This document shows, piece by piece, positions 1 to 64,000 of a stretch of 64,000 nt of DNA; position 1 is the first letter of the stretch; each line of letters starts with the position of its first letter. The notes beneath the pieces are model-generated. The model made no database searches, was not told the DNA's origin, and saw only the letters and a list, made by a program, of their open reading frames with translations. The position numbers and the translations under genes were made by a program. Source of the stretch: Pseudogymnoascus verrucosus (Eukaryota); NCBI GenBank assembly GCA_001662655.1, contig KV460214.1. The stretch is one strand, 5' to 3'.

Positions 1-1
1 T

Positions 2-1966
2 CTCGTGCAATGCGGGAGCGATCTCTTCCAGATCGGTCTCACCAAGTTCAATGCCACTAAAGACTATCCAGTCCACATTTGTCAGTTGTGCTCGGCATAG
101 GGGTAAAATCCCAGCTGCAATTTCACATCCAGGATCTTTAGGTGCTCCTTCATCTTCCTCGTATGTATCTCGTGGCCGTCTCCTCGGGAGAGTATCACCG
201 AAGTTCATCCTCCGCGTTTTATATGTTTTCAAGGCCAAAGCCTGCACTTCCTGGTAAAGCAAGGACCTTCCATCAGGGACTATATCAAAGTACTTCTTGA
301 TCGGAATCCCTGACCGAGACTTGAGAGCAATATGATCCTTCCCGTACTCGTCGACTGTTCCATGAAGACATTCTAGATCTATCCCAGCGAAGGACATTGA
401 TCTGAACGACTCATTATACCGCAATGCTCGTAATATTGCCAGAAGCTCATGTGTGCTGTATCGTCTTGAATCAGACGGCGGCAAGAGGAGGAACTCTGGT
501 GAGTCTTCGACCTCATAACCAATTGTATACCTAATATTGCTAGGATTGCAGCCATAAGCAAGACAGTATGCGATCAACGTTCTATCAAACGCTCCATTGT
601 CCTCGGTGGGGCCAAAATCGACATTCGAATCATCGAGCACTTCTTTTGGCCCACTATACAGGAATGTATAGTCCAGCCACTGCGGTTTGAGGTAGAGTAT
701 GGATCTGAAGATATCACGTCCAATATCCGGGCCCTGGGACGCTGCCAAGGAAATAGTAACCGCTTTCTCAAGTGGAATGCGGAACCCCAGCTCCAAGGTA
801 TCATCGCTGTTGTTTATTTCCATAGTCACCAGTGAAACCAAACCGTAGCTGTTTTTATTTGCCTTGACGTTCATAGGACGTGATGGAGACTCGTGGAAAT
901 CCGGCAGGGAAATCAAATGCAGCAGGTTGATACCTATAACAAGATAGCATGCAGTCGAGCTCAGCTTGGAAAAGTCCTCGGAGGATTTCCCAGGTGCTTT
1001 GTTAGCTGGCCGACGGACCACTCGGTATATCTTGAAGTAGTTCTCGTCATAGTCTTGCGACGCTTCAAGTAGGCGTCGGATGTAGCTTATCGTCCGCGAA
1101 GGGAATGGCTCGTCTGCCATCAGCTTCGATTTCAGAGCAGCGGCTCGGATAGAGGTGTGCCATAGGTCTGCTTCTCGGGGGTCTTGGAGCATAAGCTGGA
1201 TGGAGCCGACACTACTTGTTGCCTCGTCCAGGTATACGACTTCCGTTATGAAGTACGGCCTGCCGCCTTCAACCCTATATGCAGCCACAATCTGGTTCAG
1301 GAGAATCCCATTGTCTCCTTCGCTGCTTGACCTTGAGTTCAAGGACTGGATCTCATGTAACGATCCGATCGAAGCCGTCGACGAGTGCCTCGTCCCAGAG
1401 TACCGTCTGTTTGCCCTTGATATCGTTGGGAACGCCTCCAGCGCTCTGGAAAGACTCTTGAATCTTATCAAGTGAGTATCTGTTAGGGCAAGATATTCTT
1501 TCTTCTTCCGAAACAAACCAATGGTCGTCTGCACCTGCCCATGATACAGCAACTGCTGCCCGTCTTTGTGAAATGCAAAGCCCACCTCTTCAGATGAGAT
1601 ATCAATAGAAGACTTCTCCATAGCCTCACTACTCGCCACGGAGGACTCATCCACAGATAAAATCGATTTCCTTCCAAGAGACCCAAATGTCGAACCAGGT
1701 CTATACCTGTGCAGACGTTGCCGAGTTGAGGATGAAATCTGTGTTCCCCCACTCACCAAAGCCGGCGAACCATCTAGCTGTGAATCACGACCCATAGGAG
1801 AGCCCTGGCGTGGTGCAGGTGAATGGCTCGTGAACCTCTTGCGCTCCGCCGGTTTAGTGTCATCTTTTTGCTTCGTGATCAGCGGCGTAAGAGAGGACAG
1901 TTTCGCCCTTGAGAACCGATTTGAGGAAGTCTGTGTGCCATTGCTGCCCCCTGAACTGGATACCAT
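2..1966 (-). CDS. PH-domain/leucine-rich-repeat (CARMIL-like) fungal protein, 5' portion; truncated by the window edge
   Basis: Manual translation gives an uninterrupted minus-strand frame of ~655 codons from ATG 1966 (MVSSSGGSNG...) to the window start. It contains YHGQVQTTIGLFRKKKEYLALTDTHLIRFKS (PH-like), FDRTLIAYCLAYGC, ELLAILRALRYNESFRSMSF and LTNVDWIVFSGIELGETDL. The ORF track missed it because no stop lies inside the window. Confidence 0.8.
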   Translation of the reverse strand, partial: MVSSSGGSNGTQTSSNRFSRAKLSSLTPLITKQKDDTKPAERKRFTSHSPAPRQGSPMGRDSQLDGSPALVSGGTQISSSTRQRLHRYRPGSTFGSLGRKSILSVDESSVASSEAMEKSSIDISSEEVGFAFHKDGQQLLYHGQVQTTIGLFRKKKEYLALTDTHLIRFKSLSRALEAFPTISRANRRYSGTRHSSTASIGSLHEIQSLNSRSSSEGDNGILLNQIVAAYRVEGGRPYFITEVVYLDEATSSVGSIQLMLQDPREADLWHTSIRAAALKSKLMADEPFPSRTISYIRRLLEASQDYDENYFKIYRVVRRPANKAPGKSSEDFSKLSSTACYLVIGINLLHLISLPDFHESPSRPMNVKANKNSYGLVSLVTMEINNSDDTLELGFRIPLEKAVTISLAASQGPDIGRDIFRSILYLKPQWLDYTFLYSGPKEVLDDSNVDFGPTEDNGAFDRTLIAYCLAYGCNPSNIRYTIGYEVEDSPEFLLLPPSDSRRYSTHELLAILRALRYNESFRSMSFAGIDLECLHGTVDEYGKDHIALKSRSGIPIKKYFDIVPDGRSLLYQEVQALALKTYKTRRMNFGDTLPRRRPRDTYEEDEGAPKDPGCEIAAGILPLCRAQLTNVDWIVFSGIELGETDLEEIAPALHE

Positions 1967-3383
1967 TGTTATATTAGGTTGGCATTAAGAGGTCTTATAA
2001 TCTAGGGGTGGGCCAGTCCCTCAAGGGTGTGATGTTGCAACCAGTATACGGTCGGGCTGTCAAGAGACATGCAATCCCTATACTCTTTCCCCCATACCAT
2101 ACATTCAGAAGGCGATGTAATCCAGGAGGAAGTCTAGAGGGTAGGGAGCTCCAGACAGTTGGGCGACCAGTTGGCGTACAGCCTTGTAGCCACGGTTCTC
2201 TGTGTCACTGGTGGCGTTGCACTGTGAGCCAAAGCTGGAGTCAGGGCAAAGCTCAAGCACAAACAACTATGACTCTTTTGCAGTGTCAGATCCAGATAAC
2301 CTCAATCCGTTTCGTTTCAGATGGGGATTGACCAAACGTCAAGTTCTGCTCAGCTTTCGCGTCCCGAAATCAACAGACGGTACCGGCGTTCACCCGTCGT
2401 GGGTCTCTCTCTGTCCGTGTCCAGGCTTAAACCCACAATAGCTTAAGCAAGGGGAAATCACACACAACAAGAGTACCAGAGCTCAGTATATAATTGAATA
2501 AAGGGATAACAAAGGGCCTGCCATAGGGTTGAATATCACAAATCACAGGAAAAGAGTACGAGGCATTTTTAGGGCGTAGTATGGAGAAGAGGAGGCGTAG
2601 CTCGTATTTTTATGCCGTTCCGTTTGACCTTGGTGGGATGCGGAGATCTACGAGTGGGCCGGCACATGCAGTAGGTTGATGGCCGATAAGATTTCAGCTG
2701 CTGTGTACCTTGAACGGCAGGGGCTTGCACATCAATAGCATCATCGATCACGTGATGGGTGGTATTTTTAGATGCTGCAGTCTAACGGACAGTGCGGACA
2801 AGGCGGACAGTGGTCGTGTTCAACAAGATTTGCAATGGCTTGTTTCAGGGGTTCATGAGAAGAAATTAGACCTCGTGTTTCATGAATACAGTCAATATAA
2901 AAGTCCGGCGCACAGTTCTTCGTCGCATAGCCACATTCATTCCGGCGCCTTGGCAAATTATCCAAGAGCGGCCCAGACTCTCAACATATCCACACTCGCC
3001 ACAGTCTTCACTTTTACGTCAGATATTAACATATAATATTTCTCTCGCGTTCTGATCTAATGCTCCATATTCTCCTGCTGACGTATAACTCCACCCATGC
3101 GCCAAACCACACCACACCGTCCTATGCCGCAGATAACACCTGGCCATCAATATGCATAGAAAGCGCCTCCTAGTATGACGATAAAGGTCCGCCTATCTTG
3201 CCGATATAATTTGTGCGCCTTAAAATAAATAAAAAGAAAGGGAATATTCCTCCGTAAAACTCGGGTCCATGGTGGTGGCCTGAGAATAGTCGATCGTACG
3301 ACATGTACGGAGGATCGAGTTGTTGTTGCGGTTGATCGAGTATATAATATAAGTTCCTAAGTTGCAGTCGCCAAGTGCTCCAT

Positions 3384-4209
3384 TTACTCCTTCTTGACAA
3401 CGGCCGGGTCCTCATCACTATCCTCGAACTCCTGGTCTCCATCTGCGTCCTCATCCTCGTCAAAGTCATCGTTCATCTCAGCGTCCTCTCCCGAGCTGTC
3501 GCTGCCTCCAAAGTCGTCCTCGCCATCGCTCTCATTCCAGAAGCCATCATCATCATTGAACTTCTGCGGCGGAGCATCCACCAAGGTTGTGGGAAGAACG
3601 AAACCCTCCGGGATATCAGTCTTGCTCTTCTCAACATCCCCATGAGCCTTAGCGATGTAGGCTGCACGATCATTGCGGTATAGCACGCCAGCGTCGACAT
3701 TGGCCGGTGACGAGACCTCGGGATCATCCATGAGCAACAGGATAGAGCGGAGAACGGACTCGACGCTCTGCACTGATGTCCAACGTTCTGTGGCCGACTC
3801 TCCAGACATCTCGTCTTCTCCGGGGGGGTGAAGAATCGATATGCAGATTCTTCCGTCGGGGTAGATGTTCGGGTGGTAGATTGGACGCAGGAATTTGAAA
3901 GAGGGCGGGCTCATGGGGTAGTTCGAAGGGAAGGACATCTGAGCCTGTTGTGAAGTTGTTAGCTGACGCTCATAATCGGATGTTCATGTGTGATGTTGCA
4001 TACCTTGAAGTAACCGCCGTCGTAGTAACTGTCCGAGTTCACGACCATGAGGCCAACCGTCCATTTGAAGATGTTTGATCCACCGCAGGGCTTCAAGGAG
4101 TGTCAGCATATTGTTCCACGGCCAGAGAATCAGGGATCCGTACCTCCACAGTCAACCATTTCTCCTTCTGGAGACCCTGCAATTCATTCATGAGGCGTGT
4201 CTTTGCCAT
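3384..4209 (-). CDS. CDC34: Ubiquitin-conjugating enzyme E2, Cdc34/Ubc7 class with acidic C-terminal tail (exons 4209-4144, 4090-4004, 3944-3384)
   Basis: HPNIYPDGRICISILH active-site motif, acidic loop insertion PPGEDEMSGE, PANVDA and a D/E-rich tail. Two GT-AG introns join MAKTRLMNEL.../PCGGSNIFKWTVGL...GGYFK/AQMSFP. E2 call is firm; the exact orthologue is less so. Confidence 0.85.
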
Positions 4210-4972
4210 CTTGAGCGCTGAAAACGGCGAGGATGAAGTCTCGCTGAAAGTATAGTCGAGTTTATGACAATGTCAAATCCGTTCGCCGAATGAAAGGTCG
4301 AGTCCTGTCGTAGAAGAATCCGCCACCAAAGTGGCACCCAGGTGAATGTGTCGGTTGATCTGTCGAAAGCGGATCAAGGGTCCAAGTCAGATCAGATCAG
4401 GTTGTCTCTTTTGTAAGAGCAACTAGCGAGTGAAAGAGTGACAGGCGAGGGCAGAAATTCAGGTCGGATATTGTGAGAATTGAAAAAAAGACTGTTAAAC
4501 ACAAAAGAAGTTGTTCTCGGAGGATCTGGAATCAGCAAGGCTACGTCGAGTGGTCTGTGGCTGGTGCCCGAAACTGCTGACTATGCGTGCCGCGACCAGC
4601 CTGATTATCGCTATCGGTGGGGCCGAGTACCGATGGCCTCGCCTCATCAAACAGGACAAACAACCCCCTTATACCCCTCAAATCAACAAACGTCAGCCTT
4701 GCCAAGGCACTCTGTAAATTATAACAGATTCTAGAAGTTCCTGGGCTATTTCACAGTTCATTTACTCAAAATCAATACAAACTCATCAAATAATTACATC
4801 CTATTCCTGAAGCAAATACATGCAGTATGAAGTTTCTTCTCCGATACTTCAACGCCCTAAAGAATGCGGCCCGCTCAGATCCTGACCAATAAAAACGCCA
4901 CCGCCACCCTCTCCTGACAACGTTTTGCGCCCTAAAATGATGTATAATCCCAATCAAACCATTAAGCCCCGG

Positions 4973-7188
4973 TTACATAACCATGTTCTCCTTTCTGTCC
5001 TTTGCCCTTCGCTTCTCTGCATTCCTCAGATCCAGTCGTGCCTTCGCTGCTGCTGCCCTCTCTGGGTCCAGTGTTGTCCTTGATCTCGTGCTTGCCATAC
5101 TTGACATTCTACTCGGTCCCAAGTTGCCTGGTCTGACTCCCTCCAAGTGTGCAATGGATCGCGGGCGAACTGTAGCTGGTACAAAAGTTTCATGTGCGGT
5201 GATGTCCATGGTTGGTGGGAGTTCTGGCACAGCTTGCTTCTGAGAAGGCGTTCGTCGCAACCCATGGCCTGAAAATGGTCCTGGAAGTGGATGGTCTTTC
5301 TTGGAGGAGTCCACAGCCAGTTTCGCGAATCGTTCACGTAAACTGAAATCCGATGCTGGCGGGAGAGTTTCTGGCGTGTGCGAGGCACTCTTATTGCTCC
5401 CAATCTCCCCAAGTGCATCAGACTTTGACCTCTGATGTTTTGATCCGTCAAGAGATGTTTGGGCACGCGCCGTCGCTGACCTTCTTCGTTGCAGCGTAGA
5501 GTCGATAATCAGCTTTTCACGATCCTGTGGATCTTCGTAGATTTCGTACGGCTTGCTAGCTTCTTGTTCCGTCCTGCGCGTATTCCGTACCTGAGGCATT
5601 ACGTCCTGTCCTGTCATCACGTTCGCATCTTGTGAAGTCGATTTGAACTGAGTCTTGGTTGGCCTGAGGTCTCCACCGGTCAAATCAGCGGCACGTTTGT
5701 CCCCAGTTCCCTTTTCTGACACCAGAGGGCTTCGTTCAACTCTCAACGCAGCAAGTTTCTCTTTCAGGGCAGCCATCTCCTTTTTCAACTCTGAAACTTG
5801 GTCGTGGCGCTTCTTGAGGAGATGTTCCGCGTCTCCGCGTTGTGCTTTCGCCGATTCTTTAAGGTTGTCGTACTTAGTTTGAAGACCTTGTAGTAATTGT
5901 GCTCGATCATGGCTCATCGATTCTGAAGCTTGCCGGCGTTTCTCACTTTGGTTGAGTTTCTCGTTTACCTTCTCCAGGTCCCGAGACAATTTAGTATTTT
6001 CGTCACGGAGCTTAGATGCCTCCCTTTGCGACGTAGAAAGATCCAGTCGCAGGCGTTGTAGTTCGCTCTTTAGGTCGCCTGAGGGCTTCTTAATCTCTCC
6101 ATTTTCACCTTCTTGTTGTTGATCTCGGTCCCTCAGTACATCCCTAAACTCGTCGACTTGGCTTCGATACTGGACCGCAAGCGCAGTCTGCCTAGCAAGG
6201 TTCTTCATCATAGTAGGCGAGTCGTCTTCGATGCCATTCAAGCATCCGTCGGCAATTTGAGCAACGAGTTCAGCAATCCTATCTTCCATCTGCACTGCCC
6301 TTTTCTGTGCTTCCTTGAGCTTGCTTCCGAGATCAATCGCCTCTTCGTCCTTCTTCTTGGCGTATGATTTGGCCATTTGCTTGTACTTTACAAGCTTTGT
6401 CATCTGAGCCCTCGCATCCTCGTTGTATTTCTCATACTCTGATTTCCAGTAGCGGCCCGACTGCGAATGTGGCTCGTTGAGATCGGTAGTCACGTCACCG
6501 TCGAAGTCGTCCATATCTCTCGAGTAGGGCCTGGGTTGATCCTCGTCCCGTTGTGAGCTTTCCAGTATTTGGGGCGCTGTTAGACCTGTCTTTATATCCA
6601 ACTCCAGCAGCGATTGCGGTGTATCAAGAACGGAATTGTGCGTTTTCGACCCCTCCGTTCTCCTCCTCTTTGTATCCCTCACGTTCTCCAGGGTCTTTGT
6701 CAGTGCAGTTCGCCTCAGCGATCTCCCATCTTGCTTAGCAGCAGCCCCATTCACAAAAGGACTGGGGAATTTCCCTGGGCATTCATCTGGGATGCCACTG
6801 GTGCTGTTTGGTTTCGCCTCCTTGTCTTTGACGGTTGCGCCAAACGAGACTGATTTCCGACTCCTCGCTGTTCCTGGTGTCATCAGAATTCCTTTCGACG
6901 GGCTCGATATATCAGTCCTCAGATTTTGTTTTGGGGCCGGCATGTTTGTTGACTTGGCAATTTGTTCAAAGTAGGTGTCGTCGCTGGCTGGTGCAGGAGT
7001 GCCAAAGAGGGCACTTTTGAATGCTCTCGCTGCAAATACTGGGGCTGGAGTTTCGGGCGGTTCCTGGCCGTCTATTGGGGGGTTTTGTCAGTTTGTTCGC
7101 TTGTTGTGAAAGGAATGGGCGAGTTTCTTTGTGACATACCCTCTCGACGCGTCTCCTCGCCGCTTTTTCCCAGCCACCAACCAAGCAT
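4973..7188 (-). CDS. cut12: Spindle pole body-associated Cut12-domain coiled-coil protein (short exon 1 from 7188, intron ~7139-7072)
   Basis: Upstream of the listed ORF the frame reads PPETPAPVFAARAFKSALFGTP, then KGILMTPGT..RKSVSFG, PGKFPSPF, GRYWKSEYEKY and a long coiled coil. Exon 1 MLGWWLGKSGEETRRE ends at a GTATGT donor. Confidence 0.8.
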
Positions 7189-8124
7189 ATTTCGCGTATA
7201 AATTGTTTCTCTGTGTTAGGATTGGAAGGAGTAAATCATAGCCAAGGCAATTTGAGGGGTTGAGGGGCGAAGTGGTGGTGTTTTCTCAAATCGTCGTCGG
7301 TTTTGGCATCTTTTGTTTACTCTCGTGAACGGACAGGGATTGAGTTGGGAAGTCGCGGGTCGGGCCACACTAGCGCAAGGCACAATGGTAGCCTTGTGGG
7401 TGACAGCTCAGCCTCGTCTAGGCGTATAAATACTATGGTTCTAGAAATTTACTACAACGAAGACTTGTTTAAATTCTGATGAAGTGAAACGTTATTCCTT
7501 TCTATGTTTCCCTATAAGGGCTTTGCTGGCATCTTAGTAGCGATGAAATCATAGCAATTTAAATACATTCCATCCTAGATTATAAATATACATTCTTTAA
7601 TTCATTTACTCACTTAAACCTATAAAATTCCTTAGGAAATCATAGTAATATCAGTCGCGGCGTTCACCCGTCGCGGGTTTGGTGCCCACATGCTCGGGAA
7701 AGGCGCGCGCACACTACCTGTCGCTGCCTTCGAGCTGTATAAATTAGCAGCGCCTTGTCCAGCTGTCTCCCTCCCGTTTACCTAACATTTCTCGCACCTG
7801 ATACGCCGTCATTATGTGGCGCTTAGCTCGGCGCTTACCTCCCCGCCTGTACCAATGGCGCGCCATTGAACGGATCCTCCAGGCCAGCCTCGCTGTAGGT
7901 GAAAACCCATATTGGCACATAAGCACTTCTTCGAACCGCAATCTGAGACACCTATCTGCGAAATTAGTGTTCAATGGGGATTGGCTGGTCGTAAGCGCCG
8001 AAGGATCAAACCCTCCTCAGGTACAGATTCAGCTCCTCTCAAGGAAACTGCTCTCCCCTCCTTAAAATGCTCTACATATCCTTCACTCCACAATTAATTG
8101 AACAACAATTCTCGCCATTCCGAG

Positions 8125-9179
8125 ATGAGTTCGGCTAGTTCACCTCTGTCTGCACCGGTTTCTCTTCGCGCCGTCGTCCTTCTCTTGTGCCTGTTGTCCC
8201 AAGTCCCATTTGCGCAATCTACGATATGCTATGATGTGACAGGCCTCCAGAGCGAAGTGTTCTTCCCATGTGAACCGGATGCCGAAGTCAGCTCCTGTTG
8301 CTACGCAGGCGATATCTGCTTCAGCAATGGACTTTGCTCTCCTAGTGCAGCCACGAAAGCCAAGCATCCTAAGGATTTCTATGTAACCCCATTTTTCTGG
8401 AATGCTTGCTCTGATCCAACATTTCAAGACCCCAAGTGCTTCTCAGGATGCTTTAATGGTAAGCACATCTATATTTCAGTTATCATAGTCCTCCATAGAT
8501 GTTGTAGTCGACAAATGCTAATTGTAAAATAGTTCCTGGAAATGGCGTCAAAAGTTGCCCAGAAGCTGGCCCAAATGCATATTGCTGCTTTGGGTACTCT
8601 GGATGCGACTGTACCGACCCTAACCAGGTTGTCACCGCCCGAGCTGGCTCTATTGTTACTACAATAGATCCCAGCGCAACGTACACAAAGAGCACGGCCT
8701 CAAGCATTCATACCTCTTCGTCGACTTCTAACACTCATACGCTCTCATCGAAATCCAGCACCCATGCCCCTTCGTCGACCTCAACATCTGAAGATTCAAC
8801 GGCAACAACCACTGAGCCAAAATCCGTCACGCCTACAAATACATCGCAAGACCAGGAAACTAGCACTCCTACAAATGCTTCGCAGGACCAAGGAAGCAGC
8901 ACGCCAACAAATGCTTTGCAGGATCAAGGAAGCAAAAGCTCCGCACTCCCAATTGGCGTTGGAGTTGGAGTTGGTGGGGCAGTTTTAATAGCGGTTGCCG
9001 CGGCCATAGCAATCATTTTACTACGACGCCGAAGGCAAAAGGCGCCCTACTTGGGACTTCAACTAAAGTACGAGTACGAGACGAAGCCCGATGAGGCACA
9101 TTACGAAATGATGACAACCTATAATGCCGCTGAGCTATCTAATGCAAACCCAGTACATGAGTTACCGGCTCGCAGATGA
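8125..9179 (+). CDS. Single-pass cell-surface protein: signal peptide, Cys-rich ectodomain, Ser/Thr stalk, TM helix (Mid2/Wsc-like architecture); intron 8459-8532
   Basis: Hydrophobic N-terminus, CY..C..SSCCYAGDICFSNGLC..C.DP..C...C, exon 2 SCPEAGPNAYCCFGYSGCDC, S/T-rich stalk, IGVGVGVGGAVLIAVAAAIAIILLRRRR TM/stop-transfer, and a fungal AELS/HELP tail. Confidence 0.8.
8851..8932 (+). repeat. ~36-nt tandem duplication in the stalk-coding region
   Basis: QETSTPTNASQDQGSSTPTNALQDQGS: agcactcctacaaatgcttcgcaggaccaaggaagc / agcacgccaacaaatgctttgcaggatcaaggaagc. Confidence 0.7.
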
Positions 9180-9568
9180 TCGGAATTACGGAGTTGCAGG
9201 TTAGGCGCACTGGGAAGGTTGGGTTGGATGTAATGAGAGTAGACGATGGACTCTGCGAGGTGATTTTGCTCCTCAACTAATGCATATGATAATGATGACG
9301 AATCAAGGGGAGCCAGCCAAGCCCATGGCCGCGGCGAGTGGGAAAGGAGTACATATGTTTAACTACCTAGTTGACAATCTTAGAAATGGGAAATAGAAGA
9401 CCATATCAACGTTGATACCACGTTTATCAGCAACTATTATAGCGCTGCATCTTGGCAAGAAGTCCATCTAGATAACTCAAGGACAGAAGATGCCCGAACT
9501 ACGACCGCCCGACAGATCATCATGGAGTCTAGATAATAGTGAAGAAGTTTTATTAATTGTTTTCTCGT

Positions 9569-10062
9569 CTACTCCGGACTGCCAGTAGAGTTGAAGTAGG
9601 AGTACACTGAGGCGGCACCCCCCGAAACCACCCCAAAGACCTGCGCCATCCCATTAACAGCAGCAGTCCCATATCCTCCCATCCCAGCGCTCTGCAAATA
9701 CGCAAATGCGGTACGAGCTCCGACAATTCCTATCTTTGAGTGAATCCAAGCCGCGACCGAGCCTAAAGCGATTTAAACAATGAGTATAAAGGTCAAGTCT
9801 CCATCCCTCTGCAAACCACAACTGTTGATAACTCACCAGCAGTAGGACCTGAAGCCCCCCAGCCCATCGATGCGAGGACCGGTCCCGTAAGAAAAGCGGG
9901 CGTAAAGACCAGGACACCATTGACGACGTAGAAGACAGTTTGTCCAGGGTGGGCCCTCATCCAGTCGAAGATAAAGGGTGGCACATCACTGATGTTGAAT
10001 TGGAGCACTACGCCCTGAAAAAAATCTCTGATGATCCGTAGGATCTCTTCTAGGGTCATCAT
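9569..10062 (-). CDS. IFI6/IFI27 (ISG12)-like small hydrophobic protein, copy 1 (exons 10062-9837, 9762-9569)
   Basis: Spliced product contains LASMGWGASGPTAGSVAAWIHSKIGIVGARTAFAYLQSAGMGGYG, matching the ISG12 G-F-x-x-x-G..AGS.AA...GS.FA.LQS.G motif; GTGAGT...TAG intron. Confidence 0.75.
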
Positions 10063-10463
10063 ATTGATATAGGTATTCTCGAAATCGGCTTGCTCTTGTA
10101 GTTGAAATGGATATGTTATCTACGTTACCGATGCCTGACGGAGATAGCTGGTGTTATCTCTACCTGAGCTTAGGCTTGAGCTTTATGGACCAATGAGGGT
10201 ATGCAGGATCTTGATGTTGTTGGACTTGCAGCTGTGGGGGCCAGCCTTATATCAGGCTGCGTTTTTGTGCGGCACTCTTGACTGTACTGCCTCTGCGAGA
10301 ACTCATGCTTTAGAGGGCCCTTAAATATCAACGTTGATACCACGCTTATCAGCAACTATAATAGCGCAGCATATTGGAAAGAAGTCCATCCCGGTAGCTC
10401 AAGTACAGAAGATGTCCATTGATTATTTCCCAATATACCCCGTCCTACCGACGCCCACCAAAC

Positions 10464-10927
10464 CTAGAGCTTCGAGACAAACCACCCCGAAATAACCCCA
10501 CAAGCCTGCATCGCCCCATTAACAACAACAGCCCCATACCCCCCCATCGCCGCACTCTGCAAATACGCAAAGACGCTTCCTGCCCCAACATTCCCCAACA
10601 TAGACTGAAGTGCAGCCGCAACGGAGCCTGACGTGATATTAATACGACTTTCTATGAACGACAACCCTGAATGAACTCACCAGCAACAGGACCGGCGGCG
10701 CCGAAACCCATAGACGCTAGGAGCGTACCAGTAAGAGCACCGGGAGTGAAGATCAAAACTCCCGGTGCAACGAGTAAGGCGGTTTGGCCGGGGTGGGCGG
10801 CGATCCATTCGAGGACCACGGCTGGCACTTCTGTGACGCTGAATCGGAATACTTGGGTCAGGGCGGTGAATCCCATGGTACCCATGGTAGTAGCGGCATA
10901 TTGGAAGATTTCAAAAGTTGTCGCCAT
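10464..10927 (-). CDS. IFI6/IFI27 (ISG12)-like small hydrophobic protein, copy 2 (exons 10927-10681, 10628-10464)
   Basis: Spliced product contains LASMGFGAAGPVAGSVAAALQSMLGNVGAGSVFAYLQSAAMGGYG, with the intron at the same position and phase as copy 1. Confidence 0.8.
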
Positions 10928-11459
10928 ATTGTCACTGTTATGCTCAAAACTGCTTTGTCTTTCTCTTGTGATGGAAACGGGAATGTTGTTGACGTTGACG
11001 ATATTGATGTCCAACACAGACTGATGTCGTTATCCGGATCCAGGCCTCAGATGCGGCCTCCACAGACCAATGAGGGGATGCAGGTTTGATGTTGTTGGAC
11101 TTGCAGCTGTGGGGGCCAGCCTTATATCAGGCTGCAATTTTGTGTGACACTATTGAATGTATGAAGCAATCGTGTGGTACTACCTCCGTGTGAAGTCTTG
11201 CTTTGGAGGACCGTTAAATATTGCGGCTTGAATTCATTAGTTGAGACTGTGGTGAACGAACGGGGACATGCAGGAAGCCTCCATACCATAGGGCACCACC
11301 CAACATTAGAACAACATAGAACTCTCTGTAGTAGAGTAACATCGATGGATACCATCCTCAATTTATGCAGCCTTGTAATCTCTCAAAGGATACACACCCT
11401 CTATAACAATCTGAATTCCCAGCATCCCCCTCTAATACTACAACCTTCCCCATCCCCAC

Positions 11460-12426
11460 CTAACTATTAAAAATCCTCGAATACAACAACTCATGCCTCC
11501 CAATCCACAAATCCACCACCGGCACCGTCTGCCCCGCATCCTCCACCCTCCTCCCCCAATTCCCCCTAATCACCCCCTCAATCCCCCTCTGCACCTCCCG
11601 GCTCGCCAACAACTTCTGCGCCTGGTACGGCCCAAACACACTCGCCCTCACCGCCGCAGACAACAGCGCTTTAACGTGCGAGAGCATGTATACATATGCC
11701 ATCTCCTCCTCCCCTACGCCCGTGATCCGCGCGATGACGCCGAAGAGGGGGGCGAGGTGTGCGGAGGCGGGGGGGAGGTCATCTGTGCTTGCGTTTGCGG
11801 ACTTGAGGAGGGCTGAGAAATTCTTGAGGACTTTCAAGGTCCCCTCTTCCGCATCAGTGGACAGAGGAACCGCACCGCTAAACGCGCGATCCCAAATACT
11901 CAACAGTGCCCTCCCCTGCGCTACACTCGCGCGTCGGCCAACGGTACACATAATCGCGGCATCCAGCGCGTCGTCGAGCTCCAAGAGTCGCTCTGGGTGT
12001 CGGTGGCCTGCTAGGACGAAGGGGAGGGTTGCCGAGGCGTGGGAGGAGAGAGAGAGGGAGAGGAAGGTGGGGAAGGAGGGAGGCCGGGTGTGGGAGATGT
12101 AGGATTCGAGGCCAGAGCTGAAGGCGAAGGAGCCGAGGGGGAGGGCGGAGTCGGCGAGGAGGAGGAGGAAGTGGGAGGAGGTTGGGGGGTTGTAGACTGT
12201 GGGGGCTGTTAGTTTGCTTTTCCTGGATGTGTGGGAGGGGGGAGGGGGGGATACCATTGTTGAAGACGCTGGGTTGGGATGGGACACCGCGAGAAGTTGC
12301 GTCCGTGACAGCGCTCAACCTCTCCTCCGCATCTTCCAGTTTCCGCTTCAGCTCGGCAATCTCATCCTCAATCATCTGCGTCTTCACCTCCCCATTTCCA
12401 ACACATCTAACACTACTATCCGCCAT
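11460..12426 (-). CDS. ureF: Urease accessory protein UreF (intron 12254-12197)
   Basis: LLLADSALPLGSFAFSSGLESY, RRASVAQGRALL, HLAPLFG and C-terminal HELLYSRIFNS. Exon 1 MADSSVRC...IEDEIAELKRKL splices in frame. Confidence 0.92.
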
Positions 12427-12674
12427 GAATGCATTAGGTTCATCAACCAAAAATCGATATTTCGCGTGATGTCGTCAGACTTCAGGACCATCCTTATCTC
12501 AATCCCTTATCACGGAAAGATCGAAATTAAGCTATGTGGGCCCCTGCGCAAACGTGGGGTACCTGGAGCTAGCGAGTGCGGCCGCGTGGTTGACTTGACT
12601 CGTTGATAACGTGGGAGGTGCATCTCGATTCACAACTAAGGTCATATCTGCGTTTAAGGGAAAACGGATTGTGC

Positions 12675-13948
12675 ATGGCTCCCCCACGGGGCGTTTCCGG
12701 ATTACGGGCTCTATCCCGCCTTACCTGGTCATCGGTAACTCACGCCCGGCCACTCGCATCTCAGTTCCCCTCTTCACCACGCCAGAGCTCCAGATCACCA
12801 CCCCACCACCGCCTCAGTTCCTCAACCTCCAACCCCCCCTCCACAACCACCACCACCACCACACCAGCAAAACCAAACCAAGCAATGCCCCCCTCTCCCT
12901 CCCCCTCACCACCCTCCCACATCCACATCCTCGGCCTCGGCAACCTCGCCAAACTCTTCGCACACTCCCTCTCCCTCCTCCCCCACCCCCCCCCATCACA
13001 CTCCTAACCCACCGCCCCTCCCTCCCCCCCTCCTCCCCCATCACCCTCGTCCTAACCCGGCACGGCACACCCATCCCCTCCCCCCCTCTGGAACTCTGCC
13101 TCATCACACCCCACGGGCCGGCAATAACGCACTTAATCCTGACTACGAAATCGCCTTCCACCGCTGCGGCGATCAGGCCTCTGCTCCCGCGGCTGTCTGC
13201 TAGTTCGACGATTTTGTTTACGCAGAATGGGATTGGTGCTGTGGAGGAAGTATCTGCTTTCTTCCCCGCGGGTGGACAACCAACATACCTCTCAGCAATA
13301 GTAACACACGGTGTTTTCTCGACCGGTCAGTTCAGCGCCACGCACGCGGGGGTCGCGGATCTAAAAATTGGGCCCGTCTCGCGGACCACCGAACTCAACG
13401 GCGAGGCGAGGTGGTTGGTTGATATCATTCTCTCCTCTGCGCCACTTGCTGGGACCGAAGTAGGAGCAGATGAACTACTCCACGTCACCCTCGAGAAACT
13501 CGTCGCCAACGCAGTCATAAACCCTCTCACAGCCATCCTCCGCACCCCCAACGGCGAGATTCTCAATCCTTCTCTAGCACCGCTGCGGAAGGCAATGGTG
13601 GAGGAGACGAGTGCGGTGATACTCTCGCACCTCCGCACGCTGCACCCCGACTCTCCCCTCTCCGAAGCGATGATAGAGCGTTTCAGCACCGCAAGACTAG
13701 GGACGATCGTAGAGCGGGTGTGTGAGGCGACGAAGGGAAATCGGAGTTCGATGTTACAAGATGTCGAAGCAGGACGGGGGACGGAGGTGCGGTATATTAA
13801 TGGGTGGATTGTTAGGAGGGGAGGGGAGTTGGGGGTGGGGGTTGGGGTTAATGAGGGGGTGATGGGGATGGTTGAACGGGGGGAGGTGAGGGGGGTGGAG
13901 GAGGTGGATAAGATGTTTGGGTGGTTGGGAGGTTATAATGGGAATTAA
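12675..13948 (+). CDS. PAN5: 2-dehydropantoate 2-reductase (ketopantoate reductase, ApbA/PanE family), probable mitochondrial presequence; apparent frameshift in C-run 12986-12994
   Basis: Rossmann motif IHILGLGNLAKLFA in one frame; LILTTKS, LFTQNGIG, EKLVANAVINPLTA and NRSSMLQDVEAGRGTEVRYING in another. The frames switch in a C9 homopolymer. Confidence 0.85.
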
Positions 13949-14702
13949 GAGGGGATGTGGGTAATGATATAAGGTGGTGATAGGATGGTGATAGAGGATG
14001 GTGATGGAGGATGGAGTACGGATGGGAATGGAACATGGACATATAATCACATACATCATTCACATACACATACATACACAACATAATCATAATCATAAGA
14101 ACACATACAATCACAATCACATCACATAAATAAGAAGAATGATATAAGCGGGTAATTTCTGGTATTTCCACGTCTCCCCCCACCCCAAGGCTCTCTACGA
14201 CAGCCTCAACGCAAGAGGGAATCTATACACAGAATCGCGAGTTTAAGCTAAGTCCCAAATGGCCCAGACATCAAGTCCATCGACGGCGCCATTCCTTTCC
14301 CTTCCCAAATTTGCCTATTGCCCCCTTTATTCAATCTTCCCATTCCTATTTACACTTTCCATCCATCCATATTTGTGTGTCCTCCCCCTAATCCCCCGCG
14401 CGCAAACGTGTCGTCAATAAAAGTGGTGTTAAAACTAAAAAATCTCAAGAAAGACCAGGTCTCTGAAAACAGTGTTTTTTTTGGAGTGTGGTTTTTGGGT
14501 GTTTCGATTTTTGGGGTTGTTTGGTGGCGTTTTCAAAGAGCGGAGATAAGTGAGATTTTTTTGGGGTTTTGAAATATTTGTTGACGTCCGTCGTTGGGGG
14601 GTTTAAGGTTGTGTGTGTGTGTTGTTGTATGTATGTTTGAAACGTATAAGAATGAATAATATTAAAAAAAGGGTCGTCGTTCGGAAGGTAGAGAGAGCCA
14701 AA

Positions 14703-16742
14703 CTACAATTGGAGGCCGGCGACACTGTCGCCCCAGCCCCCAACCCACTCAAGGTCTCCGAGGTTATCCTTGCGATAAACCTCCTTGGCAGTATAATCTA
14801 CATTCTCCTGCTCCCTAGCAGGTGTGCGGTTATGATATACTGCCGTCGTTCGCGAAAAGATTGGTGTGTGGTGATGAGTATCCTTGCGTAGCCAGGATGC
14901 ATCCTTTGCCTTGTGCGCATTGCCGGTCGCCGCCGGCTTGTAATCCAAAACGCCAAGAGCCCCAAATCCGGAGCTCGCAGTTGTTGCTGATGATGCCATT
15001 CCTACAGATCGCTTGCCGCGCCAAATCTCCGGGCTCTTATCCGCGCTGTGTCCAGTGTATGCTCGGCGACGAGCACCAAGTGCGGCCCATTTGTCCATGG
15101 GGTTCGACTTGCGCTTGCATGGTGGAGAGTACAGCTCCGCTGAATTTTTGGCGGGGGATGAATTCTGGAAGAAGAATCCATCGTTGACGTTGTCGCCATC
15201 GATATCGCTGATGTTCTCCTGGTCGGACTCGACTTCGTTGACAGTTGGTTTGATATTTATATCTGAAGAGCTCTTGGTTGAAAGCACAAGCTCCTCCTCG
15301 TCATCGCTGAACTGAGCAGCAGTCTCATCCTCTTCGAGCTTGATCTCGTCGTGGCTGAAGGTGCGAGCGTTCTGGGCCTGTCTGCTGAATTGATGATCCT
15401 GCTCTTCCTCTTCAAACTCCTCATCGTACATGTCGCTCCAGCTCTTGGAAACCATCTCCTTCTTGCCAAAGACAGAAGACATAGCCTTCTGCTTCGTAAC
15501 GTTGATTGGCAGAGAGCCGGAGATGGGTGCCAAGTAAGGGAACCTCTTCATCATGGGACGGCTGTTAGCCAACGAGAAGACAGAGCCGCCAACAGACGAG
15601 TTCATAGCAGATGCCATCGAAGATGTCTGAGCACCAATTGAAAACCAATCCTTGGCGCTCTCCTCGGACTTGGGGAACAAGTCCTCGGTGTAGCTCTCGG
15701 TGTCCGGGATGATGGACAATTGGCGGATTGGCTGAGGTGGGCTGGCGTGCAAGGCCTTGGCCCACGGGAAGGCGCTGGAGAGTTCGATCTGGGGCGTCTT
15801 GATGGTTGGTGTGCGGAGAGGCTCGCGGTTGGCACTGGCAATGGGCTTGCGAGAGATGGTGTGGTAGTCATCCTCGAGCTCGTCCGAGACGGTGAAGCTG
15901 ACGACACGGTCGATGGCATCACGAGCGCCTTGGAGGGAACGCTTCTTGGGGTCCAAGCTCATGCAGTTAAGAATGACCTCGAAGGTGTCCTGGGACATGT
16001 CTGCGAAGACATCGAAGAGCGCCTGGTTATCCCGGGAGAAGTCGAGGAAAAGTGGGTCGGCTTCAGTTGGTGTCGTAAAGGGGTTGCGAGAAAACAAAAT
16101 GTTAAGCAAAATGATGCCGATGGCCCAAATATCAGCCTGAGCTGGCGAATATCCAGCGCCAGCTGAGTCATATTGTTCTGGGGCCATGTAGCGGTCACTA
16201 CCAACAGTAGTCTCGTATGACCAGGTGTCCTTGGTTGCCAGCCCAAAGTCGCCAAGCTTCATGCTGCCATCCTTCATGAGAAAGATGTTCTCGGGTTTGA
16301 TGTCACGGTGGTACATCCCCTTGGAGTGGATGTATTCGACCGCATCGATTAACTGGATCATGAAATCCCGAACGTGCTCAGTTTCTAGTGGGCCGCAACC
16401 AGTGCGAATAGCTTCGTACAAATCGCCATTGGAGCAGAACTCTAGGACGAGGTAGACGTGGTTGTCCGTCTCGAAAGAGTGAATGAGATTGACAGTGTTC
16501 TTGTGATCGCCGAGAATGTTGTGGCAAGCGAGTTCCTCAGACTTCTCATCGATGGCAAAGCTGGACTGAACGTCTTGGGCGGCAGACTTCTTGGTGAGGC
16601 ACTTGATGGCAACGTTCTCGCCGGTGAGCAGGTCGTTCGCCAGGAAAACCATGCCAAAGGAGCCATGGTTCAAAGGCGAGACGGTCTGGAACCGGCCGTC
16701 GAGAACCAAGCCATCGTAGAAGTTATCTCTTAAGCAGTCCAT
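14703..16742 (-). CDS. KSP1: Ser/Thr protein kinase, Ksp1 (Ran1/Pat1-related) family
   Basis: Intronless 679 aa ORF: LNHGSFGMV, VAIKCL, HRDIKPENI, DFGLA, GSDRYMAPE, DIWAIG, and a long low-complexity C-tail with SKSWSD. Confidence 0.88.
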   Translation of the reverse strand: MDCLRDNFYDGLVLDGRFQTVSPLNHGSFGMVFLANDLLTGENVAIKCLTKKSAAQDVQSSFAIDEKSEELACHNILGDHKNTVNLIHSFETDNHVYLVLEFCSNGDLYEAIRTGCGPLETEHVRDFMIQLIDAVEYIHSKGMYHRDIKPENIFLMKDGSMKLGDFGLATKDTWSYETTVGSDRYMAPEQYDSAGAGYSPAQADIWAIGIILLNILFSRNPFTTPTEADPLFLDFSRDNQALFDVFADMSQDTFEVILNCMSLDPKKRSLQGARDAIDRVVSFTVSDELEDDYHTISRKPIASANREPLRTPTIKTPQIELSSAFPWAKALHASPPQPIRQLSIIPDTESYTEDLFPKSEESAKDWFSIGAQTSSMASAMNSSVGGSVFSLANSRPMMKRFPYLAPISGSLPINVTKQKAMSSVFGKKEMVSKSWSDMYDEEFEEEEQDHQFSRQAQNARTFSHDEIKLEEDETAAQFSDDEEELVLSTKSSSDINIKPTVNEVESDQENISDIDGDNVNDGFFFQNSSPAKNSAELYSPPCKRKSNPMDKWAALGARRRAYTGHSADKSPEIWRGKRSVGMASSATTASSGFGALGVLDYKPAATGNAHKAKDASWLRKDTHHHTPIFSRTTAVYHNRTPAREQENVDYTAKEVYRKDNLGDLEWVGGWGDSVAGLQL

Positions 16743-19700
16743 TTTGAAGGTGGTAGCCGTCGAGGTATGAGAAAAAGGGGTTGAGGATGGTGTCGATTAA
16801 TTGAGAGAGGGTGATAGATTGTAGTATACACCAAACGATTCTTAACGTATTAGCCTAAGGACGGCAATATGAAGTCGAATGCTTTTGTCTGTTGAAACAA
16901 GGTGGTGGATGGCAGTCTTATGCTGAATGTATGGTGGACAAGACGTGGTGATGCAAAGGATGGTGCTGAGAGTGATTGATAGTGTTGCTTGAGATAATAA
17001 TGCTCCGTATAGTATTGAAGAGAGGAAAAAAAGTTGAAACTCCGTATCGTATAGTGTCAGTGGCTCATTGGGTGGTATCGAATTGCTGGTAACAAAAGAG
17101 AAGTGATCGATTGATCGTAAACGGGGAAGGTCGACAGGTGGACGAGTGTCCGGAAAGGAAAAAAATAATATATATCGTTATAATGACATGAGAAATCGGA
17201 TAAAGTGCGAACGAGGTTCGACGAGTGATGGAAGTCTCGAAAAAAGAGTTGTGTTTGGCTTGCTGGAGGATGTCGAATCCAACAAAGGAAGTAGTGGCGA
17301 ACTGGAGTAGGTCAATCAACGGAGACGTTGGTTGTCCTGGAAGAATCGAAGGCACCCGTGAATAGGTGGCCGGTAGATGGTGAGGATGAGGGAAGGTAGC
17401 ACTGAGCTGACGAGTTGGGGAGGTATGACTCGATCGATGGTGCAGTCGACGAGATCGTTGGGAGAATGAGCCAGCAGGCTTTTATAAGGAGGCTGATAGC
17501 AGAGCGGCAGTCATCAGCTGACGAAGTTGATTGTTAGAACAGGTAGTCGAAGATGTGACTCTTCGGCCGCCGTGTTCACGAACTTGTTCGACAACCTTGA
17601 TGGTGGAGTACGCGTGGAGCCTCGGAGCAAGACGAAGCAAAACCGGGATTTATGCTGAACAGTTGCGGCTTTGAATTTTCGAGCAGTGATTGAAAGAGTT
17701 TCGATTGTTGGTGACACAAAGAATGTCGAGGATGATGTTTGTTGTTGGTGTTGTTGATTCCTCGTTGGTGGTTTGTCTCAACAAGTGGTTGATTGGGGGG
17801 GTCGAGGTTCTAGGTGGCGATTGGGGGGATGAGTCGAAGGGTCGAGAGTGAGATTGGGGTGTGAAGAGAAGAGGAGAAAGAGGAGGATGGATGAGCAACT
17901 GCGTGCACGAAATCGAGCTGCGTCCAGTCCTATATGGAAGATGAAATGAAGTTGTGGATGTGATGAGAGAAGGAAGAAAGCAAGAGGAGGATAGTCGGAT
18001 GGAGAGGAAATGGGGTCAGTCATGGACGGGGATATCAGGGTGTACTTGACTTGACGCCGCGGATTGCGAGGTAGTGGATGCCTGAGGCAAGAATACATGG
18101 GGGAACGGTACAAAAAGGTGGGAATGGGTGTGGAAAGGGTGGGCAATGCTGGGAATTGCTGGCGGTCAAAGAAGCGCTAACGCAGGCTGAGCACTAGCGC
18201 GGTCGGAGGGTGGCACGCTGGCAAAAGGTGTAGAAGGTGCTGGAGCAACCGCCAATCTTCCATTTTGGGGTGCGGTACCCGCCAGTCAAAGTTACTGTAG
18301 GGAGTACATGCCCCGCCCGTGTTGATTGAGGAGGCCGTAACCATACCAACCGTGGGAGTATGAAGGTGGACGGTCGGGGTTTATGGACACGAGACCAAGG
18401 GCGAGGCCGAGACTTGAACCACACCAGACCAAGACGACCAAGACGACCCAGACGACCAAGACTCACGTCGACCTCATCTCCGAGTGGTACTGTTTACTAC
18501 TGTATATTTACTACTGTACAGTACAAACATGAGGGGAAGAGGGAAAAAGAAGAATAGGGGAAATACAGTACAGCAACACAATCGGCATCAATTCCTATAG
18601 TAGATTGCAACCACCCTTCGATGATGCCGAACATGCATTCTTCATGTGCCAATTCGTCACTCTGAGCCCATTCTTCATCATCAGAGACTCTCCCCTCCAT
18701 TCAATCCCTTGCTTGTTTACTTACTCCTGCAGCAACCCATACACACTCCATACGATGTTTACACCTGCGAATGCCTGAGGTTGCATGGGATTTACCTGAG
18801 ATTGCCTGAGATCTGCCTGAGATTGATTACAGGTGTACACTTCGAAGTGTATGTATCTCCGCACCCCAAACGGTTGGTCCTGACCGTGTCCAGCACAACA
18901 CAAACTACTACTAAGCTACTGTACTCTAATCTACTCTACTGTACTCTAATGTACGTGCATCCACGCACTCCCAGTTGTCGAGGCAGCAAGTGTACCATGA
19001 CGCATTTGGCTTAATGCACGTCCCCCCATCCTCGTCTGGAGACCAATCGATGAACCCCGATCGACCACCTTAGCTCAGCAACGTGAGACAACGACCTGTT
19101 GCCGCTTTCACAGTTTCCTGTTGTATGTACTCTTCCACCACTTTCTACACATAAATCTGCACTGACGGCTTGGAGAAGGGTACATATCCCGATTACTCCT
19201 AGCGGCAGACACCTGGTTGGCTGGATTTGTGAAGCAATCTTATGCAGCCTTCCTGCCTCTGGGCATCCACACCAAACACCACCACCACCGACCGCCCATA
19301 CCGTAAATCCATCCCACACGCCTTGGCAATACAACGCCCAAGCAACGACCAAGGAGTGGCAGGAGAGGCAAAGAGGCATCATGCGCATACACCACCCGTC
19401 CACGCCGCCCATACCACACCACTTCGACTAATCAAAGACAAAAAATCGAAGACACTCGAAGGGTCTCTCCCAACAAACGATAGAACCGTGACAAGTATAC
19501 CCCCATCAGTCAGTTACAATTAGCAATATCTCTAGTCTCTCGGCAAATGGAATCTTCGGGGTCTTTCTGCTCTCCGAACGAGCGAGCGGGAGTATTACGA
19601 ATATCGATGGCGATGGCGATGGCGATGTTGTATTCACCCTTACCTGGCCTCATACAGTATCTCACCTCACCTCACCCCGTTATTCCAAAATTAGATGACG

Positions 19701-22700
19701 AATGCTGCGTAACCACACGAGGCGGATAGCCGGCCGCCCAGCGCGTCTAGATCAGGAGCGCGAGTCATCACCCAACCATTCGTTTCCTGTGAACCTCCGT
19801 TCTCGCAACTGTGAACTGTACGGACGACGGAGTACTGTACTCGTATACCTCCTTACCAAACATCGCCTGAATCGCCTCCCCCATTCAAAGATTCGCGGGT
19901 AGAAGGGTATCGCATCTAGAATATGGGGAAAGCAACGCAAGCAAGTACCTCGGCGCAGTCCCATAGGTCATCACATCATCAATCACGGAAATAGCACAAG
20001 GCCAGGCTGTTCATCTCAGCGCCAAAACGCCTCTCTTCCCCCATTGACCACCCAGACGACCGTGTACTCTCTCTCTAACTGTACTGCTGTACGTACTTCT
20101 AACCAACCACCACCCACCAACCACCCCCATTGACCATCCCATCCCCAGCGATCTTCCCCCCAGTCGACCGCCGTTGGGCGTTTGTCACAATCTTAAATTC
20201 AGCAGTTAGTAGACCACATGCTCAATTATAGCACCAAGCGTCGCAGCAAGCGTTGCAGCATAGCATGGCAAGTACAGCGGCGGGCATTCGTCCTTACATC
20301 GGTGGCTGATCCCCGCGGCGCCTCTCTGGACGGCAGGTCCGATAACTGGGTGGCTTTTGGAGAGGCGAGTCAATAGTCAGTTACTTACCCTCAAAAGGGG
20401 TGATCTTGTGCCATCATCACGACGGCTAAATTGTCTCACTACGCCATCTTCCATCTTCCCCCTCTGCCCCGACTGGCCGTACCGTACAAAGGTGTCTTCG
20501 AGCCGTCGAGTTAAGGGAAGTGGTAAGTGCAACGCTATTACTCGTGCTACGACGGACTGGGCTATCGTTGTGTAGGGGGCCGCGAATCCCGTGCTACGTC
20601 GTTGTTGTCGTTGTTTCACCGATAAGCAGGCGCTCTCAAGGCATTGAGGGGGGAGAGTGCGAGGTACTTGTCCCCCCCGCGGAGTTGGGTGAGGAAGTGA
20701 TGTACCACGATACCTTATCCAGGGACTTTTACCTTCCTTGCCCAGGAGGGAACCGTTTCATGAGTCCACCTCCTTTGCTACGATCAAACACATCAGATAG
20801 AGTACTCGGCATTAAGCATCAAGCAATCACGACTTAAACTGGTCCGATGTTTCTATATCCGCCCATCTATCTACCCCTCCACGCCTTATCCCATCCCTCC
20901 CCCCTTCCTCGGCTAGATCTTTCTCAAACGTGAACCTTGATAACCACAACCCGTTATCTATCTCCAGACGAGACGGGACGGAGAAGAAGCTCCAACCAAA
21001 CTCTATCGCCGTATCGTGTATCGCGGGATCGACGACGGAGGGACCAAAACCTGCTCAGAGGCGAAGTGTGCTGCTTCATACTTATGTAGTGCTTAGCAGT
21101 GTTAGCACCCATTCACAATGTTCGAAGTAAGTTAGTAGTAGTTTAGGAGTGATCAAGACTGGTTAAGACGGCCTTAGTCCCCCCCTCGTCTCCAAGAGTC
21201 CAAATAACCTTCAGCCCAGCACACGCGACGAACCAATAACTTCCCCGCGCCGTACACCACCTCCGGCCAAGCGACGAGTCCCTTGGGGCGCGGGTGAGGA
21301 GGAGGATGAGCCAGCCTGCTTGTTTGGGGTTTCATGCTCAACAGAATTGGCGTCGTCGTCCTTTTGCCGCTTTACGGAGTATAGTAACTTGTTGCTTCCG
21401 TTCGTCTGGTAGTAGTAGGCAAGTCTACAGCGGAATTACTCCTCCTCCCTCCTTTCCCTGTTAGCCGATTCACCCGCGCCCCCTTCGCTGATCCCGACGA
21501 CGGACGGACGACGGCGTGCTGGTAAAGCCAACCACTCGTCGAAGCCCGCCAGTGCGGCACTGACTGAGTCTGGCTGTTTCTCTCCGTCTTCCCCGGTTTC
21601 CTTAGCATGGAGGAAGGGACGGTACTGTACTGTACTACTTCCCCAAGTGTAGAGGCTACATACACCCAACTTGGCTCTCTTGAGACAGTTTCGAGGCCGT
21701 GGGTGTTGATTTCAAATCTCATCTGCCGTTCCAGCCGTTTTGACTGACGAGGCCTTGAGGCCCTGACGAGGCCCTGATGAGGCCTTCTCTGCCGCTTGGT
21801 CAAGCGCCAGGAAGGCCAGGAGGATTCAAGGGGCTGGGGACTTACTTACTTGGCTGCCGCCGTCCACGTATTGTACTGTACTGTAACTGTGCAGCAAGGT
21901 GAGGTAGATAAGGTAAAGTTCATGTACACGTGCCCAACCGCCCTTCCCAGCCAAAGCAAACCCACTATCCCCATCCCTCCCCTCCTCAATGGGGAAAATT
22001 TCCATCCATCCTCCCATTTCCATTCCCACCCTTCCCACTTCAAGCGTCGCACAACGCAGCAAAACTGCAGACCCGCCTGGCTGCTGCTGCTGGATGGATG
22101 TCGTTTTTACCAACCACCCAGCTTGTAGGTGCAGCATATGTGGATGGATGGGGATGGGGCATGCAATGGGGGGATTGGGGAGCCAATGGAAGGGGGGTTA
22201 GTTAGAAGCTAAGAGCTGCAGGTATGGAGAGGGGAGATACGTGGAGGGAGGATAAGACAGCGATCATGCTGTTTGGGTACCTGACATGCAGTGTGTGGTG
22301 TGTTTGCCAACGTCGGGCGGCGTCGTGTGTTTGGCTAGACTGCCAGCCATCTCTCTCTGTCAACTCTGCCGGCAAGTGATGTGAGAGAGAGAGGAGGGAG
22401 AGGAAGAGAGGGAGTGGCTGGTGGAAGCACCATGTTTGCCAGTGCGGGGGAGGGGGTTTGGAAGGGGTCCTGTCGTGGTGTCGTGACACGCGCTGGTGGA
22501 CTCTGACAGGTCATATCCCGCTACGTGGATGGTGGTGTCTCGAGGGATGGCTGGCGAGCGGCCATGACCACCACGACGACCACCATCTCCACCACTGGCA
22601 ACACCACCACAACCACAGCAACCACAACAATAACAAACAGACAGGTACGGTGCATCAGTCTACCACAGCAAGGTGAGTCCGGGGTAATCAATCACTCAGT

Positions 22701-23848
22701 AAGAAACCTTGCTCCTGTTCCAGACCTACAACGTCGCCGTTACGCCGGGCATGCAAACCCGAGACAGCGCCTCAGAGGAGGCGTTCGCAGGTGGTTCTTG
22801 AGGCGTGACTTGGGCGGCCTGTGTGTCTGGTGGTTGGGGGTTTGAATTACTCGATTGGGGATTGAAGCCGGATGGATGATGGCAGCACGCAAGGAGGATG
22901 GGGTGCTGGGTCATTCATGATGGGGAGGGCGGCGGCGGTGAGACATCGTGGCCGTTTGGATTTCTTCATCTTCAATTTCTTCGCGACCGTGAGCATCGCA
23001 TTGGAAGAGAGAGTTTAACGGCCACACCATCTGGTATCAATATTCAAACATCCAACAATCGTACCCACCACTATCAAAAAATCTCTTCAATCCTTCCATT
23101 TCTCAAATAACTTTTCCAGACCGCTCCTGCAATCCCATAGTAAACAACCCCCATCAAATCCCATCACTCCACACAAGGCATAAACAGAACCCACACCAGC
23201 TCTCCCCACCACCAGAGCCCGGCCCCGCTGTGGGCCAATGCGATGCGATGCCATGCCCTCCCGCCCTACCTCCCGCTGTACACCACCCACCAACATCCCC
23301 GTTAGCGTGCGCTCACCGCTATGTTAATCTCAGCCTGCATCTGCACTATCGAGGTTGCTTCATCCACACCTCTTTCCCTTTCTCAGCCGTAAGGCCCATC
23401 AAGGCCAGCTACCAAGACCAGATGGGTCGAGGAGCGCTTGCCTAATACGATTTTTTTCCCTTACCCAGCAGAGTTTTCTTCCGGCTTACACAATAACACT
23501 GCGCTGGAAGACGCGAAGAAGACGTGTTGCCGAGGGGAGGGCCGGGGCACCAGTCGCTTTACGGACCCTCGCACGTGGGTTTGCACGCGTTCACCGCTCA
23601 ATTGGGGTGAGAGCTGAGAGCTGAGGTGTCGTTTCTTCTACCGGTGCCATGTTGCTAAACGGCGCGGATCGTAACGGGGAGGGGAGTGAGTGGGGGGGGA
23701 GGTTGGGGGAGGTGAAGAGTTTTCATCCCAAGGAAAAGAGTTTGCGCTTCATTTCTGCTGCTTTTGGGTCTGACCGCCGCCGCCGTTGGTGGTGGGCTGG
23801 GGAGTCGTCGTCGTTGGTTTTGGGGTTTTGAGAAAATCTCTTGATAGT

Positions 23849-23885
23849 TATCACGTGATGAGGGTGGTTTTTATATCACGTGTTG
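23849..23885. promoter_or_regulatory. Pair of CACGTG (Cbf1/bHLH-type) E-boxes
   Basis: TATCACGTGATG at ~23849 and TATCACGTGTTG at ~23874; no protein gene found nearby. Confidence 0.45.
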
Positions 23886-25582
23886 GGTTATATTATGATA
23901 ATTGTTTTTGAGGTACGTTTTAAAGGAGGATTTGTGTCTTCTGGAATTTCTTCTATTATCGATGAGAGATGCAATGAATTAGAGAATAATATACATGGTC
24001 ACATGATATATATATAACTGCCGGTGTCGCCAAGGCGGACACGGGGCAATGCCATGAACGACGTGTGTGAGAAGTCATGAAACTTGGTCTGTTTCGAGGA
24101 ATATTCAGGCTGTTATTTTTATATTCTAGATGCCGCTGGAGAGTATCAGGTTCGGAAATAGGCGCGGGGAATCGGGTATTGGTTTTGTATCGAATTATTC
24201 TTCATGTGGTGAGGCATTATTATATTATCCCAGATATAATATGGATATTTCTCAGATGAGTTTTATCGATTCCTGAGACGGAGAAAAAAATAGCACCGGG
24301 AGAAAAGGATAATAGTACTAAAATAGCTGACAAGCCACACCTTAATCACTCCGCTTCACCCCGCATTCTGTAGATACCCGCCTTTATCATGTCAGAAACT
24401 TTACAAACTCCGCGCAGCAGCGCCAAAGTAATTAGACTTAGCGACCCCCCAAAAAAATAACAATGTTGCGTGCCTACTTCTGTCCTTTCCGTATTGGCCA
24501 ACTTCACTCCACCTTTTAGTAGCCCGCGGAAAAGCTAAACACCACAAGGGGTAGCGGGGCCGGAAGGGAGGAGGGGTGGCAGGATGTCAGGAGAGGGAGC
24601 GGGGAAAGGGGCAGGAGGGAGGTATCTAAGGGAGGGGTGATCTGACTTCGAGGATGATTAGGTTTGGGCTGTTTGCTTGACTCGTAATCGTGTATATTAG
24701 CTATGAATGACTATGCGAACTACACCTGAGTCCTGCTGCCATGCCTGATAATGAGCTCGGTGGAAGCGTCTTGTGCTCTGATGCATAATTCTGATGCATG
24801 AGGCATTTGGTCATTAGATCATCATACTGCAGTCAAACTCGCAGAACAGTGAATTAAAGTAAACACCCCAGCCATCTCTATTCTAGAATATGTAATTTCT
24901 TGAAACTCATCTTCAAAATCGAGATCACAGTGAGACATCCATGTCTTACCTCCCCATCATTCACAAAACTCCCAGCCATCAGGGTCTGAAACATCATTCA
25001 TGACCTTCTGACATCTATAAAATTTGCAGCACTCGTGCCCTAGATATATAAAATGACACTAAACCATGGAAGCACTGGGCCGTAATAAACTTCGGGGTGC
25101 ATTATATTGGAGAAGCCCCCCCAGCCATCATTTCTAGCCGCTATATAGAAAGCTCTAGATCAATCCATGTCTTTAAATAGAGGTCATGCTAAGATAGCGA
25201 TGTCTCACCTAGCCCATCATTCGGGAAATATCCCAGCCTTCAGGGTCCGAAACAGTCGGGCAAGATCCTGTGATCTCTAGAAACCTCGTGGTGGACGTGC
25301 TCACTGACCGAATCCTTCGGAGGACGTCGGCGTTGGTATCGGCGGCGGTTGGTATGCGGATGCCACTATCCGGCCTCCCTCGCTTGTGCCTGAATCTGCG
25401 CTGCAAGGCGAGGCGACGCCAGTCACTCCCCCTTGCCGTGTGATCCATGCTAGAATCCAGGAACGCCTCATTTTTCTGTCGTAGGATCCGCGTTTGTGCC
25501 GGTGCTTCGCTTGGGATGCTTTCTCAGTGGTCAAAAATTCATATCCCAGATTGTGCAGGGGATCGTGGAAACTAGTAGCTCC

Positions 25583-28048
25583 TTATTGGAGTACTGCATT
25601 GTTGTCGAAAGTGCTTACTGGTGGCCATTGGAGGAGCGTCGAGTAATCGTCGACGGCGTTCCAATTACCATTCCACATACCCTGAAGAAAATAATGTCAG
25701 TAATCTAGTTTCCAACCTCGAGATGAGGAAGATGGCGCTGTATCTTACCCATTCAAAGCCTGTAACATCTGGTACGGTCTCGGTGACCCGCTCCTGCGGC
25801 AAGACGACCGGCTCCAGATGATGCACAACATCATTGTTCAGTTGAACCTTTTGGTCTCCCCCTTCCGCGACTGGCCATTGCGTTGCCTTTACCTTATCCA
25901 GTACGAATGAGAACACTCCATACGCCTTGGCAGCATCCGCAGACTCATCCTTCCCGAGCCTCCAGAACCCAATGGCCGTCTCCAGCGCACCCACCATCTC
26001 GAATTTTCGATTAGAGCCCCAACGAGAAGCATCACTTGATATCTGGCCACTGGCACCGTGTTGAACTTCGGCGTATAAGTCCAGCGCGACTATTATCGCA
26101 GCAAGAAAGAAATCGTGCGTCGTTAGCCTGTGGAAGTGTCGTTTCTGGACATTCCGCGGGCAGGTAGCGCCGTGGTCCAAGACTAGTGCAGCTTGATGGC
26201 TTAGCAAGATCATGGCAGCGTCTATGCAGTTATCGCGGTATTCGATCGCTGCTGGGTAACGACGGGCTTGTGGTACGAATTTCCTGTACAGGAGACAACG
26301 GCCTAGATGATACACGCTGTCAACATCGATGCGTGATCGCTGTAGCTTCGCAGTTGCTGTGTCGCTGGCCGTGGGGGTAAATGGTTGGACACGGAGATAC
26401 CGAGGTATCAGCTCTCTGGCTTCTAAAAGAGCTTCGTCGTGTTTTTGGAGGTCTTCGCGCTGGATTTTAGTACGGGATCCTATGAGTTCAATGATATCAC
26501 TCAGAACAAGTATGAGTCTTCCTTTGACTATTGTGTAGGAAGCTTCTGTTGCTTCCTCCAAAGCCTCAGAAGGTGGGAGCTCTGTTGTAGTATCGTCGAA
26601 GTCGTCGTCGGAGATATTTCGTGGCATCGCGCAGGTGTAGTCGCATCTGCGAATCGTGGTGGGAAATGATAGCTTGAATGAGTAGAGGAGATCGGTGCGG
26701 AGTATGACGGCCCATAGTCGACTGCGCATTTCTCCTAGGAACGGACTGAGTCTTCGATGGTCGCTTGCGTTGCGATGTATTCCCATTCGCATGGCCAGAC
26801 GGATGGTGACGCCAAGTACTAGATAGCCTTCCATGCCAGTATCCTGAGCGGTCATCCATTCGACCTGGATATATAACATCAGAGTTTCAATCGTATAATG
26901 GACGGGATTGGTATAATCCGCCGCTAGGAGGCATTCGACTGTGCGCTTTCCAAATTCCCAAGGAGTGCGAAGAGCATCAGCCAAGACTGGTGGCATTTCA
27001 GTCGGGTCTCCATAAGATAGTTCTGCTAGGTGCAGCATGGCAAACATAAGCCCAAGCCACACGATTCGCCGTTGCGTAGGATCATCCCAATAAGCTTTAT
27101 ACTAATGCAGACATTTTAGCTATCAAACGCTAACGAGCTCAGAAATGGAAGCTCACCTCTTTACGAAATGTACGTTCGTGTATTATAGCTGTTGAGTATC
27201 AGAAACGATCGGACAAGGCAGCCATGACAACATACGCATTATCCAGGAATAGACACTGAAGTAACGATCAACAAGTATGTCGACTACAGCTCTCGGAGGT
27301 AATTGAGCAACGAGCTCTTCTTGGCTAACTTTGATGCCTGTCCCGCGAAGTAGACCCGATCTGCCTTTGGCATCCCATGAACGTTCCTTATATTTTAAGG
27401 CATTGCGCTCATAGTCTTCGTGGTTTGACGCAAAGAACATGCGGATTTCGTCAATCTGATAGAAGAATAAGCCAACCAGACAATGATATAATGGGTTTCT
27501 TGCCCAGGGGGTTTGAAGCTAACCTCAGCCAATATTGATACCCAGTGTGAAGAACCAAGGTACTCGGTATTGTTCAACTTATCAACTTTCATAGCCCCTA
27601 AAGACTCAGTAATGCCATCAAATTCCCGATCATCCACGTGACTCGAGTCATCGGACTGAGGGGTTTGGTCTTTTTCCCCCATGACAGACCGTAAAATAGA
27701 CTCTAGTTTGTTAATACGAGCAGTTAAAGCATTTTTCGTAGTTCTATCCATGACGATTTGGTCGTCTCTGTTGGTGCCGCGGGACTCAAAGTGGCATGTG
27801 GTGGCATCCCCAGATTTGGAGCAAGCCCCGCATGGTTGCACTCGATTGCATTTCAGTCTGGTACAACACAGTTAGTATCGCGTATGATGTATGCAAATGG
27901 ATGGAGACAGGAGATATCTAGCTCCTCAAATTTCTCAAGAGCCTTCTTACTTTCTGATCCGGCAGTGGTTGCAGGAAACAGGGGGCCTGTTCCGTCTCCT
28001 CTTTCGGGCCAGCCCTTTATCCGCATGTGCGACATCCATGGAATCCAT
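25583..28048 (-). CDS. Zn(II)2Cys6 transcription factor with fungal-specific TF middle domain (multi-exon; 3' end uncertain)
   Basis: RKRRRNRPPVSCNHCRIRK / LKCNRVQPCGACSKSGDATTC across a GTAAGA intron; ARINKLESIL, YLGSSHWVSIL, LPPRAVVDILVDRYF, RLAMRMGIHR, EMRSRLW, PRNISDDDF. Last exon tentatively GMWNG...NAVLQ*. Confidence 0.9.
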
Positions 28049-29301
28049 CAACAATTAAAGCGCCCGAGGCTTAAAATATTTACAATATGGCATGAGATGG
28101 CCAACAATTCATTCTGATTAAAACAAGATATCCATCCACGGGTAGAGAATCTATCTGTTTGCGCCCTCAGGAGTCAGATGAATTGCCATGGGTTTGGCAG
28201 CCGGACTAGCGTGCTTTGTAGTCAGGGGTCCCTGTCGCTTCAACCACACAACTTCAACGACGTCACGTTGTCAAGAGGATTCCACGACCATGGCATAAAG
28301 GGGTTTCTGTGATAGTTTGCCTTGTTGAAACATGGACATCGCACATATAAGTGCCTTCTGGTGGCAAATGGTGCCGTAGCCTACCGTTTTGGAGACACCT
28401 TGAGCAGATAAGTGCCTTCTTCATTAGTTGCAAGGCTCTTTGGACGTTTCCTTCCGTTTTACTATATTTATCTCAGATTTCGCTCGTTTCCTTCTGTTGT
28501 ACATGCGGACGGGAAATTCCACGCACATCTCTCAATTCTGTGGTGGTTCTTGGTATTTAGCCATCTGGCTAATTACCACGTTGTCCTTGGAATACATTAC
28601 TAAATTTCGTTCGAACATGAAAAGGGTAGTTGTTGGCAATGAAGAAGTTGAGGGCAAGCCAGATATCGATATACCACGGCGGTTAAATGTCAGTTGCTCT
28701 AAGCCTCAGGGGTTGATTAGACTTTGCGGGGTTGAAAGCCCCTAGTAAGCCATCGCTTTTTAACAATCGGGATGTACGTTATTTGGCGACGGTCCACGGG
28801 ACAACAATTGGGCCTCTGACAGAAACATTCGCGGGGTAAAGTATGATTCCGCGCAAGTTCTTAGTTCATGCTTAATTTCATCTTCAACATTGACTGAACA
28901 TTGGCCAGTGACTGATGGCACCTAAGCATTCTTAGACATGCATAATTCATATTAGCCAGCAAGAATCACATATGTTTTGACGCCATCTCATGCAGTCTTT
29001 ATCATCTTGTGCTCAGGTTTACTCCTTTACATCCCAATTTCTCTATTGTCAACAAAGGGGTTGGCTTCATCATTTCAGCCTAAACCATTCCGTGATCTTA
29101 GCCGCCGTTTCCTCCTTTCCTGCGTGCCGCGTTGGCTTCAATATTGCAACTGGCAGTGATCTCTATTACCTGGGGCGGAGAAGTATAAAGGAGTGATGAT
29201 CCCCCCTCGAGGAGTGGTCTCAGTTAAATTCTCAGAGCATCATTCACCAATACAGTATATACATTGTTCTTGAAGCCAAATCCCAACAAACAACCACCAA
29301 A

Positions 29302-29589
29302 ATGAAGATCTCCGCTGCCACCATCGTCCTTGTTATTGGACTTGCTGTTGCCGCCCCTGCTGCTGAACCAGTTGCTGAGCCAGCCGCAGTCCTCGAGGGT
29401 AATTATACCCTACTATCTATCTTTTGGTAGCTTAATGTTTTCCTTGGCTTACTTGAACCCATAGCCCGTACCTGTCCCGCAGGTCCTATCGTCGAGTCTT
29501 GCTGGAATACCTGCAAGAGTCAAGGCAAGACTGGTGCTGCATACACCAAGTGCTGGAAATGCTGCGGTGCAACCTGCACCACCTGCTAA
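29302..29589 (+). CDS. Small secreted cysteine-rich peptide precursor (73 aa; exons 29302-29398, 29465-29589)
   Basis: MKISAATIVLVIGLAVA|APAAEPVAEPAAVLEAR|TCPAGPIVESCWNTCKSQGKTGAAYTKCWKCCGATCTTC*. Strong context (caccaaaATG), GTAATT...TAG intron, TATAAA at ~29186. Not in the ORF track. Confidence 0.88.
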
Positions 29590-29913
29590 AGGGGGTCCTC
29601 ACTACGCTGCCTCAAGGTCGATGCATTGGTGGTGGCATTGGAATTGATATGTGGAGGCTCGAAACGTGGTAGATAGCTTGGCAAATTCGGATACTATGGC
29701 TACAGCTGTAAGCGCAATTAAAGCCTTTATATTCTCTTGGTGGACATGGAAATCGAAGTAATTTTGTATGTCTAATATTATTATTAAATTGTACCCCTCC
29801 TTCCACTCCGACAACTTCGAATCTTCATTACATGGTAATACATATCCTACAAAGCAACCTAGGTCTTAAAGCTCAAATCCGTATTTACGGGTATATTGGA
29901 GAGAACCCGTACC

Positions 29914-32688
29914 TCAACTCTCAGTTCCATATTGCGAAAGCAACTTCCCAGTCCACTTCTCCCCATATGCATTCGTTCCAGCCCCAGAAAAAAATCTATC
30001 ATGACCCCTCGCAATGACATCTATCCAGGACCCTTGTTCATACACAGCATTCCACTATCCACCGTCAGCTCTCTCGTGTCATTAGTTTGAAGACTCTGCT
30101 GTAACATACCTGATTATGCATATGGTACGCCCATGCACCGCGGAAGAAATTCTCCATCGTGCGATTGTTTCCATGCTCCGACACGGCCGCCATCTCTCCA
30201 TCATACGCACTCCACTCATCGCCTGAGATGCGGGCTTTAAAGACATCGCTCCAGCTCTTCAAACATGGCACCAAACATCTCCCAGTCGCCATGCCATCCA
30301 TGGCAGGCCATGGAGGGTCAAAGAACGCGCTCTCGAGCTTCAGCAGGCCGCGCTCAGAGTTGACCTCGTTACGGCCTTCACTAACCATCATTCTCCCAAG
30401 GATCATAAAATGATACATCAACCCCATCCGCGTCCCGCCTGTTAGTAGATAGGATGACATGCTTGAGTTCGCAGGGAGAGCTACCAAGGCGTTGTTGTAC
30501 AGTGTTGGATCAGCATGTGCGCCCCAGCGCTCTGAGAATGGGCGACCAGGCAGCAAGAGAGGACGCATGTCGCGTAGAAGAAGCATGTCAATGTCGAGAT
30601 ATACACCCCCGTGGAGATGAAGGATGATGAGGCGTGCAGCGTCGGAAGAGGCGACCGTATAGAATGTGAGTTGTGTCTGATCGCCCGGTTTGTAGAACTG
30701 GATATACTCCTGTCCCGCAGCATCCCGGACGATAGAATCTGCAACAAAAACCTCGCCCTGAGAGTTTGGCTTACCAGGTTGTGCGTAGTAGCGTGCTTTG
30801 TCGAGAGGGTCGATGGTCGGGGAGATAGGAACACGGGAGGGGAGACGCCACTCCTTCAACTCGATTTCGCCAGTTTCGATGAATGAGAGGAACTTCGCGA
30901 AGCTTGGATGCCTGATCCAGTTTGTTAAGGCACCGGGGTGATGATCGACGTTAATCCAGATCCAAAGTCTAGAGCAGGCAAGTCTCTGAGTATAGAAGTA
31001 GGATTTTATGAAGAGTTCTGTGCGCCATGATGGTGGTCCAGACCACCAGACATGGTATAGAATGACAGGACCTCCACAGTTTGAATCATCAGGCCCTAGT
31101 TTAGGAACTGTAGCAGTTACAGCTTGGCCTGCCTCTGGAACCTGGAAATATGTATCTTGCTGGGTAGCTAGGTAGTCGATGCACTTTCGGACATCTCGTA
31201 GTTTTTCTGGTTTCTCGTAAGGTCCTCGGCATTCATCCACCAGAAGGTCTAGGTTTGCCAATATATCTGATTTAGCACGTGGACCAAGGTAGGCGTCATG
31301 GTCTGGCGTTGGAGGGAAAAACAGAGGGAGTTGGGCTTCTGTCCCATAGAAGCCTCCGATCTGGAAACCAATGTGGCAGGATACCAAAACTATAGCTGTT
31401 ATGAGAATACGCCGGAGAGTGAAGAACCCGAAATATTCTTTGTGTCGAGGAAGCGACGGCTTCTCTATCCAAGAAAAGAGAGTATCCAAGGACTGCATAT
31501 GGTTTTTTAAGAACCAAATTCCGGAAGCAATGCAGACAGTGATTCCAAACTTCTGCGAAAACAACAGACTTGAGAACGTTAGGACAGTCATTTGTGAAGC
31601 GTATGCAAGAACAATAACGAAATTGGCTGTAGTCGCACAGGTTGCCCGTATGAGCAGAAGTGTGCTGCAGAAAAAGATAAAGCGAAAGAAGCCAACTTGT
31701 ATCTGGAGTAGGAGCCATTGAAAGAGTACGCCATTGACATAGACGTTTCGAAAAACTTGTTGTGACTCTGTTGAGATAAGAACTGCAGCAAATAAGAGGG
31801 CTACGCATGGTAATGATACGTAGCAGGTATACTTCCAAAAGGTAAGTATGCTTTGTGGTCTGTCTTGTGGTTTCGAGCCTCTAGGAAGCTCAAAGTAGCC
31901 ATTAACGTTCCTGCCGTCGTTCTCTGGCACCGGAGTACTTGCAAAGGCATACTGTGTAAAAACAGGCCAAATAGCTCCAAGTATGGATGAAAGAAATGCG
32001 CACCAAACAGCATTGGATGGCCAGGGAAGATCGTGTCGATATGCCGCGACGGCGGTTCCCAACGACAGCAAAAGTGATGGATATGCCTTCCCCGCTACTG
32101 GTAATATGTCTTGATTTGAGAACACGAGTTTTGATATCAATATCGATATGGGAAGAACCAACGAACGAAAAATGACATATATCTCTAAAGGAGCAAAGCA
32201 AAAAGCGTAGCTGGTCAGAGCATATTCAGCTGCGATAATCACAGCCAGCGCAACGATTCCTCGAGCATTATTAGGATTCCATGCTGGGCGCAGGACTTCT
32301 TTGGTATTATCAACATCGGAGTAGTCGTCTAACCCGGTGTCGGTCGGGGGTATAGGATTATAAAATGCCGATAGCCATGTTCGTTGGACCGGCTGTAGGA
32401 AGGAGAGAATGCAACCGCTCAAAAGTATAAAAATGCTCGCAATCAATTGATGTAGTAGTGTGGTTGAAAGAGGAAAGGCAAATCGTAGGACTTCAGCATA
32501 TGGTAACTGAACTGCACCAGCTGTGGCGTTATTAGCATTGGCGGACCAGAAGATGCAGTGATAGGATGCTTACTTTGCAGCATAGGCCTGCCGATGGAAA
32601 GCCCATAAGTTGATAGCACAACGCATACTATGAGGGCGCCTTTATATCGGTATAGCCAAGTCCATTTTGCTGGAAGACTGTTCGACAT
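29914..32688 (-). CDS. Fusion protein: N-terminal nucleotide-sugar transporter (TPT/SLC35C-like) + C-terminal GT32 (DxD) glycosyltransferase; exons ~32688-32574, 32521-30110, 30054-29914
   Basis: Transporter motifs FPLSTTLLHQLIA, IYVIFRSLVLPISILIS and LLIRATCATTANF with multiple TM segments. The same frame continues into YHVWWSGP..RLWIW, SDAARLIILHLHGGVYLDIDMLLLRD, NNA and AWAYHMHNQ/W. Confidence 0.82.
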
Positions 32689-33231
32689 CCTTCGTGGACT
32701 ATGTTTCAATACCAATGGTCCACCGACGAGGGAGGAGCTTCTGGAGGTCCCACGCAGGGAAAGCTATACCCCTCGAGGCCCTCCCGTCAAATGTAATTGA
32801 TCGATGCGAAGCTAGACGCCGCACAATACGAGAAATTGTAGATCATAATATGACCGCGGTGCTTCCTCCACATGTTGGATAGCGATCTACAGGACTTTTG
32901 GTCGCCAATCATGTACGCGTCTATCGTCACGATTGTTGCAGGCTGCGCACTGACCAAATGTGTACCACCATACAGTACAGTTCAGCTGGAAGGTTTTGTT
33001 TTTGTCACGTTTTTGTCGGAGTCTACAAAATACCACGCGTAAACGACTCCAATGTGCATGACTTGGCGGTTGTAACTGAGGCTAAATATAGATATAGTTG
33101 AAGGATGCGCCCAGCATTACGAATGCCCCGCCTTATGAACCCAACGTGCTCAAAAAGTCAGTCATATAAAACTGCACTGTCAACTCGGTCCCATACTGTG
33201 ATATGTCTCTACTTTCTTGTGGCTGTTGACC

Positions 33232-36200
33232 ATGGCTTGTACGAAAGAGACGGTTAAGGCTCATGGCCTTAATATATGGTCTACGGGTGCTCCGCCAGGG
33301 TCCACAACAGAAGTGGAGTAAGTCAGCCTACACCAACTTGTAACCTGCCAACTCGTCATAGTATCGTCGGTGTTCAGGGATTAGGCTCTGACCCGTTCTT
33401 CACCTGGGTCAAGAAAGGGCGAGCCCCAGAAAGTAAATCGTCGAGGAAACTTGTGGATAAGCTATGGACCAGGAAAGATAAAAAGCACCCGAAACTAGAC
33501 GGGAACAACGAGCCCGTTGAGTTTATGTGGCCTCGAGACCTACTCGTGCCATCATTTACGAATGCGCGGGTTGCCACCTATAGCTACAAATCCGGCAAAG
33601 GGGTTAAGACCACCTTGCGCCAATTGGCCGAACAGTTCCTAAACGTATTGTTCCAACACAGGCAGAAGCCAGATGTGAGATGCTCAGCGATTCTCATCTG
33701 ATAAGAGTGCCCCTAAATTAAGAGCAACAATAGGAACGCCAAAGACCACTGGTCTTAATTGGGCACAGCCTTGGGGGGCTTGTCATCCAACAGGTCTGTT
33801 GGACGCCATTCTGCTGTGAGGGTCTCACCTACTGACTAAACTGCACAAAGGCTCTCGTTATCGCCGCGCTGAACCGAGACTTTCAAGAGCTTCGTCTCTC
33901 AGTGTCGGGTGTAATCTTCCTTGGGGCACCTTTCCAAGGAAGTAATGCGGCTGTGCTTGGAAAACGGCTGGCACAGGTCACCGGGGGTGATCTTTCTCTG
34001 TTAGAGTTGCTACAAAAAGATAATACAAACCTACAGTCTCTATCGAAAGAATTCTCTGATAGCCACCACGAATGGGACTTCGTGTGCTTCTACGAAGATA
34101 CAGATGCTGATTATACTCTGTTTAAGACTCGGGTTTGGATCTCTTTCTTTTTTACATATCGATCTCTCCCGTTAACTATATGAAGGTAGTAACTGCCTCG
34201 TCGGCTACTTTAAGCGGAAGGCGAATGATATTTTTACACACCGATCACTCTGGGCTTAACAAGTTCAGTGGATCAAATGATGAGAATTATGCTTTGGTAC
34301 TGCCCGAATTACAGAGAATGGTCAATAATGGACCTTCAATGGTGGCCAATCGATTCAAACCTAAAGGTACTAACTTATTGGGCTCCGGGATCTTCTCCTA
34401 GATACTTTGGCTGACTTTTTAATTTTTGGCTTAAAAGTGGGCGAACCAGCTGGAAACAAGCATTGGCTAGTTCCCCGCGGGATCAATAAACTATTTACTG
34501 GGCGCTCTGAGATTATCGATAGGATCAAAGCGGCGTTACAAGATGACGGTGCTCAGCATGCCGGGAAACAGAAGGTATTTGTAATTACCGGCCTTGGGGG
34601 CATGGGAAAAACCGAAATCTGTTTACAAGTAGCGAATATATTGCGGGAAGAGTGAGCTCCCTCGTTGGACTAAATTATGGATCCCGGACTTAACTGACAA
34701 CGGCAGCTTTTGGGGCGTGTTCTGGGTCGATGTCGATAGCGAGTCTACAGCAAAAAACGACTTTATTTCCGCTGTGGCGTCATTCGGATCCTCAGCCAAG
34801 AGTGTTGATGATGCACGTCGATTACTTGCAAACACAAAGCATAACTGGCTCCTTATTCTGGACAACGCTGACGATCCGGAGTTCGACTATCAAGCATACC
34901 TACCATCAGGGTCTCGAGGTGTGGTACTCGTGACATCTCGTATTTATGACTGCAGTCAATACAGCACAGTTGGCTCAGAAGTACTCACGAGTCTTGATAT
35001 CGGCCTATCCAAACAGCTTCTACTCAGAGCAGCAAATATTGCCGAGGACCTGTGGCCATCTGTCGATCAACAAGCAGAGGATATTGCTAAACTCATTGGT
35101 TCACACACACTTGCGCTAATCCAGGCTGGAACATACATTGCCAAGGGCTACAGCCGACTAGACCAATACCCCGAAGTCTATGGAAAACATCGCAAACGAC
35201 TCCTTACATATCGACCTTCACAGGCCCAGTCAAGATATGGTGACGTTTATGCGACCTTTGAAGCGTCTGCCCAGATTTTAGAGAATTCTGAGAGTGAGGA
35301 TGCTAGAGATGCTCTACGTTTGCTTGGGATACTTTCAATGCTGCATTCAAGTGCTCTCCCACTTCAGATATTCGAAAATGCATGGAACCGCTCTAGGAAT
35401 GTTCTTCACGTCAGTGACACAGAGATAGACCTAGGAACTTGCTCCCGATGGCACGCCTTACAGTTGCCAGAATTCATGGAAGTGGAAGCAAACGAATGGG
35501 ACCCCCATCGTCTCAACAAAGCGAGTTACTTGCTTGTTTCGCTTTCATTTGTCGTGCGAAGCAATCTAGCTGGGGAATCACCTAGCCTATCTATGCATCC
35601 GCTAGCTCACGCCTGGGCTAAAGATCGCCAGGAATTGATCCAGCAAGGCCAAACCTGGATCGCCACTGCCTGTATTGTTGCACTATCTATTCTCTGTTAT
35701 GGCTCCCCAAGGGACAGCCTAGTGCATCTCCAATCTTTGCTCAATATAGAAGTCAAGACAGCATTCTCTCTCGGACCGAAACCCATGCTGGTCTCGATTT
35801 TTATCATTTTTTGCCAGAACCTAGCAACAAACCGGGACGATTCAAGGCTCAAGACCCTCCTTCAAGACATATTCGGCATTCTTGCAATCGAGTTTGATAA
35901 ACCATCAATAGAATACCTGGAAATATACAGAATTTATGGGATAAACTTGCAAGACATTGGAGATTTAGCAAATTCCCTTCAACTATATATACAAATCGCG
36001 AAGATTCTCGATGAGAGACTACCTCATTCTCACTACAAGCGGCTTATTTCACAGCACAACGTCGCAAATGCGTATCATGCCAGTGGGGAAGTAGAAAAAG
36101 CGATAGAGATTTTTGAGCAAGTAGTAGAGGCTCAAGAGGACCTTCATATTACTAACGGTCGCCGGCTCATGTCACAGCATGAGCTTGCCCGCGCATACGT

Positions 36201-37344
36201 TGCTAATGGGCAAGTGGATAAGGCGATAGAACTCCTAGAGCAAGTTGTGGAGATTAAAGGCACAATGCCCATTGCTCACCCTGAGCGGCTCATGTCACAG
36301 CATGTGCTCGCACGCGCATATCATGAGAATGGGCAAGCGGATAAGGCGATTGAGCTCTTTGAGCAAGTTGTGGAGATTAGAGAAAGCGTGCTACCTATTA
36401 CCCACTACGATCGACTTGCGGCACAAGACGAGCTTGCATTCATATATAATGCAAATAGGAAAGCATATAAGGCAACACATCTCCTAGAGCAAGTGGTAAA
36501 GATTCGAGAGGAATTGCTACCTACTACTCATCATGACCGGCTTGGATCAGAGCACGAGCTTGGACACACATATCTTCAGATTGGGCGAGTAAAAGAGGCG
36601 ATAAAGCTCCTAGAGCAAGTAGTGAAGAACCGAGAAGAGATCCTTCCTGTTGATAATCAAGCCAGGCTCATGTCACAGCACGAGCTTGCACGCGGATATG
36701 TTATAGATGGGCAGGTGGAAAAGGCAATAAAGATCCTGGAGCAAGTTATGAAGCATAGATGCAAACTGCCTACTGACCACCCTAGTCGACTCATGTCACA
36801 ACACGTGCTCGCTCGCGCATATTATAAGAATGGGCAAGTGGATAAGGCCATTAAGCTCTTTGAACAAGTTGTGGATAGCGAAGGCGCACTACCTATTACT
36901 CATCCCGACCGGCTCTTTGCACAGCATGAGCTCGCCTGCGCATATAATACGGATGGCCAAGTGGATAAGGCAGTAGAACTCCTAGAGCAAGTAGTAAAGA
37001 TTCAAGAAGAGGCGCTACCCGTTGCTAACCCGGAGCGGCTGAGTTCACAGCACGAGCTTGCACACATATATCTTGTTAAAGGGAAAGGGGGCCGAGTTAA
37101 AGAGGCAATAGATCTCTTAGAGCGGGTAGTGAATGTTCGAGAAGAGGTTCTGCCTGTTACTAATACTCAAAGGCTCGCATCTCAACATGAGCTCGCATAC
37201 GCATATTATCTGAATGGGCAAGTAGAGAAGGCGATAGAGCTCATGGAGCATGTGGTGAAGATTAAAGAAGAAGTGCAACCTGCTACTGACAATAGTCGGC
37301 TCATATCACAAAGTCTGCTTGCTCGTTTCAAGAAGGGGGTATAA
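33232..37344 (+). CDS. Fungal NLR: SesB-like alpha/beta-hydrolase + NB-ARC + TPR repeats (7 exons)
   Basis: DIVGVQGLG, WPRDLL, IGHSLGGLVIQQ, VIFLGAPFQGS, DHSGLNKF; FTGR, P-loop GLGGMGKT, Walker B WLLILDNAD, LVTSR, LALIQAG, MHPL; ten 41-45 aa RLxSQHxLAxAY repeats. Confidence 0.92.
36040..37330 (+). repeat. TPR-coding tandem repeat array (~123-126 nt unit, 10 full + 1 partial)
   Basis: Recurrent cggctcatgtcacagcatgagcttgc...gggcaagtggataaggcgat...gagcaagt. Confidence 0.9.
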
Positions 37345-38362
37345 ATACGTGGCTTCAGCAGATCAGCGGACGTTTTATATCCTACATAACAAGTCATGTT
37401 ACCTCAAATATCTACATTCCAATGATATATATTTGTTCCAAGCCCAATTTGTCTCTATATGAACCATGGTGGTGGCGAGCTGGATAATATTGTATTCGTC
37501 GCAGGGTGGCCCGACTTTCCAGCAAAAAGTTGCCGAAGGGCCCGAGAATGCTGCATGTATAGATTGGTGCAGGTATTAGCAGAGTAATTGTTGTGATTTC
37601 ACGAGCGACCAGAACGGGACATCCCAAGGAAGAGGTTCCCTGAGAGAATTTCGGCACAGAAATTCGAGCGTGTTGGCTGGAATCCTTCAGTGCCCATTCT
37701 TAAACCTCGGAGGTTTCGGAGCTGTTGTTGATCGAGAGGTTTAGTGTTCCGAGTATGCAAGCATGAGTCATTCTGAGTGTTCCACAGTGTCAGCTCGTTC
37801 AACCGAGAATAGGGAGTAAGGGGTTACTTGAAAATTCCTGTTCGCTCACTTCGACTCATTATGATACATGATGGCCGTACCAAATGATTCTAGTGTCGCT
37901 GAGGGTACTGAGGATAATGAAGGGGGATATCGACAATCATGATTTGGGTGTATTCGCATCTCGACTCATTATGGCCCATTGTGATACTGAATGATTTGAA
38001 CTTCGCGAGGTGTAGAATGCGAAGATAGATAGAATAACGCTCAATTGAATAGTATATAATGATCGTAAACTGTAGAATTAATTGACAGCAAGCCATTGTG
38101 ATAAATAACGCGACTGCAAGTTTCCTGAAGTGAGTAAAGCAACTCTGCCAAACCCCATTCATCTCCCTACCAGGACACCGCACTGTCAGTCACATATTAT
38201 GAAAAAAACACTATTTTGCCAATCTGATTCCATTTAAAAAACTGGAACTTGATCAATAGCAACCGACATCGTTTGAATTACCGTCAACGTGCCCCTATAT
38301 CCTAACATACACGTGTCAAACTCCATTTGTCCCTTGGCTAACCATAACCAACACTACTAGCA

Positions 38363-39221
38363 CTACTTCCCCGAATTCAACATCTGTCGCAACGCTCCCA
38401 ACTCGCCTTCCAATCGCGCAACCCGAACACTCAGGTCGTCTCGTTCGCGCTGCGTATTCTTCAGCGCCGTTTCCAGCTCGGTGACTTGGTCAACGCGCTT
38501 TTGGCGGTACCGGCGGGCGGCGAGGGTGTTCAGTTTGCGCTTTCTGATTGCGGAGTTGGGCTGGGTGGTGGCTGTGGTTGCAGTGGACATGGTGGAGCCG
38601 GGAGAGGTGGTGGATTTGGTTGTGGGCATGTGGGCCGGGGAGTCTGATGAGATTGACTGTGAAAATGGAGAAGGGCTGTTGGCGACTGTCTGTAATGAGT
38701 GCTGTGAGAAGTCGTCTAAGATATATGTTAGATATGATCAAAACGTTCCATAGCTTTAGAGGCTGACCTTGATATGCATATGATACAGGTTCCGAAAGAT
38801 TCTCGAGGGCCTCCGGAGGAGTGTCTAGGCCGTTTTGGTTGTGAGGCGTGATCATGATTGACTGGTAGGTAGCGCCACCATCGAATGCGAATGGGTCTAT
38901 AATGGAAGTAGGGTCGTGAAAGGCTTGGTCATCGAAAGAAACATGGTATCCCGGCTGTGGTGCCAGGTCACCGTCGGTGACAGAATTGTCATTTTGAAAC
39001 CAATCAACTTGTTCAGAGGCTGGACTTTGAAAATAGCTAAAGGATGGTGTGCCCGAGTAAACGGGATCGATAAGGTGGGGTGAAGGAGCGTAGGATAGAT
39101 TTGCATTGAGCTCGGGAGAGTAAAGGTTATGAGTGGTATCTGTAGCCAAGTAAGGCTGTTGTTGTTGGCGCTGGTCTTGTCTATACGACAAGTTGCTGCC
39201 ATGGAGGCTCGACGACAACAG
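38363..39221 (-). CDS. bZIP transcription factor, JlbA/IDI-4-like; one intron (~38768-38717); start codon uncertain (CTG 39221/TTG 39218, or first AUG 38855)
   Basis: RKRKLNTLAARRYRQKRVDQVTELETALKNTQRERDDLSVRVARLEGELGAL basic region and zipper; exon 1 is open from 39311 with no AUG until 38855. Confidence 0.8.
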
Positions 39222-39862
39222 CGAGCTGTTGCGGTTGGAAGTAGAAGGTCTGGGAAAGACACGGTGCGCACATGGTTCTGATGTTGGAAGAGGGCAAGGG
39301 GGAATTGCTTTCTACGGGCCCTTATGACCCGTTGCGGTTGAACTCAAGGTTTGAGTAGACTTGGTATCAGCGAATGATCACTGAAGGGGGATGAAGTCGA
39401 GGATGAGGGGGGATGGACATATAAGGTGGTGTATCTTCGCTTGGGGCTGTGTCTCGATGCCTTACATAATCAATTATTGGGGGATTCTCCAATCACAGGC
39501 CCAACACGAGGTTAGATGGGTAGAAATACAATGCAAACAATCGGCCTCACTGCCTCTACACTTTTAGCCGTAATACCTAATAATACGGAATTCAGTGGCA
39601 CTGCTTCAATTTTAAGCTGCTCTTGGATCAAGTTGTCCATCAAACAAAAGTACGTTGTGAACAGACAGAAGGTGCATACCCCGCTACTGCGTTACCCCTC
39701 CATGACATTCGGCGTGAAGGTCTGCTACCGCGATTGCGGTTTACACGGTGTATATTTATACACGATATGTGGCAATGAGCTATTACTGACGTCTTTCTAT
39801 TAAAGGGAATAGAACTCATTGTGCCCCTTTACACTGTTCTCAAACTACTCAGAAGAGGCAGA

Positions 39863-40933
39863 ATGGCCGTAGCAACGGGAAAGATAGATGTTCCTGGGAT
39901 TCAGGGAGTGATTCTGGATATTGGTAAGTTTTTAGAAGAGCCAGGGCAATTAAAATAATATTTTATTTGCCTAGCTGCCTAAGAAAGCATACGGCTGACC
40001 CGTCACTAGAGGGGACTATTTGCCCGATATCGTTCGTTAAAGATGTTTTGGTAAGTTGAGCTTTATTACTTTTTTTTTTTTTGGAACGTCAACGTGTTAC
40101 GCACCGTGGTTCTCTCCTTCACATCTGGAGTGTGCTGAGCATGTCATCCCCTATTTAAGATCTCGCTTTTGTTTCTACTTTGAAAACCCATCACACCATC
40201 ATTTTTAGCATCGTTTTTGTGGGCTTTCCCGTCAATATCAGACTATCACTTTGTGTACCCCTATGTTCCTGGTTACTAACATTATTAGTTTCCCTACGCT
40301 CTAGAATCTCTCCCCGGAGTTCTCGAGACATCATGGGACTCCCCATCTTTAGCACCCTTCCGTGACGCCTTCCCGGCTGAACATCGCGGCAGCCCTTCGG
40401 CACTCCTGTCACACGTCCAGGACCTTATGGCCAAGGACGTCAAGATCGCCTATTTAAAGTCTTTGCAAGGACATCTCTGGCTCACTGGTTATCAATCAGG
40501 CGCATTACGCTGTCCTCTATTCCCAGATGTTGCACCTGCAATCCGGCAATGGCACGCTCAGGGGAAGAAAATCCTGATCTACAGCTCTGGGTCTGTCGCT
40601 GCGCAGAAGTTATTACTTCAATACACAACAGAAACCGAAAATGGGGGTGATTTGAGGGAATTCATTGAGGGGTGGTACGACACTGTTAATGCCGGGATGA
40701 AGAACGAGGAGAGCAGCTACCAGAAGATCCTGGAGGAAGAAAGGAAGAAGGGGGTTGAAATTAATGCCGATGCTTGGGTATTCTTCAGTGATAACTTCAA
40801 GGAAGTGGAGGCTGCGGATAAGGCGGGCATGAAGACAGTGCTTACGGTGCGTCCTGGAAATGCAGAGGTTCCGGGTGATGAGTTGGAGAAGTACAGAGTA
40901 GCAGAGAGGTTCGATAATGTGAACTTCGTATAG
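39863..40933 (+). CDS. UTR4: Enolase-phosphatase E1 (methionine salvage, HAD family); introns ~39924-40008 and 40051-40288
   Basis: VILDI/EGTICPISFVKDVL/FPYA, DVKIAYLKSLQGHLW, IYSSGSVAAQKLL, FFSDNFKEVEAADKAGM, VRPGN. Confidence 0.93.
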
Positions 40934-41103
40934 GTTGATAGGCTTACGCACTCAGACCATGCTTTGTCTTCAATATAAGCCTTTCCATCCATCCTGAGCT
41001 TCCTGTTATACCATAAAAATACATAAAATAGCACAGATCTCAGGCAATCTAACCCGCCTATGAACTACCCACACCCGAAAAACGCCATACCCATCTATCG
41101 ATC

Positions 41104-42124
41104 TTACAAATCCACCCTCGGCAGATAATACCTCACATTCTCATACACCAAAAACGTAACCCACGTCGCCGGCAACACCCTCACCATATTCAACCCCAAC
41201 CCCCTATAAAACCCCCTCACGCCCTCCTCCCTCCATAATCGTCCCACCACCCCCATAATCCCCTTCCCGAACCTCGCCTCCGCATTATACGTCTGCAACC
41301 GCGCCCTCACAACCTGATACGGATACGTCGCGCACCCCGCTACCATCTTCGCCGCCCCGCTTATTGCCAACGTAGCTTCATATCCTATTTTCTCTTTCTC
41401 CTCTCCCTCCCTTCCTCGCCGCGCCACATACGACAACCATGCTCGCTTCATCGGCTCGTAGACCCCGAACTGCACGGCCCCGTGGCTGACACCGAGACAG
41501 CTCGCGCCCATCCCGCGATAGAAACCCCTCCACCCCTCTGTCCTTGCGATCGCCCGCGCTCCAGCCCACATACTCGGATACGCTCCAACTGCGCCGCGGT
41601 CTGTCGATAGCATGCGAGTTTTCAGCACCCATATCGGATTCGTAGCGAGGGTTGTAAGGAGTCCCGCGCCGAGGGACGCGAGAAAATAGTCCCCTGGTGT
41701 GAGGGCGCTGCCATGGCGTGCGCGGTGCAGAGAGAGGGGCGTTTCGACGAGGGATTTGAAGTAGAAGAATAGGGCCCAGGAGGCGCTGTTGCCGAGGAGG
41801 TTGGGGGTGAGGCCGCGATAGAGGGAGGTGAGGGGGTGGGGGTGCAAGAGGAGGGAGCGGGCGAGGGTGAGGGAGGTGGTGGGGGTGTGGGAGGTGTGCG
41901 TGCGGTGGACTAGGTAGAGGGTTAGCTGGGGGTCGTAGGAGGTAGGAGGAGGAGGGAAGGGACATGGGGGGAGGGAGAGGTGAAAGGGAAGGACGGGGCG
42001 TACTTTGTAGGCGTGTCTTGATTATGTCGAGAGGGTGGACGACGAGAGTGGAGATTGCGCCGGCGCTGAGGCCAGCGCAGGTCTCGACCAGCGCGGGGGA
42101 GAGGCGCGCATGCTTTTCATTCAT
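41104..42124 (-). CDS. FLX1: Mitochondrial carrier, FAD/folate transporter (intron 42003-41910)
   Basis: Three PX(D/E)XX(K/R)XR-type signatures: HPLDIIKTRLQ, NPIWVLKTRM, YPYQVVRARLQ; also LYRGLTPNLLGNSASWALFF and VSHGAVQF. Confidence 0.88.
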
Positions 42125-42576
42125 TCGAAGGGTATTGAGTTGTTCATGGCTTGGGGGTTGGCGGTGTTCAGAGGGGGTCGGAGGGGCGGCCTGGAAATTT
42201 ATTTGTCGATGACGGAGTTGAGGCGCAATGTTTGCCGAGGCGGCCGATGCAATGCGCTGATATAAATTACATGTTATCGATCGACAAATTTTTGGGGAGC
42301 AATTCTGCTTCACGTGGAGATATGTTTGGTTTAATTTTGGAATATAATGGCATTGGAAGTGCCAAATACAGGTTAGGCACAAGTGGTGATTCCGTATTTT
42401 CGGATTTTACAATACAACTTTCCCATGAAAGACCTCATATCCACCGCTTCCCACCCCTTCGATAGCCATTGACTAGATATCAAAACGCCTCTGATGCCTG
42501 AACAATCGTACAACCCGCTTCATTAGAGACGTCCTATCCCCGTAATCCATCCATCCATTCATCTGCCGCCGTTCGT

Positions 42577-42970
42577 TTATGCGAGTGGGGAGAAGAGTCT
42601 GCGGAGGTTAGCATCGCCCGCAGCATACACATAGCAGGTAACTCATACCTAATCAGAGATGGGCGAGGCTGGCTCTGAGTGTATCCTGGTATATATGTTA
42701 GTCCCGTCCGTCAAGTTCGTCTTCGTATGTCAGGCGTTCGTACCGATGTAGACAACCAAGGGGAGGAAGCCGCTGCGATGAGGTTAGCTACTGATGCTAC
42801 AATACTGCGCAGCATGGGAGAGCATAAACATACTAGTGAATGACCACGCGGGACACATCAATGAGCTTTCCGACTCTCTCCTAGAATGCAGTCAATATCC
42901 ATCCGGGCGCCTCAAACATCGCGGTTGCGCGCACCTTCGACTCCTCGGACAGTTGGAATGAGTAGGCCAT
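42577..42970 (-). CDS. TOM7: Mitochondrial import receptor subunit Tom7 (five tiny coding exons)
   Basis: Spliced: MAYSFQLSEESK/ERVGKLIDVSRVVIHY/GFLPLVVYIG/YTQSQPRPSLIR/LFSPLA*, with four canonical GT-AG introns. Not in the ORF track. Confidence 0.93.
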
Positions 42971-43260
42971 TTTGATTTGGTGGGACTACACAAACATCAT
43001 CAGCATCTCCATTTGCAACATAATCCCATCTACCAACTTACTGTGAAGAGGAACGTTGTATTGTCGGGATCGTGATGTACAGTTAAATCTACCCTTCTCC
43101 CTTCCCAGAACAAAAGTTCAATCTCACCCCCGACCCCAAACGCCGCCTTCCTTACGTAAGCGAACTTTTTTCCAGAACACCGCAGCTAACCACCGCGCGC
43201 CCCTCGACCTCACATATCACGGGCAATTCTTCCGCCCAACACCTCACCACCGCCGTCAAG

Positions 43261-44447
43261 ATGTCAGGAGCAAGGCATTGGTACGCACATTCCACTCCCC
43301 AGCTACCCAGCATATAACTAACTCGAAAACAGGGAGCAGGACAAAGAAGCGACGGTGTACGTCGGCAACATCGACGAGCGCGTCACGGACAGCCTTGTGT
43401 GGGAGCTCATGCTGCAGGCTGGTCGCATCGTGAACGTGCATCTCCCCAAAGACCGGGTGACGCAGTCGCATCAGGGATATGGGTTTGTAGAGTTTATCAG
43501 CGAGGAGGACGCCGAGTACGCGGCGAGGGTTATGAATCAAGTGCGCTTGTACGGGAAGCCAATTCGTGTGAACAAGGTACGCTCCCCCTCCCCCCCCATA
43601 CCAGCAAACAGCAGAAGAGCAAGCTAACTTAACTACTCCGCAGGCCTCAGCAGACAAACAAAAACCCCTCGACGTAGGCGCAAACCTCTTCCTCGGCAAC
43701 CTCTCCCCCCACCTCGACGAACACTCCCTCTACGACACCTTCTCGCGCTTCGGCCCTCTCCTCGCCCCCCCCAAGATCGCTCGCGACCCCACCACCGCCC
43801 TCTCAAAAGGCTACGCCTTCCTATCCTACGCCTCCTTCGACGCCGCCGACGACGCGGTGGCCAATATGCACGGCCAGACCTTGCTCGACCGCGCGATTAG
43901 TGTGCAATACGCGTATAAGAAAGACGGCAAGGGAGAACGCCACGGCGACCCAGCGGAACGTATGTTAGCCGCCCAGGCAAAGGCACACGGCGTCCTACCA
44001 GAAGCTCCGCCCGCACAAGCAATGATGGGCATGCCCCCCTCCGCACCACCGGCCCTGGCACCGCAGCAGCAGCAACAGCAGCATTTCGACCCCCAACAAC
44101 AGCAGCAGATGATGCACCACGCGCCACCACCTCACCACGACCCCTACGCCCGCGGTCCACCACAAGGGTTCCCACCGCCTCCACAGCGTGTTAACGCGCC
44201 CCTCCCTCCGCCTCCATCGGGGCTACCGCAAAGGCCACCGCCGAGTCAGGCGGGGTATGGAGGGCCGGAGGGATTCGGGGGGCCGCCGCCTGGAGCACCA
44301 CCGCCTGGGTTTGGGGGGGCAGGAGGGATGCCGCCTGGGTTTGGGGCACCGCCGGGAGCACCACCACCTGGGTTTGGAGGGCCGCCGGGTGCACCACCGC
44401 CTGGGTTCGGGGCGCCGCCGGGGATGCCGCAGGGGTTTAGGAGGTAG
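43261..44447 (+). CDS. HSH49: Splicing factor 3B subunit 4 (SAP49/Hsh49): two RRMs + Pro/Gly-rich tail; 2 introns
   Basis: [89 protein letters not shown] repeats at the C-terminus. Confidence 0.95.
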
Positions 44448-45019
44448 ATTTATTGTGGGATGGAGAGAAGGGAGAGAGGATGGGGGATGGGAGTTTATGG
44501 GTATGGATGTTGGAGGGCATGGATGGCGTTTTTTTTGCTATATGGAGGAGGAGTCGTGTATACTATCCAGCGTGTTTGCATCATCAGATTTATTTCGCAG
44601 AGGTCGATTCGATTCGGGGAGGGTGAAATTGGGGAGGAAGGAAAGGGGAAGGGAGAGAGGGGTAGGCGTGAGGATGTGTGAGAATGTGGATGGGGAAATA
44701 GACCTGGATGGAATGGATAAACCATCCCCGTCACACCTATCATATCATTCCCCTCCGTGTCGTGCTGGTCCTGTGTTGTGAGTTTCATCCCGTGCTGTTC
44801 ACGAACCCCTTAACCCGCCACCGCCACCACCACCTCTAACCGACCTCTCTCACCCACCCCCTATTCCCCACCCTCAGCCGCACTCTCAACCCCTCCCTCC
44901 CTCCCACCCCCTCCAACCCCCCCCCCCCACGCCCCCCACCCCCCCCGCCCCCACCCCCCCCCCACCCCCCCCCAACATCCCTCCGGCAATGCACCACCTC
45001 CTCCGCGCTCCGGTTTTAG

Positions 45020-45782
45020 CTTCCCAATACCGTGGTCATGCCGTGTTGACAGGAGCAGCAGCAGCAGCAGCCCCTCTATGTCTTGGGGATATTGAACCAC
45101 CGCCGTCAGTTCGTGAATGTATCACGTCGTTCGTCTGAGCCCCTTGGTCTCGGGGGTATCGAGAACCAACACCAGTAGTCCGGCAATGCATCACGTCGCC
45201 CCCCGGCGCCCGTCCCGTTTTGGGGGGGTTTCCATTACCGTGTGGTTGGAATGGGTTGAAAGCCTCCTGCTGTCGATCGTGGGAATATTGAATGGGTTGG
45301 TCTAGGTAATACGATTGGGGGGGGGGGGGGGGGGGGTCGAACTAGCTGTGCGCGCTTGCCAGTCAGGAATTATTGAACCAACGTCAGTTCGTCAATCCAT
45401 CACGTCGTCGTCGTAGCCCTAGTCTCTAGGTTCCCATACCGTGGTCATACCAGCTTGACAGCCCCTCTACCTCAAAATATCGAACTAACGCCAATCCATG
45501 AACCCATCACATCGTCCACCGGGTCCTTGGTCTCGGACCAGCTGTACTGGGCTAGTTAGACCCCCTCTATCTCGGGGACGTCGAACCAACGTCAATCCAT
45601 CAATCCATCACGCCGTTGGAGCCATGGTCTCTGGGGTTTCCAATACCGTGGTGCAGGCCGAGTTGACAGCCCCTCTATCTCAAAACTACTGGACTGACGT
45701 TAACCCATCAACTCATTACGTCGTCCGTGTCCGTGGTCTCGGACTGGGTTGACAACCTATCTATCTCGTAATTATTGAACCT
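45020..45782. repeat. Degenerate minisatellite, ~90-120 bp unit, ~6-7 copies
   Basis: Recurrent blocks ttcc(c)aataccgtggt, ttgacagcccctctatctc, attgaaccaacgtca, atccatcacgtcgt and ttggtctc. Confidence 0.75.
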
Positions 45783-46184
45783 TAACACCCCCCTTTTGAG
45801 AAATACCGAACGGGATATACCTACCCCCTGCTGCGATACTCAATACCATCGACGTAAAAAATTCCCACCCGAGATAGCGAGGGACTAGGTAGATTGCCCC
45901 TCTTGAGAATCCTACACGGGACGCATTTACTGGTACCTGGCATGGCGTTGTTGTTGTTGTTGATGATGATACGCGATTATGAGAACTCCCTCCCCGGAGA
46001 TACTCCTACACCAAGTGGATAGGGGCCCAGTGTGAGACATCCCTACTCTCCCGTCCCGCGGCACCGGACCATCCACACCCCGTCTCTAACGTCTACACGC
46101 GTTGATTCAGCCCTGATCTATGCACCCACCTAGTATACTGAGAGTTCGGAAAGGGGAACCGAGAGATCTGTCAAATATACTACC

Positions 46185-46760
46185 TTCTCGTAATCTAGCG
46201 GAGGTGTGAGGTAGTGAGTGGATAGGGGGTGGGTGGGTGCCGGGGAGATGTGCCGTGCTCCCCGAGCCGCCGCTGCCACACATCTGGTGTTTGGATAGCT
46301 TGGTACAGCGCACCTCAACTCTGGGAACCTCTGTTCAGCTCGGTGGGCCGTATTATCTAGCGATGTGAGAATTTTCATCATTCACTGGATATGGTGAGAG
46401 ACGTGGGCAGGATTTCGCGAGAGAGCATGTAACTGAGACATCCCTTCTCTCTTTCTCTCAATGCGTACGCATCTCTCATCTCCGCTTCCCTCTTCTCCTC
46501 TCCCCTTACGATCTCAGCCCAGCGGGGTTCAGTATCTAGCGATATGAGAATTTTTCATCATCTCAGTGGAGATGGTGGGAGTGGGTGGGTGGGTGGTTGA
46601 GACGTGATAACGGCTACGCATCTTTTATCTCCCATCCTCTTACCTCTTACCTCTCCTCTACACACACGCTCGCCAAGCCTCGATATCAATATCAATATCA
46701 ATATCAAAAAATAATCTCGTAGTGGAAGAGGAGATAGATAGGTGAGGAAGTGGGTTATAT
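46185..46760. repeat. Degenerate ~175-180 bp tandem duplication
   Basis: tatctagcgatgtgagaattttcatca (~46353) vs tatctagcgatatgagaatttttcatca (~46533), plus weaker flanking copies. Confidence 0.6.
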
Positions 46761-49700
46761 GAGACATTTACTCTCTCTCCCCACCAAGTCGTACGCGTCT
46801 CTTATCCCCTCCCCCCCCAACCTGCCCCTCTCCAGGCACCTCACCCCAACACCTCCCACCTCATCTCATCCCACCTAAACTCATCTCATCTCAGCTCCCC
46901 TCTGTCACCACCGTAGTGTAGATCAGCGACATCCCTCAGGCGGGTCGACGACATCCCCTCTACAGCGCCGTGTCTCGGGATGGTGAGCACGTCATTGTGA
47001 TGCGCTGGTGCGGTATTTCTCTGTCTGTCATGGAGTGGAGTGAGAGGGAGTGGGATGTCAATGAAGCTTGTATGGTTATAGTGGGATGAGAGTGGGAGTG
47101 GGAGTGTTAGAAGTGGGAGTGTAGATGCTTGGTAAACCAGATGGTCTAGAGCTTAAGTGGTTGGGGGGATGATTAAGCAGATGATACCAGATAGTCACAT
47201 TTCCATTACCCCCATCAATCCCTCACACCTCTCTTTTCTCTTACCCTCCCTAATCCCCTCCTATCCTCCCTATCCCCTCCCTATCCACCACCATCAGATA
47301 AACTCATCCCTCATACACAAATATCCATAACCCTTACACCGACTCACGTGCCCCCTCACACGACCATCCCGCGCTGACCCTAAATCCCTTGAGAGTTCCA
47401 ACTGCAGCGCATGTCGTACATACATACGTACGTATGTGGGATACGGCGCGGGGGTTCATCCGTTACAACGGTACGCAAACGGCACGATACGATACGGTAC
47501 GGTGGACTCATCCACAACGCGGCGGCTACCGGCCGGCACGGCGCGCGCGTGTCGTATCGTATCGGTGCGAAGGCGTCATCGCGTGGGTTACCTGGCATAG
47601 CTAGACTTTGTTACAGTAGTTACAGCAGTAGTGGTACAGTAGTACAGTAGTAGGTTGAGATGGACTCCCCCACGTAAAACAGAACGGAGGGGGGTGTTCG
47701 TTGGCGGTGACGGTGTGGGGGAATATGTATCGAGCTTGATGAGGAAGATGGGGGGTAAACTAACACTCCCTCCCTCTCTGTGTAGAGATGAAATCTGCGA
47801 TGGAACTGTAGGGTATGCCTAGTGTAGCGTGGTAGAAGCATCAAGACGGTAAGGATGGATGTCGAAGAGGGTTTAGACTTTTATCGGTATTAGTTGTGTA
47901 TTCGATCGAATAGGCGTGCGAACGTCGATATTGCGAATTTATGAATTATCTCATTGGTCGGGCAACACTCCCCAGCGTGGGGGATTATTGTTAGTTGGGG
48001 GTATTAGTTGGGGTATTTCTCTCTCCCTTGCTATTATTGCCCTGCAGCACCGTCGTACCTCCCCCGCACGCCCACCATGACCGCCGCTGCTGCTGCTGCA
48101 CGACAGTAGGATCGCATCTGCTAGGGTGGTCATGGATCGGGGCGAACTGGACTGGGGAGGGGTGATGGGTGGGATCGGGGAGTGAGATGGACTAGGGAGG
48201 GGTGATGGATGGGGGTGTGAGATGGTGAGATGGAGTAGACGGGGGAGGGCACGTGTGCGTCTTTGTTGGCGGTGTTGGAGGAGGGTTCGTTAGATGGAGG
48301 GTTAGCTTGGGGGATGTGTATGGGATGGGGATGGGGGTGGTGAGAAGGAGACGGGAAGGGAAGGAGGATGTGTTTTGGGATGGGATGGGACGGACGTTTG
48401 AATGGGAGGTGGGAAGGGGGGTGAGAGTGATAGTAAGGCAGTGAGAGGGATAGTAAGGCAGAGGGGTGAGGCAGAGAGGGTGAGAGTGAGAGGGGAGGGA
48501 GGGACTTGGGATTTGCAGGTAGGTGGCTGTGGAGGGATGTACTCCTCTTCGCCACCATCACCAAACCTCCTTTCCACAGTCTCACTCTCATCCCCATAAT
48601 AGACGTGCAGTGCTGTGCTGTGACGAACACGCCCTGGTGGTGCTGAGATCGACGACAGGGAACGGAGCGAGGAGACGAGACGAGACGAGGCGGGACGAGA
48701 GGCTGCCGTGAGGCTGTAACGCGTGAGGCTGTCTTGTCTTGAGGATGGATCGAGGAGAGGGTGCAGATGAGGAGATGAGGAGATGAGGGGATGAGGAGAT
48801 GAGGAGGCAGGCACGTGCGTGTAGGTTGAATGCGGTCTGGTACTCTCCTCCTCATCGAGTACGTAGTGGCGGGTGGAGGAGGGTGGACGACTAGCAATAC
48901 TACTGTCACTGCGAGACAATCTGCGAGTCGGAGCACGTGTGCGTTTGGTGATGTGATGGGATGTGGGAGGGGGGATGGGGGATGGGAGGGGTGTGTGAGG
49001 GATGTACCTGCAGTATGATGGATGGGGGATACGTTTAGTTGTGAGAATTGGCAGGAGCGATAGAGGCAGGGAAAAGTGAAGGGGGTTAGTAGTGGTGGTG
49101 GTGCCTGATTGAGAGGTGGAGTCGATTGATTGTGGTGAGGGAGGTACTGCTGTACTGTTTACGCTGTTTACGCCCTTATACGCCCTTATAGCAGGCAGGT
49201 TGACCCGTGGTGGACTGAGACAGAGTGAGTGAGTGAGTGAGACAGAGAGGTGAAGATATTGACATCCTCCAACATGGTGTCCTATCCGTACGTACAATCG
49301 ATCCGTATTACAATCGATAGAACAGTAGACAAGCCAGACATCAGACAGACGACACCAGCCAGACAGACCAGACAGACCAGACACCAGGCATCAGACGGAC
49401 ACTCACTGCTGGCAAACCCACCCACCCCCACGATGAAGAAAACTTCAAGCGTGGGGGGGGAAACCAGCACAGAACAGCACGCACCACTGCACAGCACACC
49501 CTCTTTTCCCAATTTCGATACTGCATCCTCACACACCCATCTGTCGTTCCCTTCTCCCCCCCCAGCCTTCCCGCCCTCGATCCAGCACACCTCCTCCTTG
49601 GGACGGACCAATCAGCAGACAGCAGTGACACGATCCTTTTTTGACAGGGAAGGAAAAAAAAACAGGCACAGGGATTGCCCTGATCCCTGTCTACCTCTTC

Positions 49701-51953
49701 CCATTCTTAGTAGTTTTAGTTCAGCATGCTTAGTTTTAGCACAAACTGAGATGTGTAGGGATGGTTCAAGATGCGCAGGCATGCTTAGTTTTAGCACACT
49801 GTGACGAACAGGGTTTGTGTAAGGCTGTCAGGCAGGATTTCGTGATGGGGGATGGTAGTGTAAGCGGAGGGGGGTCTGGATGGATCTGTCGGATCCTCTG
49901 GAAGCGATGGGGGGACGGGGGGATGGACGGCAGTGACGGCCAGGTGGGCAGGGGTGGGGGGGAAGGGTTAGAGAGGCTTCTGGTGTGAGTTTTGGGGTGG
50001 GCTAGGAGGTGATGAGGTGGATGTGGATGTGGATGCTGATGCTGATGCTAGAGTGGGAAATTGATCCTTGATGGGGGGAGTGAAGAGAGGTGAGGATGCA
50101 TGAGAGAGGGAGAGGCAGGGCAGGGCAGGGTCTGGTGGGTGGAGGAGAGTGAGGGCGGGTGTCTCGGTTGTCCCGTCTGTTAAGTCTGTCTGTGTCGTCT
50201 GCCCTGGAGAGAGAAAAGAGAGGAGGAGGAGGGTGAGGAGTGAGGAGTGAGGACAGTGGTGAGTACGAGTACGAATATGAGTACTTACTTTGATATGATA
50301 TACTCTGCTATAATGGAAGTACTACTAGAGAAGAGAGTGCACACTTCTACTCAAGAAACACTACTCTACCCTGCATCACAGTCCACGCTGGCCCAGTCTA
50401 TCCATCTCCCTGCCTGCCAGTCTGCCCGTCTTACTGCTCCTTCCAAAACTACTACAATCCCCTTCTTCTCTACATCCTCCACCATATGGCATTGTACTAT
50501 TTCCCATGTACTTCCCAATCCCCTCCCAATCCCATCCACGGCTCTCCCCGTCCGTACTCCCGCCCACCCTACCTACTCTACCGTACTCTATCGTACCGTT
50601 CCCTCGCCTGTCTGCCTCTCTACCGCTCTGTCGCTCTACCGCTCTACCGCTTCCCCCCGTCCCTTCCCCCCCGTCACCCGTCGTCGAACCCCACCCATCC
50701 ACCCACCACCCACTACCCACTCTTCTTCGCTATCCAGCATCCTTCAACCACCCTAAACCACCCTAATCACCCTAACCGCCTTCTACCACCATCAACAACC
50801 TCATCCACCCACCACCACCACCCTCAAACATCCTTCACCATCACCATCACCACCCACCACCACCACCCTGCCCTTCTTCTTCATCCATCCTCCCTCCCTC
50901 ACCCCCCCCGTCCCCTCCCTCCTCCCCACCCACACCCCCCCCCGTCGTCCCCCAATCTCCAATCCCACCCACTACCACCACCATACATACATACCCCCAC
51001 CCCCCACGGACAAGGATAAATCCGTACCGATCGAGTGGGATGCGCCACAAGGGTACGCTACGGGATTGTCGTACCCTCGCCAACCCTCTTCGAGTGAGAG
51101 TGAGTGACCTTCTCTTCCCGATCGATTGCACGCTACATCCCCCCCCCCCCAACACCCACCACCACCACACACCTCAATCTCTACAGTACAGTAACCTCCC
51201 CCCCAACACCGCCATCACCCACCCACCCCACTCCCCAACTCCCTGTTTCACACCGGATTCCAACTCCACCACCATTACCACTGCCCCTCGTACCCTCCCT
51301 CTCTCCCCTGCCGCCCAGATCCCCACCCGGTGCCGCCGATCCCCCCATCCCACACCCTGGTCCCTTCATCCTCCTCCAAAACCACCCACGGGGCTCGATC
51401 GAGACGAACTACCCTACGAACCGACGACGTGCGTGGGATGTCTGCTTGTTGTCTGTCAGGGCCAGAGGAGGCATATATACCCCTTGTGTCTCCATCTACC
51501 CCCCCCCTCTCCTCTTCCTTCTCCTCTTCCTTCTCTCTTTCTCTTATTCCTATTCTTCGATATGTCCGCTTCTGTCGTCGTCGTCGGAACTGTTGTGTTG
51601 TTTAAGAAGGGTATTACGAGTGTGAGACGGTTACCTCCTTGATTTTTTTAAAGTCGTGCTTGCTTTGTGCTATTACCTGCCTGTCTTGTCTATCAACCCG
51701 ATCAACCCAATCAACGACCAGCCAGTCCATCGTTCTCACTTTTCTCACCTCACCTCACCACCACCTGTATCTTGTCCAACCAACCACCAACCTCCCACGA
51801 CACAACCACCAAACCGCAACCCTGGCTCTCACATCCCCCCTCCCCCCCTCCACCTGGGGCAGTACCACCACCACCAGCAGCTCCAACAGCACCACCAGCG
51901 CCGGCAACACAAGCAGCACCAGCAGCTGGTCCACTGCCGCACAACCCTACACA

Positions 51954-53700
51954 ATGGACCTCCACGGCCTCCTCCAATCTCGCCCTCACCACCACCACGC
52001 ACACGCCCACCACCAGGGACAGGGACAAGCATACGACCAGCGTCTTCCCGCGGCGCAACCATACACCTCCCCCCCCATCTCCTACGCTTCGAGTTCGTAT
52101 ATCGGTATTGCGCACCACCACAATCACCAGCACCACCAGGGGCAGGGCCAGCAGCAGCAGGGACAGGGAGGGATCTACGATTTCCCATTCTCTCACCCGC
52201 AGCAACAGCAGCAGCAGGAGCAGACGACTTACCTGAGGCGCCAGGGGTATCAGAATCAGATGCCTACTTCTGCCCCGCAGCAGCAGAGTAGTTACCCCCA
52301 CCAGCAACAGCAGCAACCGCAGCAGCAGCTTCCGCGCAGCTATCAGAGTGGAAACGCTCAGTCAATGTATGGGAAGACGACTGCGATTGCACCAGCTGCC
52401 GAGGGATGGGGAAAACAGCACCAACACCAGCAACAAGGGCAGTATCAGCAAACCCAGATGCAGACCCAGGAGGTGGCGCAGAGTACGGATGTTGATGCGC
52501 TCATGCGTGCTATCCAAGCTAAACCCGCTGGTGGTGACAACAGCAACAGCGACGCGGTAGCGGCTGGCGAGAGGACAAGGGATACCAGCGCGGAGAGGGA
52601 GAATGCCGCCAGGGGACGAGGTGTAAATGGGGTGAATGGAGGTGTGAATGGGAGTGGAAATGGTGGTGGAGAGGATCCGAAGAAGCGGTATGAATGCCAT
52701 ATTGGGGAGTGTAGGAAGGCGTTTTTTCAGAAGACGCATTTGGAGATTCATATTAGGGCGCATACGGGGGCGAAGCCATATGTACGTTTCTTCTCCTTTC
52801 CCGTTTTCCCTTCCCCTTTTCCCCCTCTCCCCCCTCTACCCCAGCCTCGCACCACGAAACATCACCAGCAGCCAGCAACAGACAGAAGAAGAAAATAGAC
52901 CGATGCTAACGAACTCACAGACATGCACCTACCCAACCTGCACCCACGCCTTCTCCCAACTCGGCAACCTCAAAACGCACCTCCGCCGGCACACCGGCGA
53001 GCGCCCCTTCGCCTGCCCCACCTGCGGCAAGACCTTCGCGCAGCGCGGAAACGTGCGAGCTCACGCTGCTGTCCACGACGCGGGCGGGGCGGCGAAGAAG
53101 TTTGTCTGTCGACTGGATGGGTGCGGGAAGTGCTTTACGCAGTTGGGGAACCTGAAGAGTCATATGAATAAATTCCATGTTGAGACGCTGAGGGGGTTGA
53201 CGGTGAGGTTTGGGGAGAGTGAGGCGGCTGGTGGTGGTGGTGGTGGTGGGAAAGGGGGGGAGGGGAAGGAGGGGGAGGAGGATGAGTTGTTGGAGTATTT
53301 TCGGAGTTTGTATCGGAATGCGAATAAGGGGATTAAAGGACGCGGCAAGGGACGGAAAGTCGCCTCTACCACACCCAGCAGCTCCACTCCGCCATCGCTA
53401 AGCTCCTCGACTTCCTCGCTCTCTTCTCTCGCTTCGCTGCCTCTCTCTCCGCCCGCATCCACAGGCTCATACATCAGCGGTATCCCCGCACACTACGGGA
53501 TGGGAGGCATGGGCAGCGGACTTGCCGGGATGGGCGGCATGGGAATGCCCGTGGGAATGGGGGGGATGGAGGAACTCTTCGACGGGAGCAGTTCCGGCAT
53601 CGGCTCTCCCTGCGCTAGTAGTCTGGGGAGTCTGTATGAAGTCGGCCCTTATGAAGAGGAGGAGGGGGGGGAGTTGGCGTTTGGGGATCGGATGTATTGA
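51954..53700 (+). CDS. AZF1: C2H2 zinc-finger transcription factor, Azf1 orthologue (intron 52782-52920)
   Basis: Q/H-rich N-terminus, [12 protein letters not shown], four C2H2 fingers ([62 protein letters not shown]) and the Azf1 hallmark [21 protein letters not shown]. Confidence 0.9.
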
Positions 53701-54299
53701 GGGTCGTGATGGGTGGGATTTTTTTTTTAATATATGGGTACACAGTACAGTACACTGTCACATATGGTTGGGGGGGGGAGGGAGAGGGGGTTTCTTTGGT
53801 TCGGTCTACTTGGAATTGGGTCGGTTGGTGGTTGGGCTTTGGTGGGGGGGTTGGGCGGTAGGGGGGATGTCCTCACGGACGGGGATGAGATGATTTTCTT
53901 GTGCATATGTTATACCCCTTTTTTTGACGAGTCTACTTTTTGTTTATAGATGCGTTTTTGCTTTGGCTTTGATTTGTAGCGTTGGAATTTAGCTGTGTGT
54001 ACATATACATATATATATAGAACGTGTATTTGTTTATATCCTCGTCGTGTCTATTCATGCCTATGTCTATGTGATAGTATCCAGTGTCGTCTCCGCAAAC
54101 GAGTTTCTGAAGTCCAGTACCACGTGGTATACACCAACGATCATATCGTTTTGCCACCGCGCCGCGCCGCGCCAGGCACCCCAAGTGTCTCCATCATTCC
54201 TCTCTCCCCCCCATCGCTCTGTGCGCTGTTCTCGTCACCCATCTGACGAAAACTAGGATCCCCCACGCCCCGTAGTAGTGGTGGTGTTGAGGGGTTGTT

Positions 54300-55146
54300 T
54301 CAGCCGCCGTGAAGGGTGCTCACGAACAAAATATTATCCCCCGGCTGCACCAGATACGCCTCCCCCCCCTCGAGTTCCCAATCAGCGTCGTTTATTAGGA
54401 CGAGGATCCCTGGGCGTCTGCGTGTGATATTAGTCTCTCCTTCTCCCCAAGAGGTTTTGCGAGAAGATATATGAAGCAGGGTAGTGAGTGGTGAGGTGAG
54501 GTGAGGTGAAGAGGGAGAAGAGGGGGGAGATGACAACAAGGGATTGTAATGGAGGAAGAGAAGATGAGCTCTATATCTCCTCCTCTAACTCCGCCTCTAC
54601 CCCCCTCGTCTTCACGAGGGCCATCAACTACCCCTAACCCCCCTGCTCCTAAGAAAAAGGAAAGAGGAACTTACACTCCTTCCCCCTGGACGAACATCTC
54701 GCCCCCATCACCACCCATCATCTCCTTCGCCACCCAGCGCACAAGACCCGCTACATCCGTTGATCTCCCCTCTAGCGTTGAGGGGATAGAAACTTTATGC
54801 ATCCTCTTCGACGAAGTTAGAGATTCGAGACCACCGCTTTTGTGTTTTCGTTAGCCTTTTTATTCCGTAGTGTTGGAAACGGGGAGAAGAGGGGGTTGAA
54901 AGCAGTGGGAGGAGGGGAAAGAGGAAGAGAGCCGTTGTGGGAAAAGAAAGATAAGGTAAGAGACAGCAAAATAGGGAGGGATAGAGGGAAAGAAAGGAGG
55001 GGCTAAAGGGAGAGAGAGAGGATGGAGTAGGAGACAGGCATGAGATGGGGGAGGAAAAAAAAAAAAGGAGGTTAAAAGAATAGAAGAACTCACGTGAACT
55101 CAAGCACAACATCCATCAACCCGCCATTCGTCTCTGTCGTCGCCAT
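54300..55146 (-). CDS. URM1: Ubiquitin-related modifier 1 (3 exons)
   Basis: [22 protein letters not shown]...[26 protein letters not shown]...FVSTLHGG*. Confidence 0.95.
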
Positions 55147-57611
55147 ATCTTCCCTCTTCTTAATCTTTTATCCAACACCTCCAAAACCGACACTGCAGAT
55201 AATAGCAAGCACGTGACAGTTCCCTATCAAAAAATGTACTCTGTGGGTGGAGGTATGCGTTCGTGTGGTTAGTTGTAGGTATAGAAGAGGGCGATTTGCA
55301 CCCCACTACGACGACAGGGCCGGCGAGGTGGGGTTGGTGTATCACGTGACATGTTTTGATGGGAGTGGGATTTTTTGATAAGGAAGTTTTATTTAGGGAT
55401 TAAATCGGTAGGATAATGGAGGGAGGGGCCTGAGAGAGGGGTGGAAGTAGATACTTGGAAAGGCATTCATGGTTTATATTCAATTTTCACGGTTTAGCAT
55501 GTGGTGGAATGGGAGATGGTGAAAACAAATCCATTCCCCTCTATCCCTCCCCCCCCCCTCCCAACCCCCCTTTCCCGATCCAAGTGCTGAAGCAGAAAGG
55601 GTAGGTTACCCTACCACCCAGCCTACCTCCTCACTTCTTACTAATAGCCGCCCTCCCTCCACATAACCATCCCATCAGCCCAGCCAGCGGACTCAAAAGA
55701 CGGTAGATAGACACACCTACCTCACAAATATCATCACATCAAAGCAAACTCCTCATCATAGCACAGCACAAATCACAACAAAACTCCCGCATCAACGAAA
55801 CCCCAAGAGCACTCAAGACACTCAAGACACTCAAGAGACCAATAGAGAGAGAAAAACACAGTCTTTTACCCCATCATCACGCCCTAATAAAAAAAAACGA
55901 CTTCAGGACAATGCACCCAGCTAACCCTACCCCCCTAGCCTAATTCATCCATCCCATACCCATCCTGCCCATCGCAGTCCCTCCTAACATTTATCCCCCC
56001 CAATCCGCATCAAAAGCATCTAAACAGCACCACCGATCTTCATTTCCCCAGTTCAAATTTCACTAACCACACAACACTCCCATTCGCCAATCTCAACTTC
56101 CCCATCCCCATACCCATACCCATCCCATCCCACCATCTCCCACTCCCATTCCCATAGCACAACGGCCCATAACCATCCACCCCTCCCACCATAAAACAAG
56201 TAAAGTAATAGACGAAGAAGAAAAAAAAGTACGTCAAAAACACCCAGACCGAGTCCCGCACGCAAACGCAACGTATTCGTTAGCCAGGTATTCCCAGACC
56301 CCCCCCAATCGCAAAGGATGCGCCCTAAGCGCCAAGTTGAGCAAAACGAATGTAACGATAGAGCCACATCAACCAGCCAGGTAGCAATTGACGACCAATG
56401 GCGACAATGGGCGACAACCTTGAAAAACATGGACGGCGAGTGAGACAAAAGGTCGAATCACAGACGAGAAGAGCACATGACCACCGCTCTTCCAAGGTCT
56501 GATTTGGCGTCGTCCCGGAGCGATATTACTTTTTGGCTTTAGGACTTTAAGAAAGAGAAGAAAATCAAGTGCGTTGCGTTGTTTAATTCGTAATTCCGGC
56601 ATCGTTTTGAAGCGAGCGAGTGAGGGGGGGTATGCGTGCATAAGCGGCGTTAATCGAGAAGTGCGTAAGCGTTTATTGCGTTGCGAATTGTCATGTCTCC
56701 CACTCCGAGGATCCGAGAGGGGATACCAGCAGTCTGATTGGCATTATGTGCGAGAGAGTTGCGAGAACGCCGTTATCGTTTGTTGCCGTACAAGAAGAAG
56801 AAGAAAGAAAAATCATAAAATGGAGAAGAAGAAAAAGCTAAGCTGAGCTTTGCGCGGTCCGAGGGGTCATGTTATGCGGGATCAAAAACAAAAATAGTTG
56901 TCTAACAAAAAAAGCGCTTTGAAGAAATAAAGAGGGGAGGCCGAGGCGGACGCGGGGTGCCATGTGCACGACGAGGGGACGAAGGGGGGTAGGACGATGA
57001 GACGAGACGAGACGACTGGGGCGGTTGCGAGAGAGCGAGAGTGAGTTGAATGCGATGATGTTATTTCCATTTCCTGCATGATTCGGGAATCTCGAGAATT
57101 GATAGAATTGCCAGCCAAGTTCCCCAATTGGAACGACCCATTCCCAAACACCCCCCGAACCAAAGGTCCATCCGCGGCGACGCAAGAGCGAGCCCCCAAA
57201 AGAACCCAAGCAAGCGCCCATTCATTCATTCATTCTCGATTCATAAATTTTTTGTCCATAACCCGCGCCACACGCCAACCACAACCACCATCAAATCAAG
57301 TTCTCTAGATCCAGATCCAGATTTTTGTTCACAGGCTATTTCTTCTCTCTTCCCTCGCATCTCAGGTGCCGCAGCCCTCTCTCCCCACCAAAAGCTGCGC
57401 CGCCTCTCTCCCAAAAGGTATTTGTGCGTGTTGTCCATCGATCGAAAGGGGTGGGTTGGGGGGTAGCCGACGTTTTTATATTGATTTCAATGCTCCGGGG
57501 TGGTAGTTTAATTGTCGTTATTGTTGATTTGTGGAGTGGAGAGGAGAGGAGGCGACATGGACGCGGGCGAAGGCGTGATTTTCATAAACGTCGTTTCTGA
57601 GGCGCGGGCCT

Positions 57612-59106
57612 TCAGTCGAGGCGGGCCATCATCTCCTCTTTCGGCATGGGCGTGAGGTGGTCGATGTCGAGGCCCTTGGCGGCGAGCACGGAGCGCACGT
57701 GGGCCGGGACGAGGCGGTGGTTGAGGTGTGGGGCGATGGAGAGTTCTGGGGGAGGGGGGTTAGCAAATGCCTATAAAAGGTGGTTAACTATAAGACATAC
57801 CATGACGGGAGAAGTCGAAGAGGACGGGCATCTCCTTGATCGGGCCGTTGGGGTGGCGCGAGTCGGGGAGACGCGTGGTAGGGTCGCGTAGCTCGTCGAA
57901 GAATGGGTGCACCATGGCGTCGACGGATGACAGACGCTCGGTGGGTGTGTACTCGAGCAGGCGCGAGATGAGGTCGATGGCATTGGCGTCAGCCTTGCGG
58001 AACACCTTGTTGAATGGGTGTGGCTTGATCTGCGGGAACTTGTGCTCCATGTAGTTGGGGTTCATGGTGCGGATCTGGTCGCGGGTCGGTGTGCCCAGCA
58101 CCTTGATAATCTCGACGAGCTGGTCAATACCCGACTCGCCAGGGAACAGGGGCTGGCCCAGCATGAGCTCGGCCATCACGCAGCCAGTAGACCACACATC
58201 TATATATAACGTTAGCCTGATCTCACAAAAACGTCAAAAAGTATATTATGTGGGGTATTGCTTACCAATCTTGGTCGTGTAATTCGTCGCTCCAAAGATC
58301 AGTTCCGGCGCCCTGTAGTACCGCGAGCAGATGTACGAGACGTTTGGCTCGTTCTCAACCAATATCTTGGCGCTACCGAAATCGCAGAGCTTCAACACGC
58401 CGGTGCTGGGGTCCAGCAGCAGATTTTGTGGCTTGATATCGCGATGGCAGATTCCCTGGGAGTGGATGTACGCCAGGGCGCGGAACAGCTGGTAGGTGTA
58501 GAGCTTGACCTCGAGGATAGGCATGGTCGTCTTCATCTTGTTGAAGTACCTCGACGCGCGGTAGACAGTCTCCGGGACGAACTCCTGCACCAGGTTGAGG
58601 TAGACCTCATCTTTCTGCGAGGGGAGGGGGTCAGCAAGGCAGAAACAGCGAAAATAAATCATGGGTGAGCTCTTACCCTCTCGCCGTTTGAGTAGTAGAA
58701 GGCCTTCAGCTCTACGATATTCGGGTGTCGGACAATGCGCATAATCTGCAGTTCACGGTTCTACACAACACAGTTAGCTCACTTGCCCGCAGTAAAGCAG
58801 CTGAATATGCATGCCTTGAAGCGCTTGTCTTGCAAAACCCTCTTGATGGCGGCGTCCTCACCCGAGGGTGACAGCTTGGTCTGGAAGACGACACCGAAGG
58901 AACCATTGCCGACAATCTTGCATTGTGTGTACTGCATATCCCTCGTCTCGCCCGTAACGCCGTCCTGGACCTTTTCGCGAATAACCTCTGCAAGATAAGT
59001 GTTAGTGGTGGGGGCTCGACAGGAATCTAGCTATGTAGAGAGATGACGTTGTGATCTTACCTCCCATCCTCAGGCTCGAGAAGGCGGCGGGCCGATTTTG
59101 CGACAT
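57612..59106 (-). CDS. gsk3: Glycogen synthase kinase-3 (6 exons; one GC-AG intron)
   Basis: [92 protein letters not shown]..last exon ELSIAP...MMARLD*. Confidence 0.96.
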
Positions 59107-62100
59107 GGCGGAGGGCCGAGGTAGGTGGGCGTCGGGAACGGGGGGAGGTTGGAGCTGAAGCTAGGTTTAAGGTGGTGAGAGTAGAGGTGGTGATAGATCG
59201 GATGTGTTGTTAGAATCCGTGGTGGGCAATTGAGGTAGTTTCGAGGTTGGGGTGAATATGTTGAAGATGATGATGTCCAGGTGCGCAAGATGGAATTACT
59301 GGGATGAGGGTGCAATTTGGTAACGTGACAACCAGAGGAGGGGGGGTGTGGTGGGTATGGTAGATGGTAGTTTTAGGTATTGGTTAGGATGGAAAGAGTA
59401 GTAGAAAGGGTAGGTAGAGGTGGGTGGTTTGGTGTTTTGGTGGTGGTTGGGGTGTGGTGGGTTTTCTGGATTTGGGTGGGTTGTGGTAGGTGGAGGTGGT
59501 GGTGGTTGTGATGGTGGTGATGGTGGTGATGGATAGTACTTTTTGTAGGGTGATGGTGGGTTTTGGAGGTTTGTTGCTGTGGTGGTGGTTGTGGTGGTGG
59601 TTCTGGTGATTTTGTGGTAGTGGAGATGGTTTTGAAAGAACGGGAGGGATGTGTTGGTAGTATGGTGGGTATCGCAGGTCGACTATTCCTCACTAAACCC
59701 GCTCTGGTTGGTGGGAGTTGAGACAGGCGCAAGGCTTAGTTGGGACTGTATTTGTTGGTACAAGGAAGGTACTTGGTAGTGCAAGTACTCGTACTGTATT
59801 GTACAGTCAGGCAGAGAGAGAAAGTACTTTGGGTTCAAAGTAAGCAGCGTTGGTGGAGATAGTAAGGCAGAGAGTATGGAAGTATGAGGGTATGAGGGTA
59901 TCGGAATATCAGATTTTAAGCTGATAGAAATCGGGTGTGTATAGACGAGTGAGTGAGTGAATGAGTGAGTGAGCTGTGGCAGAGGGGGAAAAAGGTCCTT
60001 AGTTCCGTCGTAGTGGTGGTGAAGGGAAGTGAGTGAGTGGCTGTGGTTAGTCCGAACGAGCAGAGCCGTAGCGTATGTATGGTATGTAGTAGAGTATCGT
60101 ACGCAGAGTGGTCTCGGGGGGGTTTTGCTGGGAATCGGGCTTCGGTTATTGTTGTATGTATGGGTTATGGGTTTGGTGGGTTAGGCTGGATGGAGGTGGG
60201 TATGGGTAAGGTAAGGGTAAAGGTATACTCTTAGGTGTATGTGAATGTCTATGTGTATACCCTAGGTTGTAAGAGTAGCGAGAGTAGTGGGTGTAGTGGA
60301 GGATTATAGTCAACTGTAGTGCAGAGTAGTGCAGATGTGTAAATTATTTGAGGGGAAAGAAGGAGAGAGGGATGATATGGAGGAAGGGGATAGGCTGGGG
60401 TATGTTGGGATGAATTGACGGGCGGGGGGACGACGGAGCGAGATCGATTATTTGGGTGAGTGTGGAGAGGTATTTATTTTTTGGAGCACCATTGGAGCAT
60501 TGGAGCAAAATGGAACCCGTAAAACCGTATATTGAAGGTTAGGTACTGGTGCGTGTTGCTGTCGGTTTCGGGTGAGAAGGAGGGGGGGGAATGAGAAAGG
60601 GCAGAAAGGGAGAAAGGAGAATAGGTGAAGGTTTGCTGTGCTGGGCGTGCAATAGACTGACGACTATACGATACTATGCCAGTAGACTGACTATACGACC
60701 ATACTATACGATACTACTTCTCTTCTCTTTCGTAGGTGGAGGTAAGTGGATGAAGGGATTGGTGAAGTCAGGAAGGTTAAGGTGACGATCAGTTTTGAAT
60801 AGTGGGAACAATTATGGTAAAGCAGTGAGTGCAGTGGGATATGCCTCCGTCAGGTACCTCTGCTGCGGCAATGCAGTACAAAGAGTACGTGGAATGAACA
60901 TACATACCAACAGATCACACACCAGCACAGCAACAGTACACTCATTGTACACCTCACAACAAGGTGCAGTTGCAGTAAATATCCACCTCACACGGCACAC
61001 AAATATTTAGTAGTAGTGTTAGTTAGGAGGAGTGTACACCAAACACACACATGTACACCTCACAAGCACACACAGACAGAAACCGAAAAACAATTGGGGG
61101 GAGGAGATTTGGGGGGAGGGGATTCCCACACATTCCCACGAGAGTGGGAAAAAGAGAGAGTGGGGATGGGACAAAAAAGAGGGGGAGGGGAAGAGAGGAG
61201 AAGAGGGGATGATGGACACCACACGCAGCAGCACTGTACTCCAAGTGGTGCGTGTACTGCTCTGGGTGGTGAAGAGTGGTAAAGGGTGGGTGGCAGGTGG
61301 ATGGCAAAAGGTGGGCCAGGAAGAAAGCTGGGATGCTCACGCGCTCCCTTTTTTCAAAACGAAAGTGAAGCGCTTGCTCGTCTGGTACAGTAACAACAGT
61401 AACAACAGTAGCCGTACTGCTGTATGCCTGCCTTGCCCTTGCCTTTCTTTGCCTGACTCCAGCGAGCGGCGGCGCGAAGCTACGGGGTACTGGCTGGGAG
61501 AAACAGTCCTGGGCATACGAACGCCTGTTGCGATTACAGGATTGGAGTCTGCCCATCATGCCCTGTGGTCGGATTTAACGTTGGCGATGACGAGTGGAAG
61601 GGCCGGTGGCGAGCCTGTAGGAGGCCGGCGTGAGTGCTGACTTGCATGCCATGGACGTGCCACTGCATGGATGCGCATTTATATATATATCTCACGGCCT
61701 GACAATCAAATGTCGCGGCGGTACAGTGGACCAGTAAGGCAGTAGAGTATCATAATCATAGATGAGGGAGACACACACACATGCATACAGGAAGTATGCC
61801 TGAATGATGCCTCAGATATGCAAATGTTGCGGCTGCACTCAGCATATGTTGTCTCTGTTGGCTCCTGTACAACTACATACACCACATTCACACACACAAC
61901 AATTCCTTGCACTTCGTCTGACCAAGTGGAGCAGAGACGCACGTAGAGGGTACCATACCACTCATCCGGGACGGATGCAGAAAAGGCACAAACACACCAA
62001 CACCAGCCAGACAGCGAGGCCGACCACCCCGGCTGAGCGACTCCGACTCTTGCCTTCGCTTTCCCCTGCTCCAACAACCGACGGGGGGGAAGTTTGGGAG

Positions 62101-64000
62101 GGTCGGAGGGGGCGGGACACAGCTCGAACCTTGGCCGCCCGCCCAGAGGTACAAGAACAGTACTCCCCATCCCGTACACAGCTCCAACTCCACCGCGCCA
62201 GCGAATGGAGATGGCTGGCAAGCAAAGTGGGGCCAAGGAAGGCAAGCTTGCCTGGGATGGCGCTGAGCAGGAGGTGACCCCAGCGATCGTCTGAGCATCT
62301 TAGTGTGGCGGCGTAAAAATGGACAGGGTTGGATGACAGCTCCTCTGTAATATTAGTAGCTTGGTCCTGGTGCGGAAAATGCTCGTAATCAGCATCACAG
62401 GTCTTGGTGTTGGAGGGAGGCAGGGACGAAGGGGAGCTGGGCGGCGGCTTCGGATAATTGTTGTTCGGCGCTGTGCCATGTGTATGCGTGTGCCTATGAT
62501 GCAGGTTGTACTACGGTGGTTTGGTACTGTACGTGCACCAACTGAAGCTACGGCGCTCCTTCCCTCCCGCCTTGAGAGAGCCCTTTTCAGGGTGCGCCGG
62601 AAGGGGTCCCATCACCCATCAAAACCTCCATCCACCCCCCTCGCAAAAACCCCCCAGTGACTCCAACAACTGACCTACAAAGCCTGGTGCGAATCAAGGG
62701 CTGGAAAAGGGTATCGCGGGATCGGGGGCGAGGTTGAAAGAGGGTTGCGCGCCTGGCCCTTCCCGATTGGCACCCAGCTGATCTGGAATCTCGCTCGCTC
62801 GCTCGCTCGCCACAATGGGACGCCGCAGGATCTGTAGGAGTGATTACGTCCCGGCGCGGGATTAATGGCCTGGGCCAGCGCCGGCCATGCGCCTCTTGTG
62901 TCACCCCACTGCTGCAGGACATGATGCACCAGCTCTGTTTGCTTGTTCCTCTTCCTGGTCCTTCCTGGGGGCTTTTGGTCACTTAGCGTGGAGAAGGGGC
63001 GTCATAGCTGTGTTTGTTGGAATGTGGGTTACTTGTTGTAGTTATTTTTAACGTTCGTTTGTCCTACGGAAACCCGGGAGTGGAGGGACACTTGGACGTT
63101 TAACGTTGACTTGTCAGATTGAGTGGAATGGCCGCCGACCAGGCGGCCAGGCAGAGCTATTCGCCCTGTAGCTCGAGGAATCGGGCAAAGCGTCAGTGGC
63201 GCCAATGGGTGGATGGCGCTATGTCTTGCGCCTATTCAGAGAAAAAATAGGTTTGGTCATGGGACGGCTGACACGAGTTGAGACTTCTTCATTCACGCCC
63301 TTATTATGGTTCCATCCAGGGCCCGTGAGACAAAGACTCAGCGGAGGGTCAGTTGTCTCAGTAAACGAGAGACGGTCTCTTGCTAGCCATGTCTTGCCTT
63401 GAGCGCGGAATCCAGTAGAATCGCACGACGTCGAAAATCGAAAAAGAGTGTGCCTGGCAAGCTCACCTTCCACAGCTCTGGTTGGAGTTCTTCGATCGCG
63501 CGTGCATGCAGACGTTGGTAGCCTTGCATCCAACAGGCCACTCGATTCGACAACGATGAGCTCTGCATCCAACAGTTTTTCCAACAGCTCCAAACTGTCA
63601 AGCCCAAGCCCAAGCCCCCCCATCCCACCCAAGCCCCATCACGTCCCATCACATCCCATCCAGACACGGCTAAACCCTTTGCATATGGCTCAGAGGAGCA
63701 ATGCCATGTGTTCCCAATAACGTCGCGACATTCCTGTGCGATGGGCCGCGGACGGTGGTCTGCCCAAGCGACAGGGGCGCCGGGCCCGCACACAGCGTCA
63801 TTGATCGGCAGCGATGGAACCCCTACGGTGGGATTGTCGAGAAGATGGCTGGTCAACAGCTAATCAGCTCCCTCGTTTCTGAGGCTCCCCCTTGCGACTA
63901 GGACGGAATTGATGTCCAAGGTCGGTTTTTGATCCTGGACAATCAATGCCAAGTCGGACATTGGAGCAAACCAGCGGTCCGTGTTTACGAAGCCGGGTCG

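What the first reader, a model, noticed from the sequence alone, without database searches (positions are those of the whole stretch)
25583..32688. Candidate fungal glycopeptide (glycocin-like) cluster: Zn2Cys6 regulator + 8-Cys peptide precursor + nucleotide-sugar-transporter/GT32 fusion
Seen: a Zn2Cys6 gene divergently shares a ~1.25 kb intergenic region with a 73-aa secreted Cys-rich precursor. The precursor ends 325 bp from a convergent gene that fuses a nucleotide-sugar transporter to a DxD glycosyltransferase. All three sit in an accessory patch next to an NLR. Known: bacterial glycocins (sublancin, glycocin F) are disulfide-stapled helix-loop-helix peptides glycosylated in the loop by a cluster-encoded GT, and fungal clusters typically carry a Zn2Cys6 regulator. 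Inference: the CWNTC-KSQGKTGAAYTK-CWKCC core offers Ser/Thr/Tyr acceptors in its loop and passes through the Golgi, where the fusion enzyme would act, so the trio could produce a glycosylated antimicrobial or effector peptide. Caveat: characterised GT32 enzymes (Och1, Sur1, A4GALT) usually elongate glycans or glycolipids, and adjacency may be chance.
Basis: partly seen in the sequence, partly recalled or inferred. Interest (0 to 1): 0.8.

Follow-up and report, generated by a model that had tools for sequence, protein, structure and literature searches.

The report
Sugar-transporter–glycosyltransferase fusion beside hairpin peptide
A soil-fungus genus keeps a regulator, a small secreted cysteine-rich peptide and a sugar-adding enzyme with its own built-in sugar importer side by side, but the enzyme occurs in other fungi without the peptide, so it probably does not exist to decorate that peptide.

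Summary
The three genes are real and lie where described: a 711-aa Zn2Cys6 regulator, a 73-aa 8-Cys secreted precursor and an 888-aa protein with an SLC35-like transporter fold fused to a DxD GT-A domain. The block is not accessory: it has consecutive locus tags in 11 of 11 Pseudogymnoascus records of the peptide. That synteny is one genus only. The fusion is older and wider (Claussenomyces, Cudoniella, 21 metagenome loci in 8 groups), and none of those 21 loci carries the peptide or the regulator. The peptide was found only in Pseudogymnoascus. It is a predicted helix-loop-helix with an invariant loop Thr, but it has 8 Cys, a signal peptide and hairpinin-like CX3C spacing, not glycocin architecture. 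Best reading: a Golgi glycosyltransferase with a built-in nucleotide-sugar importer that works on glycans or glycolipids, next to an unrelated hairpinin-like peptide that the regulator may control. A dedicated glycocin-like pathway is not excluded (about 8%). Co-expression could not be settled. The fusion and the peptide were not found described in the library searched and are worth testing on their own.

The parts
25583..28048 (-). Zn2Cys6 transcription factor, 711 aa, six exons (28048-27951, 27857-27524, 27455-27236, 27188-27157, 27101-25749, 25681-25583)
   Evidence: spliced translation equals P0266; PF00172 + PF04082; spliced contigs in runs X7 and X1
28049..29301 (.). 1253-nt divergent intergenic region; TATAAA near 29184 upstream of the peptide; no excess of CGG-pair motifs
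   Evidence: a spliced regulator contig of run X7 reaches at least 28730, so part of it may be 5' UTR
29302..29589 (+). Secreted peptide precursor, 73 aa: signal peptide, Ala/Pro/Glu-rich pro-region ending LEAR, 39-aa mature peptide with 8 Cys (spacing 8,3,12,2,0,3,2), pI about 8.5; intron 29399-29464
   Evidence: model helices 7-17 and 23-35, pLDDT 74; cleavage after LEAR is inferred
29914..32688 (-). SLC35-like transporter (about aa 10-380, about ten hydrophobic segments) + anchor helix (about 405-427) + stem + GT-A domain (about 517-845; DID at 681-683), 888 aa, three exons
   Evidence: both introns spliced in runs X1 and X7
33232..37344 (+). Neighbouring NLR-type gene (hydrolase-like N-terminus by eye, P-loop, TPR repeats); start approximate; not part of the proposed trio

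Best explanation
Three working genes with separate histories that became neighbours in the Pseudogymnoascus ancestor. (1) The fusion is a Golgi enzyme: an SLC35-type domain imports a nucleotide sugar, an extra helix carries the chain into the lumen, and a metal-dependent DxD GT-A domain adds that sugar to an existing glycan or glycosphingolipid. It is a one-gene version of the transporter + glycosyltransferase module. Shown: folds, DxD, hydrophobic segments, splicing, wide occurrence without the peptide. Inferred: Golgi location, transport activity, donor, acceptor. (2) The peptide is secreted, cut after LEAR (inferred), and folds as a cationic disulfide-stapled helical hairpin, probably an antimicrobial or protease-inhibiting peptide (inferred from hairpinin likeness), active without a dedicated sugar. 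(3) The regulator may control the peptide through the divergent promoter (inferred, weak).
For: Fusion architecture in 31 of 73 tree rows, in two supported clades (17 of 18 and 14 of 18 rows fused; quick tree), with named members from Claussenomyces and Cudoniella. 21 of 58 metagenome loci are fused (8 near-identical groups, 6 with 9-10 kb on both sides); 0 of 21 have a peptide or regulator profile hit; no hairpin motif or convincing small secreted Cys-rich gene there; their neighbours differ from group to group. Peptide found only in Pseudogymnoascus. The P. destructans fusion orthologue is intact and expressed in 21 of 21 samples, mean 102 normalised counts (PMC12113139 File S1), while no P. 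destructans record was among the peptide homologues. At least 150 Zn2Cys6 genes in the genome, so 3-6% of two-gene blocks have one beside them by chance (gene number of 10,500 assumed). The same genome holds a PF04488 gene beside a separate nucleotide-sugar transporter and a PIG-L deacetylase. Fungal GT32-like enzymes named in PMC12493134 and PMC9769593 (passages) act on glycans or glycolipids.
Against: The order is kept in 11 of 11 peptide records over a divergence at which the transporter domain falls to 71% identity. Loop Thr21 is invariant in 11 of 11 sequences. The closest solved GT folds are protein-modifying bacterial enzymes (YeGT Z 11.8, SetA 11.6, PaTox 11.5), though Cgm1, which elongates a glycan, also has YeGT as top match (PMC12493134). 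An ancestral glycan enzyme could have been co-opted in this genus, which outgroup loci cannot exclude. A missing annotation in P. destructans is not proof of loss. The fusion model is of low confidence (mean pLDDT 52).
Confidence: 0.62

Rival explanations
1. Dedicated glycocin-like pathway: the regulator turns on peptide and fusion, and the fusion transfers a sugar directly to loop Thr21 of the peptide in the Golgi.
For: Genus-wide order; helix-loop-helix with invariant Thr21 in the loop; GT fold clade includes Thr/Tyr-modifying enzymes; both products pass through the secretory path (inferred).
Against: 0 of 21 fused loci outside the genus have the peptide; 8 Cys, no double-glycine leader, no free loop Cys, unlike glycocins as described in PMC6405829 and PMC10125368; fusion expressed in P. 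destructans, for which no peptide record was found; no shared promoter words above chance.
Confidence: 0.08
2. Incidental glycosylation: the general ER O-mannosyltransferases (recalled) start an O-glycan on Thr21 and the fusion extends it, as it does on many secreted proteins; the peptide is one client among many.
For: Cryptococcus GT32 Hoc1/Hoc3 extend O-glycans (PMC9769593, passage); Thr21 is exposed in the model.
Against: No glycosylation data; short basic loop; the fusion persists in lineages without the peptide, which fits generality but gives no link to this peptide.
Confidence: 0.15
3. Co-regulated defence module: the regulator drives both genes, and the fusion remodels the producer's own wall glycan or glycosphingolipid to protect it from its peptide, rather than modifying the peptide.
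For: Stable linkage in the genus; a regulator paralogue on contig C73 also lies beside a 10-Cys secreted peptide; fusion counts co-vary with the two next locus tags in P. destructans (rho 0.87, 0.78). Sphingolipid targets of antifungal peptides are recalled, not tested.
Against: The C73 pair has no glycosyltransferase in the 18 kb scanned; 3 of the 4 closest regulator paralogues have no such peptide neighbour; the identity of the co-varying tags is unknown, the tag two steps away on the other side also correlates (0.69), and no genome-wide background was available; no shared promoter motif.
Confidence: 0.12

Closest known systems
Aspergillus fumigatus zwitterionic glycosphingolipid (Af3c) gene cluster, with OchC
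   Same: GT32-type transferases working on a glycolipid in a gene cluster (PMC9769593 passage and the title of its ref. 25). That the cluster includes a dedicated nucleotide-sugar transporter and a deacetylase is recalled; the paper itself was not held. A locus of that make-up exists on contig C74.
   Different: Here transporter and transferase are one polypeptide, the transporter has no PF04142 hit, and the GT domain is only distantly related to the C74 enzyme (no hit at E 0.01 with the GT-domain profile).
Fungal GT32 (Och1/Hoc, Csg1/Sur1) and GT139 (Cgm1) enzymes
   Same: PF04488 over cut-off, DxD, GT-A fold, membrane anchor plus stem; Cgm1 also has DID and YeGT as top structural match (PMC12493134 passages).
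   Different: N-terminal ten-helix transporter; no direct sequence comparison with Och1 or Cgm1 was possible, so the CAZy family (GT32 or GT139 or new) is open.
SLC35 / nucleotide-sugar transporters (CMP-sialic acid transporter, SLC35B1, Vrg4, TPT)
   Same: Fold: Z 13.7, rmsd 5.0, 257 aligned to 5y78; Foldseek E 2e-4 to the CMP-sialic acid transporter.
   Different: No Pfam transporter hit in 7 of 7 family members, no PDB sequence hit; belongs to an uncharacterised fungal family with a standalone paralogue on contig C5; substrate unknown.
Alpha-hairpinins (VBP-8, luffin P1, BWI-2c, nigellin-1.1)
   Same: Two helices joined by a loop with facing C-X3-C pairs (C11/C15, C28/C32), cationic; these entries appear among the fold hits, all weak (Z 3.6-3.9; E 4-10).
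   Different: Eight Cys with an internal CC, which the curated criteria exclude (PMC11591084, Table 1); fungal single-peptide precursor; no sequence similarity.
Glycocins (sublancin, glycocin F, pallidocin)
   Same: Helix-loop-helix stapled by disulfides, hydroxyl residue in the loop, a glycosyltransferase gene next door.
   Different: Bacterial, five Cys and two disulfides, double-glycine leader, ABC peptidase-transporter, SunS-like enzyme (PMC6405829, PMC10125368 passages); none of these is present here.
Fungal Hairpin Loop Peptides (PMC13357843)
   Same: Fungal, secreted, two helices with nested disulfides.
   Different: HLPs have six mirror Cys, about 64 hydrophobic residues, start with GP, pI 5.5-6.0; this peptide has 39 residues, 8 Cys, pI about 8.5.

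Membership tests
Glycocin | Helix-loop-helix core | tested here: met
   single-sequence AlphaFold2 model, helices 7-17 and 23-35, pLDDT 74
Glycocin | Five Cys, two nested disulfides (PMC6405829) | tested here: not met
   8 Cys, spacing 8,3,12,2,0,3,2
Glycocin | Double-glycine leader and ABC peptidase-transporter in the cluster | tested here: not met
   signal peptide + pro-region ending LEAR; no ABC gene among the window's scanned ORFs
Glycocin | Ser/Thr/Cys acceptor in the interhelical loop | tested here: inconclusive
   Thr21 invariant in 11 of 11; Ser17 varies; no loop Cys; presence is not use
Glycocin | Cluster-encoded transferase dedicated to the peptide | tested here: inconclusive
   adjacent in 11 of 11 genus records but 0 of 21 fused loci elsewhere have the peptide
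Glycocin | Mature peptide is glycosylated and needs the sugar for activity | not testable with these tools
   needs mass spectrometry and assays
Alpha-hairpinin | Strict C-X3-C-X4-20-C-X3-C with X not Cys, no CC, at most two extra Cys (PMC11591084) | tested here: not met
   C11-X3-C15-X12-C28-X3-C32 holds C31 inside the second X3; four extra Cys
Alpha-hairpinin | Two antiparallel helices with facing Cys pairs | tested here: inconclusive
   model and weak fold hits agree; disulfide pairing not read from coordinates
Fungal Hairpin Loop Peptides | Six mirror Cys, hydrophobic, starts with GP, pI 5.5-6.0 | tested here: not met
   against PMC13357843 parts 1-2
PF04488 / GT32-like GT-A enzymes | PF04488 over cut-off, DxD motif, GT-A fold | tested here: met
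   37.5 bits vs 23; D681-I-D683; Z 11.8, rmsd 3.4, 197 aligned to YeGT
PF04488 / GT32-like GT-A enzymes | Placement in CAZy GT32 rather than GT139 or a new family | not tested
   no Och1, Sur1 or Cgm1 sequence was in hand
SLC35 nucleotide-sugar transporter | Ten-helix DMT fold | tested here: met
   hydropathy; low-confidence model
SLC35 nucleotide-sugar transporter | Sequence match to a transporter Pfam (PF04142, TPT) | tested here: not met
   0 of 7 members; Atlas feature hits to Nuc_sug_transp clusters score 0.80-0.81, a lead only
SLC35 nucleotide-sugar transporter | Transports a nucleotide sugar | not testable with these tools
   needs uptake assay

The most novel reading that the evidence does not exclude
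In Pseudogymnoascus an ancient transporter-glycosyltransferase fusion was co-opted into a three-gene pathway that puts a sugar directly on loop Thr21 of a secreted helical-hairpin peptide: a eukaryotic, Golgi-based counterpart of bacterial glycocin biosynthesis with the sugar donor channelled by the enzyme's own transporter.
Probability: 0.08. Interest if true: 0.85.

Novelty: new variant of a known kind. Interest (0 to 1): 0.4.

Why it matters
The fusion is the solid result: a natural one-chain joining of a nucleotide-sugar transporter fold and a DxD glycosyltransferase, found in two clades of fungal enzymes. It lets one test directly whether a transporter channels its donor to a partner transferase (a long-discussed question; recalled), and it points to an unknown fungal glycan. 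Searches for such a fusion returned nothing relevant in the held library. The peptide is a conserved, genus-restricted hairpinin-like candidate antimicrobial with no record in the library under its locus tags or by topic. If the glycocin-like reading held, it would be a glycosylated-peptide pathway in a fungus, for which one search found no report.

Tried and rejected
Complex prediction of GT domain + Mn + peptide gave no verdict (score 0.00); not used either way. No RNA holder was on record for the stretch; runs X1 and X7 show spliced regulator and fusion contigs but no listed piece on the peptide, which is not evidence of silence or loss. Peptide: no Pfam, PDB sequence, viral-contig or Atlas match of weight; glycocin structures were not among the listed fold hits, which excludes nothing. 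Och1 was not among the listed fold hits of the fusion, likewise. Promoter: CGG-pair counts 0-3 against 1.2-1.6 expected; shared 8-, 9-, 10-mers 23, 6, 1 against 20.4, 5.2, 1.3. Six of seven supplement searches for the P. destructans tags found nothing (two files were at the storage cut), so the neighbours of VC83_07826 stayed unidentified. The careful tree did not finish; the quick tree was used, and P0058 and P0119 were dropped for short GT coverage. The word-indexed search of the fusion returned only 7 hits among 8000 candidates and was superseded. 'Accessory patch' rejected.
Full report
Observation. All three genes are present at the stated places. The peptide gene (29302-29398, 29465-29589) encodes 73 aa with 8 Cys and equals database protein P0002. 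The regulator's six exons translate exactly to the 711-aa P0266, with Zn_clus and Fungal_trans domains. The fusion's three exons translate exactly to the 888-aa P0019; the gaps are 1253 nt (ATG to ATG) and 324 nt (stop to stop). Contigs of runs X1 and X7 skip both fusion introns and the first regulator intron, so these two genes are transcribed in relatives. All close homologues are named Pseudogymnoascus.

Synteny inside the genus. The peptide search gave 4 clusters holding 11 strain-level locus tags; in 11 of 11 the fusion has the next tag on one side and the regulator the next tag on the other. One of these may be the window's own genome. Regulator and fusion are two tags or accessions apart in three further strains, adjacent in P. 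australis, four apart in one, and merged into one gene model in another; the tail of V494_02256 aligns with the antisense translation of the peptide region. Metagenome locus L009 and two contigs of run X13 also join peptide and fusion. So the block is genus-wide, not accessory, and lies among housekeeping genes. These records share ancestry and count as one event. I had no background for how often neighbours stay linked in this genus.

Outside the genus. The whole-library search found 410 relatives of the fusion at E 0.001 or better, 150 listed. Of 75 sequences screened, 73 entered a GT-domain tree; 31 carry the transporter domain, in two clades (17 of 18 rows, SH-aLRT 100, with the window's protein; 14 of 18 rows, SH-aLRT 99), beside a standalone clade of 13 that holds the genome's own paralogue on C78 (quick tree; the transporter profile was built partly from the window, L010 and L032). 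Named fused members come from Claussenomyces and Cudoniella; most are unnamed. Among 58 metagenome loci, 21 are fused and fall into 8 near-identical groups, 6 of them with 9-10 kb on each side and two with only 2.0 and 0.5 kb downstream. Peptide profiles hit only L009 (next best E 0.86) and the regulator profile hit none of the 58; tBLASTn agreed. A motif scan and a crude signal-peptide scan found no convincing substitute peptide beside the fused genes. Pfam on 97 ORFs of 7 fused groups showed unrelated neighbours; one group has a Zn2Cys6 gene of another family two genes away. In Claussenomyces the regulator homologue M1818_005522 and the fusion M1818_006007 are far apart in tag order. The enzyme therefore exists without this peptide. 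Co-option within the genus remains possible.

The fusion. PF04488 scores 37.5 bits; the motif is D681-I-D683 with upstream D665/R668 and a C-terminal H840. The model is weak overall (pLDDT 52) but gives two clear folds: residues 3-357 match SLC35-type transporters (Z 13.7, rmsd 5.0, 257 aligned; Foldseek E 2e-4) and 523-850 match GT-A enzymes (YeGT Z 11.8, rmsd 3.4, 197 aligned). About ten hydrophobic segments plus one at 401-420 fit a lumenal GT domain (topology inferred). The transporter half is related to a standalone gene on C5, has no Pfam or PDB sequence match and changes faster than the GT domain (71-94% against 91-98% identity over 9 strains), so reduced or altered transport is possible. 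The best GT fold hits modify proteins, but Cgm1 has the same top hit and extends a glycan (PMC12493134, passages), so fold does not tell the acceptor. The fungal GT32 enzymes named in the two papers read act on N-glycans, O-glycans or glycolipids (PMC12493134, PMC9769593, passages). The genome has 11 PF04488 matches; the one on C74 lies beside a PF04142 transporter and a PIG-L deacetylase, which shows the transporter-transferase module in separate genes.

The peptide. The mature 39-mer is identical in 6 of 9 other strains and 87-97% identical in the rest. All 8 Cys, Thr21, Tyr25 and Thr26 are invariant in 11 of 11 sequences; Ser17 and Thr14 vary; there is no N-X-S/T sequon. The model has helices 7-17 and 23-35, leaving Thr21 as the only loop acceptor. 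Fold searches give weak hits that include several alpha-hairpinins (no E under 0.001, best Z 4.8 to an unrelated peptide). It works like a hairpinin at best: the curated criteria exclude it (PMC11591084, passages and Table 1; PMC7191063, passages). It is not an HLP (PMC13357843, parts 1-2 of 7 and passages) and lacks the glycocin hallmarks of five Cys and a double-glycine leader (PMC6405829, PMC10125368, passages). Processing after LEAR by a Kex2-like protease is recalled knowledge. The word-indexed search covered only 28-91 aa proteins sharing 5-residue words, so distant relatives may be missed. The genome holds at least four other small secreted Cys-rich propeptides (C37, C21, C73, C16); none scanned lies next to a transporter-GT fusion, and the C21 one is separated from a soluble PF04488 gene by two other genes.

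The regulator. At least 150 Zn2Cys6 matches (150 of 297 candidates scored) make chance adjacency 3-6%. No promoter signal stood above shuffles. One of the four closest paralogues (C73) lies about 1.1 kb from a 10-Cys peptide gene with no GT in the region scanned; three do not. This after-the-fact observation favours a regulator-peptide link a little and a GT link not at all.

Expression. In PMC12113139 (passages; five rows of File S1) the P. destructans fusion orthologue VC83_07826 averages 102 normalised counts in 21 samples; neighbours average 3.1, 0.05, 13.0 and 7.5. It co-varies with 07827 (rho 0.87), 07828 (0.78) and 07824 (0.69). These neighbours could not be identified, and no P. destructans peptide record turned up, so the data neither show nor exclude co-regulation. 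Annotation files that were cut or not held may settle this (PMC5810475, PMC7549942, PMC13208438, PMC8788850, PMC12505510, PMC12843306: supplement searches only, no hits).

Literature. Searches for a fused transporter-GT32, a fungal glycosylated peptide cluster, the locus tags and Pseudogymnoascus peptides returned nothing that describes these genes; these were judged from listings, and the library lacks most subscription journals.

Verdict. Observation confirmed; glycocin-like reading not supported but not excluded (0.08). Most likely (0.62) a general Golgi glycan or glycolipid transferase with its own donor importer next to an independent hairpinin-like secreted peptide. The fusion is a new variant of a known module and the peptide an undescribed genus-restricted family. 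Interest 0.4.

Noticed in passing
G000:C73:99920-100237 (+) and 101428-103501 (-) (L084, L088): A 78-aa secreted precursor with 10 Cys lies convergent to a paralogue of the window's regulator (about 34% identity); no glycosyltransferase in the 18 kb scanned.
   Followed up: partly
L074:9319-8978 (-) (G000:C21, start 210818): Two-exon 10-Cys secreted precursor ending its pro-region in LEAR, paralogue of the C73 peptide; about 3 kb from a soluble PF04488/Caps_synth gene, with NmrA and lactate dehydrogenase genes between.
   Followed up: partly
G000:C37:185664-185870 (+) (L077:1501-1707): 68-aa secreted precursor with 6 Cys whose prepro region is 49% identical to the window peptide family; no glycosyltransferase among neighbours scanned.
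   Followed up: partly
G000:C16:325892 (-) (L098): Another small secreted Cys-rich precursor with at least 6 Cys.
   Followed up: no
L071:4171-8870 (G000:C74): PF04488 transferase, PIG-L deacetylase and PF04142 nucleotide-sugar transporter within about 4.7 kb; resembles the A. fumigatus zwitterionic glycosphingolipid cluster (make-up recalled).
   Followed up: partly
L006:7194-8924 (-) and 5923-6249 (+) (G000:C78): Standalone paralogue of the GT domain (51% identity) with a single anchor helix; a 108-aa secreted protein lies convergent to it. Relatives L040 and L051 have an alpha/beta hydrolase gene nearby.
   Followed up: partly
L008:4276-5316 (-) (G000:C5): Standalone member of the transporter-like family, with no Pfam hit; an uncharacterised SLC35-like fungal family.
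   Followed up: partly
window 25788-27103, run X7: The spliced regulator contig of unnamed organism B shows 11 alignment gaps in the main coding exon; whether they keep the frame was not checked.
   Followed up: no
window 16800-25500: Long gene-poor stretch with no ORF of 170 aa or more and low-complexity tracts, upstream of a protein kinase gene.
   Followed up: no
window 33232-37344 (+) and 38363-39311 (-): NLR-type gene with TPR repeats, followed by a bZIP gene; NLR conservation across strains was not tested.
   Followed up: no
L016:17947-18567 and L027:17880-18518: Two fused loci of the second clade share a downstream Glyco_hydro_cc (PF11790) gene; L027 also has a second PF04488 gene upstream.
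   Followed up: no
P0275 (VE03_02744) and P0010 (V494_02256): Database gene models are wrong at this locus: one joins the GT domain to the regulator, the other reads through the antisense strand of the peptide gene.
   Followed up: yes
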